Part shown: positions 1-64,000 of the stretch, piece by piece
Layout of the letters: each line of letters opens with the position of its first letter
How positions within the stretch are numbered: position 1 is the stretch's first letter
Assembly: GCA_033485155.1 (NCBI GenBank)
Contig: JAWQJJ010000010.1
Coordinates: 6,479-70,478 of the forward strand
DNA from: Methanomassiliicoccus sp.
GTDB lineage: Archaea; Thermoplasmatota; Thermoplasmata; Methanomassiliicoccales; Methanomassiliicoccaceae
Reading direction: 5' to 3'
DNA: 64,000 nt
Notes under the pieces: generated by a model
Told to the model about the DNA's origin: nothing
The model's input: only the letters and a program-made list of their open reading frames with translations
Database searches by the model: none
Made by a program: the position numbers and the translations under genes

Positions 1-204
1 CAGGCGGAATCGGTGAGTATATCGTACCCCGCATCGTCGACCATCTAGATAGTGGGCGGGAACCTGGTTCAACTCGATATCAATGCTCAATGGGAACTCG
101 AGGCCGTCCGGTCCGCTGAGGTCCGGGGCGCTCCGAATGTACCCCGAGCAGGCCTTAAGCTCGTTCCTGAGCCTGGCGATGAGTATCTCACTCGGAAGGG
201 TCAC
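1..204 (-). CDS. candidate E2 (UBC-fold-like) conjugating enzyme; first 68 codons only, runs off the window start; not in supplied ORF track
   Basis: The minus-strand frame is open from GTG at 204-202 to base 1: VTLPSEILIARLRNELKACSGYIRSAPDLSGPDGLEFPLSIDIELNQVPAHYLDGRRCGVRYTHRFRL. The start overlaps the last 17 nt of the Ub-like gene. An amphipathic helix (ARLRNELK) followed by strand-like segments resembles the N-terminus of UBC folds. The catalytic-Cys region would lie outside the window. Confidence 0.35.
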   Translation of the reverse strand, partial: MTLPSEILIARLRNELKACSGYIRSAPDLSGPDGLEFPLSIDIELNQVPAHYLDGRRCGVRYTHRFRL

Positions 205-445
205 GATACCCGCCCTCGGGGTCGGGGATCAGCTCCAGTTCATCATCATCCTTGAGTCCGACCTCGAGCACCGTCTGCGAACCGCGCAACAATTTCTTCC
301 CCCGCCGGAGAACATAGGCTCCGGGGTCCTTGTGCCAAAACCCGGCGGCGCCCCGGACGATCTCTTCCATCGTGTTCTCGTTCTCCATCTCCATATCGAC
401 GGTCGATCCAGTCTCCGCGTTCCGTACCTTCACCCTGATGGGCAT
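188..445 (-). CDS. ubiquitin-like (beta-grasp) small modifier, apparent precursor with GG followed by a 6-residue tail
   Basis: 85 aa ending ...DELELIPDPEGG-YRDPSE. Size and alternating pattern fit a beta-grasp fold. It lies 70 nt downstream of the E1-like gene on the same strand. Confidence 0.6.
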   Translation of the reverse strand: MPIRVKVRNAETGSTVDMEMENENTMEEIVRGAAGFWHKDPGAYVLRRGKKLLRGSQTVLEVGLKDDDELELIPDPEGGYRDPSE

Positions 446-515
446 ATTATCTAGTGTTAATAATTAATGTACTAAGATAAAGTTGACGATTTCATGTAAC
501 AATTCTGATACTGTG

Positions 516-1307
516 TTATGTTCGGTCCTGGTGCAGAGGACAGGCAGGCTCGAAGGACATCTCCAGCTCGTCCCAGGTGTTCCTCAGGCCATTATAGTGG
601 ATGACGTTCCTGACGGCCGCGTCGCTCCTCCCGGACACGATCTTCAGGGCTTCCCTCACCTGTACCGCGGCGACGATCGAGGTGGTGGTGATCTCCGCGG
701 CCATGCTTGGCTCGTAGTAGGTGACGTCCGCACCGGTGCAGGAGTAACGCTTCTCGAGGATCCGGTAGTGGCTCTGGTTGAGGCCGCACTGCAGGCAAGG
801 AGTGGAGGGCGGAACGATTACCTGGACTCGGCCGGAGAAGCCGTCGGTGCCGCCGTCGATGTACGGGGTTCCATGATGGTAGGAGTGGGCGTTGGCGTGC
901 AGCCGCGCAGCGATATTGTCCAGGCAACCCAGGACGATATCGCTATCCTTCCACTCCCTCTCCTCTAGCTGTTCGATCCTTCCTGCCACCGCGCGCACCC
1001 GGACCTCGGGGTCAAGGTCCCTGGCCCGCTCGGCCACCGCCTCTACCTTCCACCGGTGCTCGGCGCTGTCGCGCTCGCGGAACAGGACGCAGCGGCTGAG
1101 ATTGGAGCGGACCACTCGGTCCATATCTACCACAGTAATCTCCCTGGCCCCTGCCAGCACGAGATCCTTGACCACCTCGTTGCCCAGGGCTCCGGCCCCC
1201 AGAACCAGGAACCGTGCCGCCTGCACCCGCCCCATGTCCAGCCAATCGATGCGGCGGGAGCGGTCCCATCGGTCCGCGTCCTCCTCCCCTGTCCGGATGA
1301 TCGTCAT
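516..1307 (-). CDS. E1-like adenylyltransferase (ThiF/MoeB/UbaA family)
   Basis: Rossmann GxGxxG (LVLGAGALGNEV), RSNLSR, GCLDNIAAR, a CxxC (PCLQCG) plus a distal C-P-L-H pair, and a conserved Cys in YSCTG. This is a typical ThiF/E1 adenylation domain, 263 aa. Confidence 0.85.
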   Translation of the reverse strand: MTIIRTGEEDADRWDRSRRIDWLDMGRVQAARFLVLGAGALGNEVVKDLVLAGAREITVVDMDRVVRSNLSRCVLFRERDSAEHRWKVEAVAERARDLDPEVRVRAVAGRIEQLEEREWKDSDIVLGCLDNIAARLHANAHSYHHGTPYIDGGTDGFSGRVQVIVPPSTPCLQCGLNQSHYRILEKRYSCTGADVTYYEPSMAAEITTTSIVAAVQVREALKIVSGRSDAAVRNVIHYNGLRNTWDELEMSFEPACPLHQDRT

Positions 1308-1447
1308 GTTCAGTGAGCCTACGGGCCGGGAGAATAATTATCTATTGTACAAAATATTTTAATATGATATCATGATTGATTGCCGACCAGTTGGTTTTAT
1401 AGGCTCATAGAATTTTTCCTGATGTACGTTGCGTATATCCCGATCAT

Positions 1448-1903
1448 TTGTCCCCTCCCCCAACGTTAAGCCGGCAGGACGAGGATTTCATGATAATGGA
1501 TGGTTCTGAGATCAGGCACCCCAGGATACTCGTGGCCGATGAGGATGATACAGTCCGGGAGGTCACCCGGGAGATGCTCCGAGGGTTCGGTATGGAGGCG
1601 GATTCCGTCCGGACCAGCGGGGAGTTGATGGACAGGTACCGGAGATCCCTGATCCGCAGTCGTCGATATGATCTGGTAATCCTCGGAGTGTACCGGCCTT
1701 TCGAGCTGGGGGGTGAAGCGGAGGCGACGAGGTTGCTCGAGCTGGACCCCGATGCCAGAGTCATTATCTCCACCGCCCTGGTGGGCGGGGCGTCCTTTCC
1801 CGTGCGTGGCCCGCTGGAATCCGTCCATTTTCTTGCCAGACCATACCGCATGCAGGATCTGTTGAGAGCGGTGCAGGATGCGCTTAGCCACCCCAAAGGG
1901 TAA
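1448..1903 (+). CDS. stand-alone response-regulator receiver domain protein (atypical)
   Basis: CheY-like layout: acidic pocket ILVADEDD, phospho-acceptor Asp in YDLVILG, Ser/Thr in VIISTAL. The conserved Lys of the K-P motif reads A-R-P (FLARPY). An alternative ATG lies at 1490. Confidence 0.7.
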   Translation: MSPPPTLSRQDEDFMIMDGSEIRHPRILVADEDDTVREVTREMLRGFGMEADSVRTSGELMDRYRRSLIRSRRYDLVILGVYRPFELGGEAEATRLLELDPDARVIISTALVGGASFPVRGPLESVHFLARPYRMQDLLRAVQDALSHPKG

Positions 1904-1960
1904 GGTGGCCCCCGCGGAATAGTTGATATATCCCCTGACCGCTTGCCACACGAGCTAGGC

Positions 1961-3088
1961 ATGAACGGCGAGTTCAAGGTAACGCCATGGGAGGTCAGCG
2001 GAGATATCGACTATGACCTCCTCATAGAGAAGTTCGGCACCAAGCGCATCGACCAGGCCCTCCTGGATCGGATGGCTGGATACGGGGAGCTCCACCCATT
2101 ATTGAAGCGCGGGGTGGTCTATTCTCACCGGGACATGGAGTGGGTGCTCGATCGCTACGAGGCTGGGGAGAAGTTCTTCCTGTACACCGGCCGAGGACCG
2201 TCGGGGCATACCCATCTCGGTCACCTCATGCCATGGATGTTCACCAAGTATCTGCAGGATACCTTCAAGGCTCCACTCTACTTCCAGCTCACCGATGATG
2301 AGAAGTACTTATTCAATGACAACCTCGAGCTGAAGGACACCCGCGATATGGCCTATCAGAACCTCCTGGATGTCATCGCCCTGGGCTTCGATCCCAAGCT
2401 GACCAAGATCATGGTGGACACCGAGTACATACACTCCCTCTACCCTCTGGCACTGAAGGTCGCCAAGCGCATCACCTTCTCCACCGCTCGGGCCGTGTTC
2501 GGGTTCGATAACTCTACCAACATAGGCAGCATCTTCTATACCAGCATACAGGCGGCCCCCGCTTTTCTCGGCTCGGAGCTGGCCGGAAGGAACATCCCCT
2601 GCCTAATTCCCTGCGGTATCGACCAGGATCCCCACTTCCGTGTGGCCCGGGACATCGCGCCTACCTTAGGCTACTACAAGCCGGCACTCCTGCACAACAA
2701 GATGTTCCCAGGCCTGCAGGGGACCGACAAGATGTCGTCCTCCCAGCCCAACAGCACCATCTACACCACCGACCCGCCCAAGCTGGTCCGCAAGAAGATA
2801 ATGTCGGCGTTCACCGGTGGGGCCGTTTCGGTCGAGGAGCAAAGGAAGTGCGGCGGCAAGCCGGAGATCTGTTCCGTCTTCAAGTACAAATTTTACCTCT
2901 TCGAGAAGGACGATCGCAAGCTGGAGGAGCTGGCCGAAAAGTGCCGCCAGGGGGAGATCCTGTGCGGGGAGTGCAAGAAGTCGCTGGCCGACGTCATCGT
3001 CCCATTTATCGAAGAACACCAGGCCAAGAGGGAGGCGGCCAAGGAGCGGGTGGAGGAGTTCATGCTCCGGGATTGCTCTGTTCCATGA
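1961..3088 (+). CDS. trpS: tryptophanyl-tRNA synthetase, archaeal/eukaryotic type
   Basis: HIGH-type motif (GHTHLGHL), KMSKS-type motif (KMSSS), and the N-terminal VTPWEVSGDIDYDLLIEKFG signature. ATG 1961 preferred over TTG 1943. Confidence 0.93.
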   Translation: MNGEFKVTPWEVSGDIDYDLLIEKFGTKRIDQALLDRMAGYGELHPLLKRGVVYSHRDMEWVLDRYEAGEKFFLYTGRGPSGHTHLGHLMPWMFTKYLQDTFKAPLYFQLTDDEKYLFNDNLELKDTRDMAYQNLLDVIALGFDPKLTKIMVDTEYIHSLYPLALKVAKRITFSTARAVFGFDNSTNIGSIFYTSIQAAPAFLGSELAGRNIPCLIPCGIDQDPHFRVARDIAPTLGYYKPALLHNKMFPGLQGTDKMSSSQPNSTIYTTDPPKLVRKKIMSAFTGGAVSVEEQRKCGGKPEICSVFKYKFYLFEKDDRKLEELAEKCRQGEILCGECKKSLADVIVPFIEEHQAKREAAKERVEEFMLRDCSVP

Positions 3089-4007
3089 TCCCCAGCGCCC
3101 GACCCAGTTCTCCCATTATGGGCATGTCGTAGCCGAGCTCCCGAGCCGTACTCATGATCTGCCGATAGTTGGCGATCGCTTCCTCCCGCCCACCGAGGGC
3201 ATGGGCGGTGTACCGCTGCATGCTCTTGTTGAACCGATATAGAATTTTCATCATCAGGCGGATGAAGGCAGTGTTCCTCTCCAGCATGGCCACGTCAGGA
3301 TAGTCGTCCAGACGCACCCCGCGTTTACGGAGGAGGGCCAAGACCTCCCCGGTCGCATCGAGGCTCTGATTCAGCAGCCTCTTGTCCCTTAGGAAAGTAG
3401 CCATATTTCCGGCTTGCAGGAAGGCCATCCATATGGGCGTGCTGCCGGCGTTGTGGACCCAAATCCAATGCTTCATGTTCTCTTGGTAGTCGCCGGAGAG
3501 GTCCGCCGAACGGAGAAGCTCGGTCACTGCCGGGGACCCTGCAGCCTCCTTTTGGAGGTGCAGCTCAGGCCCAAGGTTCGTCCAGTACGCGCCGTTCCTG
3601 ACGGTCCCCCCACCGTCTGGATACCCCCAGAAGTATCGTCCGATGGGAAGTTCCGGACGCTCATACTCCCCGTCCACCCAGTTGAGCGACATAAGAATGA
3701 AGGTGGCGTTCGGTAGCTTTGGCGCTAGCTCGGCCAGGGCAGGGGCTAGCTGATAGCTGTTGGTCGGAACGATGACCACGTCGTACCTGTCTCCGGGACC
3801 GACCTCGGTCACGGTACGCATGGCGTAGCTTGTTCGGTTGTGTTTCAGGTGCCCTTTCCTTTCGTCGAGGACGTCCATCATCACGCCGCCCTTCAGTCCT
3901 TCCATCCGGTCCAGCCTGACCAGATGGGTGACATTTACCCCGCCCTCCGCGAAGGCCCAGCCATATACCGTTCCGATGATGCCCGCTCCGACGATCAACA
4001 CTTCCAT
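3060..4007 (-). CDS. ketopantoate reductase (ApbA/PanE) family oxidoreductase
   Basis: N-terminal dinucleotide fold MEVLIVGAGIIGTVYG, about 315 aa, with the two-domain ApbA-like layout. Its 3' end overlaps trpS by 29 nt (convergent). Confidence 0.7.
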   Translation of the reverse strand: MEVLIVGAGIIGTVYGWAFAEGGVNVTHLVRLDRMEGLKGGVMMDVLDERKGHLKHNRTSYAMRTVTEVGPGDRYDVVIVPTNSYQLAPALAELAPKLPNATFILMSLNWVDGEYERPELPIGRYFWGYPDGGGTVRNGAYWTNLGPELHLQKEAAGSPAVTELLRSADLSGDYQENMKHWIWVHNAGSTPIWMAFLQAGNMATFLRDKRLLNQSLDATGEVLALLRKRGVRLDDYPDVAMLERNTAFIRLMMKILYRFNKSMQRYTAHALGGREEAIANYRQIMSTARELGYDMPIMGELGRALGIMEQSNPGA

Positions 4008-4131
4008 GGCGGTAGCCGCGTCCCACAGCCGGGTGCAGGCTTATATGCTTTCAGTGCTCGTCCCGGCAATGAGCCCCGCCAAGGGCATGTGGCGCCCCGG
4101 CGGGAAAAAGCATATCCGGCATCGGCTGTTA

Positions 4132-4548
4132 ATGGCGGATATGGTCGTCGGGACATTCCCGGTCAATCCCATCGGATGGGTAAGAAAATCTGCATTGTCT
4201 GGGTGCATGGACATCGAGATCCTCCCGGAACACCAAGAAGGGCTCTACCGGATCGATCTAAACGAAACGTTGCTCGTTCTGTTCATCTTCGACCGATCGA
4301 CGACGGTCGATCTCCTCGTTCATCCTCGGGGCGATCCTCGGAACCCGCTGGTCGGGGTGTTCGCTTCGAGGAGCCCCAACCGCCCCAATCACATCGGGGC
4401 GACCGCCGTGCGTCTGGTCAAGCGCGAGGGCAACGTGCTCACGGTGGAGGGCTTGGACGCCTGGGAAGGTACGCCGGTCGTCGATATCAAGCCCGATCGG
4501 CGGTCCAAGGCACTGGAACCGGATCCCTCGATGGTAAAGACTAATTAG
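4132..4548 (+). CDS. trmO: TsaA/YaeB-family tRNA methyltransferase (TrmO-like)
   Basis: GVFASRSPNRPNHIGATAVRLVKREGNVLTVEGLDAWEGTPVVDIKP matches the TsaA/YaeB core. An internal ATG was chosen because the upstream part of the 3838 ORF overlaps the divergent gene and its promoter. Confidence 0.75.
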   Translation: MADMVVGTFPVNPIGWVRKSALSGCMDIEILPEHQEGLYRIDLNETLLVLFIFDRSTTVDLLVHPRGDPRNPLVGVFASRSPNRPNHIGATAVRLVKREGNVLTVEGLDAWEGTPVVDIKPDRRSKALEPDPSMVKTN

Positions 4549-4571
4549 GTCGGGGGGATTTCACCGTCCCA

Positions 4572-6092
4572 ATGAATACCTCGGAGATCCTCGAGGGCCT
4601 ATCCGCCAACGAAGCCCGCCTGATGCTGGCACTGAACCGCCTGAACGGCCGCGCCACGCCGGAGGAGGTTTTCGAGGCCGGGGACTTCGGCCAGCTGGTC
4701 GAGGTCATGAACGCCGCATCCTGGCTACAGTCCAAGGGTGCGTTGCAGATCTCCGAGGTCGCCCGAAAGGTGTACTCCCTCCGGTCCACCGATGCGGTGG
4801 AGAAGGGCCTGCCGGAACGTCGGGCCCTAAAACTCCTGGACGAGAAGGGTGGGGAGATGGACATGAAGGATCTGTCCTCTGCCGTGGGCAAGGACGAGGT
4901 GTCTATCGCCCTTGGATGGCTGAGGAAGAAGAACCTTGCTTCCATCCGCAAAGAGGGCGGGAGCACCGTCATCACCCTTTCCGACCATGGCCGGGAGATA
5001 CTGGGCAGGAAGATGGAGGATGAGGCGACCCTCGAGGCATTGGCTAGGGAAGACATGTCCGAGGATAAGCTGGACAAGGCCACTATCGCCGCCCTCAAGT
5101 CCCGTCAGGACCTGGTGGTGGAGAAGCTTGTGGTCAGCCGCACGCTGGAACTTACCGACCTGGGCCGGGAGATGCTGGAGCTGGGAATTGAGGTTAAGGA
5201 AGAGGTCGCCCAGCTCACTCCCGAGCTCATCCAGACCGGCCGATGGAAAGAGGTCACCATCCGCAAGTACGACGTCCGCAGCTTCGCCCCGGCCATCTAT
5301 CCGGGAAAGAAGCACCCCCTGACCAGGATCGCCGACGAGGTCCGCAAGATCTTCGTGGACATGGGGTTCCAGGAGATCGACGAGGAGTATGTGCAGCCGG
5401 CGTTCTGGAACATGGACGCGCTGTTCACCCCTCAGGACCATCCGGCCCGAGAGCTCCAAGACACCTTCTACCTCAAGCGGCCAGCCCGTCTGGACCTGGA
5501 AGACGAGGACATCGTGGGCAAGGTGTGTTCCATGCACGAGTGCGGCGGGGACACCGGCTCCCTTGGCTGGAGGTATGACTGGTGCCGCGAGGAGTCGGAG
5601 CGCGCGCTGCTGCGAACGCACACCACCGTGAACTCGATCCGTCACCTGTGGAAGAACCCCGAACCGCCGGTGAAGGTGTTCTCTCTGAGCAAGGTGTTCC
5701 GCAAGGAAGCGATCGATGCCACCCATCTCCCGGAGTTCACCCAGATCGAAGGGATAATTATGGAGGAGGACGCCTCCTTCGACATGCTGTGCGGCATCAT
5801 CAGGGAGTTCTACGCCCGCATGGGGTTCAAGGACATCCGGTTCCGTCCCGGCTACTTCCCGTACACCGAGCCGTCGATGGAGATCGAGGTCCGGTTCAAG
5901 AACACCTGGATGGAGCTTGGGGGATCGGGCATCTTCCGGCCCGAGGTCACCGCACCCTTCGGCATCAAGTGCCCAGTGCTCGCTTTCGGCCTCGGCTTCG
6001 AGCGCCTGGCCATGCTGCGGTTCAACCTAAAGGATCTCAGGGACCTCTATATCAGCGACGTCGATATGCTCAGAACATCTCCGTTAATCTGA
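4572..6092 (+). CDS. pheS: phenylalanyl-tRNA synthetase alpha subunit, archaeal type
   Basis: Class II core (FRPGYFPYTEPSMEIEV, GFGLGFERLAML) after a long winged-helix N-terminal extension typical of archaeal PheS. Confidence 0.93.
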   Translation: MNTSEILEGLSANEARLMLALNRLNGRATPEEVFEAGDFGQLVEVMNAASWLQSKGALQISEVARKVYSLRSTDAVEKGLPERRALKLLDEKGGEMDMKDLSSAVGKDEVSIALGWLRKKNLASIRKEGGSTVITLSDHGREILGRKMEDEATLEALAREDMSEDKLDKATIAALKSRQDLVVEKLVVSRTLELTDLGREMLELGIEVKEEVAQLTPELIQTGRWKEVTIRKYDVRSFAPAIYPGKKHPLTRIADEVRKIFVDMGFQEIDEEYVQPAFWNMDALFTPQDHPARELQDTFYLKRPARLDLEDEDIVGKVCSMHECGGDTGSLGWRYDWCREESERALLRTHTTVNSIRHLWKNPEPPVKVFSLSKVFRKEAIDATHLPEFTQIEGIIMEEDASFDMLCGIIREFYARMGFKDIRFRPGYFPYTEPSMEIEVRFKNTWMELGGSGIFRPEVTAPFGIKCPVLAFGLGFERLAMLRFNLKDLRDLYISDVDMLRTSPLI

Positions 6093-7347
6093 GCTCGTTG
6101 GCCTTGAGGGCGAACTCCAGGGACTTCTCGCGGTTCCCGATGCTGTAGTACATCTCCGAGATCTTGTTGTAGAGCTCGGTCCGCTTGTTGTTCATGGCCC
6201 TTCGGCTCAGGGCGAACATGCGCAGCGCCTCGTCGTCCTCGCCGGTCTTCAGTGCTATCTGGCCCATTAGATAGTAGGTGTTGGATTCCTCCTCGGGATT
6301 ATCGAATCCTCGGCGGAGGAGTCTCTCCAGTATCTCCCTCGGCTCATGGTAGTCGCCGTTGCGGATCAGCGACTCGGCGATGTAGCACTCCAACTGGGTG
6401 TCGATGTGGTCATCGTACACACCGCGGGCCCGGATGAAAGCCCGGTAGGCGAGGTTGTAGTCCTTACGGTCCAGGTGCAGAAGCCCTTCGATCATGTACC
6501 CGTCGAACCTCTCCGACGGGATGCTGGACGCTTCCATGAACTTGGTTACGATGAGGCAATATTCATGCATCCCCACCCGGCGAGCGGTCTCCGCCTGCAC
6601 GTAATGCACCAAGCCGCTGTAGCCCCTCGTGACGTCCCGGATGTTGGACACCGCTTCCAGGAGATCCTCGTCCGGATGGAGCAGAAGCTCCTTGGCATTG
6701 TGGTACACCAGGATCTCGGCGTCGGCGTAGCGCTTGGCGCACACCAGGTGGTAAAGCACCTCCTTGAGATCGTCCCAGTGGAGCCAGTAGTCGACCGCGA
6801 AGCTGTGGTAGTCCTTCAGCTTCTCCGGGTCGGTAACGCTCACCACGTACTCCTTCAGCTCCTTGGGGAGATCGACCATCCCCCGCTCGTCGATCGGAAG
6901 CAAGGAGGTGGCGATGTCCGGGAGCACCTCCCGGCGGAAGGACTTGCGGAACACACAGGACATCGCTACCACTGGCTTGAACTTGTCATCCAGGGTGGCC
7001 CATAGCTCCGGGCCCTTGCACTTGCGGATGTCCTGCAGGGGGACGAGGTCAATGGCGTTCTCCGCGGCGAAGTCCTTGATGACCTGGGCCTTCTTCTCTC
7101 CCTGTGCGGTTAGGAAGTAAGCCTTCCGCTTGGTCCTCCCCTTCTTGATGTGGGAGAGCCGCTCGGCGACATCCCTGGAGTCTTTAAGTTTCTTGAGTTC
7201 CAGGGCAGCGTGGGCCCTCGATATCCGCAGCGCGGCAGCAATCCCGTCCTGAGTGATGTCGATAGGGACGTCAAAGGAATCCTGATACTTGGCGTACTGT
7301 GACAGGTGGAAGATTATTCGCTCTCCGACCGTCAAAGAAGCTGCCAT
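6070..7347 (-). CDS. winged-helix DNA-binding domain + TPR-repeat protein (paralogue A)
   Basis: N-terminus LTVGERIIFHL...ISRAHAALELKKLKD...KGRTKRKAYFLT looks like a MarR/ArsR-type wHTH. The C-terminal half has TPR-like repeats (YYLMGQIALKTGEDDEALRMF, AEMYYSIGNREKSLEFALKA). ATG 7347 chosen (MAASLTVGER). Confidence 0.7.
   Translation of the reverse strand: MAASLTVGERIIFHLSQYAKYQDSFDVPIDITQDGIAAALRISRAHAALELKKLKDSRDVAERLSHIKKGRTKRKAYFLTAQGEKKAQVIKDFAAENAIDLVPLQDIRKCKGPELWATLDDKFKPVVAMSCVFRKSFRREVLPDIATSLLPIDERGMVDLPKELKEYVVSVTDPEKLKDYHSFAVDYWLHWDDLKEVLYHLVCAKRYADAEILVYHNAKELLLHPDEDLLEAVSNIRDVTRGYSGLVHYVQAETARRVGMHEYCLIVTKFMEASSIPSERFDGYMIEGLLHLDRKDYNLAYRAFIRARGVYDDHIDTQLECYIAESLIRNGDYHEPREILERLLRRGFDNPEEESNTYYLMGQIALKTGEDDEALRMFALSRRAMNNKRTELYNKISEMYYSIGNREKSLEFALKANELRLTEMF
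6914..6954 (-). repeat. 41-nt patch identical to 8256-8296 (inside paralogue A)
   Basis: atgtccgggagcacctcccggcggaaggacttgcggaacac occurs verbatim in both paralogues. A second 45-nt patch (7208-7252 vs 8550-8594) differs at 1 position. Confidence 0.85.
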
Positions 7348-7408
7348 AGAATGTCCCTTGCTGGATAAAGCTGAACGCTTAAAGAATATTTGTAATTCAC
7401 TCAATTTC

Positions 7409-8689
7409 TTACATGGTGACCCTCGGCACTTGCACTCTCTTAGCCCGCACGGCATACTCCTCGGCCTTCTCCTTCATGCCGATCATGCCATAGGCATCGG
7501 AAAGGCGAAGGTACAGCTCCCCGTTCTCCTTGTCTCGGGCCGCTCCCCGGCTCTTACTGTAGAAGCGCACCGCGCCGGCCCCGTCCCCGATGCGCAGGGA
7601 GATCGTCCCCAGCTGATAGAAGATGCGCTCCAGGTGGTCACCGTCCGCCGCACCCAGGGAGATCAGGCGGTCCAGGGTCAAGCGGGCCTCGCCATACCGG
7701 CCGGCCTGAATGAGGGTCTCGGCGCTCTCGCACCCGACCCTGACGTCCTCGCCCTGGACCTCCCTCCCAGCTTGCCGGAGAAGACCGAGCGAGCCCTCGT
7801 GGTCGCCCCTGGTCCTGAGGACCAGCGCTTCAGTCATCAGGCCGTTGAACCTGTCCTGGGGGGAGGGCGCGTCACGCAGCTCACCCGCCTTCCTGGACGC
7901 CAGGTCGAGGTCCCCGCTCCTCCGGGCCACCTCTGCTTGGGCATATAGCACCCGTCCGCGGTAACGATCGGTGGAGGGGACTATGGCCATGAGCATCTGG
8001 ACAAGGTCACGGTCGGCCGGTCCCAGAGGGGCGATGCCTCTGGACGCCACCATGACCTCCGCTTCCCAGCTCCGGCCGGCTTTCAGCAGATGGTATAGGC
8101 GCTCTCGATAGTCGCCCACGGCCAACCAATAGTCCGCGGCCTGGGAGTGATACTGCCGAAGGAGATCAGGGTCTACCTGGGCGGGGACATAGGAGCGCAG
8201 CTCGGGAGGCATGTCGACCATTCCGTCGACGTCCACCGGTAAAAGGGAGATGGAGATGTCCGGGAGCACCTCCCGGCGGAAGGACTTGCGGAACACGCAG
8301 GCCTGCGCCAGCACGGTTCGCTGGAAGTCATCAAGCGCTGACCACAGCTCCGGCCCCTTGCACTTCTTGAGGTCCAGGAATGGCTGGATGTCGATGCCCT
8401 CATCCTCCGCGAACTGGCGGACGAGTCTCGCGCGTTCCTCCCCCGGGGCGGTGAGGAAGTATACTTTTCGTTTAGTCTTCCCGCGCTTGATGTGGACGAG
8501 CCTCTCCGTTACCTCGCCCCCGTCCTTAAGCTTCTTCAGCTCGATCGCCGCGTGGGCCCTCGAGATCCGCAGCGCGGCAGCAATCCCGTCCTGACTGACA
8601 TCCAGGGGCGCGTCGTAACTGTCAATGTATTTGGAGTACTGGACCAGATGAAGGACAATCCTCTCTCCGACGGTAAGGGAGCCAGGCAT
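7409..8689 (-). CDS. winged-helix DNA-binding domain + TPR-repeat protein (paralogue B)
   Basis: Same architecture as 6070-7347 (MPGSLTVGERIVLHL...ISRAHAAIELKKLKD...RGKTKRKVYFLT; C-terminal TPR-like repeats). ATG 8689 chosen. Confidence 0.7.
   Translation of the reverse strand: MPGSLTVGERIVLHLVQYSKYIDSYDAPLDVSQDGIAAALRISRAHAAIELKKLKDGGEVTERLVHIKRGKTKRKVYFLTAPGEERARLVRQFAEDEGIDIQPFLDLKKCKGPELWSALDDFQRTVLAQACVFRKSFRREVLPDISISLLPVDVDGMVDMPPELRSYVPAQVDPDLLRQYHSQAADYWLAVGDYRERLYHLLKAGRSWEAEVMVASRGIAPLGPADRDLVQMLMAIVPSTDRYRGRVLYAQAEVARRSGDLDLASRKAGELRDAPSPQDRFNGLMTEALVLRTRGDHEGSLGLLRQAGREVQGEDVRVGCESAETLIQAGRYGEARLTLDRLISLGAADGDHLERIFYQLGTISLRIGDGAGAVRFYSKSRGAARDKENGELYLRLSDAYGMIGMKEKAEEYAVRAKRVQVPRVTM
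8256..8296 (-). repeat. 41-nt patch identical to 6914-6954 (inside paralogue B)
   Basis: See 6914-6954. Confidence 0.85.
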
Positions 8690-8755
8690 GAGCCGTCCAA
8701 TCGTCGTCGTCCGTATATATTTAATGCAATTAATTGTATATTTCATTACTGATAA

Positions 8756-9142
8756 TCAATTTTGACGTTTCCTAACAGGGGCGATAGGGGTCACCTCATC
8801 CACGTCAATCACCATGACTGCAGAGGGGGGAGGTAAAGATATCTTCAGTGCGGGCGCCGCCTCACAAAGGTAGGTAAGGGCGGACCCGGTCTCATCCGGC
8901 GATCCCCGCCCCTTTATCTGATAGCCGTTCCCCTGAGGGTCCAGGACCACCACCGCCACGTTTGGTCGGGCCTGGAGATTCCTGGTCGTGCGCCCCTCGA
9001 CCAGATCTGCGAAAACCAGACGCTCGTCGTCCAGTACCGTCAGGCTGCCCTTGGGGGCGACGTTGGGGACGCCCTCCGGGGAAACGGTAGCGAGCAGAGC
9101 GGGTCTGTACCGTCGGACGAAGTCCATAACCTCCACGCTCAT
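8756..9142 (-). CDS. pyridoxamine 5'-phosphate oxidase-family (FMN-binding split-barrel) protein
   Basis: LLATVSPEGVPNVAPKGSLTVLDDERLVFADL...RNLQARPNVAVVV is a typical PNPOx-like pattern. An internal ATG was chosen (MSVEVMDF); the upstream part of the ORF overlaps the neighbouring gene end. Confidence 0.65.
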   Translation of the reverse strand: MSVEVMDFVRRYRPALLATVSPEGVPNVAPKGSLTVLDDERLVFADLVEGRTTRNLQARPNVAVVVLDPQGNGYQIKGRGSPDETGSALTYLCEAAPALKISLPPPSAVMVIDVDEVTPIAPVRKRQN

Positions 9143-9225
9143 CTTGACCAGAGGATCACCGCAGGGAGGATGGCAGAAGGGAGGATAAAAAATGGGCGGG
9201 AAGAGGTTTGTCTCGGTCCGAATGG

Positions 9226-10626
9226 TCACCGGTTCGGGGCCATTCCCAGGTTGAGAGTGGAACTCAACTGGCTGTGAATCTCGCTTAGCACCGAGCCGAA
9301 CTCCTCGCTGGCCTTGGAGGTCTCGGAGATCTTGGAAGCAGCGATGGCCGAGGCACAGCGGTCTGCCGCCACCTCCAGCAACCTCATCTCCCGATCGTTC
9401 TGGGCGTGGGGTGACGACCATACTACTTGGAGCAACCCGATGACCGTTGAGCTGTGCCTGATAGGTACTCCCAGCAGGCTGCGGGCGCCGGTGGCTTTCA
9501 GCGGTTCGGAGACCTCTGGATCGCTCTGGGCATCCTCCACAAAGACGCCCTGGTTATCGCCGATCACCTTACCCGGGAAGCCGCTCCCGGCGTCCTCGGA
9601 GTATCCGCTCGGGTACTTGTCCGCACTGCCCTGGATGGAGCGGGCGACGAGTCGGTCCCCCTCCCGCACCAGGACGCTCCCGGAATCCGCCCGGACGATA
9701 GTGGTCAAGTTCCGCAGCAGTGAGTCCATCGCCTGCTCCGGCTGGACCACGTTGACCGGCATCGCTGCGACCTGCCGGAGGGCGGTAAGCTCCTCGCTGA
9801 CTCCTGCCAGCTGCTTGAGGAGCTGCTCCCGGTCCTCCTGGAACTTGGCCCGGTCGGAGATATCCAATATGCGGACCATGCGGGCCGGGGCTCCCTTGTA
9901 CTGTACATCTTGGGCCCTCATTTCGACGGCTACGGTGGAACCATCCTTGCGGTTGAGCACTCCCTCGTGAGTGGAGGAAGAGTCGGCGATCTTGGTCGGC
10001 ACCAGTCCCCGTGACCCGGCCAGCATGAGCTGGCCCTCCTCTAGGCCCATTAGCTCGGAAGTCGAGTAGTCGGCGATCTCCGCGAAGCGGCTGTTGGCCA
10101 CCACGAGCTTGCCGTTCTGGAATATGGCCGCTCCCTCGAATACCGATTCAAGACCGCTGCCACTCTCCTGAGCCTCCTGAAGCTCCTTCTCCAGGCGGTC
10201 GGCTCGTTGCTTCTCCGTGTGATCCTTGATGAGCGCGTAGTAGTACAGCACCTTGCCGTCCTTGTCCGTCGTCTGCCCGAGGACGACCTGCACCAGAATG
10301 CGGGAACCATCCTTGCCCATCTGCTCCTTCTCATAGGTCTGGGGGTGCCCGGTTTTCCTCAGCTCCTCCATGGCTTGGGCTTCGCGCTCGTGCCATTCCG
10401 GAGGGGTGAGGTACATCACCCACTGCATTCCCCGCAGTTCCTCCTCGGAATACCCAGTCAGCTTGGCGAAGGCTTCGTTGAAGGCCATCGTTCGCCCGTC
10501 CGGATATCCAGCCACAAAGGGCATCGGCGACTTGTCGATGGCATCGGCCAAAAGGTGAACATAATCGCGGAGGGTCCTGAGCTCTTTCTGTGCGCTGGTC
10601 TCTGACTTATCGTTCGAGCCTGGCAT
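9226..10626 (-). CDS. PAS-PAS-GAF sensor protein without recognisable output domain
   Basis: Two PAS-like segments (FNEAFAKLTGYSEEELRG...; ANSRFAEIADYSTSELMG...) are followed by a GAF-like segment (IVRADSGSVLVREGDRLVARS...LLGVPIRHSSTVIGLLQV). Confidence 0.75.
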   Translation of the reverse strand: MPGSNDKSETSAQKELRTLRDYVHLLADAIDKSPMPFVAGYPDGRTMAFNEAFAKLTGYSEEELRGMQWVMYLTPPEWHEREAQAMEELRKTGHPQTYEKEQMGKDGSRILVQVVLGQTTDKDGKVLYYYALIKDHTEKQRADRLEKELQEAQESGSGLESVFEGAAIFQNGKLVVANSRFAEIADYSTSELMGLEEGQLMLAGSRGLVPTKIADSSSTHEGVLNRKDGSTVAVEMRAQDVQYKGAPARMVRILDISDRAKFQEDREQLLKQLAGVSEELTALRQVAAMPVNVVQPEQAMDSLLRNLTTIVRADSGSVLVREGDRLVARSIQGSADKYPSGYSEDAGSGFPGKVIGDNQGVFVEDAQSDPEVSEPLKATGARSLLGVPIRHSSTVIGLLQVVWSSPHAQNDREMRLLEVAADRCASAIAASKISETSKASEEFGSVLSEIHSQLSSTLNLGMAPNR

Positions 10627-10788
10627 TGTTTACGCTCCTTGATATCATTCCGATGATTCGAACGCCACTCTCCATATCAAAGCATGGGGTCAGCGGCGGG
10701 GGGCCAATGGCGATTACAGATTAAGTATTATCCTTCCAAATAGCTGGAATAAAAACCTACATAGCACGGCATCCGTTCGGTGGGATGC

Positions 10789-11622
10789 ATGAGATTATTG
10801 GTATGCAGTGCCGAGGACAACGCCAGCGTGAACATAAGGGACTCTCTCCTGGCGTCCGGGGTTTGGTCGGAGGGTGGAGAGTTCGAGGGCGCCCCGGTCT
10901 ACCGCAATGGTTCCCTCACCATGATCACCGTCCCCCGTCTCCACCTTTTCTGTGACGACCTGGACCTGGCCGTGGAGAACCATCTCGGCACCAAGCCTAC
11001 CGAGGTGGTGTTCCTCTCCCGTCACAAGGCTGCATCCGGGCAGCGGTCGCTGACCGTGCACCCCATCGGCAATTGGGGGAAGGCCGACTACGGCGGCCGC
11101 GAGGGAACGGTGGTGCCAGCGGCCCCACACCTCATGACCTCCCTGCTCCGCCGGCTGAAAAAGGAGGCGGAGGGCCTGGATTTCGAGGTCACCTTTGAGG
11201 TGACTCACCACGGCCCGTTCCTGGACACTCCCACGCTGTTCATCGAGATCGGCAGCAGCGAGGCGACCTGGGGGGACCGCGGCGCCGGCGAAGCCATCGC
11301 CCGGACCCTGCAGAAAACTGAGGTGACGGCCAATCTCGTGGCCATGGGCATCGGGGGCGGACATTATGCCCCCCGTTTCACCGAAGCTTCTCTGGGCAAA
11401 AAGATATCCTTCGGCCACATGCTGCCGAACTATGCCATCGATCTGCAAAACCTCCCCGCCCTGGCAGAGAAGGTCCGAGTGGGCATGGAAGGCAGCGGGG
11501 CCCGTGTGGCATACATCCACCGGAAATCGATGAAGAGGTCCGAGGCCGCCACCATGGCCAAGATCGTCACCGACCTCGGCTACGACACGGTGGACAGCTC
11601 GGACCTGGACGATCTCGGATAA
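10789..11622 (+). CDS. dtdA: D-aminoacyl-tRNA deacylase, archaeal DtdA type
   Basis: MRLLVCSAEDNASVNIRDSLL N-terminus and TFEVTHHGPFLDTPTLFIEIGSSE core match the archaeal D-Tyr-tRNA deacylase family. Confidence 0.8.
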   Translation: MRLLVCSAEDNASVNIRDSLLASGVWSEGGEFEGAPVYRNGSLTMITVPRLHLFCDDLDLAVENHLGTKPTEVVFLSRHKAASGQRSLTVHPIGNWGKADYGGREGTVVPAAPHLMTSLLRRLKKEAEGLDFEVTFEVTHHGPFLDTPTLFIEIGSSEATWGDRGAGEAIARTLQKTEVTANLVAMGIGGGHYAPRFTEASLGKKISFGHMLPNYAIDLQNLPALAEKVRVGMEGSGARVAYIHRKSMKRSEAATMAKIVTDLGYDTVDSSDLDDLG

Positions 11623-11634
11623 CGGCCCTCGCCC

Positions 11635-12156
11635 TTATCTCTTGGCCTTCTTCGTGGTGGGGGCGGGGACCCCCTTCTCGGCGGCCATGGGGCCTCCGCA
11701 TGAGCCCGCCCCCGGACGGACGGCCTTCTTGCCGGAGGTTTTATCCTCCTCCATCTCGGCGAACACCTGGCTTAGGCCACGCTTAGCCACCGACCACACG
11801 GGAACGCCACCGGTCACGACGGCCACGTGCATCGCTTCCACGATCTCCTCCTTGGTCGCACCGAAGTTCGCGGCGACGCGCGCTTGCGGATACACGCAGT
11901 CCTCGCACATGCGGGTCGCCACACAGGCTAGGGCGATCAGCCTCTTGGTCTTGCGGTCTAGGGCGCCATCCTCCACCAGCACCCGGTCCAGCTCCTTGAT
12001 GACGACGGCCAGCTCGGGGTTGTGTTCCTTGATATGGGCCAGAGCGTGGGGCACGTAGTTGCCCATCCGGCAGCCCATTTCGTCCACGGCATCCTCGGCG
12101 CTTACCTCATCCTTGAGGTTCTTGATCCGCTTGCACTGCCTGTCGTTAGTAGCCAT
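11635..12156 (-). CDS. carboxymuconolactone decarboxylase (AhpD-like) family protein with basic C-terminal tail
   Basis: GALDRKTKRLIALACVATRMCEDCVYPQARVAANFGATKEEIVEAMHVAV is a CMD/AhpD-like helix bundle with a CxxC. ATG 12156 chosen. Confidence 0.7.
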   Translation of the reverse strand: MATNDRQCKRIKNLKDEVSAEDAVDEMGCRMGNYVPHALAHIKEHNPELAVVIKELDRVLVEDGALDRKTKRLIALACVATRMCEDCVYPQARVAANFGATKEEIVEAMHVAVVTGGVPVWSVAKRGLSQVFAEMEEDKTSGKKAVRPGAGSCGGPMAAEKGVPAPTTKKAKR

Positions 12157-12218
12157 ATCGATCCTCCTGTCTCTCCTTCGCACTATGTTCTAAAGGGAGA
12201 TGAACCTTGCCCCAAAGC

Positions 12219-12902
12219 TCAGCCGTCGATGACCGTGCCCTTAATCCCTTGGCCGAGGATGGCCGCCTTCATCTCCTCGAGATCCCGCCCATCGACGACC
12301 AGGATAGGGATGCGGCAGCGCTTGACGATCTCCGCTCCCAGTGGATCAAAGACATGCGAGTTGCCGGCCCCATGTTTCCCTTTGCCCATCATGGCGTTCA
12401 GCTCATCAAAGGTCAGGCGATCGAACTTGACGCACTCCTTGTTCTTGCGCGGGTCGGAGTCGTAGACCCCGTCCACGGAGGTGGCGTTGACGATCCTGGA
12501 CGCCCCGACCCGCTCAGCCAAGGCCGCGGATACTCCGTCGGTGGTGTGCCCCGGAGTGGTCCCCCCCATCACCGCCACCTTGCCCTTCCGACCCTGGGCC
12601 GCGGTCTGCTCGATAGTGCGGGGTACGTCCTCGTACCCCAGGCTCCCCAGGGCGAGCTGCAGGAGGCGGGCATTGAGGCGGGTGACCTCGATACCCATAA
12701 CGTCTAGATCATCCTCCTCCGCCCCCAGCTGGCGGCCGGTGGTGATGTAGTAGCGTGCGATCCGGCCCCCGCCGCAGACCACGAACAGCTCGTAATCGTT
12801 GGCCAAAGGTCCGAGAAGGGAAGCAAAGCGGTGGAGGAACTCCCCATCCCGGTCACCGGGAATGATAATGGAGCCACCGAGCGAGATGACGACCTTTTCC
12901 AT
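12219..12902 (-). CDS. pyrH: uridylate (UMP) kinase
   Basis: MEKVVISLGGSII..., FVVCGGGRIARYY, VAVMGGTTPGHTTD, NATSVDGVYDSDPRKN: amino-acid-kinase fold in the archaeal PyrH pattern. Confidence 0.9.
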   Translation of the reverse strand: MEKVVISLGGSIIIPGDRDGEFLHRFASLLGPLANDYELFVVCGGGRIARYYITTGRQLGAEEDDLDVMGIEVTRLNARLLQLALGSLGYEDVPRTIEQTAAQGRKGKVAVMGGTTPGHTTDGVSAALAERVGASRIVNATSVDGVYDSDPRKNKECVKFDRLTFDELNAMMGKGKHGAGNSHVFDPLGAEIVKRCRIPILVVDGRDLEEMKAAILGQGIKGTVIDG

Positions 12903-12995
12903 GTGAATTCTCCTAACAACGCAGAGGTCCACTCGTGAAAGTGGGATGCAGCCGCATACTTCTTTGGCATTTAATACATATCACTCCCCATCCTT

Positions 12996-13340
12996 TTGAC
13001 TCCAGGGTCATGCTGCCACTCACGGCGGAGCGGGAGTCCATGCCCCCTTTTTATTATCGGCAAAGTCCGACGGAGCTGGCATATGATCGTCCAGCCGTGG
13101 GGAAAGAGCTCGGCCCTCCGTTCGTTCCGCCTTCCGTGCCATCGTCGCGGTATGCGAGGCTAAGAAGTTCGCCGAAATTGTCTGGTCTTGCTTCCACGGG
13201 CACCATGGCGACGATTGTCCGTTCGGCACAGACCCTCTGGACCCGCCGACGGCATGGTCCTCGACCTTTTCCGCGGGGGCCATGTCCCCGCCTCGACCCT
13301 GGGCCATCGAGCCATCTCGATCCGCACCCGAGTCAAGCCC
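12996..13340. ncRNA. candidate large structured RNA of unknown class (strand unresolved)
   Basis: G+C-rich block with no convincing ORF, between AT-rich boxes (tttaatacata at 12970-12980; tttattac at 13371-13378). Nested complementary pairs: 12996-13002/13330-13336, 13002-13009/13295-13302, 13024-13028/13288-13292, 13039-13047/13275-13284, 13058-13065/13266-13273. Internal hairpins: 13075-13079/13091-13095, 13141-13148/13208-13215, 13239-13243/13256-13260, 13306-13311/13316-13321. Confidence 0.35.
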
Positions 13341-13420
13341 CCAGTAAGCTGTGGGAAGCTGACCAATAGATTTATTACAGCAATACCCTTGGTGTTAAAA
13401 AAGCGTAGGTTGACAGTACA

Positions 13421-14674
13421 ATGGCTCCTGACGAGAGCGACAATGAACGGCTGATGGAGAAGCGCCGGTATGACTTCAAGCGGGCCCTGGAGGAGATCAG
13501 GGAGATACACGGCCGCGGTACCGAGCTCGTTTCCGTTTACGTGCCACCGGATAAGCAGATCTCTGACGTGGCGAACTATCTCCGCAACGAGTACTCCCAA
13601 TCACAGAACATCAAGAGCAAGAGGACCAACAAGGCGGTCACCGGGGCGATCGAATCGATCCTGGCTCGCCTGAAATACTTCAAGGCCCCGCCCGAGAACG
13701 GGGTCATCTTCTTCGTAGGGGAGGCGCCCACCTCGGGCGACCAGACCAAGCAGGTACAGTACGTGCTGGAGCCGCCCGAACCGATCACCTCGTTCATGTA
13801 TCGATGCGACTCGGAGTTCTATACCGAGAAGCTATGGGATATGCTGGACGAGAAGCAGACCTTCGGCCTCCTGGTGATCGACCGGTCGGAATCGACCATC
13901 GGCCTCCTTAAGGGAAAGCGGGTGTTGACAGTAAAGAACATTCAATCGCTCGTTCCATCCAAGCATGGAAGGGGCGGGCAATCGGCGCTCCGTTTCGAGA
14001 GGCTCATCGAGATCGCCGCTCACGAGTTCTACAAGAAGACAGCCGACGTGGCCAATGAGGCTTTCCTGGCCCAGGCGGACCTCAAAGGTGTCCTCATCGG
14101 AGGTCCAGGGCCGACCAAGGAGTTCTTCGTCAAGGAGGAATACCTCCACCACGAGCTGCGCAAGAAGATCATCGACACCTTCGACACCGGTTATACCGAC
14201 GAGTATGGGCTCAAGGAGCTGGTGGAAAAGGCCAAGGATTCGCTCATCGACCTGGACCTAATCAGGGAGAAGGGGCTCATGCAGAAGCTGCTGGAGGAGA
14301 TCCGCAAGTCCGATGGTGGTCTCGCCAGCTACGGCGAGGACCAAGTGCGCCATGCCTTGGAGCTCGGCGCGGTGGATACTCTCCTTCTCTCCGAAGGACT
14401 GAGGAAGAAGCGAGTCGCTCTCCACTGCCCCCAGTGCGGCTGGAGCGGCAAAGTCACCGCGGACCGAGATGAGGACGCTCGGTGCCCCAAGTGCCCCCAA
14501 GCTTCCCCAGTCATCGATTCCACGGCGGACTTGGTCGACGATTTCTACGAGGACGCCTCCAAGGTCGGCACCAAGGTTGAGCTGCTCTCGGTGGATTCGG
14601 AAGAGGGGGAGATGCTGATGAAGGCCTTCGGAGGCATCGCCGCGATCCTCAGGTATGGGTTGGGTGGACAGTGA
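13421..14674 (+). CDS. prf1: peptide chain release factor aRF1
   Basis: NIKS motif (QSQNIKSKRTNK) and GGQ motif (HGRGGQSALRFERL), 417 aa. A CxxC...CxxC insert lies in the C-terminal domain. Confidence 0.93.
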   Translation: MAPDESDNERLMEKRRYDFKRALEEIREIHGRGTELVSVYVPPDKQISDVANYLRNEYSQSQNIKSKRTNKAVTGAIESILARLKYFKAPPENGVIFFVGEAPTSGDQTKQVQYVLEPPEPITSFMYRCDSEFYTEKLWDMLDEKQTFGLLVIDRSESTIGLLKGKRVLTVKNIQSLVPSKHGRGGQSALRFERLIEIAAHEFYKKTADVANEAFLAQADLKGVLIGGPGPTKEFFVKEEYLHHELRKKIIDTFDTGYTDEYGLKELVEKAKDSLIDLDLIREKGLMQKLLEEIRKSDGGLASYGEDQVRHALELGAVDTLLLSEGLRKKRVALHCPQCGWSGKVTADRDEDARCPKCPQASPVIDSTADLVDDFYEDASKVGTKVELLSVDSEEGEMLMKAFGGIAAILRYGLGGQ

Positions 14675-16389
14675 TGGATCCCTTGGAGCAGTTCGAGAGG
14701 CAGATACGCGAAGCGGTCAAGTGCACATTCTCCCAGATGGGGGCAGATGTGCCCTTCGAGGTCGAGGTCCCCTCTACCGGGGTGGCCGATTTCGCAGTAC
14801 CCTGCTTCCCCCTGGCCAAGGTGCTGAGGAAGGCGCCCCCCCTGATCGCCGAGGAGGCGGCGTCCAAGCTACCGGCCATGGAACTGGTGGCGCGGGCATG
14901 GGCGGAGAAGGGCTACCTCAACTTCCAGCTCGATGACCGAAAGCTCAACGTCGCTACCCTCGGGGCGATAATGGACCTCCAAGACCGCTACGGTCGGGGG
15001 AACGCCTCTGGAGTCAAGGTGCTCCTGGAGCACACCTCGGTGAACCCTACCGGTCCGATCCATGTGGGGAGGGCCCGCAACCCCATCATCGGCGACACAC
15101 TGGCCCGGTGCATGCGGGCCTACGGTTACGATGTTACCACCGAGTACTATGTGAACGATGTGGGCAAGCAGGTCGTATTGCTGACCTGGGGCCTGGAGAA
15201 CATCCCTGCGGAGGAGGTGGCGGCGATCGAGAGCGAAAAGGCCGACCACCGCCTGGTGGTATACTACCAGAGGGCGAACAAGATGATGGAGGAGGACCCC
15301 GAGGTCGCTCGTCAGGTGGGGTTGATGCTCCGCCGTTTCGAGGACGGCGACGAAGAGGTCATGGCCAAGGTCCGCAAGACTGCCAAACTGATGCTGGACG
15401 GTATCATCGAGAGCCTCGAGAGCATCAACGTGGTCATTGATCAGTTTACCTGGGAGTCGGAGTTCATCAAGGATGGCACCGCCCACAACGTCGTGGAACG
15501 ATTGAAGCGCTCGGAGCACTGTGGTCAGGACCAGGGCGCCTGCTACCTCGAGCTGAAGCCGTTCGGCATCCACGGGAAGGAGACAAGGTTCTTCTTCACC
15601 CGGGCCGACGGCACCACCCTGTACACCACCAGGGACATGGCCTACCACCTCGACAAGTTCAGGCGAGCGGACCGTACCATCAACATACTGGGCGAGGACC
15701 AGAAACTGGGACAGGCCCAGCTGGCCATCGCCCTCAAGTTGCTGGGTCAGGAGCGCGCGCCGGAGTGTGTGTTCTATTCCTTCGTCTCCCTTCCCGAGGG
15801 CCGCATGTCGACGAGAAAAGGAACTGTGGTGTACCTCGATGATCTCATCGAGGAAGCGGTCGACCGTGCGCTGGAAGAGGTGCGCAAGCGCCGTACCGAC
15901 CTGTCAGAGGAGAAGATGGGAGAGATCGCCCGAGCTATCGGCCGCGGTGCGGTGAGGTACAACATCGTCCGCGTCCAGCCGGAGAAGCCCCTGGTGTTCA
16001 AATGGGAGGATGCCCTCAACTTCGAGGGCAACTCCGCGCCTTTCGTGCAGTACGCGCACGCCCGGGCGTGTAGCATCCAGCGTAAGGCCGGGACCTCTAC
16101 CGCAGCCTTCGACCCAACGGTGCTGACCAACGAGTACGAGCTAAAGCTCATCAGAGCCCTCGCCCGCTATCCATCGATCATCAGGGAGGCGGGAGAGAAG
16201 CAGCGCATACAGGCGCTCCCGGCCTACGGTCACGAGGTCGCCTCGGCGTTCAACCAGTTCTATACCTATGTTCCGGTCCTCAAGGGTGAGGAGAACCGGG
16301 GGGCTCGCTTGGCCCTGGTGGATGCGACCCGCATTGTCCTAGCCAACATCCTCGTCACCTTGGGACTGAGCGCACCGGAGGAAATGTAA
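14671..16389 (+). CDS. argS: arginyl-tRNA synthetase
   Basis: Class I signature HTSVNPTGPIHVGRARN, MSTRKG (KMSK-like), and a C-terminal DALR-type anticodon-binding region. ATGA overlap with prf1. Confidence 0.93.
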   Translation: MMDPLEQFERQIREAVKCTFSQMGADVPFEVEVPSTGVADFAVPCFPLAKVLRKAPPLIAEEAASKLPAMELVARAWAEKGYLNFQLDDRKLNVATLGAIMDLQDRYGRGNASGVKVLLEHTSVNPTGPIHVGRARNPIIGDTLARCMRAYGYDVTTEYYVNDVGKQVVLLTWGLENIPAEEVAAIESEKADHRLVVYYQRANKMMEEDPEVARQVGLMLRRFEDGDEEVMAKVRKTAKLMLDGIIESLESINVVIDQFTWESEFIKDGTAHNVVERLKRSEHCGQDQGACYLELKPFGIHGKETRFFFTRADGTTLYTTRDMAYHLDKFRRADRTINILGEDQKLGQAQLAIALKLLGQERAPECVFYSFVSLPEGRMSTRKGTVVYLDDLIEEAVDRALEEVRKRRTDLSEEKMGEIARAIGRGAVRYNIVRVQPEKPLVFKWEDALNFEGNSAPFVQYAHARACSIQRKAGTSTAAFDPTVLTNEYELKLIRALARYPSIIREAGEKQRIQALPAYGHEVASAFNQFYTYVPVLKGEENRGARLALVDATRIVLANILVTLGLSAPEEM

Positions 16390-16880
16390 TGAAGATCATT
16401 CCCCTCTCCGACGAGGACCGGGTCCCCGTCCGTATGCTCGAGCTCGCGTGCATCCGCGAGTACATAGAGGGGCCGATGAAGCGCAGCTGGGAAGAATTCG
16501 ACCAGGAGACCAGGCAAAAGTTGGGAGCCTCCGCCAGCGGCTCATTCGGCTACTATCGAGACTCCAAGCTCAGCTTCGTGGCCAAGGAAGGGGACAAAGT
16601 CGTGGGCTTCGTGTTCGCCCAGATGGTCTCCTGGATCGACGGCATCGAGAATGCTGTGTGGCTGGAGAACATCGGCGTGGACGTCGAGTTCCGAAGGATG
16701 GGCGTCGGCTACATGCTCCTCAAGCGCCTGGCGCAGGAGGGTCAGAAGCTGGGGGCCCAGGTCGTGCATTCGTCCATCGCTCCTGACAATATCAGTTCCC
16801 TGCTCCTTCACAAGAAACTGGGGTTCATGGCCGAGGACCGCAAGATCGCCTATCTGGACCTCAGCAAGCTCATCGCCTAA
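16389..16880 (+). CDS. GNAT-family N-acetyltransferase
   Basis: IGVDVEFRRMGVGYMLLKRLAQEGQKLGA is an acetyl-CoA-binding motif A. The start overlaps the argS stop (TAATG). Confidence 0.8.
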   Translation: MKIIPLSDEDRVPVRMLELACIREYIEGPMKRSWEEFDQETRQKLGASASGSFGYYRDSKLSFVAKEGDKVVGFVFAQMVSWIDGIENAVWLENIGVDVEFRRMGVGYMLLKRLAQEGQKLGAQVVHSSIAPDNISSLLLHKKLGFMAEDRKIAYLDLSKLIA

Positions 16881-16889
16881 TGGTCGTCC

Positions 16890-17363
16890 TCATGCCTCCA
16901 TCTTGGCCGACATCTTTTCCGCGACCGCCGTCTTGACGGCATCCATCTGATCCTTGGAAAACTCGCAGTTGTACTTTCCGTCGGGCACCTGGAGCGACAT
17001 CTTTCCTATGCCAGTCAGTCCCTTCTTGAGGGTCACCGTCTGAACGTCCAGGTACGGGAGGTAGAAGCTCTTATCGTTCCTCTCCAGGATCTGCTTGGCG
17101 GTGAGGCCTTGGTACTCGGCCCTACCATTCTGCTTGTCCTTGTCCATCGATGCCCGGGCAGCCAGCGCCCCCACCGCCCCGAACTGCGCTCCGACCGAGG
17201 CTTTCAGTGTGCTCTTGAGCGAGCCGGCGGTGCAGGCGAAGAGGACGCCGTTGTCCATGAAGAACACATCATAGTCCCTGACCGCTCCGGCCATGCCCTT
17301 CTGGGCCCTGATGTTCATTACCACATGCCGTATCTGTTCACTGTCTCCAGGTCCCGCCACCAT
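16890..17363 (-). CDS. hypothetical protein
   Basis: 157-aa ORF with protein-like composition, filling the gap between neighbours. No motif recognised. Confidence 0.45.
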   Translation of the reverse strand: MVAGPGDSEQIRHVVMNIRAQKGMAGAVRDYDVFFMDNGVLFACTAGSLKSTLKASVGAQFGAVGALAARASMDKDKQNGRAEYQGLTAKQILERNDKSFYLPYLDVQTVTLKKGLTGIGKMSLQVPDGKYNCEFSKDQMDAVKTAVAEKMSAKMEA

Positions 17364-17422
17364 GATCGGGGCGCATGCGAAAATCCGATAAAAATGTGGC
17401 TGTCACATTACTGATAACGAGG

Positions 17423-18253
17423 TCAATGCAGGAAGGTGTGCTGGGCGGAGCCGTATCGCGTCCTTGCCAGTTCTTCGGCTAAGTGACGCTCCCCCTCCGC
17501 CAGCGGCCCCCGGACGAAACGGACGCCGAGGGCGGCGGAGAAGCCCTCGGCCATCATTCCCCTCAGTTCATCCATCCCCGGCACCTCCGAGAGTTCTTCG
17601 GCCAGGGAGGTCATCTCACCGGGGGACCGCTTGTTCCAGCGCAGCACCTCGAACATGCGCCGGTAATCAGTCCGCACCAGTAGCGTGCCGTGCTGTACCA
17701 CCGCCCCGTGTCGACGGACCTGGGCGCTGCCGGATATCTTCCTTCCCCGGACCTGGACGTCGTTCACCGGTTTGAACTCCGCTTTCAGCCCCATTGCCCC
17801 GAGGGCCTCGATCACTCCCCCGCACAGCAGCCGGAAGGTCTCCAAAGGGCTTTCCGGAACCGAGCGCCGATCAACTGCCACAGTGTAGATAAGTTGCTCC
17901 GAGTCGGTGTAGATGGCGCTTCCCCCGCTCAGCCTGCGGACCAGGGCAACGCCGTGGCGTTGGGCGGCCTGGATATCGACGCACTCTCTCACCTTCTCGA
18001 AGTGGCCCAGGGAGACTGTAGGAGCGGACCGGCGGTACAGGTGCAGGGTGTCCGGCACCTCTCCGCTGCTGCGGGCCATCAACATGGCCTCATCGATCGC
18101 CGCGGACATCGCCGGGTCGAGATCGGAGCACACCAGACGCCACGGCTTATCGTCGAGGGGCCTCAGGTCACGATCTCCTTCAGCCTGTCCTCCTCTAGCG
18201 CCCGCCGCACCTCCATCGCCAGCCGGCGCCCGGTGGACATGTTCTTGCGCCAC
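17423..18253 (-). CDS. lplA: lipoate-protein ligase (LplA/LipB/BirA-type catalytic domain)
   Basis: LHLYRRSAPTVSLGHF, LVRRLSGGSAIYTD, GRKISGSAQVRRHGAVVQHGTLL. The longest ORF overlaps purP by 91 nt. The only canonical in-frame start after the purP stop is GTG at 18133, which is probably the true start. Confidence 0.8.
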   Translation of the reverse strand: MAQEHVHRAPAGDGGAAGARGGQAEGDRDLRPLDDKPWRLVCSDLDPAMSAAIDEAMLMARSSGEVPDTLHLYRRSAPTVSLGHFEKVRECVDIQAAQRHGVALVRRLSGGSAIYTDSEQLIYTVAVDRRSVPESPLETFRLLCGGVIEALGAMGLKAEFKPVNDVQVRGRKISGSAQVRRHGAVVQHGTLLVRTDYRRMFEVLRWNKRSPGEMTSLAEELSEVPGMDELRGMMAEGFSAALGVRFVRGPLAEGERHLAEELARTRYGSAQHTFLH

Positions 18254-19320
18254 AGCGAGTTGCCGTAGGCGTGCCCCACGTTCATGTGCACGTTCGTCCC
18301 CCCACCGATGCGGGGCGCCACGTCGTAGATATGGAACTTGAGGTCCTTATCCACGCAGGTCTGCAGGCAGAAGGGCCCAATAATCCCGGGGGCATAGTGC
18401 TCCCTGGCCGCCTCGACGTACTTCTCGGCGAGCTTGAACGCGTTCTCCAGAAGGGATTCGCGCAGCGTCGCCGAGTTGTGGCCGCACACAGTGTACTCCG
18501 GCACTTTCTGTTCCTCGTTCAAGGTGAGCTGCTGGGTAGCCGGGATGCGCACGTGGCCGTCGAGGGAACTCTCGAATCTCCAATCCACCCCGATGAGTTC
18601 GACCCTCTCCCCCTGGCGCTCCAGGGGGGAGTAGAAGAAGTCCAGGTTGAACACTGGCCCGATGATGTACTCTTCCATACGAGCGCCGTCGAGGCACTCC
18701 CGATCGATCACGCCCTGCCGGATGAGCTGCTCCGATTTCTCCTTGTACTCGTGGTACGACGCGCAGGTGAAGAAACCCCTCTCCAACTTCTTCTGGGCAT
18801 GGTGGAGCTTGACGATGGTGAGGGAATTAATGTCCTTGGGGTCGGTGATCTTGCGGGGGTACGGCATTCCGGCCTTGTCCAACAGCCAATAGTAATCCCG
18901 TGGACCTCCGCGATCCTCGCTCCGGAGCAGGTTGCGCGAGCCAACCAGCGGGACCTTGAACTCGTCCTCCACCGAGTCGATGGAGCAATAGGAGGTGAAC
19001 GAACGGTTGGGGACAAATAACACATTCCGCTTCCTGAGGTCTGCCATGACCTCCGGCTTGAGGATATCTCTGAACCTGGGGAGCAGCATAACCTCATCGA
19101 CCATGCCCCGGTATACCTTGCCCCTGGCATCCCGGAAGGCCTTGAAGTACTTCGAGTAGGGGGTATCCCTCCCATCCTGACAAACAGCCAGGGTCCTAAA
19201 CCCCTCCTCCACCGCCCCATCGCAGGTATCCAGCGCGGAATGGGAACCGATCACCCCGATCTTGGCGTCGTTCGGGTCATAATTCTCAAGAAGCTCGAAT
19301 ATGGCATCGCGGTCAATCAT
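18163..19320 (-). CDS. purP: 5-formaminoimidazole-4-carboxamide ribonucleotide (FAICAR) synthetase, archaeal PurP
   Basis: IGVIGSHSALDTCDGAVEEGFRTLAVC N-terminus plus an ATP-grasp C-terminal half, about 385 aa, as in the archaeal PurP family. Confidence 0.8.
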   Translation of the reverse strand: MIDRDAIFELLENYDPNDAKIGVIGSHSALDTCDGAVEEGFRTLAVCQDGRDTPYSKYFKAFRDARGKVYRGMVDEVMLLPRFRDILKPEVMADLRKRNVLFVPNRSFTSYCSIDSVEDEFKVPLVGSRNLLRSEDRGGPRDYYWLLDKAGMPYPRKITDPKDINSLTIVKLHHAQKKLERGFFTCASYHEYKEKSEQLIRQGVIDRECLDGARMEEYIIGPVFNLDFFYSPLERQGERVELIGVDWRFESSLDGHVRIPATQQLTLNEEQKVPEYTVCGHNSATLRESLLENAFKLAEKYVEAAREHYAPGIIGPFCLQTCVDKDLKFHIYDVAPRIGGGTNVHMNVGHAYGNSLWRKNMSTGRRLAMEVRRALEEDRLKEIVT

Positions 19321-19399
19321 GTCCTACCACCTGCTAACCGGAACGGGGTGGAGGGTATAAGCTTGTCGAGCGGCCCCGACTCGCCCCGGTGGACCGCGG

Positions 19400-20617
19400 T
19401 CATGCGAGGCCGAACACGATGATGAAGACCATCAGGGCGATCGATCCCACCATGTCGATGGCCGACGAGGTCAAGGGTATGGAGTGATCGTCGGGATCGA
19501 GGGACATGCGGTAGGTGGCCACCGAGACATAGTAGGAGAGGAAGTTGAGGACGGTGACGGTCACCAGACCAGCGGTGAGGGACAACAGCACCAGCTCCCA
19601 TAGGGGGGGCGCACTCAGGTGCAGGACCAGAGCCACGGCATAGGTCGATATCCCCACCAGGGTGAAGACCCACAGCGAGAAGAGGTAGATGATGGCGAAG
19701 TTCTCGAAGGCCACCTTGCCAGGGACCTTCTTCGGCTCCAATATGCCCATGTGCAGAAGGGAGGCAAACCTCGATGTGAGTATGCCCCCCAGCGCGTTGG
19801 CGTCCTCGAGGAACGGGGGAATGAGCACCAGCAGCGCGGGCAGCGCCACCAGGCTCGAGAGCTGATCATCGATGGTGACGCCGGCGGCGATGTCTAAGAG
19901 GATGCAGAGGATAAGCACCGGGGAGCTCTGGACGAAGATGCGGCGTGCCTCGCCATGGCCGTTGGACAGGGCGCGGTAGGCCAGGACCGCGGTGATGACG
20001 ATGAAGAGGAAGGCAAAGACCTCGATCGCCCAGTCCGGGGAACCGAGCACAATAATGGCGGCCAGGAAGAGCATGGGAAGGGTGACGATATCTCCGGCGG
20101 CTGTAATTACTGGGGCAGAGATGTTGTCGATGTCCCAGTTGCGCTTGAATCCAAGATAGGCGACCAGGATGTTGATGAATATGAGAACGATGCCGGCAAG
20201 CGTGCCGCCGAGGACGGAGATGAAGACCAGCATCTCGATCCGGATGTCCCGGGATCCCAGGGCGGTGGCGATGATGGTGGCCAGGATGCCCATGAGAACC
20301 GACATGACCAGGGTCAGGAGGAGCGAAGACTCCATGTTCGACCGCAGCAAGCTGTCCTTCTTGAAGGACATCTCGAAGGTACCGATGTGCATCGCCGTGC
20401 CCAGCCGGCTACCCAAGGCCCCGAACACGTTGCCACGCATGCCGATGGCCGGGGTGATGAGGATCATCAGCCCCGGGAGGGCCTCCAGAGCATTGGTCAT
20501 CGAGCCCAAGGTGGCGCCGGCCAGAAGGTCTCCGAGCGAGGAGATCATCAGGGCCACCAGGCCGAGGGTGAACACCGATCTGTTGCGCGAGAAGAACGAC
20601 CACACCCCCTTCAGCAA
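19400..20617 (-). CDS. MgtE/SLC41-like divalent cation transporter (tandem membrane domains)
   Basis: Two repeats of the MgtE-type membrane domain (GDLLAGATLGSM...PGLMILITPAIGMRGNVFGALGSRLGT; second copy ...IPPFLEDANALGGILTSRFAS). Confidence 0.75.
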   Translation of the reverse strand: MLKGVWSFFSRNRSVFTLGLVALMISSLGDLLAGATLGSMTNALEALPGLMILITPAIGMRGNVFGALGSRLGTAMHIGTFEMSFKKDSLLRSNMESSLLLTLVMSVLMGILATIIATALGSRDIRIEMLVFISVLGGTLAGIVLIFINILVAYLGFKRNWDIDNISAPVITAAGDIVTLPMLFLAAIIVLGSPDWAIEVFAFLFIVITAVLAYRALSNGHGEARRIFVQSSPVLILCILLDIAAGVTIDDQLSSLVALPALLVLIPPFLEDANALGGILTSRFASLLHMGILEPKKVPGKVAFENFAIIYLFSLWVFTLVGISTYAVALVLHLSAPPLWELVLLSLTAGLVTVTVLNFLSYYVSVATYRMSLDPDDHSIPLTSSAIDMVGSIALMVFIIVFGLA

Positions 20618-20652
20618 TCAGCACACCCCATTTTCACGGAAACCGCTAATTC

Positions 20653-20715
20653 ATATATCAATGTCCTCAGGCCGGCTCGGGAAGGCGGGAGTCCACGGCC
20701 CGACAATTGATATAT
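20653..20715. promoter_or_regulatory. pair of inverted AT-rich boxes (atatatcaat / attgatatat) in a divergent intergenic region
   Basis: A perfect 10-nt inverted repeat (20653-20662 and 20706-20715) flanks a G+C-rich 43-nt core. Each arm is TATA-like and faces one of the divergent genes. Confidence 0.4.
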
Positions 20716-20861
20716 ATCTCAATCGGGTTTAAGGATGGCACGAGCGCGAGTAGCTAGTGCCGGCCTGGTGGACACCATTGAACCTTAGCGAGGACCGCGA
20801 GATCGCATTTCTTATCAGCTTCCGCCATCGAGCCCCGGTTCCGGGGAGGGTGCATTAAGCG

Positions 20862-21488
20862 ATGGTGTACTACGAGGATAACGATGAGGAGAAAGAGAAC
20901 CTCACCGTAAGAGAGCTGTTGACCGAGATCAAGGACATATCCGAGGTCATCGTGGATCTGGCCTACGCAGCGTTGCTGTTCGACAGTCAGGAGATCGGGG
21001 CGGAAGTCCATCACCTGGGCGCCAGGATGGATACCCTCAATCACGAGATCAAGATACGCATGATGTTGGCCTCCCGGACCAAGCAGGACGCCGTCCAACT
21101 GTCCGGCTTGTTGCAGGTCGCCGAGGCCGCGGCGTCCATATCCAGCGCCGCGGGTGACATCGTCCAGCTCCTGGAGCTCAATCCCAAGGGCAGCCCCATC
21201 GTCAGCCTCGTGCTCAAGGAAGCGGAGGAGAAGATCCGCATAATCACCCTTTCAGAGAAGTCGGACATGAAGGGTCAGAGCCTCGAGGAGCTGAGCGTAG
21301 AGACGGAGACCGGGATGAGGGTCATCGCCATCAAGCGTGGCATCCGGTGGATCTACGACCCGGAGGAGACCGAACGTCTGAAGGAGGGCGATGTGCTCGT
21401 CGTCCGCGGGACGGAGGACGGTTTCGAGCGATTGCGCCGATTCACCACCGGGCTTGAGAAGTGGCCAGTGTATCCGGAGGAAGAATAA
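20862..21488 (+). CDS. PhoU-like + TrkA-C (RCK_C) domain regulatory protein
   Basis: N-terminal PhoU-like helices (ELLTEIKDISEVIVDLAYAALLF) and a C-terminal TrkA-C pattern (GQSLEELSVETETGMRVIAIKRGIRWIYDPEETERLKEGDVLVVRG). Confidence 0.7.
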   Translation: MVYYEDNDEEKENLTVRELLTEIKDISEVIVDLAYAALLFDSQEIGAEVHHLGARMDTLNHEIKIRMMLASRTKQDAVQLSGLLQVAEAAASISSAAGDIVQLLELNPKGSPIVSLVLKEAEEKIRIITLSEKSDMKGQSLEELSVETETGMRVIAIKRGIRWIYDPEETERLKEGDVLVVRGTEDGFERLRRFTTGLEKWPVYPEEE

Positions 21489-22081
21489 TGGGCCCGCTGG
21501 AGGAGATGCTGCTGGAGATCAAGGACACCTCCGAGCTCATGGTGGACCTCGCGTACTCGTCGCTGCTCTACAACAACCGGGACATCGCCGAGGAGGTCTT
21601 CCAGCTCGATTCCCGCATGCGGGAGCTGGAGGATGATATCCAGGAGATGGCGGTGCAGAAGGCTACGGAGGACAAGGACATCAAGAAGGCCCTGCTGATC
21701 ATCCGTCTCGCCCAGTCGGTGGGGGAGATATCCACCGCCGCCCTCAAGATCGCCGACGTGGTCCGCCGCGACGTGCCTCCGCACCCGGTGATCCAGCTGG
21801 CGCTGCGAGAGACGGATGTCATCATCACCGCGGTGACTGTGGGAGAGGATTCCGATCTGGATGGGGCGACCCTGGGTAAGGTCAGGCTGGCCACCAACAC
21901 CGGGATGTACGTTATCGCCATCCGCCGGGGGAGACGCTACATTTACGGCCCGGACCAGACGACCACCATGATGGGCGGTGACACTCTGTACGCACGAGGG
22001 CCCGAAGATGGCGAGCAGTACCTTAGGGACCTGGCCTCGGGCAAAGAACACCTCGACCCCAAGGATCTCAAGCGGCCTTGA
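21488..22081 (+). CDS. PhoU-like + TrkA-C (RCK_C) domain regulatory protein (paralogue)
   Basis: Same architecture (EMLLEIKDTSELMVDLAYSSLLY; GATLGKVRLATNTGMYVIAIRRGRRYIYGPDQTTTMMGGDTLYARG). TAATG overlap with the upstream paralogue. Confidence 0.7.
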   Translation: MGPLEEMLLEIKDTSELMVDLAYSSLLYNNRDIAEEVFQLDSRMRELEDDIQEMAVQKATEDKDIKKALLIIRLAQSVGEISTAALKIADVVRRDVPPHPVIQLALRETDVIITAVTVGEDSDLDGATLGKVRLATNTGMYVIAIRRGRRYIYGPDQTTTMMGGDTLYARGPEDGEQYLRDLASGKEHLDPKDLKRP

Positions 22082-22138
22082 ATGGTGGCATGGTCCTTTG
22101 TTGAGGGCGCCAGAAGACATGTGAGAATAATGAAAGAA

Positions 22139-22214
22139 TGGTAGCCCCGGGCAGATTCGAACTGCCGTCGCAAGATCCAGAGTCTCGCATGATTGACCGC
22201 TACACTACGGGGCT
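22139..22214 (-). tRNA. tRNA-Gln (anticodon CUG), CCA encoded
   Basis: Hand-folded cloverleaf: acceptor AGCCCCG/CGGGGCU, anticodon arm CGAGA-CUCUGGA-UCUUG, T arm GGCAG-UUCGAAU-CUGCC, 3' ACCA. Confidence 0.88.
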
Positions 22215-22406
22215 ATGGTTGTGGCCTGGAAACTGCTCATATGGTTTAAATGTATCGTTTGAGCTTCGTTGCAGAGGTCACTTGAGGGCTGTTCGGAATT
22301 TGAAGAGGATGATCGCGTGCGAGGCCCCGCCTAGATTTGCCGCCCATCAAGACAGCTGGTCGAGATGTGGGCAGAGAGGGTATTGCCGATGGAGACTGTA
22401 ACAAGA

Positions 22407-23441
22407 ATGAAGGTGCTACTATGTCCCGCCGCTTCTGGCCCTCATCTTAGCCTCCTAAAAAAATATTTGGAGATGGAAGGGGCAGAGGTACGGTACATTT
22501 CTTGGTTCGGCCGTCAGACCGTATGGAGCCTCGCTCAGCTATTTGTGCGCCGTCTCCAGGGATACAAGGTGATGAACCTGAACTGGCTGCCTTTCAATAA
22601 CCTCATGGAGATGAGGATGGCACGGTGGGCATGTCATCTGCTGGGCATTCGGGTGATATGGACGGTACATAACCTATCTCCTCATTCTGTGCAGTTCGGA
22701 AGCCGAGAAGCGGACCAGCTAGCCATGTGCAATCTTCGGGACTGGGCTGACCGTGGAGTTGTCCATTCCGAACGGACGAGAGCTGAATTCCAGAGCCAAT
22801 ATGGCAATATGCTGCCAATGGACGTCATTCCTCTGGCCAATTACCTTGACATCATTGTCAAAGCCGACCCTGACCAATCCCGAAAAAAGCTCCTCTTGCC
22901 ATCGGACAAGGTCGTTGTCTTGATGATCGGGCCCAACCGGTGGAATAAAGGTATTCGCTCATACCTTCGGGTCGTCTCATCCCTTCCCGACAACTATCTG
23001 GGAGTCTTAGCTGGAGGCTGTAAGGATCCAGAGATAGCCGATCTGATCAGGCGCTTCGAGAGCGAGCACCCTGGTCGTTTCCGTGCCATACTCAGGCGGC
23101 TCGACGACAACGAGATCGCCGAGTACTATGCGGCTAGCGACATTTTCTTCATGCCGTTCGAGGACATCACCACATCGGGCAGCATAATGGAGGCTATCAG
23201 CCAAGGGAAGGCGGTTGTATCCACCGACAGAGGAAATATGTCCATGTTGGTAAGGAACGGCGTGAATGGTTACCTGGCCGAAACCGAGGATGAAATGAAA
23301 GAATGGCTCCTGTCAATCGATCGTGACACCGCCAGGTCGATGGGTGAACGAAGCCTCGAGATTGCCAAGAGCTTTCCTTGGAATGATAGCGCCCGCCATT
23401 ATATGGCCATATTCGAACAGATGTTGGTAAGGCAATCCTGA
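22407..23441 (+). CDS. glycosyltransferase, GT-B fold (GT1/GT4-like)
   Basis: C-terminal sugar-donor motif DIFFMPFEDITTSGSIMEAISQGKAVVSTDRGNMSMLVRNGVNGYLAE. Visibly lower G+C than neighbours. Confidence 0.7.
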   Translation: MKVLLCPAASGPHLSLLKKYLEMEGAEVRYISWFGRQTVWSLAQLFVRRLQGYKVMNLNWLPFNNLMEMRMARWACHLLGIRVIWTVHNLSPHSVQFGSREADQLAMCNLRDWADRGVVHSERTRAEFQSQYGNMLPMDVIPLANYLDIIVKADPDQSRKKLLLPSDKVVVLMIGPNRWNKGIRSYLRVVSSLPDNYLGVLAGGCKDPEIADLIRRFESEHPGRFRAILRRLDDNEIAEYYAASDIFFMPFEDITTSGSIMEAISQGKAVVSTDRGNMSMLVRNGVNGYLAETEDEMKEWLLSIDRDTARSMGERSLEIAKSFPWNDSARHYMAIFEQMLVRQS

Positions 23442-23643
23442 GCACCATGCACCGACGCAACCCGGCAAACCCTCGTTCATCTGAACGGCCTTAGGAATGA
23501 TACTGTTGTAAAACTGGACTGACACGCTTTCGATGTATTGCCGGTCAAAAGGCGGATTGGTGGACAATTTGTCAGCAGAGAAACGCTCTTGCAGTGGAAG
23601 GATAAGCATTGAACACGGGCCGGGTATCCCCGGCCCGCTCAAC

Positions 23644-24282
23644 TTAATGTTTGAATGCCTTAATGGCCTTGAGGGTTCTTTCGAACACCTCGTCGATCTC
23701 GCCCTGCCCCTCCACATTGATGAGTATACCGCGTTCCTGGTAGAACTTGGCCAGCGGCAGAGTGCGCTCCTTGTACACCCTTAGCCTTTCCCTAACCACA
23801 GCCTCGGTGTCATCGGTTCTCTGGTACAGCTCTCCACCACACTTATCACACACGCCCTTGACCTTGGTGGGCTTGGCCACTAGGTGGTAAACCTCGTTGC
23901 ACTGTTTGCAGCTGCGGCGGTTGACGATGCGGTCCACGATGATCTGCTCATCCACGTCCAAGTTGACCGCCAAGGTGATCTTGGCGATGGTATCCAGCAT
24001 CTTGGCCTGTTCCAGGTTGCGGGGAAAGCCATCGAGGAGGAAGCCGCCCTTCAGGTCGGCCACCTTCTCCCTGATGAGGCCGATGACCAACTCGTCCGGC
24101 ACGAGCTTGCCGGCGTCCATGAACCCCTTGGCCTTCACGCCCAAGGGAGTATTGTTCCTTACCGCCTCGCGGAGCAGGTCCCCCGTCGAGATCAGAGTGA
24201 GCCCGAGCTCCTGGCAGAGCCTCTTGGCCTGGGTGCCTTTTCCCGATCCGGGAGCTCCAAGAAGAACGATCTTAGCATCCAT
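23644..24282 (-). CDS. adk: adenylate kinase (long form with Cys4 lid)
   Basis: P-loop LLGAPGSGKGTQ, GFLLDGFPR, lid CKQC...CDKCGGELYQRTDD. Confidence 0.9.
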   Translation of the reverse strand: MDAKIVLLGAPGSGKGTQAKRLCQELGLTLISTGDLLREAVRNNTPLGVKAKGFMDAGKLVPDELVIGLIREKVADLKGGFLLDGFPRNLEQAKMLDTIAKITLAVNLDVDEQIIVDRIVNRRSCKQCNEVYHLVAKPTKVKGVCDKCGGELYQRTDDTEAVVRERLRVYKERTLPLAKFYQERGILINVEGQGEIDEVFERTLKAIKAFKH

Positions 24283-24372
24283 GGGAGGTCGTATCCTCTG
24301 CTGCCTTAAGGCATTTTTGACATCCGGCAACGGTTAATTACCACTCGGGCTCATCGGGAGTTCGGGACAACG

Positions 24373-24909
24373 ATGCTGAAGGGAGAGCGGATCGGGCTCC
24401 GGCCGATGCAGAACGAGGACGTCTGGCACCTGTACCGGTGGTTCAACGACCAGCGGGTCCTGGAGGGTTTAGGACAGACACATGGGCTGTTCTGCATCTC
24501 GGTCGAGGAAGAGCGGGTGGCAGTTGAGAAGATGCTGACCTCGCCCACCAATCGTGACTTCATAGTCGTCGACCTGGAGGTCGATAAAGTCATCGGTTGG
24601 GCAGGCCTCTCTGACATTGATCTCCGCAACGCCAGCGCCCGGTTCGAGATTGTCATCGGGGAGCCGTCGGAGTGGGACCGGGGCAAGGGCACTGAGGCCA
24701 CCCGGATGATGAGAGACCATGCATTCGAGGTCATGAACCTGCACCGCGTGCACCTTCGAGTCCCCTGCCGCAACGCCAGGGCGGTCACTTGCTTCATGGC
24801 TAGCGGTTTCGTTATCGAGGGCACCCTCAGGGACGATCACTTCCACAATGGCCGGTTCGTCCCATCTTATGCTATGGGCACCCTCAGGGACGAAGGGGGC
24901 CGATACTGA
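24373..24909 (+). CDS. GNAT-family N-acetyltransferase (RimJ/RimL-like)
   Basis: LRPMQNEDVWHLYRWFND..., IGEPSEWDRGKGTEATRMMRDHAFEVMNLHRVHLRV. Confidence 0.75.
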   Translation: MLKGERIGLRPMQNEDVWHLYRWFNDQRVLEGLGQTHGLFCISVEEERVAVEKMLTSPTNRDFIVVDLEVDKVIGWAGLSDIDLRNASARFEIVIGEPSEWDRGKGTEATRMMRDHAFEVMNLHRVHLRVPCRNARAVTCFMASGFVIEGTLRDDHFHNGRFVPSYAMGTLRDEGGRY

Positions 24910-25448
24910 TGCTAGACGGAGATCTTGTCCGGCTGAGGGCGATCGAGCAGGGCGACCTGCCGACCTTCGTCAAGTGGATCAACGATCCCGAGGTAACGGA
25001 GTACCTCCAGTTCGAGCCCCCCATGTCCCTGGAGGATGAGGTGACGTGGTACCATCACATGATCAGGAGCAAGGACCGAGCCTTCGCCATCGAGACCCTG
25101 GACGGCCGCCTCATTGGCAACATCGGCCTCATCGGCTTGGACTGGAGGAACCGCAGGACTGATCTGGGGATCATGATCGGGGAGAAGGATGCCTGGTCCC
25201 GGGGCTACGGAACCGACGCAATCACCGTCATGCTCCGCTACCTGTTCGGAGAGTTCGGTCTCAACCGAGTGGGACTGTACGTCGACGTCGGCAACCAGAG
25301 GGCCATCCGATGCTATGAGAAGTGCGGCTTCCAGCGCGAGGGCGTGGTGCGTGCCCATCGGTTCAAGGACGGCCGGTATGTCGACAGCGCCCTCATGTCC
25401 GTCCTCAGCGTGGATTGGATGCTTAGAGAAAGGGAACAAGCAAGGTAA
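24909..25448 (+). CDS. GNAT-family N-acetyltransferase (RimJ/RimL-like), tandem paralogue
   Basis: LRAIEQGDLPTFVKWINDPEV..., IGEKDAWSRGYGTDAITVMLRYLFGEFGLNRVGLYV. 1-nt overlap with the upstream paralogue. Confidence 0.75.
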   Translation: MLDGDLVRLRAIEQGDLPTFVKWINDPEVTEYLQFEPPMSLEDEVTWYHHMIRSKDRAFAIETLDGRLIGNIGLIGLDWRNRRTDLGIMIGEKDAWSRGYGTDAITVMLRYLFGEFGLNRVGLYVDVGNQRAIRCYEKCGFQREGVVRAHRFKDGRYVDSALMSVLSVDWMLREREQAR

Positions 25449-25452
25449 ACGG

Positions 25453-26391
25453 TCACTTTCTCACCAGGGACTCGTACACCGGCATAATGCGCTTCACGAT
25501 CTCGTCCGCAGAGTGGTCCTTCTTGACATACTCCCGGCCGGCGAGGCCCCGCACTCTCGTCACCTCAAGGTCGCTGATGCATTCCCACACTGCCTGCTTG
25601 AGCGCCTCGGCGCTGGCATCGATGGCGATCACCGGGCAGCCAGGATAGAAGGGCCGGTACTCCGCATCGAAGGTCGAGATCGCTGCCTTCCCCATGCTCA
25701 TCGCCTCCAGTGTGGCCAGGCCAATGATGCTAGGAAGCCTCGGGGACGGAGGGAGGACCTGGTCGATGAGGACATGGGACCTCGATAGCTCATCCATCGC
25801 CATAGAGTGATCGACCCGTTCCAGGACCACCGGCTCGAAATCTAAACCCTCTTCCCGGAGCTCGTCAAGGGCGCGGACGATAAGGTCAGTGCCCTTAGTG
25901 CGGCGGTTCACCACCATGTGCACGACCCTTGGCCTGGAGGAAGTATCGAAGGAGTATGGGAGTTCCTCTACTGGATTGGGGACGTACTCCCCGTCGGGCA
26001 CCCACCTCGAGAGGTCCGGACGGGACAGGAACTTATGGTCTGCCAGGAACTGGTACCTCATACCATAGCCGTCCCTGGCCTCGCTGCCGTGGTAGTGGAC
26101 GACCATCGGCCTCCTCCGGAACAGCTTGATGGCCAGGGCATCCCATCGCTTCCAATGTATGCCTCCATGGAGGTGGACGACATCGAAGTCTTGGGCGAAG
26201 CGGACCATCCGAATGCCGTTGGACAGGTCCTTGCCGAAACTCTGATGGGCGTAGTAGAAGTCGCGGTCATGCGGGAGGTTCAAGGGGTTCGCGTAGGTCT
26301 CGATGACCACGGCGTCGTGGCCCAGCCTCCGCTGGGCCTGCGCCAGCTGCCATGCCACACCCGCTTGGTTCTCCACATGCAGTATCCGCAT
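25453..26391 (-). CDS. glycosyltransferase-like protein (GT-B fold)
   Basis: MRILHVENQAGVAWQLAQAQRRLGHDAVVI N-terminus and a C-terminal ...GLATLEAMSMGKAAISTFD pattern. Confidence 0.6.
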   Translation of the reverse strand: MRILHVENQAGVAWQLAQAQRRLGHDAVVIETYANPLNLPHDRDFYYAHQSFGKDLSNGIRMVRFAQDFDVVHLHGGIHWKRWDALAIKLFRRRPMVVHYHGSEARDGYGMRYQFLADHKFLSRPDLSRWVPDGEYVPNPVEELPYSFDTSSRPRVVHMVVNRRTKGTDLIVRALDELREEGLDFEPVVLERVDHSMAMDELSRSHVLIDQVLPPSPRLPSIIGLATLEAMSMGKAAISTFDAEYRPFYPGCPVIAIDASAEALKQAVWECISDLEVTRVRGLAGREYVKKDHSADEIVKRIMPVYESLVRK

Positions 26392-26484
26392 CCTGACATT
26401 GATGGACGGTTATGCGCTAATATAATAAACGGTCTAGAGCACGCATCCAGTAAAACGATTAACTCTGAGGTCATTGGGGGGAGC

Positions 26485-27669
26485 ATGCCTTTCGCCGATG
26501 ACCGAGTGTCCGTGGTGAGGTGCAGTGACTATGATCAGGACAAGGCGACCGCGGCGGTCGCCCGTGCGATCGAACTGCTCGGCGGTCTCGACCGTTTCGT
26601 CTCTCCGGGGCAGCATGTCGTCTTGAAGCCGAACCTGCTGCAGGCCGCGCCACCCGAAAGATGCGTGACCCCCCATCCTGCGGTCGTCCATGCTGTGGCC
26701 AAGCTCCTGGTGGAGCACGGTTGCGAGGTTGTCATCGCCGAGAGCGCCGGAGGAGGCACGATGCATAGCGAGGGCGGGCTGCGCAAGCTGTATGAGGTGA
26801 CCGGGATGGATAGGGCGGCCGAGTCGGCCGGCGTCAAGCTCAGCTTCGACACCTCGTCGCGGGATGCTCCCAACCCCAATGGCAAGCTGGTCAAGCGGTT
26901 CGAGGTCATCACTCCGGTGCTCGAGGCCGACGCCGTGGTGTCGGTGAGCAAGGCCAAGACCCATGTGCTGACATCCATGACGGGAGCGACGAAGAACATT
27001 TTCGGGACGCTGCCGGGCATGGAAAAGCCCAGTTTCCACGGCCGCCTGACCGAGGTGGACGATTTCGCCGAGATGCTTCTCGATCTCAATGCTCTCGTGC
27101 GGCCGAGGCTCCAGGTCATGGATGCAGTCGTGGGAATGGAGGGGGAGGGGCCGTCCGGCGGGGACCCTAGGCCTATCGGGGTCATCCTAGCCAGCGGGAG
27201 CTATGCGGCCCTCGATGTCGTCGCGGCAAGGCTCATGGCCTTCCGTCCGGAGGAGGTCCCGACCCTTCGGAAGGCCATGGAACGCGGGCTCCTTCCCGCC
27301 GACTATGGCGTCAACACGGTGGGGGATGATCCATCCTCCATCGCCGTTCCTGACTACCGCCATCCCCGCACCGCCACCGCCGGGGTATCCCGGCACCTCA
27401 GCGGTCCGCTGTTGCGCCTCATGCGTGTCTACGCTCTCCGCCCCGTGGTCATGGTCGACAGGTGTATCGGCTGTGGGCTGTGTGCGAAGAGTTGCCCTCG
27501 AAGCACCATCCGCATGGTGAAAGGAAAGGCCAGGATCAAGCACCACGACTGCATCCGATGCTATTGTTGCCATGAGATGTGTCCTCAGAAGGCCATCGGG
27601 TTGCAGAGGAGCCTGGGCGGTCGGATCATGGTGCGCCTGACCGAGAGGCGTCCCAAGGCCATGGAGTGA
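26485..27669 (+). CDS. DUF362-domain protein with C-terminal 2x[4Fe-4S] ferredoxin domain
   Basis: VSVVRCSDYDQDKATAAVARAIELLGGLDRFVSPGQHVVLKPNLL is a typical DUF362 start. The C-terminus has CIGCGLCAKSCP and CIRCYCCHEMCP. An internal ATG was chosen because the long ORF from 25918 is antisense to the preceding gene. Confidence 0.7.
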   Translation: MPFADDRVSVVRCSDYDQDKATAAVARAIELLGGLDRFVSPGQHVVLKPNLLQAAPPERCVTPHPAVVHAVAKLLVEHGCEVVIAESAGGGTMHSEGGLRKLYEVTGMDRAAESAGVKLSFDTSSRDAPNPNGKLVKRFEVITPVLEADAVVSVSKAKTHVLTSMTGATKNIFGTLPGMEKPSFHGRLTEVDDFAEMLLDLNALVRPRLQVMDAVVGMEGEGPSGGDPRPIGVILASGSYAALDVVAARLMAFRPEEVPTLRKAMERGLLPADYGVNTVGDDPSSIAVPDYRHPRTATAGVSRHLSGPLLRLMRVYALRPVVMVDRCIGCGLCAKSCPRSTIRMVKGKARIKHHDCIRCYCCHEMCPQKAIGLQRSLGGRIMVRLTERRPKAME

Positions 27670-27766
27670 TTGTCGCCTTTCTTACATTCCACAACATCAG
27701 ATGATCGTGGGAGGTCAGGAGGATTAATAGGCGGTGAGGGCGATTTCTAGCCTCGCAGGTAAGCAG

Positions 27767-28162
27767 ATGAAGTTCGAGGAGTTCAAGAAGGACACGGAGA
27801 TCAGGGCCTCGGTACGTAAGAAGGAGTATACGATCGCGAAGGTAGCCTCGGTCCCCGAGCTCGACGACCGGGTGTTCGCAGTCATCACCGACGGGGCGGA
27901 GGTCACCGTGGTCGCGGAACTAGACAGCGGCCTTGAGGTACTAGAGGAGGAAAAGCCGTTCCGCATAATCTCCTTCGATACCAAGCTGCCGTTCGACCTC
28001 ATCGGGTTCCTGGCCTACATAACCAAACTGCTCGCCGACGAGAACATCAGCCTGTTCGCCATATCTTCCTTCTCTACTGATCACATCCTGATGAAGGAGG
28101 CCTACCTAGCTAAGGCCATGGACGTCCTCAAGGATGCAGGCGTGAAGATCGACTGGAAGTAA
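27767..28162 (+). CDS. ACT-domain-containing small protein
   Basis: FRIISFDTKLPFDLIGFLAYITKLLADENISLFAISSFSTDHILMKE has an ACT-like beta-alpha-beta-beta-alpha-beta pattern. Confidence 0.55.
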   Translation: MKFEEFKKDTEIRASVRKKEYTIAKVASVPELDDRVFAVITDGAEVTVVAELDSGLEVLEEEKPFRIISFDTKLPFDLIGFLAYITKLLADENISLFAISSFSTDHILMKEAYLAKAMDVLKDAGVKIDWK

Positions 28163-28193
28163 GCATATTCATCCGCCGGACCACGCCGCGGGC

Positions 28194-29405
28194 TTACCTC
28201 GCCGGAGCGGTCTCCAGCGGCCCGGAGGAAGCTAGGTGGACGGACCGAGTCCCTTCCCGGATGATGCCTTTCAGCAGTTTCTCGTAACTGTCCCCGATGG
28301 ACTGGAAGGTGTAACGGGCCTCCACCTCCGACCTTCCTTTTTCTCCCAGCTTCCTCCTCAGGAGCGGGTCCTCCAGCAAAACCTGCAACCGGTCGGTCAT
28401 GTCCCCCACACGGTCGGGTGCCACCAGGTAGCCGGTCTCTCCCGGAAGCACGACGTCCCGGGGGCCGGGGATGTCGGTGGCCAGGACTGGCTTGCCGCAG
28501 GCCATGGCCTCTATGAGCACGATGCCGAATGTCTCTACCAGCGACGGCAGTACCAGGACGGAGCAGGAGCCAACGATCGACGCCAACCGCTCCCGGTTGG
28601 CCCAGGGGGCGAGGTCCACCTGGTTCTCGATCCCCAGGCGCCGCACGAGGTCACGCAGGGGTATCTCATCCTCTCCCGCCCCTAGGAGCTTCAAGGGGTG
28701 CTCCCTCCGGGTGCTTGCCGGAAGCGCGGCATAGGCCTTGACGAGCTGGCCGACATTCTTGTTCCACTCCATGCGGCCCGCGTAGAGTACGTACCCATGA
28801 TCGCCACGGTCGGTCAAAGAGGACTCGTCCACTCCGCAGGGGATGACCTGCACCGGCCTTTCCAGAACCTGACTGACGTACTTTTCCATGGTTCCGTTCA
28901 GCACCACCAGGCGGTCGGCACTCTGCGCCACCTTCCGCTCCACCAGGGACTTGAACATCTCGTGCGGGTAACGAGAAAAGTCCCGGCGTAGCACCACCCG
29001 CCGGGCCGATGCCATCACATCAGCCACGTGGAAGGTGTATGAGCGGGGGACGTCCAGGTCGGATAGGTGGTAGGAACTGAGACCGTAGTGGAGGCACAGA
29101 ACATCCGGCCGAAGGTCCTTGACCGATTCGGCGGCCATCCGAGAGAACGACAGCGCCTCGCTTATAGCCGCTCCATCTTGGACACCAAGGCAGCTTCGCT
29201 TCACCTCTCCGTTGGCCAGGGAGATGATGTCCACTCCGTCCGCGGTGACCAGGCCGTTCTCCTGCCCTGCCTTCAGCAACGTTACTTCGTGTCCTCGGTG
29301 GGCAAGCTCGCGAGCTATGCCCCATACCTGCAGCTCGCGGCCCGAGCACGGGTCGGGAAAGACGTCCCAATAGCTTGTGCCGTAGCCCAACAGCGTCACA
29401 TGCAT
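28194..29405 (-). CDS. glycosyltransferase family 4 (GT-B)
   Basis: VLVLPSLVETFGIVLIEAMACGKPVLATDIPGPRDVVLPGETGYLV is the E-x7-E region. ATG 29405 preferred over GTG 29435. Confidence 0.8.
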   Translation of the reverse strand: MHVTLLGYGTSYWDVFPDPCSGRELQVWGIARELAHRGHEVTLLKAGQENGLVTADGVDIISLANGEVKRSCLGVQDGAAISEALSFSRMAAESVKDLRPDVLCLHYGLSSYHLSDLDVPRSYTFHVADVMASARRVVLRRDFSRYPHEMFKSLVERKVAQSADRLVVLNGTMEKYVSQVLERPVQVIPCGVDESSLTDRGDHGYVLYAGRMEWNKNVGQLVKAYAALPASTRREHPLKLLGAGEDEIPLRDLVRRLGIENQVDLAPWANRERLASIVGSCSVLVLPSLVETFGIVLIEAMACGKPVLATDIPGPRDVVLPGETGYLVAPDRVGDMTDRLQVLLEDPLLRRKLGEKGRSEVEARYTFQSIGDSYEKLLKGIIREGTRSVHLASSGPLETAPAR

Positions 29406-29591
29406 GTTCTTACCAGAGAGTTGGACGTTCGCCACATAAAACAGTTATCAGTTCCGACAGCGGCGGTCGCCACGAAGACCGGAGGGAAGCTTCGTTTCCG
29501 GGGCTACCCGTCAGCGGAGCATCGTACCTCGTTCGGGCATTTCTCGATAGGTTTTTTATCACTCTTTCACAATGGCCTGGAGAGTGATGTC

Positions 29592-31025
29592 ATGGACCAG
29601 ACCGTGGTAGAGCAAATTGGGACGATCGTCGGCGAGAACAACTATTCCACTAGGATTGCGGACCGATACACCTACGGTTTCGACGCGTCCATCCACCACG
29701 TGACGCCAGACATCGTTGTCCAGCCCCGGAGCACCGAGCAGGTATCCCAGCTGGTAAAGCTCGCTAACAAGCTCAAGATACCCATCGTACCACGGGGGGC
29801 CGGGACCGGCCTGTGCGGGGGTGCGGTACCGCTGAAGGGCGGGATGGTCATCGACCTCACCCGCATGAACAAGATCAAGGAAGTCAGGGTCGAGGACCTG
29901 TACTGCGTGTGCGAGGCCGGCGTGATCTACGACAGCCTCCAGAAGGCCCTGGGCCCGTACAAGTTCACCTTCCCCCCGACCCCTGGTAGCGCCGAGGCCT
30001 GCACTGTTGGAGGCATGGTAGCGACCAACGCCTCGGGCATGCGGGCGGTCAAGTACGGGGGGACCCGGGACTATGTTCTAGGTTTGGAGGTTGTCCTTCC
30101 CACCGGGGAGATAATACAGGTCGGTACCCGGACGCTTAAGAACGCTTCCGGCTATCAGCTAGAGAGGTTCTTCGTAGGGAGCGAGGGTACCCTGGGCATC
30201 ATCACTCAGGTCACCCTGCGCATCGTCCCCAAGCCCAAGAAGATGGCCATGATCCTGGCCGGCTTCGACAACCTGGAAAAGGCCGGCAAGTGCGTTTCCG
30301 CCCTCATCGCCAAGCCCCTACTGCCCTCCGCGGTCGAGCTGATGGACTCCACCTGCATCCGCGCGGTGAATAAGGCCATCAACGCCGGCCTGCCGGACGT
30401 GGCCGCGCTGTGTATGATCGAGGTCGACGGTGACCCCAAAGTGGTGGCCGACGAGCTGGTGGAGGTCGTCAAGGTCGCCGAGTCCATCGGTGCGATCGGA
30501 CTGCAGCAGTCCGACGACCCGGCCCAGATGGCCAAGTGGACCAACTCTCGCAAGAGCGTGATGTCCGCCTTGTCCCGCTATGGCGCGGGCATGGTGTCAG
30601 TGTCCCTGGCTGATGACATGGCGGTGCCTATATCGAAGATCCCAATCGCGGTAGTGGAGTTCGCCAAAATCGCGGAGAAGTACGGCGTCATCATCGGCAC
30701 CTATGGCCACGCCGCTGATGGTAACCTGCATACCAAGATGCTGCTGAACCCGGAGTCCCCGGAGTCCTGGCGCCATGGCGAGATGGCGGTGCGGGACATC
30801 TTCGACACCTGCGTCCGCCTGGGCGGTACGGTCACCGGCGAGCACGGGGTCGGCATCTCCAAGGCACCCTACTTCCAGAAGGAGCGGGTCACCGCCCTGG
30901 GAGCCATGGCCGCGATCAAGAAGGCGCTCGACCCGAACAACATCATGAACCCCGGCAAGATGCAGGAGTGGGAGGGGTGCATCATCCAGCACCTCCGCTA
31001 CCCCTGCCCTGATCAGAAGGATTGA
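29592..31025 (+). CDS. FAD-linked oxidase (GlcD / D-lactate dehydrogenase family)
   Basis: FAD-binding PCMH-type region (VVQPRSTEQVSQLVKLANKLKIPIVPRGAGTGLCGGAVP) and C-terminal GGTVTGEHGVGISK. Internal ATG chosen. Confidence 0.8.
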   Translation: MDQTVVEQIGTIVGENNYSTRIADRYTYGFDASIHHVTPDIVVQPRSTEQVSQLVKLANKLKIPIVPRGAGTGLCGGAVPLKGGMVIDLTRMNKIKEVRVEDLYCVCEAGVIYDSLQKALGPYKFTFPPTPGSAEACTVGGMVATNASGMRAVKYGGTRDYVLGLEVVLPTGEIIQVGTRTLKNASGYQLERFFVGSEGTLGIITQVTLRIVPKPKKMAMILAGFDNLEKAGKCVSALIAKPLLPSAVELMDSTCIRAVNKAINAGLPDVAALCMIEVDGDPKVVADELVEVVKVAESIGAIGLQQSDDPAQMAKWTNSRKSVMSALSRYGAGMVSVSLADDMAVPISKIPIAVVEFAKIAEKYGVIIGTYGHAADGNLHTKMLLNPESPESWRHGEMAVRDIFDTCVRLGGTVTGEHGVGISKAPYFQKERVTALGAMAAIKKALDPNNIMNPGKMQEWEGCIIQHLRYPCPDQKD

Positions 31026-31673
31026 TCAGGCCAGGATGCCGAGCAGAAGCAGCATGGCCAGGACTACGGTCGTCCCGAAGGTGACCGCGTAGACCGGCAC
31101 GCTCCAATGCAGCACCTTGGAGCCGTCGAGTGGAGGGATAGGCAGCAGGTTGAATACCGCCAGCAGGATGTTCACCGAGCCGATCCAGTACACGGCGATG
31201 GCCAGTAGGCCGTTCTGCAGCCACAGTCCGAGGCCGAGGAACAGCAGCCCGAGGCCGAGATTGGTCAACGGGCCAGCTATGCTGATCAGGCCGTTCTGCT
31301 TCCTGCTGATCGCCCCCTGGATGTACACCGCACCAGGCGCGGCGAGGAGGAAACCGAATACCGCGGTCACCACTGCAAGCAGCAGCCCCATGGGATAAGC
31401 CCGGAACTCCGCCCAAGCCCCGTTGCGCTGCGCCACCACTTTGTGGGCCAGTTCGTGGAGCATGAACCCGGTCAGCACGGCCACGAAGGAGCTGCCCAGG
31501 GCGTAGAGGATGAACTCCACATTAGATAGACCAGTAATGGACGAACGGAGGAACGACAGGGTGAAGGCCAGGGTCAGGGCCCCGACCGCCAGCATTATGT
31601 GGCGGATTTCCACCCGGCCGAACCTGATCTTTCCATATCCTGACGGTATATGGATGGTGTTCTGATCGTACAT
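31026..31673 (-). CDS. site-2 protease family (M50) membrane metalloprotease
   Basis: HExxH in a membrane helix (FMLHELAHKVVA), multiple TM segments, and a distal PIPPLDGSK motif. Confidence 0.8.
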   Translation of the reverse strand: MYDQNTIHIPSGYGKIRFGRVEIRHIMLAVGALTLAFTLSFLRSSITGLSNVEFILYALGSSFVAVLTGFMLHELAHKVVAQRNGAWAEFRAYPMGLLLAVVTAVFGFLLAAPGAVYIQGAISRKQNGLISIAGPLTNLGLGLLFLGLGLWLQNGLLAIAVYWIGSVNILLAVFNLLPIPPLDGSKVLHWSVPVYAVTFGTTVVLAMLLLLGILA

Positions 31674-31753
31674 TTATTCTTACTCACCCCCTAGCGCCTC
31701 TTAAAGCTTCGGTTCTCAATGCCGGTAAACGAACCATGCCGGCGCACCCACCG

Positions 31754-31903
31754 CTAGAAGGCGAATGCCAGGATGGCCAGGATCATGAAAGTCAGGAACA
31801 GCCGCTTGGCCACCGACCGCGGGAAGCCCGACATCCCGGTGGCGCCGAGCAGGGCGGAGACAATGGCCAGTATGATGAATGGGATCGCCAGTTCCAGGAT
31901 CAT
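31754..31903 (-). CDS. small membrane protein, DUF1328/UPF0391-like (49 aa; below ORF-track cutoff)
   Basis: MILELAIPFIILAIVSALLGATGMSGFPRSVAKRLFLTFMILAILAFAF has two TM helices with a central basic loop. A GGAGGTG Shine-Dalgarno-like box sits 6 nt upstream of the ATG. Confidence 0.55.
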   Translation of the reverse strand: MILELAIPFIILAIVSALLGATGMSGFPRSVAKRLFLTFMILAILAFAF

Positions 31904-32147
31904 CGCGGCACCTCCAACCTTTGTTCTTTCGATCGATCTATTTATCCCTTAGGCGCCGCCCCTAGCTTCGGGCGGGCCTTCTGGTGCGACCTCGGCGAGG
32001 TCAGGTCCGGCGCGCGATCGTGGAAACTCTCTTCGCCCCACATCCAAGCGACGCGGCATGCCGGACGGGGCGGAGTAGTAATAGCTGCCTTCGCAAAGGA
32101 CGGGGGCGAAGGGCAAATACTTGAAATATAAGGCGCATTTAAGTCGG

Positions 32148-34031
32148 ATGCCCCATTTCGAGCATGGTAAGGTCGGCCTCCGGTGGTGCGACAGCTGCGG
32201 AACGTTGATCCTCGGTCAGCGCTGCGACGTCTGCTCCTCGGCCGGAAGGTACTTCGAGGTATCCAAGCCTGGGGACATCAGGCCATGCATGGGGGAGAGC
32301 ACGAACGTGCTCATCAGCCTCTTCGACAGGCACTTCGGGGCCTCGGACTTCCTGCGCAACCGCACTGTCTTCCTGAACAAGGTGGCGGGGGAGGACCGGA
32401 CCGACGAGATCGTGTTCCAGGGTATGATCATCGGCGTTCTGCGATACGATCTGCGGTCCTGCGGCTTCCAGCTCGACCTTCGCCTGGAGGGTGCGCTCCT
32501 GTTGCACCCGCTGGCCAAGAAGGGTGTGGTCATTGTCGGCCACGACTCCGGCCATCTCAAGGGCAAGACCCTCCCCGGCAGCGCCATCAAAGAGGTGCGG
32601 GGGGAGTTCGAGGCGGGAGACCCGTTGATCGTGGTCGCCGGGAATCTGGTGTGCAGCGCGGTGGCTAAGGTATCGAGCAAGGAGATCTCCACCGCGCCGA
32701 AGGCCATAGGAGTCCGGGACGTGGGAAAAGGAACGATCGAGGTCGGCAAGCGGCGCTCCTCGTGGACCGGTTTCGTCAACGTGAACGAGAAGCACTTTCG
32801 AGCCCTGGAGTCCCGGGCGGTCTCCGACATCAAGTCCTTCGTCGGCAATAATAAGCTGCCGGTGACCCTATCGTTCAGCGGGGGAAAGGATTCCCTGGCC
32901 TGCTACGGCCTAGCCTTGAGGGCGGTGCCCCAGTTTTCCCTTATCTTTGTCAACACCGGCCTGGAGTTCCCGGAGACGGTCAAGTACGTCCAGGACTTCG
33001 CCCGCAAGAACCGCGAGCGCCTGCTGGTGGCCGATGCGGGAGATGCGTTCTGGGAGCAGGTCGGTTCGTTCGGCCCGCCGGCCAAAGACTTCCGGTGGTG
33101 CTGCAAGGTGTGCAAACTGGCCCCCTTGACCGATCTGATCGAGAGGAACTTTCCTCAGGGGACGGTGACCATCGAGGGCAACCGCGCCTACGAGTCCTTC
33201 GCCCGCTCCACCATCTCTTTCGTGGAGCGGAACCCCTTCGTTCCCAATCAGGTCATCCTCAACCCTGTCCGGGAGTGGAGAGCGGCGGAGGTGTGGGGAT
33301 ACATCTGGTGGAGAAACATCGATTACAATCCCCTCTATGAGATGGACTATGAGCGGATCGGTTGCTACCTGTGCCCCTCCTGCCTGGAGAGCGAGTGGCG
33401 GAACACGGCGCGCATACACCCGGATCTCCATGCCGACTGGGATGAGCACCTCAGGCAGTGGTCGAGGGATTGTGGGGGAGGGGAGGAATACGTCAAGTAT
33501 GGCTTCTGGCGCTGGAAGGTGTATCCGAGGAAGATGCGCCAGTTGGCGGACGAGGTGCATCTCAGGCTCCCCCAGGTCCGCTCCGACCGGCTGGACCTCA
33601 AGTGGGTCAAGGGCGTGTCCCCTTGCCTCACCGGAGGGTACTCGGCTGAAGGGGTGCTGTCAGTCCCCCGCAAGAGGGACTTTTCCCGGGTCGTCGAGTC
33701 GCTCAAGACCATCGGCCAGGTCAAGTACTCCCATGAGTACGAGATCGCCCTAGTCAAGACGAAGGACTGCACCCTTAAGGTCTTCGGTGGAGGCCAGATG
33801 GTCGCCACCGGGCCAACGCCGGAGAAGGCCCACGCCATCTTCGAGGCCGGAGGGAAGGCGTTACTGAGAGCCCAGCTGTGTACCGAGTGCGGCATCTGTG
33901 TGCGTAATTGTAAGGACCGCGCCATAACCATTGACCATGGGTTCACGGTGGACGAGGAGAGGTGCAAGCGATGCGGGAGGTGCACCGCGGCCTGCGTAGT
34001 AGCCCACTACTACGACAAGCTCGTCACCTAG
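32148..34031 (+). CDS. Zn-ribbon/PUA-like N-terminus + PP-loop (PAPS reductase-like) domain + C-terminal 2x[4Fe-4S] ferredoxin fusion protein
   Basis: CDSCGTLILGQRCDVC, PP-loop LSFSGGKDSLACYG, CCKVCK, and C-terminal CTECGICVRNC and CKRCGRCTAAC. Confidence 0.75.
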   Translation: MPHFEHGKVGLRWCDSCGTLILGQRCDVCSSAGRYFEVSKPGDIRPCMGESTNVLISLFDRHFGASDFLRNRTVFLNKVAGEDRTDEIVFQGMIIGVLRYDLRSCGFQLDLRLEGALLLHPLAKKGVVIVGHDSGHLKGKTLPGSAIKEVRGEFEAGDPLIVVAGNLVCSAVAKVSSKEISTAPKAIGVRDVGKGTIEVGKRRSSWTGFVNVNEKHFRALESRAVSDIKSFVGNNKLPVTLSFSGGKDSLACYGLALRAVPQFSLIFVNTGLEFPETVKYVQDFARKNRERLLVADAGDAFWEQVGSFGPPAKDFRWCCKVCKLAPLTDLIERNFPQGTVTIEGNRAYESFARSTISFVERNPFVPNQVILNPVREWRAAEVWGYIWWRNIDYNPLYEMDYERIGCYLCPSCLESEWRNTARIHPDLHADWDEHLRQWSRDCGGGEEYVKYGFWRWKVYPRKMRQLADEVHLRLPQVRSDRLDLKWVKGVSPCLTGGYSAEGVLSVPRKRDFSRVVESLKTIGQVKYSHEYEIALVKTKDCTLKVFGGGQMVATGPTPEKAHAIFEAGGKALLRAQLCTECGICVRNCKDRAITIDHGFTVDEERCKRCGRCTAACVVAHYYDKLVT

Positions 34032-34069
34032 ACATCAATTTAAATAGTGACAATCGGTCCTCTTGACGG

Positions 34070-34792
34070 ATGGACTTCACCTCATACGTGGCGGCGGCCA
34101 TCGGCTTTGCGCCTCCCATCGCATTGATGCTGTGGACTTTGCAGAGATACACCTATCCCAAGGTCGAGCGGCCTTACTTCAGCGATCCCAGGCTTTTCGG
34201 CATGTTCACTGTGGGCATCGTCATTGGCGCGCTGCTGTACCTCGTCTCCATCTTCCTATCGGCCGAGTACGCCTTCGTCGGCTTCCTCCTTGAGGAGGCG
34301 GTCAAGCTCATGATCATGAACATGCCCAGATTCCAGAGGAGGGCGGACACTCCATTCTACGCCTTCGGGCTGAGCGCGGGCATGGCCACCGCCCTGGCCT
34401 ATGGGGTGATCAACCGTGCGCTAACCATGACCGGGTTCGACGCCCTGGCGATTACGATCATGGTCGCGTACTCGATCATGACGGCATTGCTGCAGATATC
34501 CACCGGGACGACCATCGGCATGGGGGTAGCGCGGGGTACTCCGTGGCCGTTCTTCGGCCAGGCCGTGGTTGTTAACTTAGCATATGTCCTCATGCTCGCC
34601 CCGTCTAGCACGGCGTTCGTAGGTAGCGGAGCAATGGCCTCCGTACTGTTCGTGGCTGCTTTCGTCTTCGTGGCGCTGTATTATTACTACGTGCATCAGA
34701 AGATGCTGCCCCTCTACGTCAGGGAAGCATTGGTCAAGCTCGGGGAGAACAAGCCTAAGAAAGCGAGAAAGGTTCCCAGGACGAAAGATTGA
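34070..34792 (+). CDS. polytopic membrane protein (weak PrsW-like EExxK motif)
   Basis: About 7 hydrophobic helices. FLLEEAVKLMIM resembles the PrsW-type EExxK motif, but I see no matching His motif. Confidence 0.5.
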   Translation: MDFTSYVAAAIGFAPPIALMLWTLQRYTYPKVERPYFSDPRLFGMFTVGIVIGALLYLVSIFLSAEYAFVGFLLEEAVKLMIMNMPRFQRRADTPFYAFGLSAGMATALAYGVINRALTMTGFDALAITIMVAYSIMTALLQISTGTTIGMGVARGTPWPFFGQAVVVNLAYVLMLAPSSTAFVGSGAMASVLFVAAFVFVALYYYYVHQKMLPLYVREALVKLGENKPKKARKVPRTKD

Positions 34793-34819
34793 AAGCTTGC
34801 TAGCCCGTGTTTATAAGGC

Positions 34820-35983
34820 GTGGAGCGGGTGAAAAGGAGGCGTCCGGCGGCCAGGGCGGCCGCGATGGCAGGCGTCGTGGTGATAGTCATCCTGGTGCTG
34901 CTGATCCCAGCGGTTCAGGCATTCTTCGTCGATCTCATGACCTCGCCGTTCCGGCCCCGTTACCCTGAGAGTGCGACCTTCACCCTTGAGAGGTCTTTGA
35001 CCGTTGACGCCAACGGTGGAAACATCATCAGTTACGACTTCGACATCTGCGAGCCCGTATCCATCGTTCAGAACGGCTATTCCATTCAGAACGTGAGCTC
35101 AGTCCTATATTCGCCCCAGGTGTCGTTCCACGAGGACCGGTACGGATATAACTGGGTGGGGTGGAACGGAACGTCTCTTTCCGGCAGGGAGACCACGACC
35201 TGCTCGGCCACCTATCAGGTAACGGTGCGCACCCACATCTGGAGCATTGACCGCCAATCTTCTCTGGGCATCGATCAGGTGCCCCAGGGGCTGCGGGACA
35301 GGTATCTGCATGACGAATGGCAGGCGACCAATGGTCCCCTCACCGCTGGAGGATACATGATCGACATGACCTCTCCAGAGGTCGTCTCGACGGCCCAGGC
35401 CATCGTGGGCAACGAGACCAACGTGTATCAGGTGCTGAAAGACATCTATGACTGGATGACGACCAACGTGCGGTACTCGGCCGCTGCCTCGGGCGGGGAG
35501 CCACAGACCGCGCTGGAAACCCTGGTGACAAGGAGTGGGGATTGTGACGACCAATCCATCCTGTTCTGCTCCCTGGCCCGGGCCGCTGGGGTTCCCGCAT
35601 GGCTGCAGATGGGGGCACTTTACGTCAGCGCCGACGACAGCTGGGGAGGGCACGGCTGGCTCCAGGCATACATCCCGTTGGCCTCGGGAGGAGGGGAGAA
35701 CGTGACCATCGATGTAGTCAATAAGGACTTCCTGGTCTTCCGTCCCAACCGATTTGTGGACTTCACCGATGACGGGGTCGGAACTCATCTGGCCGATTAC
35801 TATTACACCTTCCAGACGACCTACGATCGGGATTCCTATGCCGCGGGTACACCGGTTTTCAGCGAGGTATACACCAAGCTGAGCTATGAGGAATCGAGCA
35901 AGAAGGTCAGCCAGGGCGGGGTGTACCTCCTGAATCGCGACCTCATGCTGCCCGGTACCGACCGGATCCGACCTCATACATGA
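34820..35983 (+). CDS. membrane-anchored transglutaminase-like (Cys-His-Asp) domain protein
   Basis: N-terminal TM anchor, TRSGDCDDQSILFCSLARAAGVPAWLQ (catalytic Cys context) and GGHGWLQAYIP (His). Confidence 0.75.
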   Translation: MERVKRRRPAARAAAMAGVVVIVILVLLIPAVQAFFVDLMTSPFRPRYPESATFTLERSLTVDANGGNIISYDFDICEPVSIVQNGYSIQNVSSVLYSPQVSFHEDRYGYNWVGWNGTSLSGRETTTCSATYQVTVRTHIWSIDRQSSLGIDQVPQGLRDRYLHDEWQATNGPLTAGGYMIDMTSPEVVSTAQAIVGNETNVYQVLKDIYDWMTTNVRYSAAASGGEPQTALETLVTRSGDCDDQSILFCSLARAAGVPAWLQMGALYVSADDSWGGHGWLQAYIPLASGGGENVTIDVVNKDFLVFRPNRFVDFTDDGVGTHLADYYYTFQTTYDRDSYAAGTPVFSEVYTKLSYEESSKKVSQGGVYLLNRDLMLPGTDRIRPHT

Positions 35984-36368
35984 TGCCCGCCTCCAGGAGG
36001 AGGTTGATGACGCGCCCCAGTTCCTCCTCCTCGACCTCTCCCAGTGCCTGCTTGAGATCCTCCCTGGACGCCTCACCGCGCTCACCGATGGCTCGGACAA
36101 TTAGCGAACGGAGCGCCTGGCGGTCGCGGACCGTCCTTCGCTCTACCATCGGGGGAGAGGGAGCGCCGGGCCTCTCTATGTCATAGACTAACCGCTCCCC
36201 TACCTGCCGGACACCCTCGGCCAGCTCCTTGGGGGAATCGGTGGAAAAATAAACCTTGGCCTTTCGCACCTCGATCCTATGCCCGCAGCGCGGGCAGGTG
36301 ACCCGGGCTGAGGAAAGGTCCGCTCCCTGCACCTGGGTGCAGCGCGGACAGACGATTACTCCCAGCAT
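35943..36368 (-). CDS. zinc-ribbon (DUF1922-like) + winged-helix-like small protein
   Basis: CPRCTQVQ...CPRCGHRIEV N-terminal Cys4 ribbon. The stop codon of pdaD abuts its ATG with no gap. Confidence 0.5.
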   Translation of the reverse strand: MLGVIVCPRCTQVQGADLSSARVTCPRCGHRIEVRKAKVYFSTDSPKELAEGVRQVGERLVYDIERPGAPSPPMVERRTVRDRQALRSLIVRAIGERGEASREDLKQALGEVEEEELGRVINLLLEAGIMYEVGSGRYRAA

Positions 36369-36839
36369 CTAGTATTCAACGAAGACCAGAGCGGCGACGC
36401 AGGCCCCATAGTTGTCCATGGGTACGGAGAGCTCCTCGATGCGATACTCGATGGTCTCCATCTCGATCCCCCGCAGCTTAGCCATCTCGTCCATCTTCCA
36501 TTCCATTATCTCACGGAGGGCCTTCTTGGATCCGTGAATGTGCCCTTCAGCCACGTACCCGCCCCGTCCGTCCTTGCGGAACCCGTAGGCGATGCCGGCG
36601 GAGATCATCTCGCCCTCTCCACCCCTCATCTGTGCGAGCACACAGTGGGTGACCGCTCCCATGGGCAACTCCCTGATGCCCACCTGCTCGGCTCCCACCG
36701 GGAGAACGGAGGAAACAGAGACGATGTTCAGTTCACCGATGCCGGCTTCGAGCAGGGCCTTATCGAAGGCATTGAGGTCGGAGACCTTGCTCACGGCGCA
36801 GCCAGAACTGATGAAGAACTTCTTAGGAACGAGATGCAT
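36369..36839 (-). CDS. pdaD: pyruvoyl-dependent arginine decarboxylase
   Basis: PKKFFISSGCAVSKVSDLNAFDKALLEAGIGELNIVSVSSVLP includes the Ser-Ser self-cleavage context. 156 aa. Confidence 0.88.
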   Translation of the reverse strand: MHLVPKKFFISSGCAVSKVSDLNAFDKALLEAGIGELNIVSVSSVLPVGAEQVGIRELPMGAVTHCVLAQMRGGEGEMISAGIAYGFRKDGRGGYVAEGHIHGSKKALREIMEWKMDEMAKLRGIEMETIEYRIEELSVPMDNYGACVAALVFVEY

Positions 36840-36940
36840 GAATCGATGTAATTAGGACCCCGAATTTAAGGGTTTCCCCCTGTTTTCTGACCTCGAAGGC
36901 TGCCTCCTGGCCTTGTTGCGCGGGACCCTTGCCCGAGAAG

Positions 36941-37903
36941 TCACTTTCCGGCCTCGGCGCCGCCGGAGCGGGCACGACCGAAGCGGCCGTTAGCGCCCCC
37001 GATGTCCCGAAACTCCCGCTCGAGCATCTTGACCTCACGGGTACTGAGCGCGCCCGGACTTATCGGTAGGAGGAAGATTGAGTCGGTCACCGCCGCCGCC
37101 TCGGACAGCAGTTGAACGAACTTGAGGATCTTGACGAAGTTGGTCTGCGAGACCAGGTACTCGAGGCCGCTGATGAGAAAGACCGCCCCAGAATTCTGCT
37201 CCAGGAACGCTTTTATGTCGCTGTAGATTAGAGGGATGTTCGTCGGTTCCAAAGAGTTGCCCTTCTCCCCCTCGTAGGAGAGCCAGATCATCCGTGCACC
37301 ATCCAGGTCGAAGGCCTTGCGCAGCTTTTCAGGAAACTCCCGGGAGATGCATAGTCCTGGGCTGCCGTGGGCCAGGTAATCGGACATGATCTCGAACGCC
37401 TCGCGTGCGTCCTCCGACTCAATGAGGTATGAGCAGCCCGACTCCAGTTTATACCTGCGGCCAGCCTGGGCGGTAGGGCGGTGCTTACTGACCAGCAGAA
37501 CGTCCGACGGCGTCAGTTGGTGCGTGCACCTCTCGGCGCCCTGGGACATGCAGGCCATCTCAGTAGCCTGGTACCGGCGACCCAGGAGGCCCGACACGAT
37601 CCCTGCCAGGTAGCCGCGGGTGAAGTCGCACTTGCGTCCCCTCGCTGCCTCTACCGACTCATCAAAGGTCACCACGATCTCTTCGGCGGTCGCCTTCACC
37701 ACGCTGGAGCGCGACAGTCCGCTCTCCGACCACAGCTGCGTGAACACCTCGGGGAAGTGCTCCAGGGAAGTGGGTGGAACCTCGAGGATGGACACCAGAG
37801 TCATCCCGGCCTTGAAACCAGTGCGCTCCAGGGTCTCTCCCGCATGCTCCTCGGCAAGTAGCTCCAGCTCTTCCCGGAGGGAGAACAGCGCGGCTGCGGG
37901 CAT
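36941..37903 (-). CDS. V4R domain + DUF835 domain protein
   Basis: The N-terminal half has the V4R signature (CDFTRGYLAGIVSGLLGRRYQATEMACMSQGAERCTHQL). The C-terminal half is DUF835-like (SYLIESEDAREAFEIM...GLCISREFPEKLRKAF...IWLS...VFLISGLEYLV). Confidence 0.65.
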   Translation of the reverse strand: MPAAALFSLREELELLAEEHAGETLERTGFKAGMTLVSILEVPPTSLEHFPEVFTQLWSESGLSRSSVVKATAEEIVVTFDESVEAARGRKCDFTRGYLAGIVSGLLGRRYQATEMACMSQGAERCTHQLTPSDVLLVSKHRPTAQAGRRYKLESGCSYLIESEDAREAFEIMSDYLAHGSPGLCISREFPEKLRKAFDLDGARMIWLSYEGEKGNSLEPTNIPLIYSDIKAFLEQNSGAVFLISGLEYLVSQTNFVKILKFVQLLSEAAAVTDSIFLLPISPGALSTREVKMLEREFRDIGGANGRFGRARSGGAEAGK

Positions 37904-37917
37904 GACGAAGAAAGGGT

Positions 37918-38430
37918 TCAGGGGGACACCCCCAAGATCTGCCTGCCGAGACGCTCGAACGCGTCCTGGACCCCAGCCCCGGTCTTAGCGCTGGTGTACA
38001 GAAAATCGTTGCCGAGGACCTTCTTGACCTCGCCCACCTCCTCGGCGCCCAAGGATGAGGGCAGGTCGGCCTTGTTCACAAGTGGGATGAGCGGCACGGT
38101 TCCGGTGACCTCCTCGAGGTCACGCTTCCACTCCGGCAGTTTCAACAGCGTATCCGGCCGGGAGTTGTCGCATACTAGGAGGGCGCCGTTAGCGCCGTTG
38201 TAATAGGCGCCATGGAGCGCCTTCTGGGATTTCTGACCAAGGATGTCCCATATCATGAGCGTTAGTTGGACATCATCAAGCTCGATTACTTTCTTGGATA
38301 CCTTGGTACCGAAGCTCATAATATAATTGTCACTGAAGCTATTGAGGACATACCTGCCTATCAGGCTCGTCTTTCCGACTCCCCCGTCCCCAAGGAGGCA
38401 GACCTTTCTGATAATTTTCTTCTTCTCCAT
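37918..38430 (-). CDS. Ras-superfamily (Rab/Ras-like) small GTPase
   Basis: G1 GDGGVGKTS, G3 WDILGQ, G4 NKAD, G5 TSAKTG; 170 aa. 14 nt upstream of the V4R-DUF835 gene. Confidence 0.85.
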   Translation of the reverse strand: MEKKKIIRKVCLLGDGGVGKTSLIGRYVLNSFSDNYIMSFGTKVSKKVIELDDVQLTLMIWDILGQKSQKALHGAYYNGANGALLVCDNSRPDTLLKLPEWKRDLEEVTGTVPLIPLVNKADLPSSLGAEEVGEVKKVLGNDFLYTSAKTGAGVQDAFERLGRQILGVSP

Positions 38431-38457
38431 GGCAGGCCAAAAAGAATCGCCATGTAT

Positions 38458-38470
38458 CTATATAATATTT
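38458..38470. promoter_or_regulatory. strong TATA-like box (ctatataatattt)
   Basis: About 30 nt upstream of the GTPase ATG (minus strand), implying a near-leaderless mRNA. It is nearly palindromic, so it could also fire rightward. Confidence 0.4.
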
Positions 38471-38669
38471 GGCTGGTAAAAACCAGCCTGACCCAGGCAG
38501 GGATCGATCATCCGTCGGCCAGTTCTCCGAGCCCCCCATGATCGAGACTCCCCATTACCCATCCTGTCAGGACGGACATAGGCGCCCATGTCATGCTCGT
38601 CAAGCCTCCCTGAAGGTCGTCAGGGAACCGATGGAAAGTAATATGCCCTCGGTAAGGCCATGAACGCCC

Positions 38670-39944
38670 ATGGCCGACCAGATACAAACCCATCGCACTC
38701 CTGAAGGCATTCCGGTGATCGTGGAGTGTCTCCCCTCTGCTCATTCCGCGTCCTTCTCGGTGTACTTCGGCACGGGCTCCCGAGACGAGACCGACGAGCA
38801 GGCGGGTATCGCTCACATGCTGGAGCACATGCTGTTCAAGGGGACCGAGAACCGCACCGCCCGGCAGATGGCCGAGGAGATAGAGGCGGCGGGCGGGGAG
38901 CAGAACGGCTACACCACCAAGGAGGTCACTAGTTACCAGGCCTACGCCCTGGAGGAGACGGTGGAGGTCGGTGAGGCCATCTTGGCGGACATGGTGTTGC
39001 ACCCCCTTCTGTCCATGGATTGCCTTGCTACCGAGCGGAACGTGGTGATCCAGGAGATCAGGATGCTGGAGAACGACCCTGAGGATAACATCCACGTGCT
39101 CTTCAATGAAACCCTATGGGGCAACCATCCCATGGGTCGCTCGGAAGCGGGTTCGGTGGGCACGGTGTCCTCGCTATCGGACAAGGACATCCGCTCCTTC
39201 TTCCAATCTCATTATAGGCCTCCCAAGATGGCCGTGGTGGCGGTGGGCAACGTCAATGAGGGACAGGTGATGGAGTGGGCCTCCCGTTCGTTCGATGATC
39301 TTGACGTCAAGAGGTCCTCGGGGACCAGGGATGCCCCCGCCCCCATGGCCCAGTTCAGGGTGTTCCCCCGCGATGACAAGCAAGCCTACGTGGGCTTGGG
39401 CTTCCCCGGCCTGAGCGCGGTGGACCCCGACCGTTTCGCCCAGCGTCTGCTGGCATCCCTGCTGGGAATGGGCACATCCTCCCGCCTGTTCCAGGAGATC
39501 AGGGAGCGTTCCGGCCTGGTGTACGAGATATATGCGTCATCGGGCAGCTACACCGATTGTGGTTCGTTCAGCGTGTTCTACAACACCGCGGTGAAGGACC
39601 AGGAGAAGGTGGCCAGGCTGGTGGCAAAGGAGATCGGACGGCTGAAAGCCGAGGGGTTGGAGAAGGGCGAGCTGCAGAGGTCCAAGAACCTTTGGAAGGG
39701 AGCGTACGTCCGCCGGCTGGAGAGCACCGAGTCCCGGATGGTCCGCCTGGGCGAGGTGTTCATGGCCAGTGGGGAGGTGCTCACTCCCGAGGAAACGCTG
39801 TGCCGGATGGAAGCGGTGACCGAGGAGAGCGTCCTCAAGGTCGCCCAGCAGGTCCTGGTGCGAAACAAGCTGGCCATCGCCATGCATGCGCCGGGCAAGG
39901 AGAGCGAGGTCCAGGCCCGTAGCCTTGAAGACCTAGATATGTAA
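38670..39944 (+). CDS. M16-family (pitrilysin/insulinase-like) zinc peptidase
   Basis: Inverted zinc motif HxxEH (GIAHMLEHMLFKG), downstream E (GGEQNGYT), two-domain size. Confidence 0.85.
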   Translation: MADQIQTHRTPEGIPVIVECLPSAHSASFSVYFGTGSRDETDEQAGIAHMLEHMLFKGTENRTARQMAEEIEAAGGEQNGYTTKEVTSYQAYALEETVEVGEAILADMVLHPLLSMDCLATERNVVIQEIRMLENDPEDNIHVLFNETLWGNHPMGRSEAGSVGTVSSLSDKDIRSFFQSHYRPPKMAVVAVGNVNEGQVMEWASRSFDDLDVKRSSGTRDAPAPMAQFRVFPRDDKQAYVGLGFPGLSAVDPDRFAQRLLASLLGMGTSSRLFQEIRERSGLVYEIYASSGSYTDCGSFSVFYNTAVKDQEKVARLVAKEIGRLKAEGLEKGELQRSKNLWKGAYVRRLESTESRMVRLGEVFMASGEVLTPEETLCRMEAVTEESVLKVAQQVLVRNKLAIAMHAPGKESEVQARSLEDLDM

Positions 39945-40409
39945 TCAATTTTGGGCGATGAGTTCGAGGACCTTGTCCACTGTGCAGCCGAGGGCTGCCT
40001 CCACCTCGGGGGTCATCTCCTCGCTGACGGTGAACACGTCGTTCGCCTCCACCGCCACGAACAAAATTTTCTTGGGGAACCTGTCAGGCTCCAAGGTCCT
40101 CCCCAGCGCCAGGGTGGTGGCCACGTTGGCCTCGTGGGGGTTGGTGCCATGAACGGTATCGCTGAAATCCTCGGGGGACAACACCATAATCGTGCCCGCG
40201 GGATGACCCGACTTGATGATTGCATCGACAACGATGACCAGCTCGTAGTCGAGCATGATCTCGATGAGGTCCAGCCCGCTGACGCAGGCCTCCTCGAGGT
40301 CCACATCCGGAGTCCCCCGGTTCTTAAGCTCCTGCAGGACCCTCAGGCCGATGGCGTCGTCACACATGATCGGACTCCCTATGCCAAGCACAAGCGTTCG
40401 GTTTCTCAT
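39945..40409 (-). CDS. hydrogenase maturation endopeptidase (HycI/HyaD/FrhD family)
   Basis: LVLGIGSPIMCDDAIGLRVLQEL, VVDAI, HGTNPHE. ATG 40409 chosen. Confidence 0.7.
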   Translation of the reverse strand: MRNRTLVLGIGSPIMCDDAIGLRVLQELKNRGTPDVDLEEACVSGLDLIEIMLDYELVIVVDAIIKSGHPAGTIMVLSPEDFSDTVHGTNPHEANVATTLALGRTLEPDRFPKKILFVAVEANDVFTVSEEMTPEVEAALGCTVDKVLELIAQN

Positions 40410-40504
40410 CCCCCCGCCCAATAGGAGGGGGATAGAAAAGGTTTCCCCAACAACCGCCGGAGTTCCGGCGGATTTCATATCCTCGCCTGACCATCACTCG
40501 ACGG

Positions 40505-41329
40505 ATGACTGCCCACGAACTGAAGCTGGAGCCTGCGGTGACCCTCAGGGTAGGTAAGGCCACTCTGACCACCCGACAGCTGGAGGTCCTCCGGGCGGTT
40601 TACGAGGAGGGAAGCCAGAACCGGGCCGCGGCTCGCCTCGGCATTGCCGCTCCGGTGCTCAACCGCCACCTCGCCCATATCGAGGCCAAGGCGGGGACGG
40701 CGCTACTGTCGGCAAGCCCCCGGGGGACTGACCTCAACGAGGAGGGGGAGCGTATCGCTCTCGAGTACATCGCCCTGAGCAAGCGGGTGGCTTCCACCGG
40801 CGGAACGGTGATCGGGGGGACGGTCATCACCGAGGAAATGCTCTTCGCCGCAATGACTGCGGCTGACCCAGATGGTGAATGCGACTTGATCATCTCCGAC
40901 GATCAGCGCAACCTCAAGGACTTCCGGGCGGGGCTGATGGACATCATTGTCCTTGACGACCCGATGTACCTCTTCGACCTTGAGAGTGTGAGCTGGCAGG
41001 AGGTCGCCACCGACCGCCTCCTTCACGTCGATCGCGGGCCCCGCTACGCCAGGTGCATGTACGGGGCGCAGAGGATCGGGTTCCGGCATCTGGAGAGCAT
41101 CGGTATGGAGTACGCCGTCGTGCGCACCTTCCGCTCCGCTGAGCAGATGGCTTCCTCCGGGCTAAGCTACTTCATCAACGAGTCCCTAGCCTTGAGGAAG
41201 GGGCTCAAGGTCAGGAGCGACACAGACCCCTCCAGGCTGGTCCACCAGATTAACGCTGTGTACCGCCGGGAGACCCCTCGGGTGCGTCGGCTGGTGACGG
41301 CGCTGAGGAAGGTCGGACGGAGGGTATAA
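40505..41329 (+). CDS. LysR/ModE-type HTH transcriptional regulator
   Basis: LTTRQLEVLRAVYEEGSQNRAAARLGIAAPVLNRHLAHIEAKAG is a LysR-type N-terminal HTH. The remainder was not recognised. Confidence 0.55.
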   Translation: MTAHELKLEPAVTLRVGKATLTTRQLEVLRAVYEEGSQNRAAARLGIAAPVLNRHLAHIEAKAGTALLSASPRGTDLNEEGERIALEYIALSKRVASTGGTVIGGTVITEEMLFAAMTAADPDGECDLIISDDQRNLKDFRAGLMDIIVLDDPMYLFDLESVSWQEVATDRLLHVDRGPRYARCMYGAQRIGFRHLESIGMEYAVVRTFRSAEQMASSGLSYFINESLALRKGLKVRSDTDPSRLVHQINAVYRRETPRVRRLVTALRKVGRRV

Positions 41330-41408
41330 CCCATTTAGGTTATACGGCCCCCATTTTTTCCTTAAGTTTATATAACGTCGAGCCTTGACTCAGCTCAAGG
41401 TGAATTGA

Positions 41409-41921
41409 TTGTCATCTCCTAAGGAACCGAGCGCAGACTTCGCCGAGGCCGTGAAGAAGCAACACGGCGGCGAGACCTTGATGATGTGCTTCCAGTGCGG
41501 TACCTGCACTGGCAGCTGCCCCTCCGGTCGCATGACCTCGTACCGGACCAGAAAGCTCATCCGCAAGGCCCAGCTGGGCCTGAAGGACGACGTCCTGAAG
41601 TCCCCCGACCTGTGGATGTGCACCACCTGCTACACTTGCATGGAGCGCTGCCCCCGTGGTGTCGAGATCGTCGACATAATCACCGTCCTGAGGAACATGG
41701 CGGTAAAGGAGGGCATAATGTCCGAGGAGCACCGCAAGGTTGGAGAGTACCTCCTGGCCAACGGCGCTACCATCCCCCTCAACGCCAAGTACGAGGACGC
41801 CCGCGAGAAGCTGGGCCTGTCCCGCCGCCCAGTGAACACCCTGGGCGACAAGAAAGCCCTCGAGGACTTCCAGAAGGTCCTGAAGGCCACCGGATTCGAC
41901 AAGCTCATCGGAGGTGCTTGA
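41409..41921 (+). CDS. hdrC: heterodisulfide reductase subunit C
   Basis: CFQCGTCTGSCP and CTTCYTCMERCP motifs, immediately upstream of and overlapping hdrB. TTG start is uncertain. Confidence 0.8.
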   Translation: MSSPKEPSADFAEAVKKQHGGETLMMCFQCGTCTGSCPSGRMTSYRTRKLIRKAQLGLKDDVLKSPDLWMCTTCYTCMERCPRGVEIVDIITVLRNMAVKEGIMSEEHRKVGEYLLANGATIPLNAKYEDAREKLGLSRRPVNTLGDKKALEDFQKVLKATGFDKLIGGA

Positions 41922-42774
41922 AATGGCTAAGAAGTACGCGCTGTTCCTCGGTTGCGTGGCTCCCGCCAGGTACCCTGGGATCGAGTCCTCCACCCGTGCC
42001 GTTTGCAAGGAGCTGGGCCTGGAGCTCGTGGAGCTGGAGGGTGCAGGCTGCTGCCCCGCCCCCGGTGTGATCAAGTCCTTCGAGACCGACGCCTGGTTGG
42101 CCATCGCCGCCCGGAACCTGGCTCTCGCCCAGAACAAGGGTGCGGACATAATCACCATCTGCAACGGTTGCTACGGATCGCTGTTCGATGCCGCCCACGT
42201 GCTGCACAACGACCCGGAGAAGCTCCGCGCCGTCAACAAGATCCTAAGGGAGGTCGGTCTGGAGTACAACGGGGACGTCAAGGTCCACCACTTCGCTGAA
42301 GTCTTCTACAAGGAGATCGGCCTGGACCACATCAAGTCCCACGTGAAGAACCCCCTCGACCTCAAGGTCGCCGTCCACTACGGCTGCCACTTCCTCAAGC
42401 CCAGCAACATCAAGGCCCTGGACGACCCCGAGCGTCCCAAGCTGCTCGATGAGCTGGTCGAGGTCACCGGCGCCAAGAGCGTGAATTACAAGGACAAGAT
42501 GATGTGCTGCGGCGCCGGCGGCGGCGTCCGGTCCGGGAACCCTGCCCTGGCCACCAAGTTCACCGAGGAGAAGCTGAAGAACATGAAGGCGGTGGGTGCC
42601 CAGTACATCATCGATGTCTGCCCGTTCTGCCACCTGCAGTTCGACAGGACCCAGAAGGACGTCAAGGGATACGACATCCCGGTAATCCACCTGGCCCAGC
42701 TCTATGGCCTCGCTCTTGGCGTGCCCAAGGAGAAGCTCGGCCTCGATCTCCAAGAGATCCCGGCGAAGATCTAA
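41914..42774 (+). CDS. hdrB: heterodisulfide reductase subunit B
   Basis: Two CCG-type Cys-rich domains (GAGCCPAPG...CNGCY; MMCCGAGGG...CPFCHLQFD). Confidence 0.88.
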   Translation: MLEMAKKYALFLGCVAPARYPGIESSTRAVCKELGLELVELEGAGCCPAPGVIKSFETDAWLAIAARNLALAQNKGADIITICNGCYGSLFDAAHVLHNDPEKLRAVNKILREVGLEYNGDVKVHHFAEVFYKEIGLDHIKSHVKNPLDLKVAVHYGCHFLKPSNIKALDDPERPKLLDELVEVTGAKSVNYKDKMMCCGAGGGVRSGNPALATKFTEEKLKNMKAVGAQYIIDVCPFCHLQFDRTQKDVKGYDIPVIHLAQLYGLALGVPKEKLGLDLQEIPAKI

Positions 42775-42783
42775 GGGCCGAAC

Positions 42784-42804
42784 GGAGGCTCGTCCCTCCC
42801 TTTT
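42784..42804 (+). terminator. hairpin plus T-run after hdrB
   Basis: GGAGG-cucguc-CCUCC followed by CUUUU, 10 nt after the hdrB stop. Confidence 0.4.
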
Positions 42805-43002
42805 CAAACGCTTTCCCGCTCATTTTCTTTATTTTATTTTCATAACTAATAATAATCTGGCTAGGCCAAAAATGGCCAGCGTATATTCTATGATTTTAGA
42901 ATCGAAATATATGTTTCCGACCAGCACCCTTAACAGTTAATATTCTCAACTGAGATAGAAAAGATATTGAATAAGAAGTGCAATGTCCTTTTCCAGATAA
43001 AA

Positions 43003-43365
43003 ATGCCTACGAAAACCGCAACTAAGCCTACCAAGCCCGCCGCGAAGGGCAAGGTCACCGCCGCTCCAGTAAAGAAGACCGCCGCCAAGCCGGCCGCCAA
43101 GAAGGCTGCCGCGCCGAAGAAGGCTGCGCCCAAGAAGGCGAAGGCCGAAGCGAAGCCGGTGGCCAAGAAGACCGCCGCCAAGCCGGCCGCCAAGAAGGCT
43201 GCCGCGCCGAAGAAGGCTGCGCCCAAGAAGGTCGAGGCAAAGAAGACCGAGGCGAAGGAGGTAGTGAAGAAGACTGCTGCCGCGCCGAAGAAGGCTGCGC
43301 CCAAGAAGACCGCCGCCAAGCCGGCTGCTAAGCCCGCCGCGAAGAAGCCCGCGAAGACGAAGTAA
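43003..43365 (+). CDS. Lys/Ala/Pro-rich histone-H1-like / AlgP-like repeat protein
   Basis: 120 aa, of which I count 40 Lys. The rest is almost only Ala, Pro, Thr, Val and a few Glu, in repeats such as KKTAAKPAAKKAAAPKKAAPKK. Codons are the G+C-rich ones used by neighbouring genes (AAG, GCC). Confidence 0.55.
   Translation: MPTKTATKPTKPAAKGKVTAAPVKKTAAKPAAKKAAAPKKAAPKKAKAEAKPVAKKTAAKPAAKKAAAPKKAAPKKVEAKKTEAKEVVKKTAAAPKKAAPKKTAAKPAAKPAAKKPAKTK
43072..43231 (+). repeat. two perfect 67-nt direct repeats (43072-43138 and 43165-43231; period 93 nt) inside the Lys/Ala/Pro-rich CDS
   Basis: aagaagaccgccgccaagccggccgccaagaaggctgccgcgccgaagaaggctgcgcccaagaagg occurs twice verbatim. A third partial copy lies near 43276-43326. 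Confidence 0.85.
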
Positions 43366-43574
43366 TCCAAGATCCGTCGATCGGGACCCCGAACTGAGCG
43401 ATCTGCTCGCAAGGTCATGAAGGGTAGTATCGATCTTCCGATAAGGCAGAGGGACCCCTCGCGGGGGCACGCAAAAGTTTTTATAAAAGTGGTACCTTCG
43501 ACCTTTATCCCGTTCACCCGAGCATGACGGCCCCATAATGTTGTGGACCGCTGCACGATCACGGAGGTTTACTC

Positions 43575-44348
43575 ATGGCGGTTAAGAAGGCGAAGACGGC
43601 AGCGCGTAAGGTCAAGGACAAGTGGAAGGCAAAGGAGTGGTACAAGCTATATGCTCCCCGGATGTTCAACCAGGTAGAGCTCGGCGAGACCCCCAGCTCC
43701 GACCCTGCTGCGCTGATGGGAAGGATCAGCGAGGTCACCGTCCACGAGCTGACCGGCGACTTCTCCAAAATGCACATCAAGATCCGCTTCAGCGTCAACG
43801 ACGTTCGCGGCTTGGAGGCACACACCACCTTCATCGGCCATGACCTCACCAGCGACTACGTCCGCAGGCTCACCCGGAGGAAGAGGACCAAGACCGACCA
43901 CGTCGTCGATGTCCGCACCAAGGACGGGTTCAAGGTCCGCATCAAGCCGATGAGCATCACTGAGCAGAGGATCCAGGCGGCACAGGAAACCGCTATTAGG
44001 AACATCATGACCAGCACCCTCACGGACCTGGCAGCCAACATGACAGTGTCCGAACTGGTGAAGGCCATCATCACTGGTGATCTGTCCAAGGACCTATCCA
44101 ACGCAGCCAAGGTCATCATCCCTATCAAGAGGATAGAGGTCCGCAGGAGCGAGGTCCTGGAGGCCGGTACTGCGGCCGCCGACGAGCCGAGCATCCAAGA
44201 GAGATTCGGCCAGGAAGCGGCGGAGCAGGCGGCAGCACAGGCCGCCATGGCTCCGGCGGAGGAAGCCCCCGCTGAGGAAGAGGCCCCGGCGGAGGAAGAG
44301 GTCTCCGAGCCCGCGGAGAGCGAGGAGAATCTCGAAAACGTAGACTGA
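43575..44348 (+). CDS. rps3ae: 30S ribosomal protein S3Ae (eS1) with long acidic C-terminal tail
   Basis: KDKWKAKEWYKLYAPRMFN..., RFSVNDVRG, KTKDGFKVRIKP. GGAGGT lies upstream of the ATG. Confidence 0.9.
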   Translation: MAVKKAKTAARKVKDKWKAKEWYKLYAPRMFNQVELGETPSSDPAALMGRISEVTVHELTGDFSKMHIKIRFSVNDVRGLEAHTTFIGHDLTSDYVRRLTRRKRTKTDHVVDVRTKDGFKVRIKPMSITEQRIQAAQETAIRNIMTSTLTDLAANMTVSELVKAIITGDLSKDLSNAAKVIIPIKRIEVRRSEVLEAGTAAADEPSIQERFGQEAAEQAAAQAAMAPAEEAPAEEEAPAEEEVSEPAESEENLENVD

Positions 44349-44359
44349 ATCTGAACAAT

Positions 44360-44463
44360 GCCGGGGTGGCTCAGCCTGGTGGAGCGACGGACTCATAAGG
44401 TCCTGGCCCTGCGCCAGGGTCCGAGAGATCCGTAGGTCATGGGTTCAAAGCCCATCCCCGGCA
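44360..44463 (+). tRNA. tRNA-Met (anticodon CAU; Ile2 not excluded) with a 30-nt intron at 37/38
   Basis: Acceptor GCCGGGG/CCCCGGC, D arm GCUC/GAGC, anticodon arm ACGGA-CUCAUA[intron]A-UCCGU, T arm AUGGG-UUCAAAG-CCCAU. No encoded CCA. Confidence 0.85.
44398..44427 (+). other. tRNA intron (bulge-helix-bulge context)
   Basis: The intron pairs internally (CCUGGC/GCCAGG, extended by G-C and G.U pairs). C32-U33-C34 pair with GAG at the intron 3' end, leaving 3-nt bulges UAa and aga around a 4-position central helix (3 Watson-Crick pairs + A.C). Confidence 0.7.
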
Positions 44464-44579
44464 CTAACTTTTATCTTCGGGGCGCGAGCCCCTTCTTCAC
44501 CGCCTCGCTGGTGGCCATGCCAACCTCCATGCGCATCCTTCAAGTATATGGACTAAGATAGGATAAGTTCGGTGAAGCG

Positions 44580-45770
44580 TTGAGGTTGATAATCTATACT
44601 GGGAAGGGTGGAGTGGGGAAGACCTCGGTCGCCGCTGCCACCGCCCTGCGAGCCGCCCGGATGGGCTACCGAACCCTTCTGATGTCCACGGATGCGGCCC
44701 ACTCGGTGTCCGACTCCCTCGAGGTGCCCTTGTCGGGCAGCATAACCAGGGTCGAGAAGAATCTCGATGCCATCGAGATCGACATGCTCCATGAGCTGGA
44801 GACCCGGTGGAAGGAGGTCCAGAAGTATGTTTCTGACTTCTTCATGTCCCAGGGGATGGACGGGATCACGTCGAAGGAGATGGCCGTCATGCCGGGCATG
44901 GAGCTGATGTCTGCCCTGTTCTACATCGATGACTTCTACAACCGCGATGCCTACGACGTGATCGTGATGGACACCGCCCCCACCGGAGAGACGCTCCGGC
45001 TGCTGAGCTTCCCCGAGGTCTCGGAGTGGTACACCGACCGGCTGTATGGCGTGGTCAAGAACATGCTCCGCTTCGCGCGCGTCACCGTGGGTAAGGTGAT
45101 GAGCACCCCCCTGCCCTCGGACGAACTGCTCAAGGACCTCGAGGTCCTGGGGTCCAGGATGCAATCGGTCCAGAAGATCCTGATGGACTCCGAGATAACT
45201 TCCGTCCGCCTGGTGGTGAACCCGGAGAAGATGGTCATAAATGAGACCAAGCGGGCGTTCACCTACATGTGCCTCTATGGCCTCACCGTTGATTGCCTTG
45301 TAGTCAACCGGCTGATACCCGAGGGCAGCGATGGTTACTTCAAGGGGAAGATGGAAGAGCAGGAGAAGTACATGCAGATCATCAACGAGTCCTTCAACCC
45401 TCTCAAGGTGCTCAAGGCCTACCAGCTCCCCCTGGAGCTGGTCGGGATCAAGTCACTGGAGACGCTGGGAAACATGGTGTTCGGGGATGTCGACCCGGTC
45501 ACCCACTTCTCCACCGACAAGCCGATGGACATATATTCCAACGACGGCATGGACATTATATCGCTGAAGCTCCCCTTCACCATGAAGGATACCGTCAACC
45601 TGTATATGTCTGGCGATAACCTGCTGGTGGAGGTGGGGCACTATCGACGGTCCATCGCCCTTCCGACAACATTCGCTAGGAGGGAGCCCAGCAAGGCCGA
45701 GTTCAAGGACGGTCGGTTGCTGATCATGTTCAGGAGTGATAGGGATGGAGGAAAACACCGGACAAAATGA
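44580..45770 (+). CDS. ArsA/GET3-family ATPase fused to a C-terminal HSP20/alpha-crystallin-like domain
   Basis: Deviant Walker A GKGGVGKTS, STDAAHS, DTAPTGETLRLL. C-terminal ...DIISLKLPFTMKDTVNLYMSGDNLLVEVGHYRRSIALP...EFKDGRLLIMF. TTG start. Confidence 0.8.
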   Translation: MRLIIYTGKGGVGKTSVAAATALRAARMGYRTLLMSTDAAHSVSDSLEVPLSGSITRVEKNLDAIEIDMLHELETRWKEVQKYVSDFFMSQGMDGITSKEMAVMPGMELMSALFYIDDFYNRDAYDVIVMDTAPTGETLRLLSFPEVSEWYTDRLYGVVKNMLRFARVTVGKVMSTPLPSDELLKDLEVLGSRMQSVQKILMDSEITSVRLVVNPEKMVINETKRAFTYMCLYGLTVDCLVVNRLIPEGSDGYFKGKMEEQEKYMQIINESFNPLKVLKAYQLPLELVGIKSLETLGNMVFGDVDPVTHFSTDKPMDIYSNDGMDIISLKLPFTMKDTVNLYMSGDNLLVEVGHYRRSIALPTTFARREPSKAEFKDGRLLIMFRSDRDGGKHRTK

Positions 45771-46083
45771 GCAGGAGGTCGAGGACGAGATGACCCGTCA
45801 GAGGCGCATCAGGTTCGATGCCGAGAGGATGGGAGAGACAATGTTCTCCAAAGAGACTCGCGACCATCTGGTCAGGGCGAGCACCGAGATCGTCCTGGCC
45901 GTGGACTCCATGATTCCGCGAGACATGGTCCCCGAGGATGTCAAGCAGCACTACCTGGCCGCCAAGCGGGAGACCTTGATGTTGGTGCGCTCCCTGCTGG
46001 ACGCCCAGATCAATATGGTCCAGGACCTGGAGACCAAGAAGGAGCCGCCGGAGGCCGGGCTGCGTAAGATCGCTCTGGACTAG
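45745..46083 (+). CDS. hypothetical small charged/helical protein
   Basis: The ORF overlaps the ArsA-like stop by about 25 nt. No motif recognised. Confidence 0.4.
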   Translation: MEENTGQNEQEVEDEMTRQRRIRFDAERMGETMFSKETRDHLVRASTEIVLAVDSMIPRDMVPEDVKQHYLAAKRETLMLVRSLLDAQINMVQDLETKKEPPEAGLRKIALD

Positions 46084-46084
46084 A

Positions 46085-46675
46085 TCATTCGATCGGGTCC
46101 TGGACGAAAATCTCGCGGCACTCCGCGCACAGCAGCGGACCGCGGCCGGACGCCATCCCGGTCTGTTTCAGATTGTACGAGTAGTTGCCGCAGTTTTCAC
46201 AGTAGCCTATGAGGGATTCCGCCTCCCTGATATCCTCCGCCGGAGCGTTGATGTTCTTCCACTCCCGGGTGATCTCGATCAGGGAGGGCGACAGCCGGGT
46301 GATATCGTTCTCCGTGAGCATGCCCATCAGACGACCGTCCACCACCACCGGCAACCGGCGCAGCTGGAGGCGAGCCATTTTACGCCCGGCCTCGGCCACG
46401 CTCTCCCGGGGCTTCACCGTGACTAGCGGGGCGGACATGATGTCCTCCGCTCTCACCTCTCCCGGCTGCAGGTCCTCGGCGACCAGCTTTTCGACGAAGT
46501 CCCGCTCGGTGACGATGCCCATGGGGCACCCGTCCTTGATGATGATTACGCTACCGACCTTCATGGCCCTCATCAGGACGGCAAGATCCCTGGCCGTAAG
46601 GTCGGGACTGCCGACGACTGGCACCTTGCTCATGATCTCCTCGACATAGATGTCCCGCGCACGTTCCATGGCCAT
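46085..46675 (-). CDS. CBS-pair protein with C-terminal zinc ribbon
   Basis: Two CBS motifs (VGSVIIIKDGCPMGIVTERDFV; LRRLPVVVDGRLMGMLTENDI) and CENCGN...CAEC. Confidence 0.8.
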   Translation of the reverse strand: MAMERARDIYVEEIMSKVPVVGSPDLTARDLAVLMRAMKVGSVIIIKDGCPMGIVTERDFVEKLVAEDLQPGEVRAEDIMSAPLVTVKPRESVAEAGRKMARLQLRRLPVVVDGRLMGMLTENDITRLSPSLIEITREWKNINAPAEDIREAESLIGYCENCGNYSYNLKQTGMASGRGPLLCAECREIFVQDPIE

Positions 46676-46784
46676 GGCGTTAGGATGCGAACGGGCGGTA
46701 GAAATACGTTGGTCCTTCCCGAGGCAGAGTGTCCCTCGCAACTATGATAAATGTCCCCATCGCTTCACTTTCTTGGGTCTAGAT

Positions 46785-47393
46785 ATGAAGGACAGCGAGG
46801 GTGAGCTGGCGGTCAGGATGGCCAGGCAGGCGGTGGAGGCCGAGGCCAGGGGAGAGGACGACGGTCACGTGGACGCACCGGAGAGCTTTCGCGACAAGCG
46901 TGGGGTGTTCGTGACCATAAGCTCATACCCAGGCCATCTGCTGCGGGGATGCATCGGTTTCCCCGAGCCGATCTTCTCCCTGGCATCGGCGATCCTGCAG
47001 GCTGCCCAGCACGCCTGCCACGATCCCCGCTTCGAGGACCTTCAGGCCGATGAGCTCGATATCAACGTCATTGAGGTGACGGTGCTCACGCCCCCCGAGG
47101 AGATCAAGGTGGGCGACCGTAGGGACCTTCCCAAGATGGTCAAGGTGGGAAGGGACGGCCTGATCGCCGAGTTCGGACCCTACCGCGGCCTTTTACTGCC
47201 ACAGGTGCCGGTGGAGTGGGGATGGGACGCCGAAGAGTTCTTGGGGCAGGTGTGCATGAAGGCGGGCATGGGTCCCGACATGTGGCTCGACCGGCGCACC
47301 ACGCTCTACCGCTTCGAGGGCGAGATCTTCGCTGAGGAGAGCCCCCGGGGCAAGGTGGTCAGAAAGGAGATCACTCATGGAGCTTGTCGTTGA
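46785..47393 (+). CDS. AMMECR1-domain protein
   Basis: RGVFVTISSYPGHLLRGCIGFPEP and AAQHACHDPRF motifs. Confidence 0.85.
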   Translation: MKDSEGELAVRMARQAVEAEARGEDDGHVDAPESFRDKRGVFVTISSYPGHLLRGCIGFPEPIFSLASAILQAAQHACHDPRFEDLQADELDINVIEVTVLTPPEEIKVGDRRDLPKMVKVGRDGLIAEFGPYRGLLLPQVPVEWGWDAEEFLGQVCMKAGMGPDMWLDRRTTLYRFEGEIFAEESPRGKVVRKEITHGACR

Positions 47394-48624
47394 AGGCCGC
47401 GCTTTCGTTCGCGGCAGATTGTCCAACTGGTGCATAGGCATCGAGGATGGCAGGATAGTTGAGCTGGGGAAGAGCCTCAAGGGCGAGGAACGATTGGACT
47501 GTCGGCACATGCTTGTGCTCCCGGCGGCGATCGATCCCCACGTCCATCTCCGCGACCCCGGGTTGACTGCCAAGGAGGACTTCTCCACGGGAACCCTGGC
47601 CGCCGCCTGCGGAGGGGTAGGCTGCGTGCTGGACATGCCCAATACTCTACCTCCGGCGGTCAAGCTCATCGACCTCAAAGAGAAGATGGAGGTCGTGGCC
47701 GGTAAGGCCTGGGTCGACTACGGGCTGTTCGCTGGCTGCGTTCCAGGCGGCAAGCTGGAGGGGATGGCCCCTCATGCCATAGCCTTCAAGATGTTCATGG
47801 GGTCCTCGACCGGCAAGCTCTTGGTGACCGAGGAGAGGGACATGCTGCACATCGGTCAGGCGGTGAAGGCCACGGGCAAGGTGCTCAGCGTGCACGCTGA
47901 GGACGAGGCCCTCATCGGTTCCGAGATGGAGCATAACCTCTATGATCATCTAAAGAACCGGCCGTCCAAGGCCGAGGTGTCGGCCATCCGGAAGCTCCCG
48001 GCTCTGGGCTGTCGGATCAACGTCTGCCATGTCTCCTCGGCCGAGGGGCTCCTCACGGCCCAGGAGCTTGGCCTTGACAAGGAGATCGCCGCGCACCATA
48101 TGCTCCTGGACCGTGACTCGAAGAGGGGACCGTACGCCAAGGTCAACCCTCCCCTGCGCACCGAGCAGGACCGCCTTGCACTACTGCAGGCGTTCATCGC
48201 CGGACGGATCGAGATGCTCGGGTCGGACCACGCCCCGCATACTATCGAGGACAAGGAGCAGGAGTTCTCCGCGGCCCCTTCGGGAATGCCTGGTGTAGAG
48301 ACCCAGGTCCCCCTCATGCTCGCTTTGGTGAAGAAGGGCCTGCTGCCGCTGGACGTCCTGGTCCGGGCGATGGCCGAGCGGCCGGCAGAGACGTTTGGCC
48401 TCAACAAAGGGCGGATCGAGGAAGGTCGGGACGCCGACCTCATGATCGTTGATACGCGGACCATGGCCGGCATAAAGGTTAATAACCTCCATAGCAAGTG
48501 CGGCTGGACCCTCTACGAGGGATTCGACGCGATTTTCCCCCACGCCACCATGGTGCGCGGGAGCGTGGTGGTGGAGGACGGGAGCGTCACCGGAGAGAGG
48601 GCAGGCAGGGACGTCGTTGCTTGA
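47377..48624 (+). CDS. pyrC: dihydroorotase
   Basis: LPAAIDPHVHLRDPG, GGVGCVLDMPNT, SVHAED, GSDHAPH: cyclic amidohydrolase metal ligands in the DHOase pattern. Confidence 0.8.
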   Translation: MELVVEGRAFVRGRLSNWCIGIEDGRIVELGKSLKGEERLDCRHMLVLPAAIDPHVHLRDPGLTAKEDFSTGTLAAACGGVGCVLDMPNTLPPAVKLIDLKEKMEVVAGKAWVDYGLFAGCVPGGKLEGMAPHAIAFKMFMGSSTGKLLVTEERDMLHIGQAVKATGKVLSVHAEDEALIGSEMEHNLYDHLKNRPSKAEVSAIRKLPALGCRINVCHVSSAEGLLTAQELGLDKEIAAHHMLLDRDSKRGPYAKVNPPLRTEQDRLALLQAFIAGRIEMLGSDHAPHTIEDKEQEFSAAPSGMPGVETQVPLMLALVKKGLLPLDVLVRAMAERPAETFGLNKGRIEEGRDADLMIVDTRTMAGIKVNNLHSKCGWTLYEGFDAIFPHATMVRGSVVVEDGSVTGERAGRDVVA

Positions 48625-48637
48625 GCTAGATGTTGAT

Positions 48638-49738
48638 ATGTCGGAGCTGGAGGGCAGGAGCTTCACCTGTGATGATAAGTGCGGGTTATGCTGCCTGTGC
48701 CAGGCCGAAGTACTGCCCCATGAGGTCCCCTTCTTCAAGAAGAACCACCCGTCGCGAGTGGTGATGAAGGCCGAGCCCCACCGCCACGTGGCCTTGGCCC
48801 TCAAGGGCGGAGAGGGACCGTGCACCTTCCTCACCCCCAGCCGCCGGTGTCAGATATACTCCGATCGTCCGCACTATTGCCGCCAGTTCCCCTTCCACAT
48901 CTATGTCGGCACCAGGGTCCAGGTCGAGCTCGACCTCTCGTGTCGGGGAGCATGGTACGGAGGGAAGGAGGACGCCCTGGTGGTCGGTGGTAAGATGATC
49001 GCCGATAACCGTGAGGTACTGGTGCGTACCCTCCAGGAGTCGAGGGAGGTCTACCGCGAGTTCGAGACCAACGCCGTCGATGCTGGCATCTACCGCGCAC
49101 CGGAGGTCCTGCGCCGCAACGCCGTCGCCCGAATCGGGGAGATGGCCGACGTGCAGTACCTAGCTAAGGTTCTCGACCTCTCGGCCGAAGACGACGAGAT
49201 GGAGGCATTACCCGCCCCCTTGAAGGGCGCGGAGTATGAGCGCAAGGAGCTAGAGGAGTCGGCCCGGGAGACCGGTCTGGAATCGTTGAGCGCCGAGGAT
49301 GTGTTCTCCGCTCCGGTGTACTGCGACCCCCGGGGCGGGTGGAACCTGATGCTGTCGAGGAACGGAAAGGTCGAGTGGTCGGTGATGAACGATGACGGTG
49401 GCCTCACCCCCGTTCGTTCCATCGATCCCCGGCAGGTGCCGCTTCTAGCTCCCGAGGGCGAGGGCGTGGACGTCTTCCGAGCGTACATGGGGACACTGAA
49501 CCGCAGGGACTCGATGTTCGGCTACGCCTGCTACCTCGTCGATGACTACGGATATGAGGACCACTTGGCGAATACCTACTACGGTGCTCTCGCGGCAGCG
49601 GCGCTGGACCTGCTGTGGCGCTCCTCCCTGGTCACATATATGCGCGGCGGGAAGCTCGACCGGCAGGGCATGATCGAGGGCATAATCTCCTATGACATGG
49701 ACCGACTGGACGCCCCGGCCATCGGGGCATTCATCTAG
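48638..49738 (+). CDS. YkgJ/UPF0153-type Cys-cluster protein with long C-terminal extension
   Basis: CDDKCGLCCLC ... GPCTFLTPSRRCQIYSDRPHYCRQFPF. Confidence 0.55.
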   Translation: MSELEGRSFTCDDKCGLCCLCQAEVLPHEVPFFKKNHPSRVVMKAEPHRHVALALKGGEGPCTFLTPSRRCQIYSDRPHYCRQFPFHIYVGTRVQVELDLSCRGAWYGGKEDALVVGGKMIADNREVLVRTLQESREVYREFETNAVDAGIYRAPEVLRRNAVARIGEMADVQYLAKVLDLSAEDDEMEALPAPLKGAEYERKELEESARETGLESLSAEDVFSAPVYCDPRGGWNLMLSRNGKVEWSVMNDDGGLTPVRSIDPRQVPLLAPEGEGVDVFRAYMGTLNRRDSMFGYACYLVDDYGYEDHLANTYYGALAAAALDLLWRSSLVTYMRGGKLDRQGMIEGIISYDMDRLDAPAIGAFI

Positions 49739-49798
49739 TCCTAGACCTAGCAACTTTAAAATAGTCCTCGGTTTATGGGGCAGATTGGTGGCTGTAAC

Positions 49799-50014
49799 AT
49801 GCAGAAACCTCTGACCGTTCTGAACCAGGCGATCAACCGTCCCGTGATCGTCGAGCTGAAGGCAAACAGGGAGTACCGGGGTGTCCTGGACGGATACGAC
49901 CCGCACATGAACCTGGTCCTTAAGAACGCGGAAGAGCTCATCAACAACGAAGTGGTGAGAAAGCTCGATGTGACCATCGTGCGCGGGGACAACGTCATTT
50001 ACATTTCACCGTAA
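49799..50014 (+). CDS. Sm-like archaeal protein (LSm/SmAP)
   Basis: Sm1/Sm2 pattern [31 protein letters not shown] ... [12 protein letters not shown]. Confidence 0.9.
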
Positions 50015-50026
50015 GGAGATGAGGAA

Positions 50027-50194
50027 ATGGGAAAAGGCACTCCGTCAATGGGTAAGAGGTCGAGCGGCAAGTCACACATCCCCTGCCGCCGCTGCGGGAA
50101 GAGCGCGTACAACATGCAGAAGGGAGTCTGCGCTTCCTGCGGATACGGAAAGACCGCGAGGTTGAGGTCCTATTCCTGGGCCAAGCAGCACTAA
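50027..50194 (+). CDS. rpl37e: 50S ribosomal protein L37e (55 aa; below ORF-track cutoff)
   Basis: [55 protein letters not shown] has the Cys4 zinc ribbon. The conserved LSm-L37e gene pair is present. Confidence 0.88.
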
Positions 50195-50198
50195 GTCC

Positions 50199-51614
50199 AT
50201 GTTCGAGAGCATGGACGACAAACCCGGGCATTATTGCGGGGTTGTCGCCATGGCGTTGGACACCAACGCCGCTCCCGAGCTGAAACGTTCTCTAAGGATC
50301 ATCCAGCACCGTGGCCAGGAGGCCGCTGGTGTCGTTGTTTCTGATGGTATCAACACATCCTATGTAAGGGCTGCCGGGCTGGTCCATGAAGTGTTGGCCG
50401 GCAGGGATTTCGAGGCCCTCAAGGGTCAGATGGGCATCGGTCACGTTCGCTATGCCACCACCGGATCGGCCTGTTCCCAGAACGCCCAGCCCATCGTCGT
50501 CACCTCGTCGTCCGGGGATGTGGCGCTGGGTCACAATGGTGACATCGTCAACTCAGCGAAGCTGAGGGCCAAGTTCCAGAGCATCGGGTGGGCCTTCCTC
50601 ACCACCACCGATTCCGAGATCATCGTTCGGATCCTGGCTAACGAACTCAAGCAGGGTGGGGACCCGGTCAAGGCGATCCGTTCCACCATGAAGTTCCTGG
50701 ATGGTGCCTATTCATTGGTCATAATGGTCGGCGGTCGCGTGTTCGGGGTGCGCGATCCCCTGGGCTTCCGCCCGCTGTGCGTCGGCAAGCTCTCCCATGG
50801 TTATTGCATCGTTTCCGAGTCCTCAGTCTTCGACGTCCTCCAGGGGGAGTTCATCCGCGACATCCTGCCCGGAGAGATAGTCGAGATCACCAAGGACAGT
50901 ATCATACCTTCCCGTATGGCCGGTCCCGCCCACCGCGCCCACTGTATGTTCGAATGGGTCTATTTCGCCCGCCCAGACTCGGTGATCGACGGCCGTGAGG
51001 TGTACGATGTCCGCAAGACCATCGGTAAAGTGCTGGCGAGAGAGCAGCCGGCGAAGGCCGATGTGGTGATACCGGTCCCCGATTCCGGGCGCGCCCACGC
51101 TCTCGGCTATTCCTTGGCGTCCGGCATCCCCTATGACGAGGGGCTCATGAAGAATCGTTATGTCGAGCGCACCTTCATCATGCCCGAGCAGGCCCAGCGG
51201 GAGGAAGGAGTCAGCATAAAGCTCAATCCGATAAAATCGACCATCGAGGGGCGGCGGGTCGTGGTAGTCGACGATTCCATGGTCCGGGGGACGACGTTGC
51301 GCAAGATCGTGCAGATGCTTCGCCGGGGTGGGGCCAAGGAAGTCCATGTCCGCATCGGCTGTCCGCCTGTCCGTGCGCCGTGCTACTACGGCATCGACAT
51401 GAAGACCAGGGAGCAGTTTATCGCCAACAACAAGACAGTCGAGCAGATCGCCGAGTACCTAACCGCCAACAGTCTCGGTTACATATCGCTCAAGGGTCTA
51501 GAGGAGGCGCTGCGGATCCCCGACAACGACCTTTGCCTGGCCTGCCTGAACGGGGAGTACCCGACCAACGTCCCCGGCGAGAAGATGCGCTTCCAGAGGA
51601 AGCTGGATATCTAG
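50199..51614 (+). CDS. purF: amidophosphoribosyltransferase
   Basis: Ntn Cys context (HYCGVVAM), RGQEAAG, PRTase motif VVVVDDSMVRGTT, C-terminal Cys cluster. Confidence 0.93.
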   Translation: MFESMDDKPGHYCGVVAMALDTNAAPELKRSLRIIQHRGQEAAGVVVSDGINTSYVRAAGLVHEVLAGRDFEALKGQMGIGHVRYATTGSACSQNAQPIVVTSSSGDVALGHNGDIVNSAKLRAKFQSIGWAFLTTTDSEIIVRILANELKQGGDPVKAIRSTMKFLDGAYSLVIMVGGRVFGVRDPLGFRPLCVGKLSHGYCIVSESSVFDVLQGEFIRDILPGEIVEITKDSIIPSRMAGPAHRAHCMFEWVYFARPDSVIDGREVYDVRKTIGKVLAREQPAKADVVIPVPDSGRAHALGYSLASGIPYDEGLMKNRYVERTFIMPEQAQREEGVSIKLNPIKSTIEGRRVVVVDDSMVRGTTLRKIVQMLRRGGAKEVHVRIGCPPVRAPCYYGIDMKTREQFIANNKTVEQIAEYLTANSLGYISLKGLEEALRIPDNDLCLACLNGEYPTNVPGEKMRFQRKLDI

Positions 51615-52372
51615 ACACTTCTCTTCCGCCCATGAGGGCACATGGCGATGCACATGCCACATGCCCCCCGCTCCTTCCTGTTCTCCAGCTCGTGAAGATA
51701 GCTCTGGCAGGCTAGGGCGTCATAGCGAGCTTCCCGCGGCTCAACCTCCCTGAACGCCAGACCCTTGATCGCCTTCGCCGGGCAGGCATCGACGCAGGCG
51801 CGGCAGAAGCCGCATGCCTCACTCAGAGGGGTGCCGGCCGGAAGGGGCGCGTCAGTAAGCACCGAGACCCACCGAACACGGGGGCCGAACTGCGGTGTGA
51901 TCAGCAAGCAACTGCGGCCGATCCACCCCAGGCCAGCCAGATGGGCAGCGAGCTTGTGGGAGAACATGGCGCAGACGCGTTCGTCATCGATGCGCTCGCT
52001 CGCGGGAACGGGCAGCGCTTTGTATCCGGCGGACTGGAGCGTCGAGGCCAGGCGGGAGGCGATATCGTTCAACCGACGGTTCACATACTCGTAGCATTCG
52101 GTCTGGTAGGTCACCGCCACGGCCCTGGTCTCCCGACCCTCCCGCAGCTGGTCGACGATGCTATCCATGAGCCGGATGCCGACGACGACAGCTCTCGGGT
52201 AATCGTCCGCGTCGATGCCGCCCTGCCTCAGCATCTCATCCCGAGCCAGGCTGAGGTCGGCAACACCGTACAGATCCCCGCCCAGGCGTCGGACGAGGCG
52301 GGGCATCTTCTCGTGCAGCTCCATGATGGGCGCATCGACGGGCAAGCAGATAATGCTCTCCTGAGGCTGCAT
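51611..52372 (-). CDS. QueG/reductive-dehalogenase-related 2x[4Fe-4S] protein
   Basis: CGFCRACVDACP and CGMCIAMCP motifs preceded by AAHLAGLGWIGRSCLLITPQFGPRVR. The precise function is not clear in an archaeon. Confidence 0.55.
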   Translation of the reverse strand: MQPQESIICLPVDAPIMELHEKMPRLVRRLGGDLYGVADLSLARDEMLRQGGIDADDYPRAVVVGIRLMDSIVDQLREGRETRAVAVTYQTECYEYVNRRLNDIASRLASTLQSAGYKALPVPASERIDDERVCAMFSHKLAAHLAGLGWIGRSCLLITPQFGPRVRWVSVLTDAPLPAGTPLSEACGFCRACVDACPAKAIKGLAFREVEPREARYDALACQSYLHELENRKERGACGMCIAMCPHGRKRSV

Positions 52373-52438
52373 CAGGTTCCAAGGTCTGGGACGTCATGAA
52401 AACCTTTAATTAGGGGCATCTCTTTGCCAGGTAACACT

Positions 52439-52511
52439 GGGCAGGTAGATCAGCTGGAAGATCGCTACCTTGGCATGGTAGAGGCCGGGGGTTCAAATCC
52501 CCCCCTGTCCA
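52439..52511 (+). tRNA. tRNA-Ala (anticodon GGC)
   Basis: Acceptor GGGCAGG/CCUGUCC with the G3:U70 Ala identity pair, D arm GAUC/GAUC, anticodon arm CUACC-UUGGCAU-GGUAG, T arm GGGGG-UUCAAAU-CCCCC. No encoded CCA. Confidence 0.9.
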
Positions 52512-52662
52512 CTTCTAACAATATCCAGTTTATTCGTATTATGAATCACCGTTGGTTTGAGCGTTGGGTCCGTCTATTGTTTTGTGCCAAATAGCTCGTA
52601 CTTAGCTTTGTATAAAAAAGCCGTCAGCCATTCATATAGACAGATACCTGCCCATGCTCACA

Positions 52663-52884
52663 CTAGCCCAGTAAAAACGCGATAGCTACAATTAGCAGAG
52701 TGATGGCCATGCCGATTCCTATCCAGCGACGAATAGCTCTAGATTCTTTCGCTGAGGGACTGAAAAGATTGTCGTCTGATTTTTGTTGCGAAGCAGTTTG
52801 CTTTTCTATTAGACTTTCATTTAAACTCCGACCATGCATATCCCCATGTATTGGAGGAACCATAGGTGGCGACAAAGAGGACAT
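52663..52884 (-). CDS. hypothetical tail-anchored small protein
   Basis: 73-aa ORF with one C-terminal TM helix (WIGIGMAITLLIVAIAFLLG), in the AT-rich block. Confidence 0.3.
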   Translation of the reverse strand: MSSLSPPMVPPIHGDMHGRSLNESLIEKQTASQQKSDDNLFSPSAKESRAIRRWIGIGMAITLLIVAIAFLLG

Positions 52885-53269
52885 TAATTGAAAATATGCA
52901 TTGAGTCACTTAATGGTATTCCTTTAAATTTGTTAAAGAAAGTGAAGGAGTGCGGGCCATCTCGACGCCCTCTGCCAAGAAATTCGCCCACATCTTTCCA
53001 TTGTAAGAAATCCTGATACTCTGGCCAGTCGATGTTTTGGAGAGTTCTCTTCCTGTCCATGCCCCCATTATATCTTGTCTGTTCACAATCTGAGTCAATA
53101 ACGGTGTTTTGATACCTTCATCTGACTATTCTATGTGTCCTTCAGCCTATGCCTGCACCTCATTTCCATACGATAGTATAGTCCCTGAGTTGGGGGCGAA
53201 ACGGTCCCTGCCTCAGTTGCGCGAACAGGGTCCGGGGTAGACCCATCTCGCCGTTCATGATGGTCGAGG

Positions 53270-53746
53270 TCAGCGTTTGACGGAAGCCTCCCTTTGGAGT
53301 TTATCATGCAGGTAACCAATTGCCATTCCAAGAGCAAGAATCCTCAGAACGTTGAACAATGCACCGATAAGGAAGTAACGCGAGGCATCACCCATCGTGA
53401 GAAAACGTGCAGGACCTTCGAGCAAGATCGTGACGATGATTAGGGCGATCAAGCTGAGCATCACCGATTTCAATATTGGATTCTTCGTTGGAATGTCGTC
53501 AAAAAATCGAAGCAAGAGATAGCTGACAGAGAACCCGATGATCAGGCCACCGATCAAAGACTCAACAATCATGGGGAGATAAGAGATCGAAAGAGCAGCC
53601 CCATATTCGGCGGCAATGGAGGTCCGGGAAATTGCGAAGTTCGTTAACCAGAATGCCGCTGCCCCCACCATGGTCATTTTGTACAACTTTTTGTAGACAT
53701 CCTGTGGCGTTTCCCGTATCCTTGGATCAGCAGCTTGGGATTCCAT
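53270..53746 (-). CDS. hypothetical 4-TM membrane protein
   Basis: 158 aa with four hydrophobic helices. No family recognised. Confidence 0.45.
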   Translation of the reverse strand: MESQAADPRIRETPQDVYKKLYKMTMVGAAAFWLTNFAISRTSIAAEYGAALSISYLPMIVESLIGGLIIGFSVSYLLLRFFDDIPTKNPILKSVMLSLIALIIVTILLEGPARFLTMGDASRYFLIGALFNVLRILALGMAIGYLHDKLQREASVKR

Positions 53747-53752
53747 TGGTGA

Positions 53753-54241
53753 TCAGCCAAAATCGACGATGAGCAAGATCCCCAACAGCCTGGGAAGGAT
53801 GCTCGATCGTTAGACCAGATAGCCGAGAGGAAGCAACCAGGCGCCATAGAATATCTGGGCGATCATGAACCCGTTGGTGTACATATTGATATATAGGAGG
53901 GCCTGGGCCTGCAGCTGATCGACCGGGAACACTGCCAGGTAATCGGCGCCTCCCAACAGTTGCAGGGCTGCGAACAGGTTTAGCATGTTGATTCACTCGA
54001 CCACGATCCCGCCCAGGTTCAACAACAGGAAAAGTAAAGCAAGGTTCCTGTGGATCGGCCTTAATAGCACGAACAGGGCCCAAGCCACCAGGACGAAGAA
54101 CTAGGCCGAAAAGAGTTCGGTCACCAAACCTATGCGAAGCAGAAGTCCATCAGTCGCGACACTATGGGCCGTGGTGGCAGCATCGCCGAACACAATTACG
54201 TAAGAGCGAAGATAATCTGCCAGGACGGTGGTCAAGACCAT
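53753..54241 (-). pseudogene. decayed DUF4386-like membrane protein gene
   Basis: One minus-strand frame reads MVLTTVLADYLRSYVIVFGDAATTAHSVATDGLLLRIGLVTELFSA*FFVLVAWALFVLLRPIHRNLALLFLLLNLGGIVVE*INMLNLFAALQLLGGADYLAVFPVDQLQAQALLYINMYTNGFMIAQIFYGAWLLPLGYLV*RSSILPRLLGILLIVDFG*. It is DUF4386-like throughout but interrupted by TAG, TGA and TAA and lacks the usual C-terminus. Confidence 0.6.
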
Positions 54242-54367
54242 GTGAAATCGTTACCTGAGATCGAGACAAAGATGCTGAATGGAGTGGCCATATGCAATCA
54301 CGACCTACTGTTTTACCATAATGAGCCCCAAAAGACTATTTCTTGACACACTTGTGTCCTTGAGGAC

Positions 54368-55810
54368 ATGGCGACAATTAAGGATGGCAGAGGGCAGGCG
54401 CTTCTGCTTATCGCCATCGTGTTCTTGACAACCATGGATGGGATGGATGCTTCGATAGTGAACATCGCGCTGCCCAGTATCGCGTCCTCGTTCTTTATCG
54501 ACATAAGCACTGCTGCATGGGTATCCTTGACCTATTTCATGATGATGGCAGGGCTGCTTCTGGTATTCGGCCGTCTGGCAGACCGTGGCATTATGAAGAG
54601 GGCACTTTTAGCCGGATTATTCATCTTTACCCTTTTCTCCCTGGTATGTGGTGTGGCGACCACATTCGAGATGCTGATCATAGGTAGGATCTTTCAGGGG
54701 ATAGGCGCGGCCGTCATGGGCGCCTGTGCGCCCCTCTTGTGTGTCAGATACCTTCCTGGGAATAAGCTTGGGCTTGGTATGGGCGCTATTGCTATAGGTG
54801 CATCCATCGGATATGCTTCGGGGCCCACCCTTGGTGGATTCTTAACCCAATATCTCTCCTGGCATTGGATATTCATCATCAATGTGCCGATCGGTGTAGC
54901 TAGCATTTTGTTCCTGACTCGAGCCATACCTAAGGATGAGAGCTATGCCCGATCATATTTCGATTGGCCAGGATCTGGTTTATCCATAATGGGCATCATC
55001 ACGGGCGTGTTCGCGATAGAACGTTCCTCGCAAATGGGGTTTGAGGACGCTCAGATTGTTGCTGCGATCCTCATTTGTGCCCTCTCAACCGGCTTGTTCA
55101 TAATATGGGAGAAAAGATGCAAGGATCCTCTCCTGAACCCGAGGATCTTTCACTCTTGGACATTCAATTCAGTGTTGGTGGCCTATCTGACAATCAACCT
55201 TGTTGGGACCGGAATATGGTATCTGACACCGTTCTACCTCTCACTGGTCATGGGGTTCGATTCTGCCTTAAGCGGGATATTCATGCTGATACCGCCGGCC
55301 GTGACTCTGATGATCAGTGTGCCGATCGGTAGATGGTCCGACCGCTATGGGCGAAGATTATTCAGTGTCATTTCATGCATGGCAATGACCCTCTCCAGCG
55401 GCATTCTGTTCATCATCGATCCGGCGATGGGGACGATTCCCTTGACTATGGCCCTTATCATGATGGGAGTCCTCTGGGGAACCTGCGGTACAGCTGCGAG
55501 CCGCATAGTGGAGAAGATAGAAACTAAGGAGGAAGGGACCGGAGCCGCACTCATAGCTGTTGCGACGTACCTCGGTGCCTCTGTGGGCGCGTCATTCTAT
55601 GCTGCATTCTTCTCGATCTTCAGCGGTGCCGGTAACACGCCATTCACTGATCTAGATATATCTGTGTTCCTGAGAGGCTACCACGGCGTAATGCTGTTGG
55701 GTGTGGCTTTTGCATTATCGGCCGTCGTGCTGTCCGCCAAGGTAAAAGATGGCAGGCACCGTCCCGAACTGGTAAAAACGGTCGATCGGCCGATAGGCGA
55801 TGGAAGCTAG
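54368..55810 (+). CDS. MFS transporter, 14-TMS drug:H+ antiporter (EmrB/QacA-like)
   Basis: Motif A-like GRLADRGIMKRALLAG, about 14 hydrophobic segments, 480 aa. Confidence 0.8.
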   Translation: MATIKDGRGQALLLIAIVFLTTMDGMDASIVNIALPSIASSFFIDISTAAWVSLTYFMMMAGLLLVFGRLADRGIMKRALLAGLFIFTLFSLVCGVATTFEMLIIGRIFQGIGAAVMGACAPLLCVRYLPGNKLGLGMGAIAIGASIGYASGPTLGGFLTQYLSWHWIFIINVPIGVASILFLTRAIPKDESYARSYFDWPGSGLSIMGIITGVFAIERSSQMGFEDAQIVAAILICALSTGLFIIWEKRCKDPLLNPRIFHSWTFNSVLVAYLTINLVGTGIWYLTPFYLSLVMGFDSALSGIFMLIPPAVTLMISVPIGRWSDRYGRRLFSVISCMAMTLSSGILFIIDPAMGTIPLTMALIMMGVLWGTCGTAASRIVEKIETKEEGTGAALIAVATYLGASVGASFYAAFFSIFSGAGNTPFTDLDISVFLRGYHGVMLLGVAFALSAVVLSAKVKDGRHRPELVKTVDRPIGDGS

Positions 55811-56035
55811 AGCTGACTGAGGAATAGTGACCGAGTCAATATCCTCATTATTACATGGATGGCGTAGTGATATAAGGAGATGGGACAACATCCTAATATC
55901 GAGCTTACTTCCCGCGAATGTCGTGTCAATATCTTACGAACATTATTGAAACGGTGAACTGTCTCCACACTGGAATGGCGCTCAAGGACGCTTACTCTTG
56001 TTGCCCATAGATACTCGAATAGGTCGAGGAACAAC

Positions 56036-59000
56036 CTATTCTCTGAACACGTTCGGCGGTACGATGATCTCGAATCGGGCACCCTGGCCCAGCTCACCGA
56101 CCTCCTGAATTTGGGCCCCGGTCAAGCCAAAAATCTCTCGAGCGAGGAACAGTCCCAGCCCGGTGTTCTTGCCATAGCCGAGCTGGAATACTCTCTCCTT
56201 CTCCTCCGCCGCAATGCCGACGCCGTCGTCTTGGCATATGATCTTCAGGTCCGTGCCATCTCTTTCAACCCACAGGCGGATCTCGGTCACCTCTCCCCCG
56301 TGTCGTATCGCGTTGTCCAGGAGGCTGTAGAAAACTTTGACGATCAGGGGATCGGCCAGAACCTGTTCTGAGGGCGGGATGTCGTTGACCAGACGTACCG
56401 CGCCCAAATTTATGCCACCAGCTGCTTTCTGTACCACTTCCCTTATGGTCTGCCACTCCGGATCCGTGTTCCCCAGATTCTCATATGTTTTGGTGAAGGC
56501 GATGATGTCACCCATTCTTTCAGCGTTGGCGGAAATATTCTTCACGCGCGAGTTGCCCGCCAACTCGGGGTGCTCTCTCTCCAAGAGGGCCAGGTTCCCA
56601 TTGATGATGGTCAACAGATTGTTCAGATCATGGCGGGTGATGCTCGACAGCAGGTTCAGCTTCCGGTTGGCCAGCTTCAGCGCGTTGGTCCTCCGTTTTT
56701 TGTCCGTTATATCCCTGACCACGGACGTGGTGATGACGCTGTCTCCGGTCATCAGAGTATGGGCGTTGATCTCCACTGGGACCATGAGGCCATCCTTTCG
56801 GCGGAGCTCGGTCTCGAACCTAGCTCGGCCATGGATCCTCAGGCTCTCCAGGATCTGGTCCAGTGGAGGATCGTGGTACGACGCGGCAATGTCCAGGGGC
56901 CCCATCCCCAAAACCTCGTCTCGCGAGTAACCAAGCATGCGGCAGGCAGAATCATTGATATCTATAAACCGGCCAGGCTCCCCCCGCTCATTGGCTTCAT
57001 GAATGTGGATGCCATCATCGGCATTGGTGAAGACCTCACGGTACTTCGCTTCGCTCTCCCTGAGCCTATCCTCTGCTTCCTTCCGCTCGGTGACGTCCCT
57101 GCCGATGGCGATCAACACCCTTCTGCCCTTCTGATCGTAGGCGTTCGAGGTTATCTCTACTGGGAACACGGTCCCGTCCCTGCGACGGTGATATCTTACG
57201 GGGATCACTTCCTGAGCCGCCGTTACCACCGAAGGGGCCTTTTCCGGCTCCGCCGACAGGTCGGTATTCTGCATCCTAACGAGTTCATCGTGGCTGAAGC
57301 CATAGGTTCTGACGGCGGCCGGGTTCACGTCCAGTATGCCCCCGGTCTCCGCGTCCATCTGAAATATGGGGTCCGGTATGGCCTCGAAGAGGGCGCGATA
57401 TCTGTCATCGCTTTCCTTCAGGTCTCTCTCCAACCGCAACCGTTCGTTCAGGTTCAGTATCGAACCCGTGATGAAGCCCAGATCCCGACCCTTATCGTCC
57501 TCGACCCGGGACAGGCACATCTCTCCCATTATGCTGCTGCCATCTCTCCGAGCGAACTCCGCCTGGGAATACCAGTGACCGGTTCGAGCGATCGATTCAT
57601 AGGCTTCCGTCCTCTTCTCATCGGACAGGATCAGGAAGTCCCTGACCTTGTGCCCAACCAACTCTTCCTTTGAGCTCACCTTTACCAGGTCCATGAATGT
57701 CTGGTTGGCATAGGCCAATATCGCTTCATCGTCTATGATGAAGTTGGCGTTCAGCGAGGAGTCCATCGCGTGCTTGAAGAGAAGGCTCGATTCCTTCACC
57801 TTCTTGTGGGCGTTGATGACCTCGGCATAGAGTATGATGCCCCCTACGACATCTTCTGCATCATACCAAGGGCGGCATTCCCATCTCGTCCAGGTGATGG
57901 AGCCGTCGCTCCTTTGATACGGATCGTCCTCCGCGCTCAGCACCTCGCCGGCCAAGGCACGCTGGTGGACGTCCCTGAACCTTTGCGGAAGATCCGGGAA
58001 GACCTCATAGTGGTGCCGTCCGATAACATCCTCGCTCGATACGTTATACTCCTCGAAGAAGCGTTTGCTGGCATAGAGGTATCTCAAGTCCCTATCCAGA
58101 ACGGCTATGCCGCTACGGCTATGCTCAACGATGTTCTTCATCAGATCATTGGACCATAGCAACCGTAGCTCCGCCTTCTTGCGATCGGTTATGTCCTGGT
58201 CCGAGCCGATCACGATAAGAGGCTTTCCCTCCTCATCGAACCTGGCTATCTCTCCGAATACATTCAGCACGCGGACCGATCCGGCTGTCGTGACTATCCG
58301 GAAGTCGAAATTAATGGGCGAATTGCCTAACATTATTTTGTCGATCTCCCGTTTGACCAGCTCGCGATCGTCAGGGTGAATATATCTGTAAAAAGCATCC
58401 ATGGTCGGGGTGAATCGCTGCCTGTCCTCGCCGAAGATACGGTACATTTCATCGGACCATGACAGCTCCCCGGTCCTGAAATTCCACTCCCAGCTCCCGA
58501 TGTGCGCGATCCGCTGGGCATCTGCCAGGTTCTTCTCGCTCCTCTTGAGCCGCTCAACCGATTCTTTTTTCTCGGTGATGTCTCGCACCGCCACGACCGC
58601 CCCTACTATCGCTCCCACCTCGTCGCGTATTGGGCCAAAGCTGTAACTTCCCCACCAGCTCTCCCCAGTGTCCTTCCTTTGCAGCCTATACTCGACGCCG
58701 GTGGCGGTCTCCCCCCGCAACGCCCGAGGGACCGACCTCTGGTCTGCAACGACAGGAGTGCCGTCCGGTAAGAAGACTTCATTGCGATCCAGGCACTGTG
58801 ACAACCTCTTGAACGCCTCTTTCTTGTCCTTCAATCGATGAAACCGGACGAAAGCTTCATTGACCTCGACGATCCCGCCCTGGGGATCTGCTATGAGGAC
58901 CGCATCGGTCATGCTGTGGAGGGCGGCGTTGAGCTTGGCATTGGATGTCAAAGCGCTCTCTTCGGCCCTGCGCCTCCTCACCGCCTCTTTGATCTTGTAC

Positions 59001-59344
59001 TCAAGCTCAACGAACTGAGCGGTCGGCTCCCCTCCCTTCTGCAGGTAGAAGTCAGCCCCTTCGTTCAAGGCCTCGATAACGACCTGTTCGCGCCCTTTGC
59101 CAGTGAACAGGATGAACGGCATCTTGTTATTGCGGCGGCGCAGCAACTTAAGGAAGTCGATGCCGTTCATCACCGGCATCTGATAATCTGAGATAACAGC
59201 ATCGTATGATGTCGAGGCCATCATCATCTCGGCCCCCTCGGCCGAGTTTATAGTGTCGACCGATAGGTCACCCGACATCTCTAGAAACGCCTTTCCGATC
59301 TCGAGCAACGCCTCTTCATCATCAACATATAGAACCCGAATCAT
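56036..59344 (-). CDS. hybrid sensor: N-terminal receiver + multiple PAS domains + histidine kinase
   Basis: Receiver (VLYVDDEEALL...AVISDYQMPVMNG...FILFTGKG), at least five PAS-like segments, H-box SSITRHDLNNLL, and ATPase N/G boxes (LLDNAIRHG, DDGVGI, GYGKNTGLGLFL). Confidence 0.85.
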   Translation of the reverse strand: MIRVLYVDDEEALLEIGKAFLEMSGDLSVDTINSAEGAEMMMASTSYDAVISDYQMPVMNGIDFLKLLRRRNNKMPFILFTGKGREQVVIEALNEGADFYLQKGGEPTAQFVELEYKIKEAVRRRRAEESALTSNAKLNAALHSMTDAVLIADPQGGIVEVNEAFVRFHRLKDKKEAFKRLSQCLDRNEVFLPDGTPVVADQRSVPRALRGETATGVEYRLQRKDTGESWWGSYSFGPIRDEVGAIVGAVVAVRDITEKKESVERLKRSEKNLADAQRIAHIGSWEWNFRTGELSWSDEMYRIFGEDRQRFTPTMDAFYRYIHPDDRELVKREIDKIMLGNSPINFDFRIVTTAGSVRVLNVFGEIARFDEEGKPLIVIGSDQDITDRKKAELRLLWSNDLMKNIVEHSRSGIAVLDRDLRYLYASKRFFEEYNVSSEDVIGRHHYEVFPDLPQRFRDVHQRALAGEVLSAEDDPYQRSDGSITWTRWECRPWYDAEDVVGGIILYAEVINAHKKVKESSLLFKHAMDSSLNANFIIDDEAILAYANQTFMDLVKVSSKEELVGHKVRDFLILSDEKRTEAYESIARTGHWYSQAEFARRDGSSIMGEMCLSRVEDDKGRDLGFITGSILNLNERLRLERDLKESDDRYRALFEAIPDPIFQMDAETGGILDVNPAAVRTYGFSHDELVRMQNTDLSAEPEKAPSVVTAAQEVIPVRYHRRRDGTVFPVEITSNAYDQKGRRVLIAIGRDVTERKEAEDRLRESEAKYREVFTNADDGIHIHEANERGEPGRFIDINDSACRMLGYSRDEVLGMGPLDIAASYHDPPLDQILESLRIHGRARFETELRRKDGLMVPVEINAHTLMTGDSVITTSVVRDITDKKRRTNALKLANRKLNLLSSITRHDLNNLLTIINGNLALLEREHPELAGNSRVKNISANAERMGDIIAFTKTYENLGNTDPEWQTIREVVQKAAGGINLGAVRLVNDIPPSEQVLADPLIVKVFYSLLDNAIRHGGEVTEIRLWVERDGTDLKIICQDDGVGIAAEEKERVFQLGYGKNTGLGLFLAREIFGLTGAQIQEVGELGQGARFEIIVPPNVFRE

Positions 59345-59440
59345 CCTGGCTCAAATGATTTTTCATCGTTCTTGCCTACTTATATTTGCTCTTGAGAAAT
59401 ATCTTCAACGATAATGATTCAAAACAAGACTTATTATAGC

Positions 59441-59480
59441 AAATGAAAAAAGAGAAGTGGTGCGGCCCAGGGGCCGCACC
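59441..59480 (-). terminator. intrinsic-terminator-like hairpin plus T6 run after the MMPL gene
   Basis: A perfect 9-bp stem GGUGCGGCC-(4 nt)-GGCCGCACC at 59459-59480, followed on the minus strand by CUUCUCUUUUUUCAUUU. It starts 12 nt after the stop codon. Confidence 0.6.
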
Positions 59481-59491
59481 AGTGGAGGATC

Positions 59492-62464
59492 CTACTGCAC
59501 GTCCTTGGGTCCCTCCTTCTTATCGAGCTTCTCCCGCTTGCCCACGCGCTGCAGGCGGCCTGGAGCCCACCACGCCTTCTCTCCCATGAGGGACATGGCC
59601 GCCGGGACGATGTACGTCCTGACGATCATGGCATCGCAGAGAACGGCGAAGGCAAGGGCGAACCCGAACTCCTGGAGCATGGTGTTGGTAGAGAGCATCA
59701 ACGAGCCGAAGGCGCCAGCCATGATCAGCGCTAGGGCGGTGATTATGCCGCCGGTGGCTTCCACGGCGTCTATGACTGCGTCATTGGTGCCCTTCCCTTT
59801 GTGGGCTTCCTCCCGTATGCGGGTGAGAATGAACACGTTGTAGTCCATCCCTATCCCCATGAGCATGACGAACAGGATCAAGGGCACTAGGAACAGCAGC
59901 GGAACGTCCATCCACACCCCGAACACGAAGTAGGTCGCAGCGAAGGACCAGGCAATGCTCAAGGCGATGGAGACCACCGCGAACGCCGGCAGCAGTACGG
60001 ATCCAAGGACCAGCATCAGGACGATGAAGATCCCGATGACCACCAGGGTCTCGATGAAGGTGAACTGGTGGTTCATATCCACGCTGAGATCATGGATGAC
60101 GGCGCTCTGTCCTCCCACCAATATCTGCGTTCCGGACAGTATCGATTCGTTCCCTACCGCATTGTTCAGCTCGTCCCTCAGGGTCGGCATCAGGTTGACC
60201 GAGGCAGTGCTCATCGGCTCATCGGTCAGCGTCACGGTGATGAGTACGGTCTGATTGTTGGTGCCCACCATCGACAGTATTTTTTGCTGTATCTCTGCCG
60301 ATAGGCCGGAGAAATTGTGGTAGTCGACCAGCTCCCCGTACGGCCGGGTCGGGCTGGTGATTGACTGCACTTCATGATTCGCTGCTATGGTCGCGGTTAT
60401 GTTCTCTACCGCGTCCATATACTGCATGTTCAATCCGGTCCCATTGTAGATGGTGACGTCCGAAGAGTCCATGACCACATAGGTGGGCATGATGAGGCCT
60501 GCACCGAAGTCCTGAGACAGTGCGTGCAGACCATCCGTACTCTCGCTCGAGCCTATGCTGCCGATGAAATCGAAGCTGGTCTCGGCGGTCGCGTATATGT
60601 AGGCTGCCGGTAACGACGCAAGGATCGCCACGATGACGATGATCTTGGAATACTTCACGGCATTCGATGCGGCCCGGTGGAAGTAGCCACGATTGCCTGC
60701 CGCCTTCTTCTGGTTGTACTTTTCGCAGTACCTCTTCCATCTCTGGCCGTTGTTCGGCCAGAAGATGCGGTTGCCGAAGACCATGATCAGGGACGGCACC
60801 AGGGTCAGCGCGACCAACAGCGCAACGACGATGGCCAGGCCTAGGATGAGCCCCATCGTCTGGACCATGGAATACGAAGCGGTCGACATTGCCAGGAAGG
60901 CGATGATGACCGTGGCCCCGCTAGTAAGAATGGACTCCCCTGCCCAGGTGACCGCAGTATGTACCGCCTGCTCCCTGGTCGCCCCCTTGATCCGCTCTTC
61001 CTTGTAACGGGTCATGAGGAATATGGAGTAGTCGGTGCCCACACCAAGCAGGACGGTCACCAGCAGAGTTGTCACGAAGTACATCACGTTGGCGACGTAA
61101 GTGCCTATGAAGAACACCAGTGCCTCACTGATGCCTATCGCGATCGCCACCGCCCCCAGGGGGATCCACTGGGCTAGAACGGAGCGGAACATGATGCCCA
61201 TGAGCACGATGATGATGATGATGGTCAGGGGCTCGATGATCGCCAGGTCCCTCTCAGAGCTGGATTTCATATCCGAAGAGATGGCCGCATCACCAGTGAC
61301 ATAGGTGGTGATCGAGGAATGTTGTGCAGAATTGAGGTCGGAGACGATGTTTCTTATGACCTTCACATCGTCCAGTAGCGGCTTGTCCCCATCATCCGTA
61401 ACGTAGTTCGCATCAACGGTGAACCCGACCATGACCAGCATGGTGTGGTTATTGGAGGCCACAAAGCTGGATAGGTAGGTCGCCGGGATCTGCACCGGGT
61501 ACGAGGACAGCGTGCCGTTGGTCATGACGGAATGGGCGTACTCGTTCACCTTGGCCGCATCATAGGTCGGCCCTAGATTGTAGATGTCCTGGAGGAAGGT
61601 CATGTTGGTGATGCCGGCCTTCTGGCTTACCAGATTCAATGTGAACGAGTGGACCGCCGACTTAACCACCTCCGGGTTCGAGAACATCTGGAGGTTGAAG
61701 CTGCTCAGGGTCGCGTTCATTACCGGCTGATACTCGGAAGGGAGCTGGGATATGAATGTGGGCGCCACCATGCTGATAGAATAGTTAGCGCGGGCCATCG
61801 GATCTGACGACAGGGTCGGGGAGGCCGCGGTGGCATTCCACACGCCAGTGAAGGCATGATAGTATCCGTTGGCCATGGTCTTGTTGGAGGCATCGGCCGT
61901 CGCCAGAGCTTGCTCTAGGTATTGGCCGGTCGCCGCGTATGCGGCGCCGTCGACCTGGGCCGTCGTATAGCTCGGGTAGGTCGAATGGATGTATGCCCAG
62001 TTCTGCTCATAGATGTAAGGTATTCCGTAGAGCAGGAATGCACTGGTATTCACCTGGGTCTCGGCCGAGTACAGGTTCGGACCCAGTTGTTGGACATATC
62101 CGGCAATGACCAGGTCAGAGACCGAGTAGATCGAAGATATGTTGCCAAAATATGTGATGTCCTTGGACGACTCGATCCGTTCCTGGAGAGCAAGTACGTA
62201 ATCTCTTATCTCCGCATCGGTCACATTATCCGACTGCAACACGATGAATGCCGTACCATTGGCTACGGCCGTCTGGAAATTTTCATCTATTATGTCTTGA
62301 GCCTTCAAGGACTCGTAGCTGGAAGATGCCCCGTCTGTGATCTGGTAGCTCACGACGCTGTTCAATTGCATCATGGCTGGAATGGAGATCAACAGGACAG
62401 CTATCCAGAAGACCACGATGGCCTTGGGATGTTTGACGATCATGTTAGCCAATCTGTCCAACAT
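59492..62464 (-). CDS. MMPL-family (RND superfamily) membrane transporter
   Basis: 990 aa with two blocks of about 6 TM helices, each preceded by a large extracytoplasmic domain. Conserved ...GVGTDYSIFLMTRYKEE... and ...GIGMDYNVFILTRIREE... repeats. Confidence 0.85.
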   Translation of the reverse strand: MLDRLANMIVKHPKAIVVFWIAVLLISIPAMMQLNSVVSYQITDGASSSYESLKAQDIIDENFQTAVANGTAFIVLQSDNVTDAEIRDYVLALQERIESSKDITYFGNISSIYSVSDLVIAGYVQQLGPNLYSAETQVNTSAFLLYGIPYIYEQNWAYIHSTYPSYTTAQVDGAAYAATGQYLEQALATADASNKTMANGYYHAFTGVWNATAASPTLSSDPMARANYSISMVAPTFISQLPSEYQPVMNATLSSFNLQMFSNPEVVKSAVHSFTLNLVSQKAGITNMTFLQDIYNLGPTYDAAKVNEYAHSVMTNGTLSSYPVQIPATYLSSFVASNNHTMLVMVGFTVDANYVTDDGDKPLLDDVKVIRNIVSDLNSAQHSSITTYVTGDAAISSDMKSSSERDLAIIEPLTIIIIIVLMGIMFRSVLAQWIPLGAVAIAIGISEALVFFIGTYVANVMYFVTTLLVTVLLGVGTDYSIFLMTRYKEERIKGATREQAVHTAVTWAGESILTSGATVIIAFLAMSTASYSMVQTMGLILGLAIVVALLVALTLVPSLIMVFGNRIFWPNNGQRWKRYCEKYNQKKAAGNRGYFHRAASNAVKYSKIIVIVAILASLPAAYIYATAETSFDFIGSIGSSESTDGLHALSQDFGAGLIMPTYVVMDSSDVTIYNGTGLNMQYMDAVENITATIAANHEVQSITSPTRPYGELVDYHNFSGLSAEIQQKILSMVGTNNQTVLITVTLTDEPMSTASVNLMPTLRDELNNAVGNESILSGTQILVGGQSAVIHDLSVDMNHQFTFIETLVVIGIFIVLMLVLGSVLLPAFAVVSIALSIAWSFAATYFVFGVWMDVPLLFLVPLILFVMLMGIGMDYNVFILTRIREEAHKGKGTNDAVIDAVEATGGIITALALIMAGAFGSLMLSTNTMLQEFGFALAFAVLCDAMIVRTYIVPAAMSLMGEKAWWAPGRLQRVGKREKLDKKEGPKDVQ

Positions 62465-62517
62465 ACTGACACCTGAAACTTAGAGAGGGGTCACCGACGA
62501 AGATGTATAAAAATCTG

Positions 62518-62533
62518 TTTGAGTAAGCTCAAA
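62518..62533. promoter_or_regulatory. palindrome TTTGAG-TAAG-CTCAAA, candidate TetR operator
   Basis: Lies in the divergent MMPL/TetR intergenic region. Further ACTCAA(T)AT direct repeats at 62544-62552 and 62561-62570, and TCAA-TAT-TTGA at 62546-62556. Confidence 0.4.
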
Positions 62534-62658
62534 TTTAGAGTTCACTCAATATTTGATTATACTCAAATATGACTAACAACATCCACGGTCGTCTATTCAT
62601 CGACAAGAACGATTGCAACTATTATCACTCTCGGGTGGATACTGGAGAGCAGTTGACC

Positions 62659-63375
62659 ATGGGCAGAAAGATCGAGTCAATAATCACCAAAGTTCGCGAG
62701 GATAAGGGCAGAGGCCGTCTGGTCGGTCTCAACGAGCAGCGCAGGAACGAGACCACGGATAGGATCATCTGTGTATCGAAGGAGCTTTTCGCAAGAAACG
62801 GCTATGCCAAGACAACGACCCGCCAGATCGCCGAGGCCGCGGGGATATTGAACGGTAGCCTATTCCATCTATTTCCAACGAAGGAGGATATCCTCAAAGG
62901 TGTGATGGTCAGCATCTATAATGATGCATTGGAGGAAGCGGAACAGTATCTCAAGGGCAACAAGGACATCATCATCACGGTGGGTTACCCTGCGGCTCTG
63001 GAGCTGTATGCTGCCTACAAGGACCATCGCGCTTCAGAACTGCTGTTCGAGGCCCATTCGTCATGGAAGGTGATGAACGGCCTTGTCGATCGCTCGATCG
63101 ACTGGATGGAGAGCCGGCTGAACGGCTTCGCGTCCGATGAGGAGAAGGAAAGGTACAGGCTCGACTACATTATCATCTGGGGCTGTCTGTGCGCCCTGAT
63201 CTCCGAGTGCTACCACGGCCAGCCCAGGGGTTTCGATCCAGCACTGCGGTCCATCCTCAAAGTCATCTGCTCCCTCAATGACATATCGGTCGAGGACGCC
63301 GATTCAGTCGACGCCGAGCTGATCGAGATACTCCGCAACGGGAAGACCGTGATAAGCAAGTTCGATTTCAAGTAG
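62659..63375 (+). CDS. TetR/AcrR-family transcriptional regulator
   Basis: HTH region RIICVSKELFARNGYAKTTTRQIAEAAGILNGSLFHLFPTKEDIL. ATG 62659 preferred over 62569. Confidence 0.8.
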   Translation: MGRKIESIITKVREDKGRGRLVGLNEQRRNETTDRIICVSKELFARNGYAKTTTRQIAEAAGILNGSLFHLFPTKEDILKGVMVSIYNDALEEAEQYLKGNKDIIITVGYPAALELYAAYKDHRASELLFEAHSSWKVMNGLVDRSIDWMESRLNGFASDEEKERYRLDYIIIWGCLCALISECYHGQPRGFDPALRSILKVICSLNDISVEDADSVDAELIEILRNGKTVISKFDFK

Positions 63376-63536
63376 GGCGGAAAGGCTCCCGGGTCGGAGA
63401 TGGCTCCTGGGCCAGGGGGCTCATCCCCCGAGCCGCTGTTGGTAAGCTTCTCGCGTCGATTACTATGATCTCCGGGTTGGCGCGAAGAGCAAGAAAGGGC
63501 GCCTCATTGATGGGCGCGGAACGCTTCTGACCCCAC

Positions 63537-64000
63537 TTACTTCGTTCCGCCGTAGACCGCGAAGTTGTAGTACTTCCAGACGACGTCCAAGTCGCGGAAA
63601 CCGACATCGCCCATCCATCTCAGGTGATCGACAAGCTTTGCCGGACTGTCCTCCTGGCGGTAACGGGTGATATGCGCATGGTCGACCTCCTCGTGGGAGA
63701 AGCTCCGGTACATGAATTCCTTCCACTTCGCCATGTACACTTCCTGCAGGTCATCGTTCGAGGCGAGAACGAGGTCCGCGTTGTAGAAGCAGCCCCCCGA
63801 CCGGAGGGCATCGAAGACCTTGCGGTAGATGGCTTTCTTCTCCTCGTCGGAACCGATGTGATGAAGGGCCAGTGAGGACACTACCGCATCATATGGGCCG
63901 TCGAGCTGGAAATCATGGATGTCGGCGACCACGTACCCGACGTTATCATGGCCGCTCAAACGCTGCCTGGCAATGTCCAGCATCTCCTTGGTCATGTCTA
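63537..64000 (-). CDS. class I SAM-dependent methyltransferase, N-terminus beyond window end
   Basis: YDAVVSSLALHHI and ALRSGGCFYNADL are post-motif-I Rossmann-MTase elements. The frame is still open at base 64000, and motif I (GxGxG) is missing from the visible part. Confidence 0.7.
   Translation of the reverse strand, partial: DMTKEMLDIARQRLSGHDNVGYVVADIHDFQLDGPYDAVVSSLALHHIGSDEEKKAIYRKVFDALRSGGCFYNADLVLASNDDLQEVYMAKWKEFMYRSFSHEEVDHAHITRYRQEDSPAKLVDHLRWMGDVGFRDLDVVWKYYNFAVYGGTK

Follow-up and report, generated by a model that had tools for sequence, protein, structure and literature searches.

The window, a 64,000-nt stretch of DNA, belongs to a 98,042-nt contig of a Methanomassiliicoccus metagenome-assembled genome (MAG). 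Three co-directional minus-strand genes run off its left edge: an E1-like enzyme (516–1307), a ubiquitin-like protein (Ubl, 188–445) and the N-terminal part of an E2 (1–204). All three lie where a first-pass annotation, made from the sequence by eye, had put them, and their GenBank counterparts are all encoded on this same contig. The window E1 is 100% identical to P0221 (‘ThiF family adenylyltransferase [Methanomassiliicoccus sp.]’), the Ubl is 100% identical to P0122 (‘hypothetical protein SA339_12675’), and the E2 fragment corresponds to P0002 (MDW5564066.1). Of the 169 E2 codons, 68 fall in the window. The codons of the HPN-Cys active site, like the gene for a JAB protease, fall beyond base 1, where the left flank is reconstructed from P0002 and from locus L001, the one true orthologous locus in a scan of genome contigs. 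The features are as follows.

1308–1447, minus strand: AT-rich upstream intergenic region, read from the sequence and shared divergently with a response-regulator gene (1448–1903, plus strand)
516–1307, minus strand: E1-like Ubl-activating enzyme, 263 aa, a single ThiF adenylation domain (Pfam ThiF, E = 4.8e-51)
1182–1199, minus strand: nucleotide-binding loop G37-A-G-A-L-G42 of the E1, invariant in 38 orthologues
738–740, minus strand: codon of E1 Cys190 (R-x-S-C-T-G), candidate thioester cysteine in a short loop after the CxxC; C190 and T191 invariant in 38 orthologues
446–515, minus strand: AT-rich E1–Ubl spacer, from the aligned spacers of the window, L001 and a further related locus, L008
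188–445, minus strand: Ubl precursor, beta-grasp, 85 aa, ending ...ELIPDPEGG plus a 6-residue tail (AlphaFold pLDDT 88.8, Foldseek, family alignment)
209–214, minus strand: codons of Gly78-Gly79, predicted mature C-terminus and conjugation site, invariant in 99 homologues
191–208, minus strand: codons of the propeptide tail YRDPSE, variable in homologues; removal by the operon’s JAB is predicted
1–204, minus strand: first 68 of 169 codons of the UBC-type E2, with a GTG start (204–202) 17 nt inside the Ubl gene and a frame open to base 1

The arrangement is that of an operon. TATA-like runs (TTAAAATATTT and ATAATTATT) lie 20–50 nt 5' of the E1 ATG within the intergenic region 1308–1447, which is a probable operon promoter. 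In the spacer between E1 and Ubl, the alignment of the window, L001 and L008 reveals a block at bases 515–477 that is kept in close relatives and ends in CTTTAT; it may act as an internal promoter for the Ubl, E2 and JAB genes. Translational coupling is suggested by the 17 nt that the Ubl and E2 genes have in common in the window and by the GTGA shared between the E2 and JAB genes in L001. The neighbours in the window are housekeeping genes (response-regulator receiver, TrpRS, ApbA-like reductase, TrmO, PheRS-alpha).

The E2 gene was the hidden member of the cassette. The first-pass annotation had read a third ORF that starts at a GTG inside the Ubl gene and meets no stop before base 1, and the sequence bears this out: the frame has a stop at 231–229, the first start codon after it is GTG 204–202, and the frame then stays open. 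High-GC DNA is rich in long spurious ORFs, and the 68-aa fragment alone has zero matches in Pfam, NCBIfam and PADLOC, as would be expected of a chance frame or a decayed remnant beside a locus that held only E1 and Ubl. However, 67 of its 68 residues equal residues 1–68 of P0002, a 169-aa protein annotated as ‘ubiquitin-conjugating enzyme E2’, the single mismatch being the GTG start read as V, not M. The fragment can be aligned with more than 70 homologues, at 29–74% amino-acid identity, so the third ORF is not a chance frame, and the catalytic motifs are invariant. The chance-frame explanation was rejected on the P0002 match, the homologue alignment and the invariant HPN-Cys, and its probability is close to nil.

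The full-length protein makes the assignment specific. The L001 orthologue scores 51.7 bits against Pfam UQ_con (PF00179; cut-off 27), and PF00179 is assigned to P0002 and to all 120 homologues among the matches listed. H89, P90, N91, C102 and W109 are invariant in 54 E2 sequences and align to the HPN and Cys of Rad6; HPN and Cys102 are located in P0002, beyond window base 1, where the active-site stretch is expected to read FHPNIMMPEDGGHMC. The AlphaFold model of P0002 (pLDDT 84.4, pTM 0.76) has 360 Foldseek matches in the PDB at E ≤ 0.001, UBE2N, Ubc4, UBE2D2 and Rad6 among them, and the best 50 of the 360 are all eukaryotic E2s (probability 1.0, TM 0.50–0.68). Taken over sequence and fold, the matches are to Rad6, Ubc13, UbcH5 and UBE2T. 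The N-terminal helix followed by strands, from which an E2 fold had first been suspected, appears in the full-length model as a helix at residues 5–18 with beta-strands. By sequence and predicted structure, the third ORF encodes an E2 of UBC fold, complete with HPN and a putative catalytic Cys. It shares the HPN-x-Cys-x-W and PNP motifs with eukaryotic E2s, and differs from them in having 3 more residues between HPN and Cys.

The Ubl falls on the ubiquitin/SUMO side of the beta-grasp proteins, not on that of ThiS/MoaD, by its fold and a weak sequence signal. In Foldseek its model comes out nearest to SUMO, ISG15, ubiquitin and Caldiarchaeum Ub (6fno_D; probability 1.0, TM 0.75–0.89); ThiS and MoaD are not among the best 50. 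Residues 11–79 align to ubiquitin 8–76, so that the Ubl GG equals G75-G76 of ubiquitin, as in eukaryotic modifiers, whereas the chain ends in PDPEGG and not LRLRGG. Sequence similarity to ubiquitin is weak and under Pfam’s threshold: of 57 Ubl homologues, 46 touch the ubiquitin profile, 47 YukD and 3, weakly, ThiS (best 0.0024), mostly below thresholds, and as ubiquitin and YukD are touched about equally, the placement rests on fold and GG conservation. The motif PDP(E/Q/T)GG occurs in 99 of 99 homologues. The chain ends directly at GG in 46 of these, and tails of 1, 2 and 6 residues, of varying sequence, occur in 24, 4 and 21; in related loci the 6-residue tail goes with the 17-nt overlap of the Ubl and E2 genes and is absent where the genes do not overlap. 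With its invariant GG and variable tails, the Ubl looks conjugatable. Cleavage of the tail after GG by the operon’s JAB would follow the example of Caldiarchaeum pro-Ub and Rpn11 (PMC5654768, PMC6043591).

The E1 is unusually simple. The ThiF profile spans residues 25–257 of the 263-aa chain, orthologues are 253–295 aa long, and a ubiquitin-fold domain (UFD) and a large cysteine domain are both absent. Canonical E1s recruit and charge E2 through these two domains. Since they are missing here, E1-to-E2 transfer is not guaranteed. Absence of the UFD marks ‘Cluster III’ and bacterial-like E1s (PMC5654768 supplement), and compared with eukaryotic E1s the protein further lacks a second adenylation domain or subunit and the FCCH/SCCH cysteine domains. 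The family-invariant set is intact over 38 orthologues (R13, R16, GxGxxG, D61, D63, SNLxR, K87, D130-N131, CxxC, C190-T191, CxxH). C171-x-x-C174 (codons 797–795 and 788–786, minus strand) precedes Cys190 and would form a structural zinc site with C256-x-x-H259. Cys190 is a candidate catalytic, thioester-forming residue by analogy with ThiF Cys184, MoeB Cys187 and the ‘CT’ motif of eukaryotic E1s, which we take to be its counterparts. Among solved structures, eukaryotic UBA7, UBA1, UBA3 and SAE2 are the best E1 matches (2.8e-24 to ~7e-18), with ThiF (4e-17) and MoeB (2e-16) behind them, and the strongest single-sequence matches are the active adenylation domains of eukaryotic E1s.

An E1 of this size and architecture, the same as in ThiF, MoeB and UbaA, could belong to an ordinary sulfur-carrier or SAMP-type pair serving molybdopterin, thiamine or tRNA thiolation, with conjugation independent of an E2 as in Haloferax and the downstream gene unlinked. 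The best NCBIfam rows for the E1 are indeed the ThiF, MoeB and UbaA models, and the few ThiS matches among the Ubl homologues point the same way. The curated cut-offs are, however, missed by a wide margin (ThiF TIGR02356, 126.7 vs 275 bits; MoeB NF004281, 104.4 vs 266; UbaA NF047750, 86.5 vs 450), and the Ubl fold matches ubiquitin, SUMO and ISG15. The E2 and JAB genes overlap the genes upstream of them and co-occur with Ubl in all seven related loci covered, with E1 adjoining in six. Rhodanese domains, MoaE, ThiG and NcsA-type neighbours are all absent from the window and from the neighbourhoods of L004–L006 and L008, in line with the early remark that the neighbours are housekeeping and not molybdopterin or thiamine genes. 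Haloferax volcanii SAMP/UbaA, ThiS-ThiF and MoaD-MoeB do resemble the cassette in pairing a small beta-grasp GG protein with a single-domain E1 of ~260 aa that has a CxxC zinc site and a loop cysteine, and in the SAMP system a JAMM protease likewise processes and removes the tag; those systems are without E2, whereas the cassette has a UBC E2 in probable translational coupling with its Ubl gene, an E1 that falls short of the UbaA/ThiF/MoeB cut-offs and a Ubl nearer to ubiquitin/SUMO. A plain sulfur-carrier pair is accordingly very improbable, and the preference of the first-pass annotation for an E1+Ubl+E2 cassette over such a pair gains support from the UBC-fold E2, the adjacent JAB in relatives and the ubiquitin-like Ubl. 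The E1-Ubl pair may, by its sequence, still have a dual or even purely sulfur-carrier role.

The fourth component comes from the related loci. JAB adjoins E2 in L001, L004 (M. luminyensis, with E2 WP_019177757 and JAB WP_019177758), L005 (Methanoplasma termitum), L006, L007 and L008, so that the JAB/Rpn11-type isopeptidase looked for from the outset lies directly after E2 in every related locus; on the window’s own contig the same adjacency is expected by comparison, the comparison loci standing at 56–80% E1 identity. The L001 protein scores 54.5 bits against Pfam JAB (cut-off 22.5; 1.2e-14), and its metal site H-x-H-x7-S-x2-D is intact (EVMG...HSHPSFHCFMSSTD, in this orthologue). Its best PDB match is Rpn11 (3.7e-15), with Caldiarchaeum Rpn11 (6fjv, 2.9e-11) and CSN5 behind. 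The order E1-Ubl-E2-JAB recurs in the five related loci in which E1 is adjacent (L001, L004, L005, L006 and L008), and the same five have SIS and AP-endonuclease genes downstream of the cassette. Beyond these, ribosomal-protein genes follow in L005 and L006, and TrpRS lies upstream in the Methanomassiliicoccus loci. Two other loci from the genome-contig scan (L002 and L003) were set aside as ThiF relatives irrelevant to the cassette. The family amounts to more than 130 E2 clusters, 99 Ubl clusters and some of 1041 ThiF-family matches, and every member with a named host is from a Methanomassiliicoccales or other Thermoplasmatota archaeon. On these sequence comparisons, the cassette is conserved across the order Methanomassiliicoccales.

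A RING-type E3 is the component that did not appear. The small RING-like protein that the first-pass annotation had proposed looking for was found neither by a regex for RING patterns over all ORFs of the 64-kb window, L001 and L004, nor among RING/zf Pfam families of the called neighbours in L004–L008.

This component set (Ubl, E2, JAB deubiquitinase and E1, no E3) is also that of BilABCD, the bacterial antiviral ubiquitination-like operons of Types I and II (Chambers et al., PMC10557695), whose E1 likewise has no UFD. The cassette could then be a Bil-, Bub- or CBASS-like defence against viruses, in which virus proteins are tagged with the Ubl in the course of infection. Weak PADLOC matches of the E1 (Cap2 ‘E1-E2’ at 57.5 bits or less, BilD at 27 bits) and of the JAB to CBASS-type JAB models (best 2.1e-06) lean in this direction, but those of the E1 are confined to the generic adenylation core. 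In PADLOC neither the E2 nor the Ubl matches a defence family, the E2 reaching only a chance-level 0.047 to a CARF/HEPN model and the Ubl nothing at all, and Bil-family matches are lacking for E2, Ubl and JAB alike, as read with PADLOC 2.0 (2023), which may miss Type II Bil and Bub models. The gene order differs as well (E1-Ubl-E2-DUB here, Ubl-E2-DUB-E1 in Bil). The Bil E1 (BilD) combines an inactive and an active adenylation domain with a CYS insertion, whereas the 263-aa E1 here is a single domain, and the cassette's E2 is of the canonical HPN UBC type and scores above the Pfam UQ_con threshold. Genes for a CD-NTase or for CapH/CapP-like regulators are absent from the vicinity. The site beside the SIS and AP-endonuclease genes is constant across at least two families of the order, a conserved housekeeping context and not a defence island; this constancy argues for a vertically inherited core set rather than a patchy defence island. 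An antiviral system is thus improbable, if less so than the sulfur-carrier pair.

The closest known counterparts are the operon-encoded ubiquitylation systems of Caldiarchaeum subterraneum (Aigarchaeota) and Asgard archaea (Nunoura 2011, PMC3082918; Hennell James 2017, PMC5654768; Fuchs 2018, PMC6043591). Common to both are the clustering of a tailed Ub-fold precursor, an E1-like enzyme, a UBC-type E2 and an Rpn11-like JAMM protease, and sequences and folds of eukaryotic type (the best solved-structure matches here being UBA7/UBA1/UBA3 for E1, Rad6/UBE2T/Ubc13 for E2 and Rpn11 for JAB). The Ubl model superposes on Caldiarchaeum 6fno_D (TMq 0.82), besides the JAB match to 6fjv. The differences lie in several features. 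The small RING-finger E3 (srfp) was not found in the cassette or its flanks here, and the E3 repertoire of eukaryotes is absent too. The E1 here lacks the C-terminal ubiquitin-like domain typical of Cluster I/II E1s, the JAB gene lies inside the operon and is co-directional, the tail is 0–6 residues long vs 9 in Caldiarchaeum, and the host is a methanogenic Thermoplasmatota order and not a TACK or Asgard lineage. The first-pass annotation had left the type between Bil/Bub-like and Caldiarchaeum/Asgard: in composition (E1-Ubl-E2-DUB) the cassette does equal Bil, while its sequences are nearest to the eukaryotic and Caldiarchaeum type. On the sequences compared, its membership of the archaeal ubiquitylation-operon kind appears real.

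The comparisons establish which genes are present and in which order, the folds of their products, the conservation of the catalytic residues and of synteny, and a GG that is invariant while the tails vary. The best explanation, to which we give a probability of about 85%, is a four-gene operon of E1, pro-Ubl, E2 and JAB/Rpn11-like protease that constitutes a self-contained Ubl conjugation system of eukaryotic sequence type and a core chromosomal feature of Methanomassiliicoccales. Chemical steps, oligomeric state, targets and physiological role are what we infer, as follows. The JAB metalloprotease would trim the 6-residue tail and expose Gly79. The E1 (263 aa), which probably forms homodimers as MoeB and ThiF do, would adenylate Gly79 with ATP, take the Ubl as a thioester on Cys190 and hand it to Cys102 of the UBC-fold E2. 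The E2 would then place the Ubl on target lysines, either without a dedicated E3 (as in Bil) or with an E3 encoded elsewhere, and JAB would also strip the tag off again. Our best guess for the role of this conjugation system is housekeeping protein turnover or regulation, not defence. A more specific version, in which the system is vertically inherited, constitutive and E3-less throughout Methanomassiliicoccales, including human-gut M. luminyensis, and in which the single-domain 263-aa E1 still charges the HPN-Cys E2, is held tentatively, at slightly worse than even odds.

The origin of ubiquitylation is debated with regard to TACK and Asgard lineages and, lately, to bacterial defence operons. 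To our knowledge, archaeal eukaryote-like ubiquitylation has been reconstituted only from an uncultured aigarchaeon, with synthetic genes. In the openly accessible literature, nothing on a Methanomassiliicoccales ubiquitin system was found but one sentence on a JAB of M. luminyensis, flagged as an Rpn11 orthologue (Fort et al. 2015, PMC4453063); the genus goes unmentioned in the PMC5654768 supplement. The initial belief that neither type had been described for such a euryarchaeon therefore holds for the whole system in the literature found, and fails for its parts, as the E2 is already labelled by the NCBI and JGI pipelines and the JAB was noticed in 2015, which tempers the significance. As a system, the cassette has apparently gone unstudied.

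An entire order of Thermoplasmatota methanogens seems to have the cassette as a core trait, and M. luminyensis, which belongs to this order, grows in pure culture. M. luminyensis is thus tractable for in vivo work on archaeal Ub-type tagging, on the proteins that are tagged and on how tagging connects with the proteasome. If the specific version is true, this would be the first ubiquitin system of eukaryote type to be available in an archaeon that can be cultivated and that lies outside TACK/Asgard, as well as the most stripped-down E1-to-E2 relay known. It would also bear on the age of the E1-E2 relay, which may be older than the TACK/Asgard lineage or may have spread by transfer. A natural minimal E1 tests how much of a eukaryotic E1 an E2 needs for loading, and the order adds an extra lineage for rooting the trees of E1, E2, Ub and Rpn11. 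On targets, the trypsin remnant of the window Ubl is predicted from its sequence to be 14 residues long, DDDELELIPDPEGG. Separately, one distant relative of the E2 comes from a Theionarchaea MAG.

The gene string at the left edge of the window is, at a probability of about 85%, an E1-Ubl-E2(-JAB) conjugation system, comprising an activating enzyme (E1), a ubiquitin-like modifier (Ubl), a conjugating enzyme (E2) and, in related loci, an Rpn11-like protease (JAB). Three co-directional genes are placed as the first-pass annotation had them:

516-1307, minus strand: E1 gene, 263-aa product, Pfam ThiF over residues 25-257 (E=4.8e-51)
188-445, minus strand: Ubl gene, 85-aa product with the C-terminal end ...LELIPDPEGGYRDPSE
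1-204, minus strand: N-terminal part of the E2 ORF, 68 codons from the GTG at 204-202, product beginning VTLPSEILIARLRNELKAC...

The E2 ORF is read in the +1 frame relative to the Ubl gene, with a stop at 231-229 and the GTG at 204-202 as the first start codon thereafter; no stop follows before base 1, and the two genes overlap by 17 nt. An AT-rich intergenic region of 140 nt precedes E1, and the opposite strand further upstream carries genes for a response-regulator receiver, TrpRS, an ApbA-like reductase, TrmO and PheRS-alpha, in keeping with the housekeeping neighbours claimed at first reading.

Alone, the 68-aa window fragment drew no match from Pfam, NCBIfam or PADLOC. The orthologous locus was sought in one genome per species, which recovered L001, from an uncultured Methanomassiliicoccus MAG, with equal upstream synteny and an E1 79% identical to that of the window. 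Its counterpart of the truncated ORF runs on to 169 aa with FHPNIMMPEDGGHMCTKLL and scores 51.7 bits against Pfam UQ_con (gathering score 27). This E2, used as query, retrieved GenBank MDW5564066.1 (P0002), a 169-aa protein titled 'MAG: ubiquitin-conjugating enzyme E2 [Methanomassiliicoccus sp.]', on a 98,042-nt contig. Residues 1-68 of P0002 equal the window ORF, the sole difference being the GTG start read as M, and the window Ubl and E1 match P0122 ('hypothetical protein SA339_12675') and P0221 ('ThiF family adenylyltransferase') at 100% identity, each from a contig of that length; the window is thus part of this contig, and P0002 is what the truncated ORF encodes in full.

Across 54 aligned P0002 homologues, H89, P90, N91, C102, W109, P129 and N130 do not vary. 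The top PDB-sequence matches of P0002 (phmmer) are eukaryotic E2s only, e.g. Rad6/Ubc2, UBE2T and Ubc13 (E about 3e-10); both HPN and Cys line up, with 3 residues inserted between. Its AlphaFold model (pLDDT 84.4, pTM 0.76) comprises a helix at residues 5-18, matching the N-terminal helix predicted from the fragment, a beta-meander and C-terminal helices, and Foldseek pairs it with UBE2N, Ubc4, UBE2L3, UBE2D2 and Rad6 (probability 1.0, TM 0.50-0.68). With the UQ_con match of its orthologue, the invariant HPN and C102, and these sequence and fold matches, the E2 has the defining features of the UBC class to which the third ORF had been provisionally assigned. The family spans more than 130 clusters at 90% identity, its hosts being Methanomassiliicoccales or Thermoplasmatota in every case where the source is named; an E2 HMM scan of 1.84 billion representatives returned 30 below 1e-30.

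Distant E2 relatives, one of them from a Theionarchaea MAG, include fusions. E2 and JAB are joined in P0343 (with a C-terminal zinc ribbon) and P0360 (whose E2 lacks the Cys), and Ubl and E2 in P0351 and P0403, where the junction falls right behind ...PDPxGG. A family of about 225 aa (P0372/P0377/P0379/P0383) combines an N-terminal beta-grasp-like domain with an HPN-bearing E2-like domain from which the catalytic Cys is mostly absent.

The sequence signal of the window Ubl is weak (Pfam ubiquitin E=0.0026, below threshold). Over 57 homologues, weak, mostly sub-threshold Pfam matches are to YukD in 47, ubiquitin in 46 and ThiS in 3, and the family profile finds only ubiquitin chains among PDB sequences. 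Family positions 11-79 align with Ub 8-76, so that Gly78-Gly79 falls on Ub Gly75-Gly76. The AlphaFold model is a beta-grasp (pLDDT 88.8) and most closely resembles SUMO, ISG15, ubiquitin, Hub1 and Caldiarchaeum ubiquitin (6fno_D, TMq 0.82); ThiS and MoaD do not occur among the 50 listed structures, each of which was matched with probability 1.0.

The most telling feature of the Ubl is its C-terminus. All 99 homologues carry ...PDP(E/Q/T)GG, followed by tails of unrelated sequence: none in 46 homologues (GG terminal), one residue in 24, two in 4, five in 1, six in 21 (the window among them) and 9-11 in 3. This combination of invariant di-glycine and disposable tails is the hallmark of a modifier that is synthesised in precursor form and can be conjugated. 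The 6-residue tail accompanies a 17-nt Ubl/E2 overlap (window 188-204; L004, M. luminyensis, 6001-6017; L008, a close Methanomassiliicoccus locus, 5001-5017). Without overlap, the E2 start lies just behind the Ubl stop and the tail is absent (related locus L006, 4995-5001) or one residue long (L005, Ca. Methanoplasma termitum, 5999-6001). Because the 6-residue tail is restricted to overlapping loci among those compared, the propeptide may simply result from the overlap of the genes and need removal by JAB.

The E1 shares the architecture of UbaA, MoeB and ThiF and lacks a ubiquitin-fold domain (UFD), a second adenylation domain and a large cysteine domain. It was rejected as an equivalog of any of the three, missing every curated NCBIfam-type cut-off (ThiF, 126.7 vs 275 bits; MoeB, 104.4 vs 266; UbaA, 86.5 vs 450). 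Searched as a single sequence, it comes closest among solved structures to the active adenylation domains of UBA7, UBA1, UBA3 and SAE2 (2.8e-24 to about 7e-18), with E. coli ThiF (4e-17) and MoeB (2e-16) ranking behind. Invariant in 38 orthologues are R13, R16, G37xGxxG42, D61, D63, S68-N-L-x-R72, K87, D130-N131, C171xxC174, C190-T191 and C256xxH259. From what is known of ThiF, MoeB and E1s, we take these to include the arginine finger, nucleotide loop, ATP/Mg ligands and a structural zinc site; the loop cysteine presumably occupies the position of ThiF Cys184 and MoeB Cys187 and resembles the eukaryotic E1 'CT' catalytic motif. A sulfur-carrier role, which the shared architecture and the few ThiS matches would suit, is highly improbable given the missed cut-offs and the ubiquitin/SUMO-type fold of the Ubl.

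The JAB/Rpn11-type isopeptidase envisaged by the first-pass annotation lies directly behind E2 in L001, L004, L005, L006, L008 and L007. In L001, the E2 stop and JAB start share GTGA, the GTG opening a protein of about 220 aa. This orthologue has the defining features of a JAMM deubiquitinase: an intact JAMM site (EVMG...HSHPSFHCFMSSTD), a Pfam JAB score of 54.5 bits (cut-off 22.5), and best PDB sequence matches to yeast and human Rpn11 (3.7e-15), then Caldiarchaeum Rpn11 (2.9e-11) and CSN5. With the E2 identity and the Ubl fold, this neighbour supports the ubiquitylation cassette proposed at first reading.

The order ThiF, 80-85-aa ORF, UQ_con, JAB recurs in five loci (L001, L004, L005, L006 and L008), each with a SIS-domain gene and an AP_endonuc_2 gene on the other strand behind JAB. 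Such constancy of position in two families of the order indicates a vertically inherited core gene set and not a mobile-island pattern. Housekeeping, in protein turnover or regulation, is our reading of its role because of this conserved core context. A defence role, as in Bil, whose composition is equal (no E3, no UFD, DUB inside the operon), appears unlikely: PADLOC gave no defence-family match for E2 or Ubl, generic adenylation-core matches only for E1 (Cap2 at most 57 bits, BilD 27 bits) and weak CBASS-type matches for JAB. Membership of Bil as PADLOC defines it was rejected, the Bil models having failed.

Several loci depart from this layout. L006 has an extra 374-aa ORF between the JAB and SIS genes (6317-7441), without convincing Pfam match, which might serve as an accessory, for instance as a substrate adaptor, or be unrelated. 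L007, a Ca. Thermoplasmatota MAG (JBFMHJ010000157.1, 4117-5775), carries the Ubl-E2-JAB triad immediately after genes for an Lhr-type helicase and a metallophosphoesterase. No E1 adjoins it; one could lie elsewhere, since the contig breaks off shortly beyond the triad. The M. luminyensis region is flanked by an IS4-type DDE transposase and IS605 OrfB/TnpB (L004 2231-3211, 9078-10223). A very large helicase-like protein is encoded a few genes downstream in L004 (1574 aa, 10373 onward; DUF4011, AAA_11/AAA_12 and MTES_1575 domains) and L001 (1628 aa, 14296-19182). In L002, an uncultured Methanomassiliicoccales archaeon (CASEZY010000004.1, 8652-11080), a different, bacterial-type pair is found: a 203-aa Prok-JAB overlapping a 414-aa ThiF-family E1 with 35% identity to the window E1. 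In front of the pair lies a 192-aa ORF without Pfam match, whose 'HPHVWDGGMPCW' motif is reminiscent of prokaryotic E2-like proteins. The arrangement suggests that the order has another Ubl-type system, unrelated to the first and possibly mobile.

A small RING-like protein, also envisaged at first, did not appear: a pattern scan over all ORFs of the window, L001 and L004 found nothing of RING type, and the precomputed Pfam lists of neighbours in L004-L008 hold no RING or zinc-finger families. From the parts list, folds, conserved residues, gene coupling and conservation, we infer the following chemistry. JAB would trim the Ubl tail; E1 would adenylate Gly79 and form a thioester on Cys190; the Ubl would be transthiolated to E2 Cys102, which would transfer it by aminolysis onto target lysines without a dedicated E3; and JAB would reverse the modification. 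The trimming and reversal steps are modelled on Caldiarchaeum Rpn11, whose activity was demonstrated on pro-Ub and conjugates (PMC5654768, PMC6043591). BilABCD offers a precedent for E3-independent transfer and UFD-independent E1-E2 docking (PMC10557695).

In sequence and fold, the cassette stands nearest to eukaryotic Ub, E1, UBC and Rpn11 and to the Caldiarchaeum/Asgard operons; unlike it, archaeal systems of Clusters I and II have an srfp E3 and an E1 UFD. On comparison with these, Bil and UbaA/MoeB/ThiF, the cassette is filed as an operon-encoded archaeal ubiquitin-like conjugation system, in reduced form, from a previously undiscussed lineage. Of the first-pass claim that nothing of the kind was described for such a euryarchaeon, the part on the whole system stands: in literature outside subscription-only journals, no paper was found tying Methanomassiliicoccales or M. 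luminyensis to a ubiquitin system. Individual parts had been noticed. Pipelines name the E2 'ubiquitin-conjugating enzyme E2' or 'ubiquitin-protein ligase', the E1 'ThiF family adenylyltransferase' and the Ubl, where named, 'hypothetical protein'. M. luminyensis WP_019177758, the JAB beside E2 WP_019177757, was listed as one of two archaeal Rpn11 orthologues, its neighbours unmentioned (Fort et al. 2015, PMC4453063). Euryarchaeota were represented only by a marine group II single-cell genome (Grau-Bove et al. 2015), and the genus is unnamed in Hennell James et al. (2017) and its supplement, where four unclassified archaeal clusters are 'not shown' (PMC5654768). Partly anticipated by automatic annotation and one earlier remark, the cassette is no categorical surprise; it is worth experiment, especially given a cultured host.

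Further observations concern possible regulation. An orphan receiver domain gene (1448-1903), divergent from the E1 promoter, also adjoins the cassette in L001 and L008, and the operon may be under two-component control. Large sensor proteins are encoded at 9226-10626 (minus strand; 466-aa PAS-GAF) and 56036-59344 (minus strand; 1102-aa hybrid histidine kinase with receiver, multi-PAS and HATPase). Right behind the E1 stop, a block of about 39 nt (477-515, minus strand; ACAGTATCAGAAT.GTTACATG.A..C.T.A.CTTTAT) is conserved in the three closest Methanomassiliicoccus loci (window; L001 10786-10825; L008 about 4690-4730), whereas M. luminyensis and L006 do not conserve it. One possible function is that of an internal promoter, with CTTTAT as a TATA-like element some 30 nt ahead of the Ubl ATG, and another that of a regulatory RNA element; the conservation of the block could also reflect mere short divergence time. 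Elsewhere in the window, near tRNA-Ala (52439-52512), two minus-strand ORFs without Pfam match (53270-53746 and 53727-54083) have unusually low third-position GC (0.56 and 0.33, vs about 0.8 elsewhere), and 52439-54083 may represent a short stretch of foreign or integrated DNA at the tRNA gene.

Follow-up and report, generated by a model that had tools for sequence, protein, structure and literature searches.

The window, by which we mean the whole stretch of DNA analysed here (64,000 nucleotides of Methanomassiliicoccus sp., contig C10:6479-70478), belongs to a genome of 2.8 Mb that is 99.96% complete. Within it lies an operon of two genes. The first encodes a Rab/Ras-like small GTPase of 170 aa (37918-38430, minus strand) and the second a partner protein of 320 aa as called (36941-37903, minus strand), both delimited by reading of the open reading frames. 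An earlier sequence-only reading of this DNA had described the same gene pair; both open reading frames lie where it placed them, but they have to be corrected to the minus strand. In the direction of transcription, the features are as follows.

38459..38465, minus strand: TATA-like box TTATATA, 29-35 nt upstream of the GTPase ATG, as read from the sequence
37918..38430, minus strand: Rab/Ras-like small GTPase, 170 aa (Pfam Ras, 1.1e-30)
37904..37921, minus strand: gene junction, in which CTG (37921-37919) overlaps the GTPase stop codon TGA (37920-37918), giving CTGA
37499..37903, minus strand: V4R domain with N-terminal helices, aa 1-135, a sensor module of the XylR_N+V4R type
37439..37498, minus strand: interdomain linker, aa 136-155 (pLDDT 69-74, variable alignment columns)
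37004..37438, minus strand: DUF835 domain, aa 156-300, with a RecA/KaiC-like fold lacking the Walker A loop
36941..37003, minus strand: C-terminal tail and stop codon of the partner (pLDDT 42-54, poorly conserved)

The TTATATA box is likely the promoter of the pair, which would then have a very short leader, and its distance from the start codon agrees with the TATA box that had been read about 30 nt ahead of the GTPase. Upstream, the pair is flanked by a divergent M16 peptidase gene. Downstream lie the genes for a pyruvoyl arginine decarboxylase (pdaD) and for a DUF5817 zinc-ribbon protein. Most Methanomassiliicoccales have both genes behind the pair, and a second lineage has the zinc-ribbon gene immediately after it. 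As candidate members of the module, pdaD and the DUF5817 zinc-ribbon/winged-helix gene were rejected: both are present in genera without the pair (4/4 and 6/6 genomes), and they are absent at the annotated loci around more distant pairs. They are treated here as neighbours that stand outside the module.

Between the two genes as called lie 14 nt (37904-37917), which had been taken for a spacer. Counted together with the overlap, the 15 nt that follow CTG read NPFFV in the frame of the partner gene, and the alignment gives MNPFFVMP as the N-terminus of the partner family. The supposed spacer is thus probably coding and would supply the conserved NPFFV of this family. At the same junction position, relatives carry ATGA, GTGA or TTGA, and in the five NPFFV codons only synonymous differences separate the window from three relatives that share CTG. 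The internal ATG is missing in two relatives. Probably, the true start of the partner is the CTG at 37921-37919, an unusual start codon. Since NPFFV is conserved in frame and start and stop codons overlap in relatives, the GTPase and partner genes most likely overlap by four bases and would be translationally coupled.

The GTPase and the two domains of its partner

The GTPase is the sole Ras-family gene of the genome. It matches the Pfam families Ras (PF00071; 1.1e-30, 106.8 bits against a cut-off of 21.6) and Roc (7.6e-25) and the NCBIfam model small_GTP (TIGR00231; 2e-18, 66.7 bits against 42.5). The five G boxes that had been reported in Ras-superfamily form are present with the quoted motifs (G1 GDGGVGKT, switch-I Ser39, G3 WDILGQ with the catalytic Gln, G4 NKAD and G5 SAK). 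Their core residues G14, G19-K20-T21, D62, G65-Q66, N119-K120, D122 and S147-A148 are invariant in 29 orthologues, among which the switch-I position is Ser or Thr. Because the core G-box residues and Gln66 are invariant, the protein looks, judged by its sequence, like a working, hydrolysis-competent switch in which Gln66 would be the catalytic residue.

The best solved relative of the GTPase is a Thorarchaeota Rab (7ezb, 8.8e-26), followed by Rab21, Rab7, Rab2 and Rab8 (about 1e-22). The top 50 solved matches consist of Thor-Rab and Rab/Ypt/Sec4 proteins, and the Ran homologue Gsp1 appears at rank 51. With Thor-Rab and eukaryotic Rabs as its closest solved structures, the protein is Rab/Ras-like, as first proposed. 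In addition, it contains YYxGA and LVxD motifs, which resemble RabF4 and RabF5. The label 'eukaryote-like' needs to be qualified. The protein ends in ...GRQILGVSP and has no Cys in its last 80 residues, and the orthologues likewise lack a C-terminal prenylation cysteine; therefore, no Rab-like prenylation is possible. In a tree of archaeal GTPase sequences, built with no eukaryotic Rabs included, the backbone lacked resolution and the GTPases of the pair were not resolved into one clade, so that the tree speaks neither for nor against a single origin.

The partner had been described as a protein with an N-terminal V4R and a C-terminal DUF835 domain, and this architecture is borne out by both Pfam and fold matches. 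DUF835 (PF05763) covers aa 166-298 (1.7e-28; 99.6 bits against a cut-off of 33.1) and V4R (PF02830) covers aa 84-131 (2.3e-10; 40.9 bits against 31), and the NCBIfam MsvR model matches the partner over the V4R part of MsvR (4e-07). An AlphaFold model from 43 homologues (pLDDT 88, pTM 0.64) consists of two domains and a low-confidence linker, with no confident packing between the domains. In Foldseek searches, the N-terminal domain of the partner matched the phenol-sensor domains of PoxR, MopR and DmpR (for PoxR/MopR, TM about 0.57 and E 4e-08 to 1e-06) and Bet3/TRAPPC3, including a Thorarchaeota protein (TM 0.64-0.68). The V4R domain harbors a putative zinc site formed by C92, E115, C118 and C126, which are at least 90% conserved, a few family members being without the cysteines. 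These residues align with C155, E178, C181 and C189 of MopR, and zinc binding is predicted. In MopR, C155, C181 and C189 are zinc ligands and the site was described as structural (PMC9556785). Therefore, the V4R zinc site alone is no proof of ligand or redox sensing.

For the DUF835 domain of the model, Foldseek returned FlaH (4yds), PH0284 (2dr3), EssC and FtsK as fold matches. A Walker A motif (GxxxxGK[ST]) does not follow strand 158-162, where the sequence reads ESEDAREAF. Galperin et al. (2018; PMC5847659) described DUF835 as an inactivated KaiC (iKaiC) and listed it among the outputs of response regulators. Nine DUF835 proteins are encoded in the genome, and the domain is always C-terminal: it follows a receiver domain, V4R, IleRS with helix-hairpin-helix (IleRS-HhH) or a DnaA-like ATPase, and it also occurs as a stand-alone protein. 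KaiC-like ATPases number ten or more in the same genome. This constant position behind varied domains suggests that DUF835 is a common output or docking domain. A single GTPase serving as hub for all nine DUF835 proteins was considered as well and rejected as unlikely, since genomes lacking the GTPase still keep DUF835 paralogues, the IleRS fusion among them. As a counterpoint to the module proposed below, this persistence also means that DUF835 has no general need for the GTPase.

Conservation of the gene pair

The GTPase was searched in 151 Methanomassiliicoccales genomes at a threshold of E <= 1e-10; the counts for order and phylum were obtained by six-frame matching in sampled, mutually related genomes and do not represent independent events. 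It was detected in 69 of the 151 genomes. In 68 of these the partner is the next gene downstream, with contig and strand shared, and in the remaining one its sequence starts at base 4 of a different contig. Wherever a full-length partner was seen among the 151 genomes, the GTPase was present too. In one family of the order the GTPase is found in 0/64 genomes, and a full-length partner is likewise missing there. Of 80 named loci that encode relatives of the partner, all those that could be evaluated (77/77) have the GTPase directly upstream. Among 301 Thermoplasmatota genomes, 19 outside the order encode a full-length partner (30-39% identity), and each of them adjoins a GTPase (19/19), with 45-52% identity for the latter. 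Absence of the pair outside this genome had been named beforehand as a refuting condition, and the survey revealed a pair that is conserved well beyond this genome and is phylum-wide. A 171-aa open reading frame ahead of a second V4R-DUF835 copy in genome G295 was inspected as a further candidate; it is not a GTPase.

Potentially, adjacency of this kind might be nothing more than inherited synteny, the two products being directly linked neither in function nor physically. The evidence stems mostly from a single phylum, where vertical inheritance alone keeps gene order, and across the order the pair shares synteny with pdaD and the DUF5817 gene as well, neither of which depends on it. However, the pair persists where all other neighbours have changed, and the flanks of distant pairs are unrelated between lineages (fumarase, aminotransferase, YchF-like GTPase, ABC ATPase). 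It also persists through inversion of the gene order, the partner preceding the GTPase in five genomes of two families; two genomes show the arrangement GTPase-partner-GTPase. Moreover, a genome has either both genes or neither, their reading frames share four bases, and fusions of both protein types occur in 31 clusters. We regard synteny without a link as very unlikely. Because the linkage evidence comprises both co-inheritance and adjacency through inversion, it is very likely that the GTPase and partner genes work together as a functional pair.

Fused and split forms and a model of the proposed module

One member of the phylum encodes a 415-aa protein that combines Ras (aa 13-174) with DUF835 (aa 274-409). 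In a large protein collection, such GTPase-linker-DUF835 fusions form 31 clusters, with lengths of 316-432 aa and identities of 35-100%. Their linker is disordered, variable and gap-rich and contains no V4R; the possibility that the middle of the fusions is a degenerate V4R was rejected in favour of a variable low-complexity linker. In the GTPase tree most fusions fall into one supported clade and one stands apart; the fusion label changes at least twice on this tree. AlphaFold, applied to a natural GTPase-DUF835 fusion as a single chain (pLDDT 80, pTM 0.51), gave no confident packing and hence no information on an interface, the linker and switch I being disordered. Separate forms are found in small marine genomes labelled Poseidoniia/Thalassarchaeaceae: here a stand-alone V4R of 149 aa, identified by hhalign (98%, E 7e-14), comes next after the GTPase and is itself followed by a TPR protein. 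TPR-GTPase fusions occur in lineages related to Poseidoniia. GTPases of this kind are thus fused to DUF835 alone and encoded beside V4R alone, and both halves of the partner are therefore separately tied to them. The surroundings of 22 Asgard GTPase loci, taken to 3 kb, contained neither V4R nor DUF835.

We favour, as probable though far from certain, a single signalling module in which a Rab-like GTP switch is combined with a dedicated V4R-DUF835 partner that acts as effector or integrator. The first product would be a hydrolysis-competent Rab-like GTP switch, and the second would join a zinc-stabilised V4R sensor to a nucleotide-dead, KaiC-like DUF835. Since natural fusions join the GTPase to DUF835, the GTPase would probably contact its partner through this domain. 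The GTP state of the switch would act on DUF835 in trans (or within a fusion), a ligand or thiol/redox signal at V4R would act on it in cis, and both inputs would jointly set the state of DUF835. As DUF835 appears to be a common C-terminal output or docking domain, we lean towards an effector or integrator function of V4R-DUF835; this direction of signalling is one that we infer solely from the logic of domain order.

Alternatively, V4R-DUF835 might be the upstream regulator of the GTPase, either its exchange factor or its GTPase-activating protein, by TRAPP-like or MglB-like logic. The ligand or redox state of V4R would then set the nucleotide state of the switch, and the effectors would be encoded elsewhere. 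A GTPase with a normal catalytic Gln is expected to need both a GAP and a GEF, and a sensor domain, as inputs typically have, is present in the sole conserved neighbour. V4R has the fold of Bet3/TRAPPC3 (TM 0.64-0.68), and Bet3 belongs to TRAPP, a eukaryotic Rab exchange factor. A stand-alone V4R after the GTPase, as in Poseidoniia, and the precedent of MglA-MglB, where the regulator is encoded beside its own GTPase, are in line with such a function. The widespread fusions, however, join the GTPase to DUF835 and omit V4R. The exchange site of TRAPP is built mainly by longin subunits, and the operon has no longin gene. Furthermore, no conserved arginine or catalytic finger could be assigned; the invariant R188 is also present in the fusion family and looks like a general DUF835 residue. 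A partner that regulates the nucleotide state of the GTPase is a tentative option, which we consider rather unlikely.

It could further be envisaged that the GTPase is no signalling switch but helps V4R-DUF835 to assemble its oligomer or to acquire the metal of its zinc site. Prokaryotic GTPases such as HypB, UreG and CobW deliver metals to the product of a neighbouring gene, and they provide a precedent for a helper beside a partner with a conserved Cys/Glu/Cys/Cys zinc site. Yet these helpers belong to the G3E family, whereas the GTPase described here is Ras/Rab-like. Moreover, the fusions have no V4R and hence no zinc site, and the other V4R proteins of the genome are without such a GTPase. 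We therefore find it very improbable that metal insertion or assembly is the task of this GTPase.

Comparison with known systems

MglA-MglB, the actinobacterial conservon CvnA-D and Rup group 1 likewise consist of a single-domain Ras-superfamily GTPase and a co-inherited non-GTPase partner that function in signalling. The partner in MglA-MglB is a Roadblock/LC7 protein, whereas it is V4R with a dead KaiC-like domain in the pair described here. MglB-type adjacency is not found in this genome, in which the two Robl_LC7 genes are located on contigs C4 and C3 and the GTPase on C10. In addition, the G3 box of the GTPase reads DxxGQ, unlike that of MglA-MglB and related systems. The survey of Wuichet and Sogaard-Andersen (2014) mentions neither V4R nor KaiC and includes an archaeal Rup group without conserved neighbours (PMC4316618).

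Asgard and eukaryotic Rabs possess the same G boxes and show the highest similarity to the GTPase among solved structures. In contrast to them, the GTPase has no C-terminal prenylation cysteine and stems from a non-Asgard lineage. In Asgard archaea, GTPase genes are generally not organized in operons with Roadblock, longin or TRAPPC3 genes, and these missing operon links are an obstacle to matching Asgard GTPases with regulators (Tran et al., 2024; PMC10933270). The 22 Asgard loci without V4R or DUF835 agree with that study, whereas linkage to V4R is the rule for the GTPases described here. Previously, single Rab-like proteins were reported in 'Thermoplasmatales archaeon' and Aciduliprofundum, with no context (Surkont and Pereira-Leal, 2016; PMC4915359).

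TRAPP contains a subunit of the Bet3 fold, and the V4R domain of the partner resembles it by fold similarity only. TRAPP is functionally tied to Rabs, and the V4R/Bet3-fold partner is genetically tied to a Rab-like GTPase. However, the longin-type subunits of TRAPP (Bet5/Trs23/Trs20) are encoded neither in the operon nor among its neighbours. Compared with Bet3/TRAPPC3, the zinc site and the N-terminal helices of the partner are of the bacterial XylR/MopR sensor type, and the GTPase fusions involve DUF835 and not V4R. V4R has been linked to Bet3 in a study that does not mention GTPases (Podar et al., 2008; PMC2253512). It is tempting to speculate that the link between V4R and a Rab-like GTPase in Thermoplasmatota shares descent with eukaryotic TRAPP-Rab and that V4R aids nucleotide exchange, but we think this unlikely. 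If it were true, Bet3-fold and Rab-type proteins would have been paired before eukaryotes arose, and in archaea other than Asgard as well.

On the sensor side, PoxR/MopR/DmpR and MsvR are the closest counterparts of the V4R domain, with the best fold matches, the aligned Cys/Glu/Cys/Cys ligands and the match to the V4R part of the MsvR model. Their output is AAA+/sigma-54 or DNA-binding, whereas V4R is coupled here to DUF835 with a GTPase. REC-DUF835 regulators, one of which is encoded in this genome, have the same C-terminal DUF835 behind an N-terminal switch or sensor. The input in the present case, however, is V4R in cis together with a GTPase in trans or fused, and not a phosphorylated receiver. 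GTPases are not mentioned in the description of these regulators (Galperin et al., 2018; PMC5847659). The sequence-only reading had known of no described V4R-DUF835 partner, and likewise we found no description of this pairing in the searchable literature, much of the subscription literature being outside reach. V4R-DUF835 is a new type of partner for a known kind of system, namely a small GTPase with a cognate partner.

Hardly any partner is known for the Rab/Ras-like GTPases of archaea, and the pair described here provides one clear, phylum-wide case. The module ranges from methanogen relatives of gut and sediment to marine Poseidoniia. A membrane or trafficking role is not implied by the present evidence. 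The module ties the Bet3 fold, known from a eukaryotic TRAPP subunit, genetically to a Rab-like switch outside Asgard archaea. GTPase and V4R-DUF835 constitute a concrete pair of small soluble proteins for expression and testing, and they give a first way into the function of the widespread 'dead KaiC' domain DUF835.

Probable start of the partner gene and the genes that follow the pair

The V4R-DUF835 partner gene is read from the strand that also carries the Rab/Ras-like small GTPase gene, and a CTG overlaps the GTPase stop codon at their junction, as CTGA.

37904-37921, minus strand: GTPase/partner junction with CTGA
35943-36839, minus strand: pdaD and DUF5817 zinc-ribbon gene, abutting genes after the pair

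This CTG is probably the start codon of the partner gene, a reading drawn from sequence comparison, in which relatives carry ATGA, GTGA or TTGA at the same junction. In the five codons after the CTG (NPFFV), the window and the three relatives sharing the CTG differ only synonymously. Downstream, the mutually abutting pdaD (pyruvoyl arginine decarboxylase) and DUF5817 zinc-ribbon genes come after the pair in most Methanomassiliicoccales, and are also carried by genera without the pair. A different Thermoplasmata lineage has the zinc-ribbon gene immediately after the partner, without pdaD.

Other DUF835 proteins of the genome

DUF835, an inactivated KaiC-like domain, was also observed on contigs C7, C1 and C2 of the same genome.

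C7, L104:3704-7891, minus strand: isoleucyl-tRNA synthetase with DUF835 (TIGR00392, 964 bits)
C1, L105:3348-5561, minus strand: DnaA/Hda-like AAA+ and DUF835 protein, 737 aa
C2, about 448-455 kb: three stand-alone DUF835 genes, L103:4688-5239 (plus), 5355-5897 (minus) and 10565-11038 (minus)

The isoleucyl-tRNA synthetase (1395 aa in total) has a C-terminal extension consisting of a helix-hairpin-helix and DUF835, and DUF835-bearing frames of 1390-1430 aa were found repeatedly in Methanomassiliicoccales, including genomes without the GTPase. The three stand-alone genes all lie inside 7 kb. Beside them are a large ATPase of the STAND type that carries TPR repeats, as well as genes for a PLP enzyme and a ribonucleotide reductase. 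Separately, we observed that the archaeal protein on C1 combines a bacterial-type DnaA/Hda-like AAA+ domain with a C-terminal DUF835.

Related arrangements and GTPase numbers in the phylum

Marine Poseidoniia (Marine Group II/III), with genomes of 1.0-1.4 Mb, encode one Rab-like GTPase, after which come a gene for V4R alone and then one for a TPR protein; TPR-GTPase fusions occur in lineages related to them (L012-L014).

L018:3328-5239 and L019:3379-5298, both plus strand: GTPase, stand-alone V4R and TPR gene row; also in L107-L109 and L112
L113 (VGTL01000040.1), 2614-4522: V4R-DUF835, fusion-alignment and extra V4R matches in a lake-water archaeal MAG

In L113, matches to V4R-DUF835, to the GTPase-DUF835 fusion alignment and to an extra V4R overlap or abut within 2 kb. 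One GTPase-DUF835 fusion, P0250, bears the NCBI label [Eubacterium] cellulosolvens; since all of its relatives are archaeal, its contig may be archaeal DNA inside a bacterial assembly.

In the phylum search, some Thermoplasmatota genomes of 3-5.5 Mb (e.g., G164, G190, G267, G295 and G318) had at least 11 Rab-like GTPase matches each among those listed, and first-look candidates in the same genomes numbered up to 27. Small GTPases are greatly expanded outside Asgard archaea, in some Thermoplasmatota.
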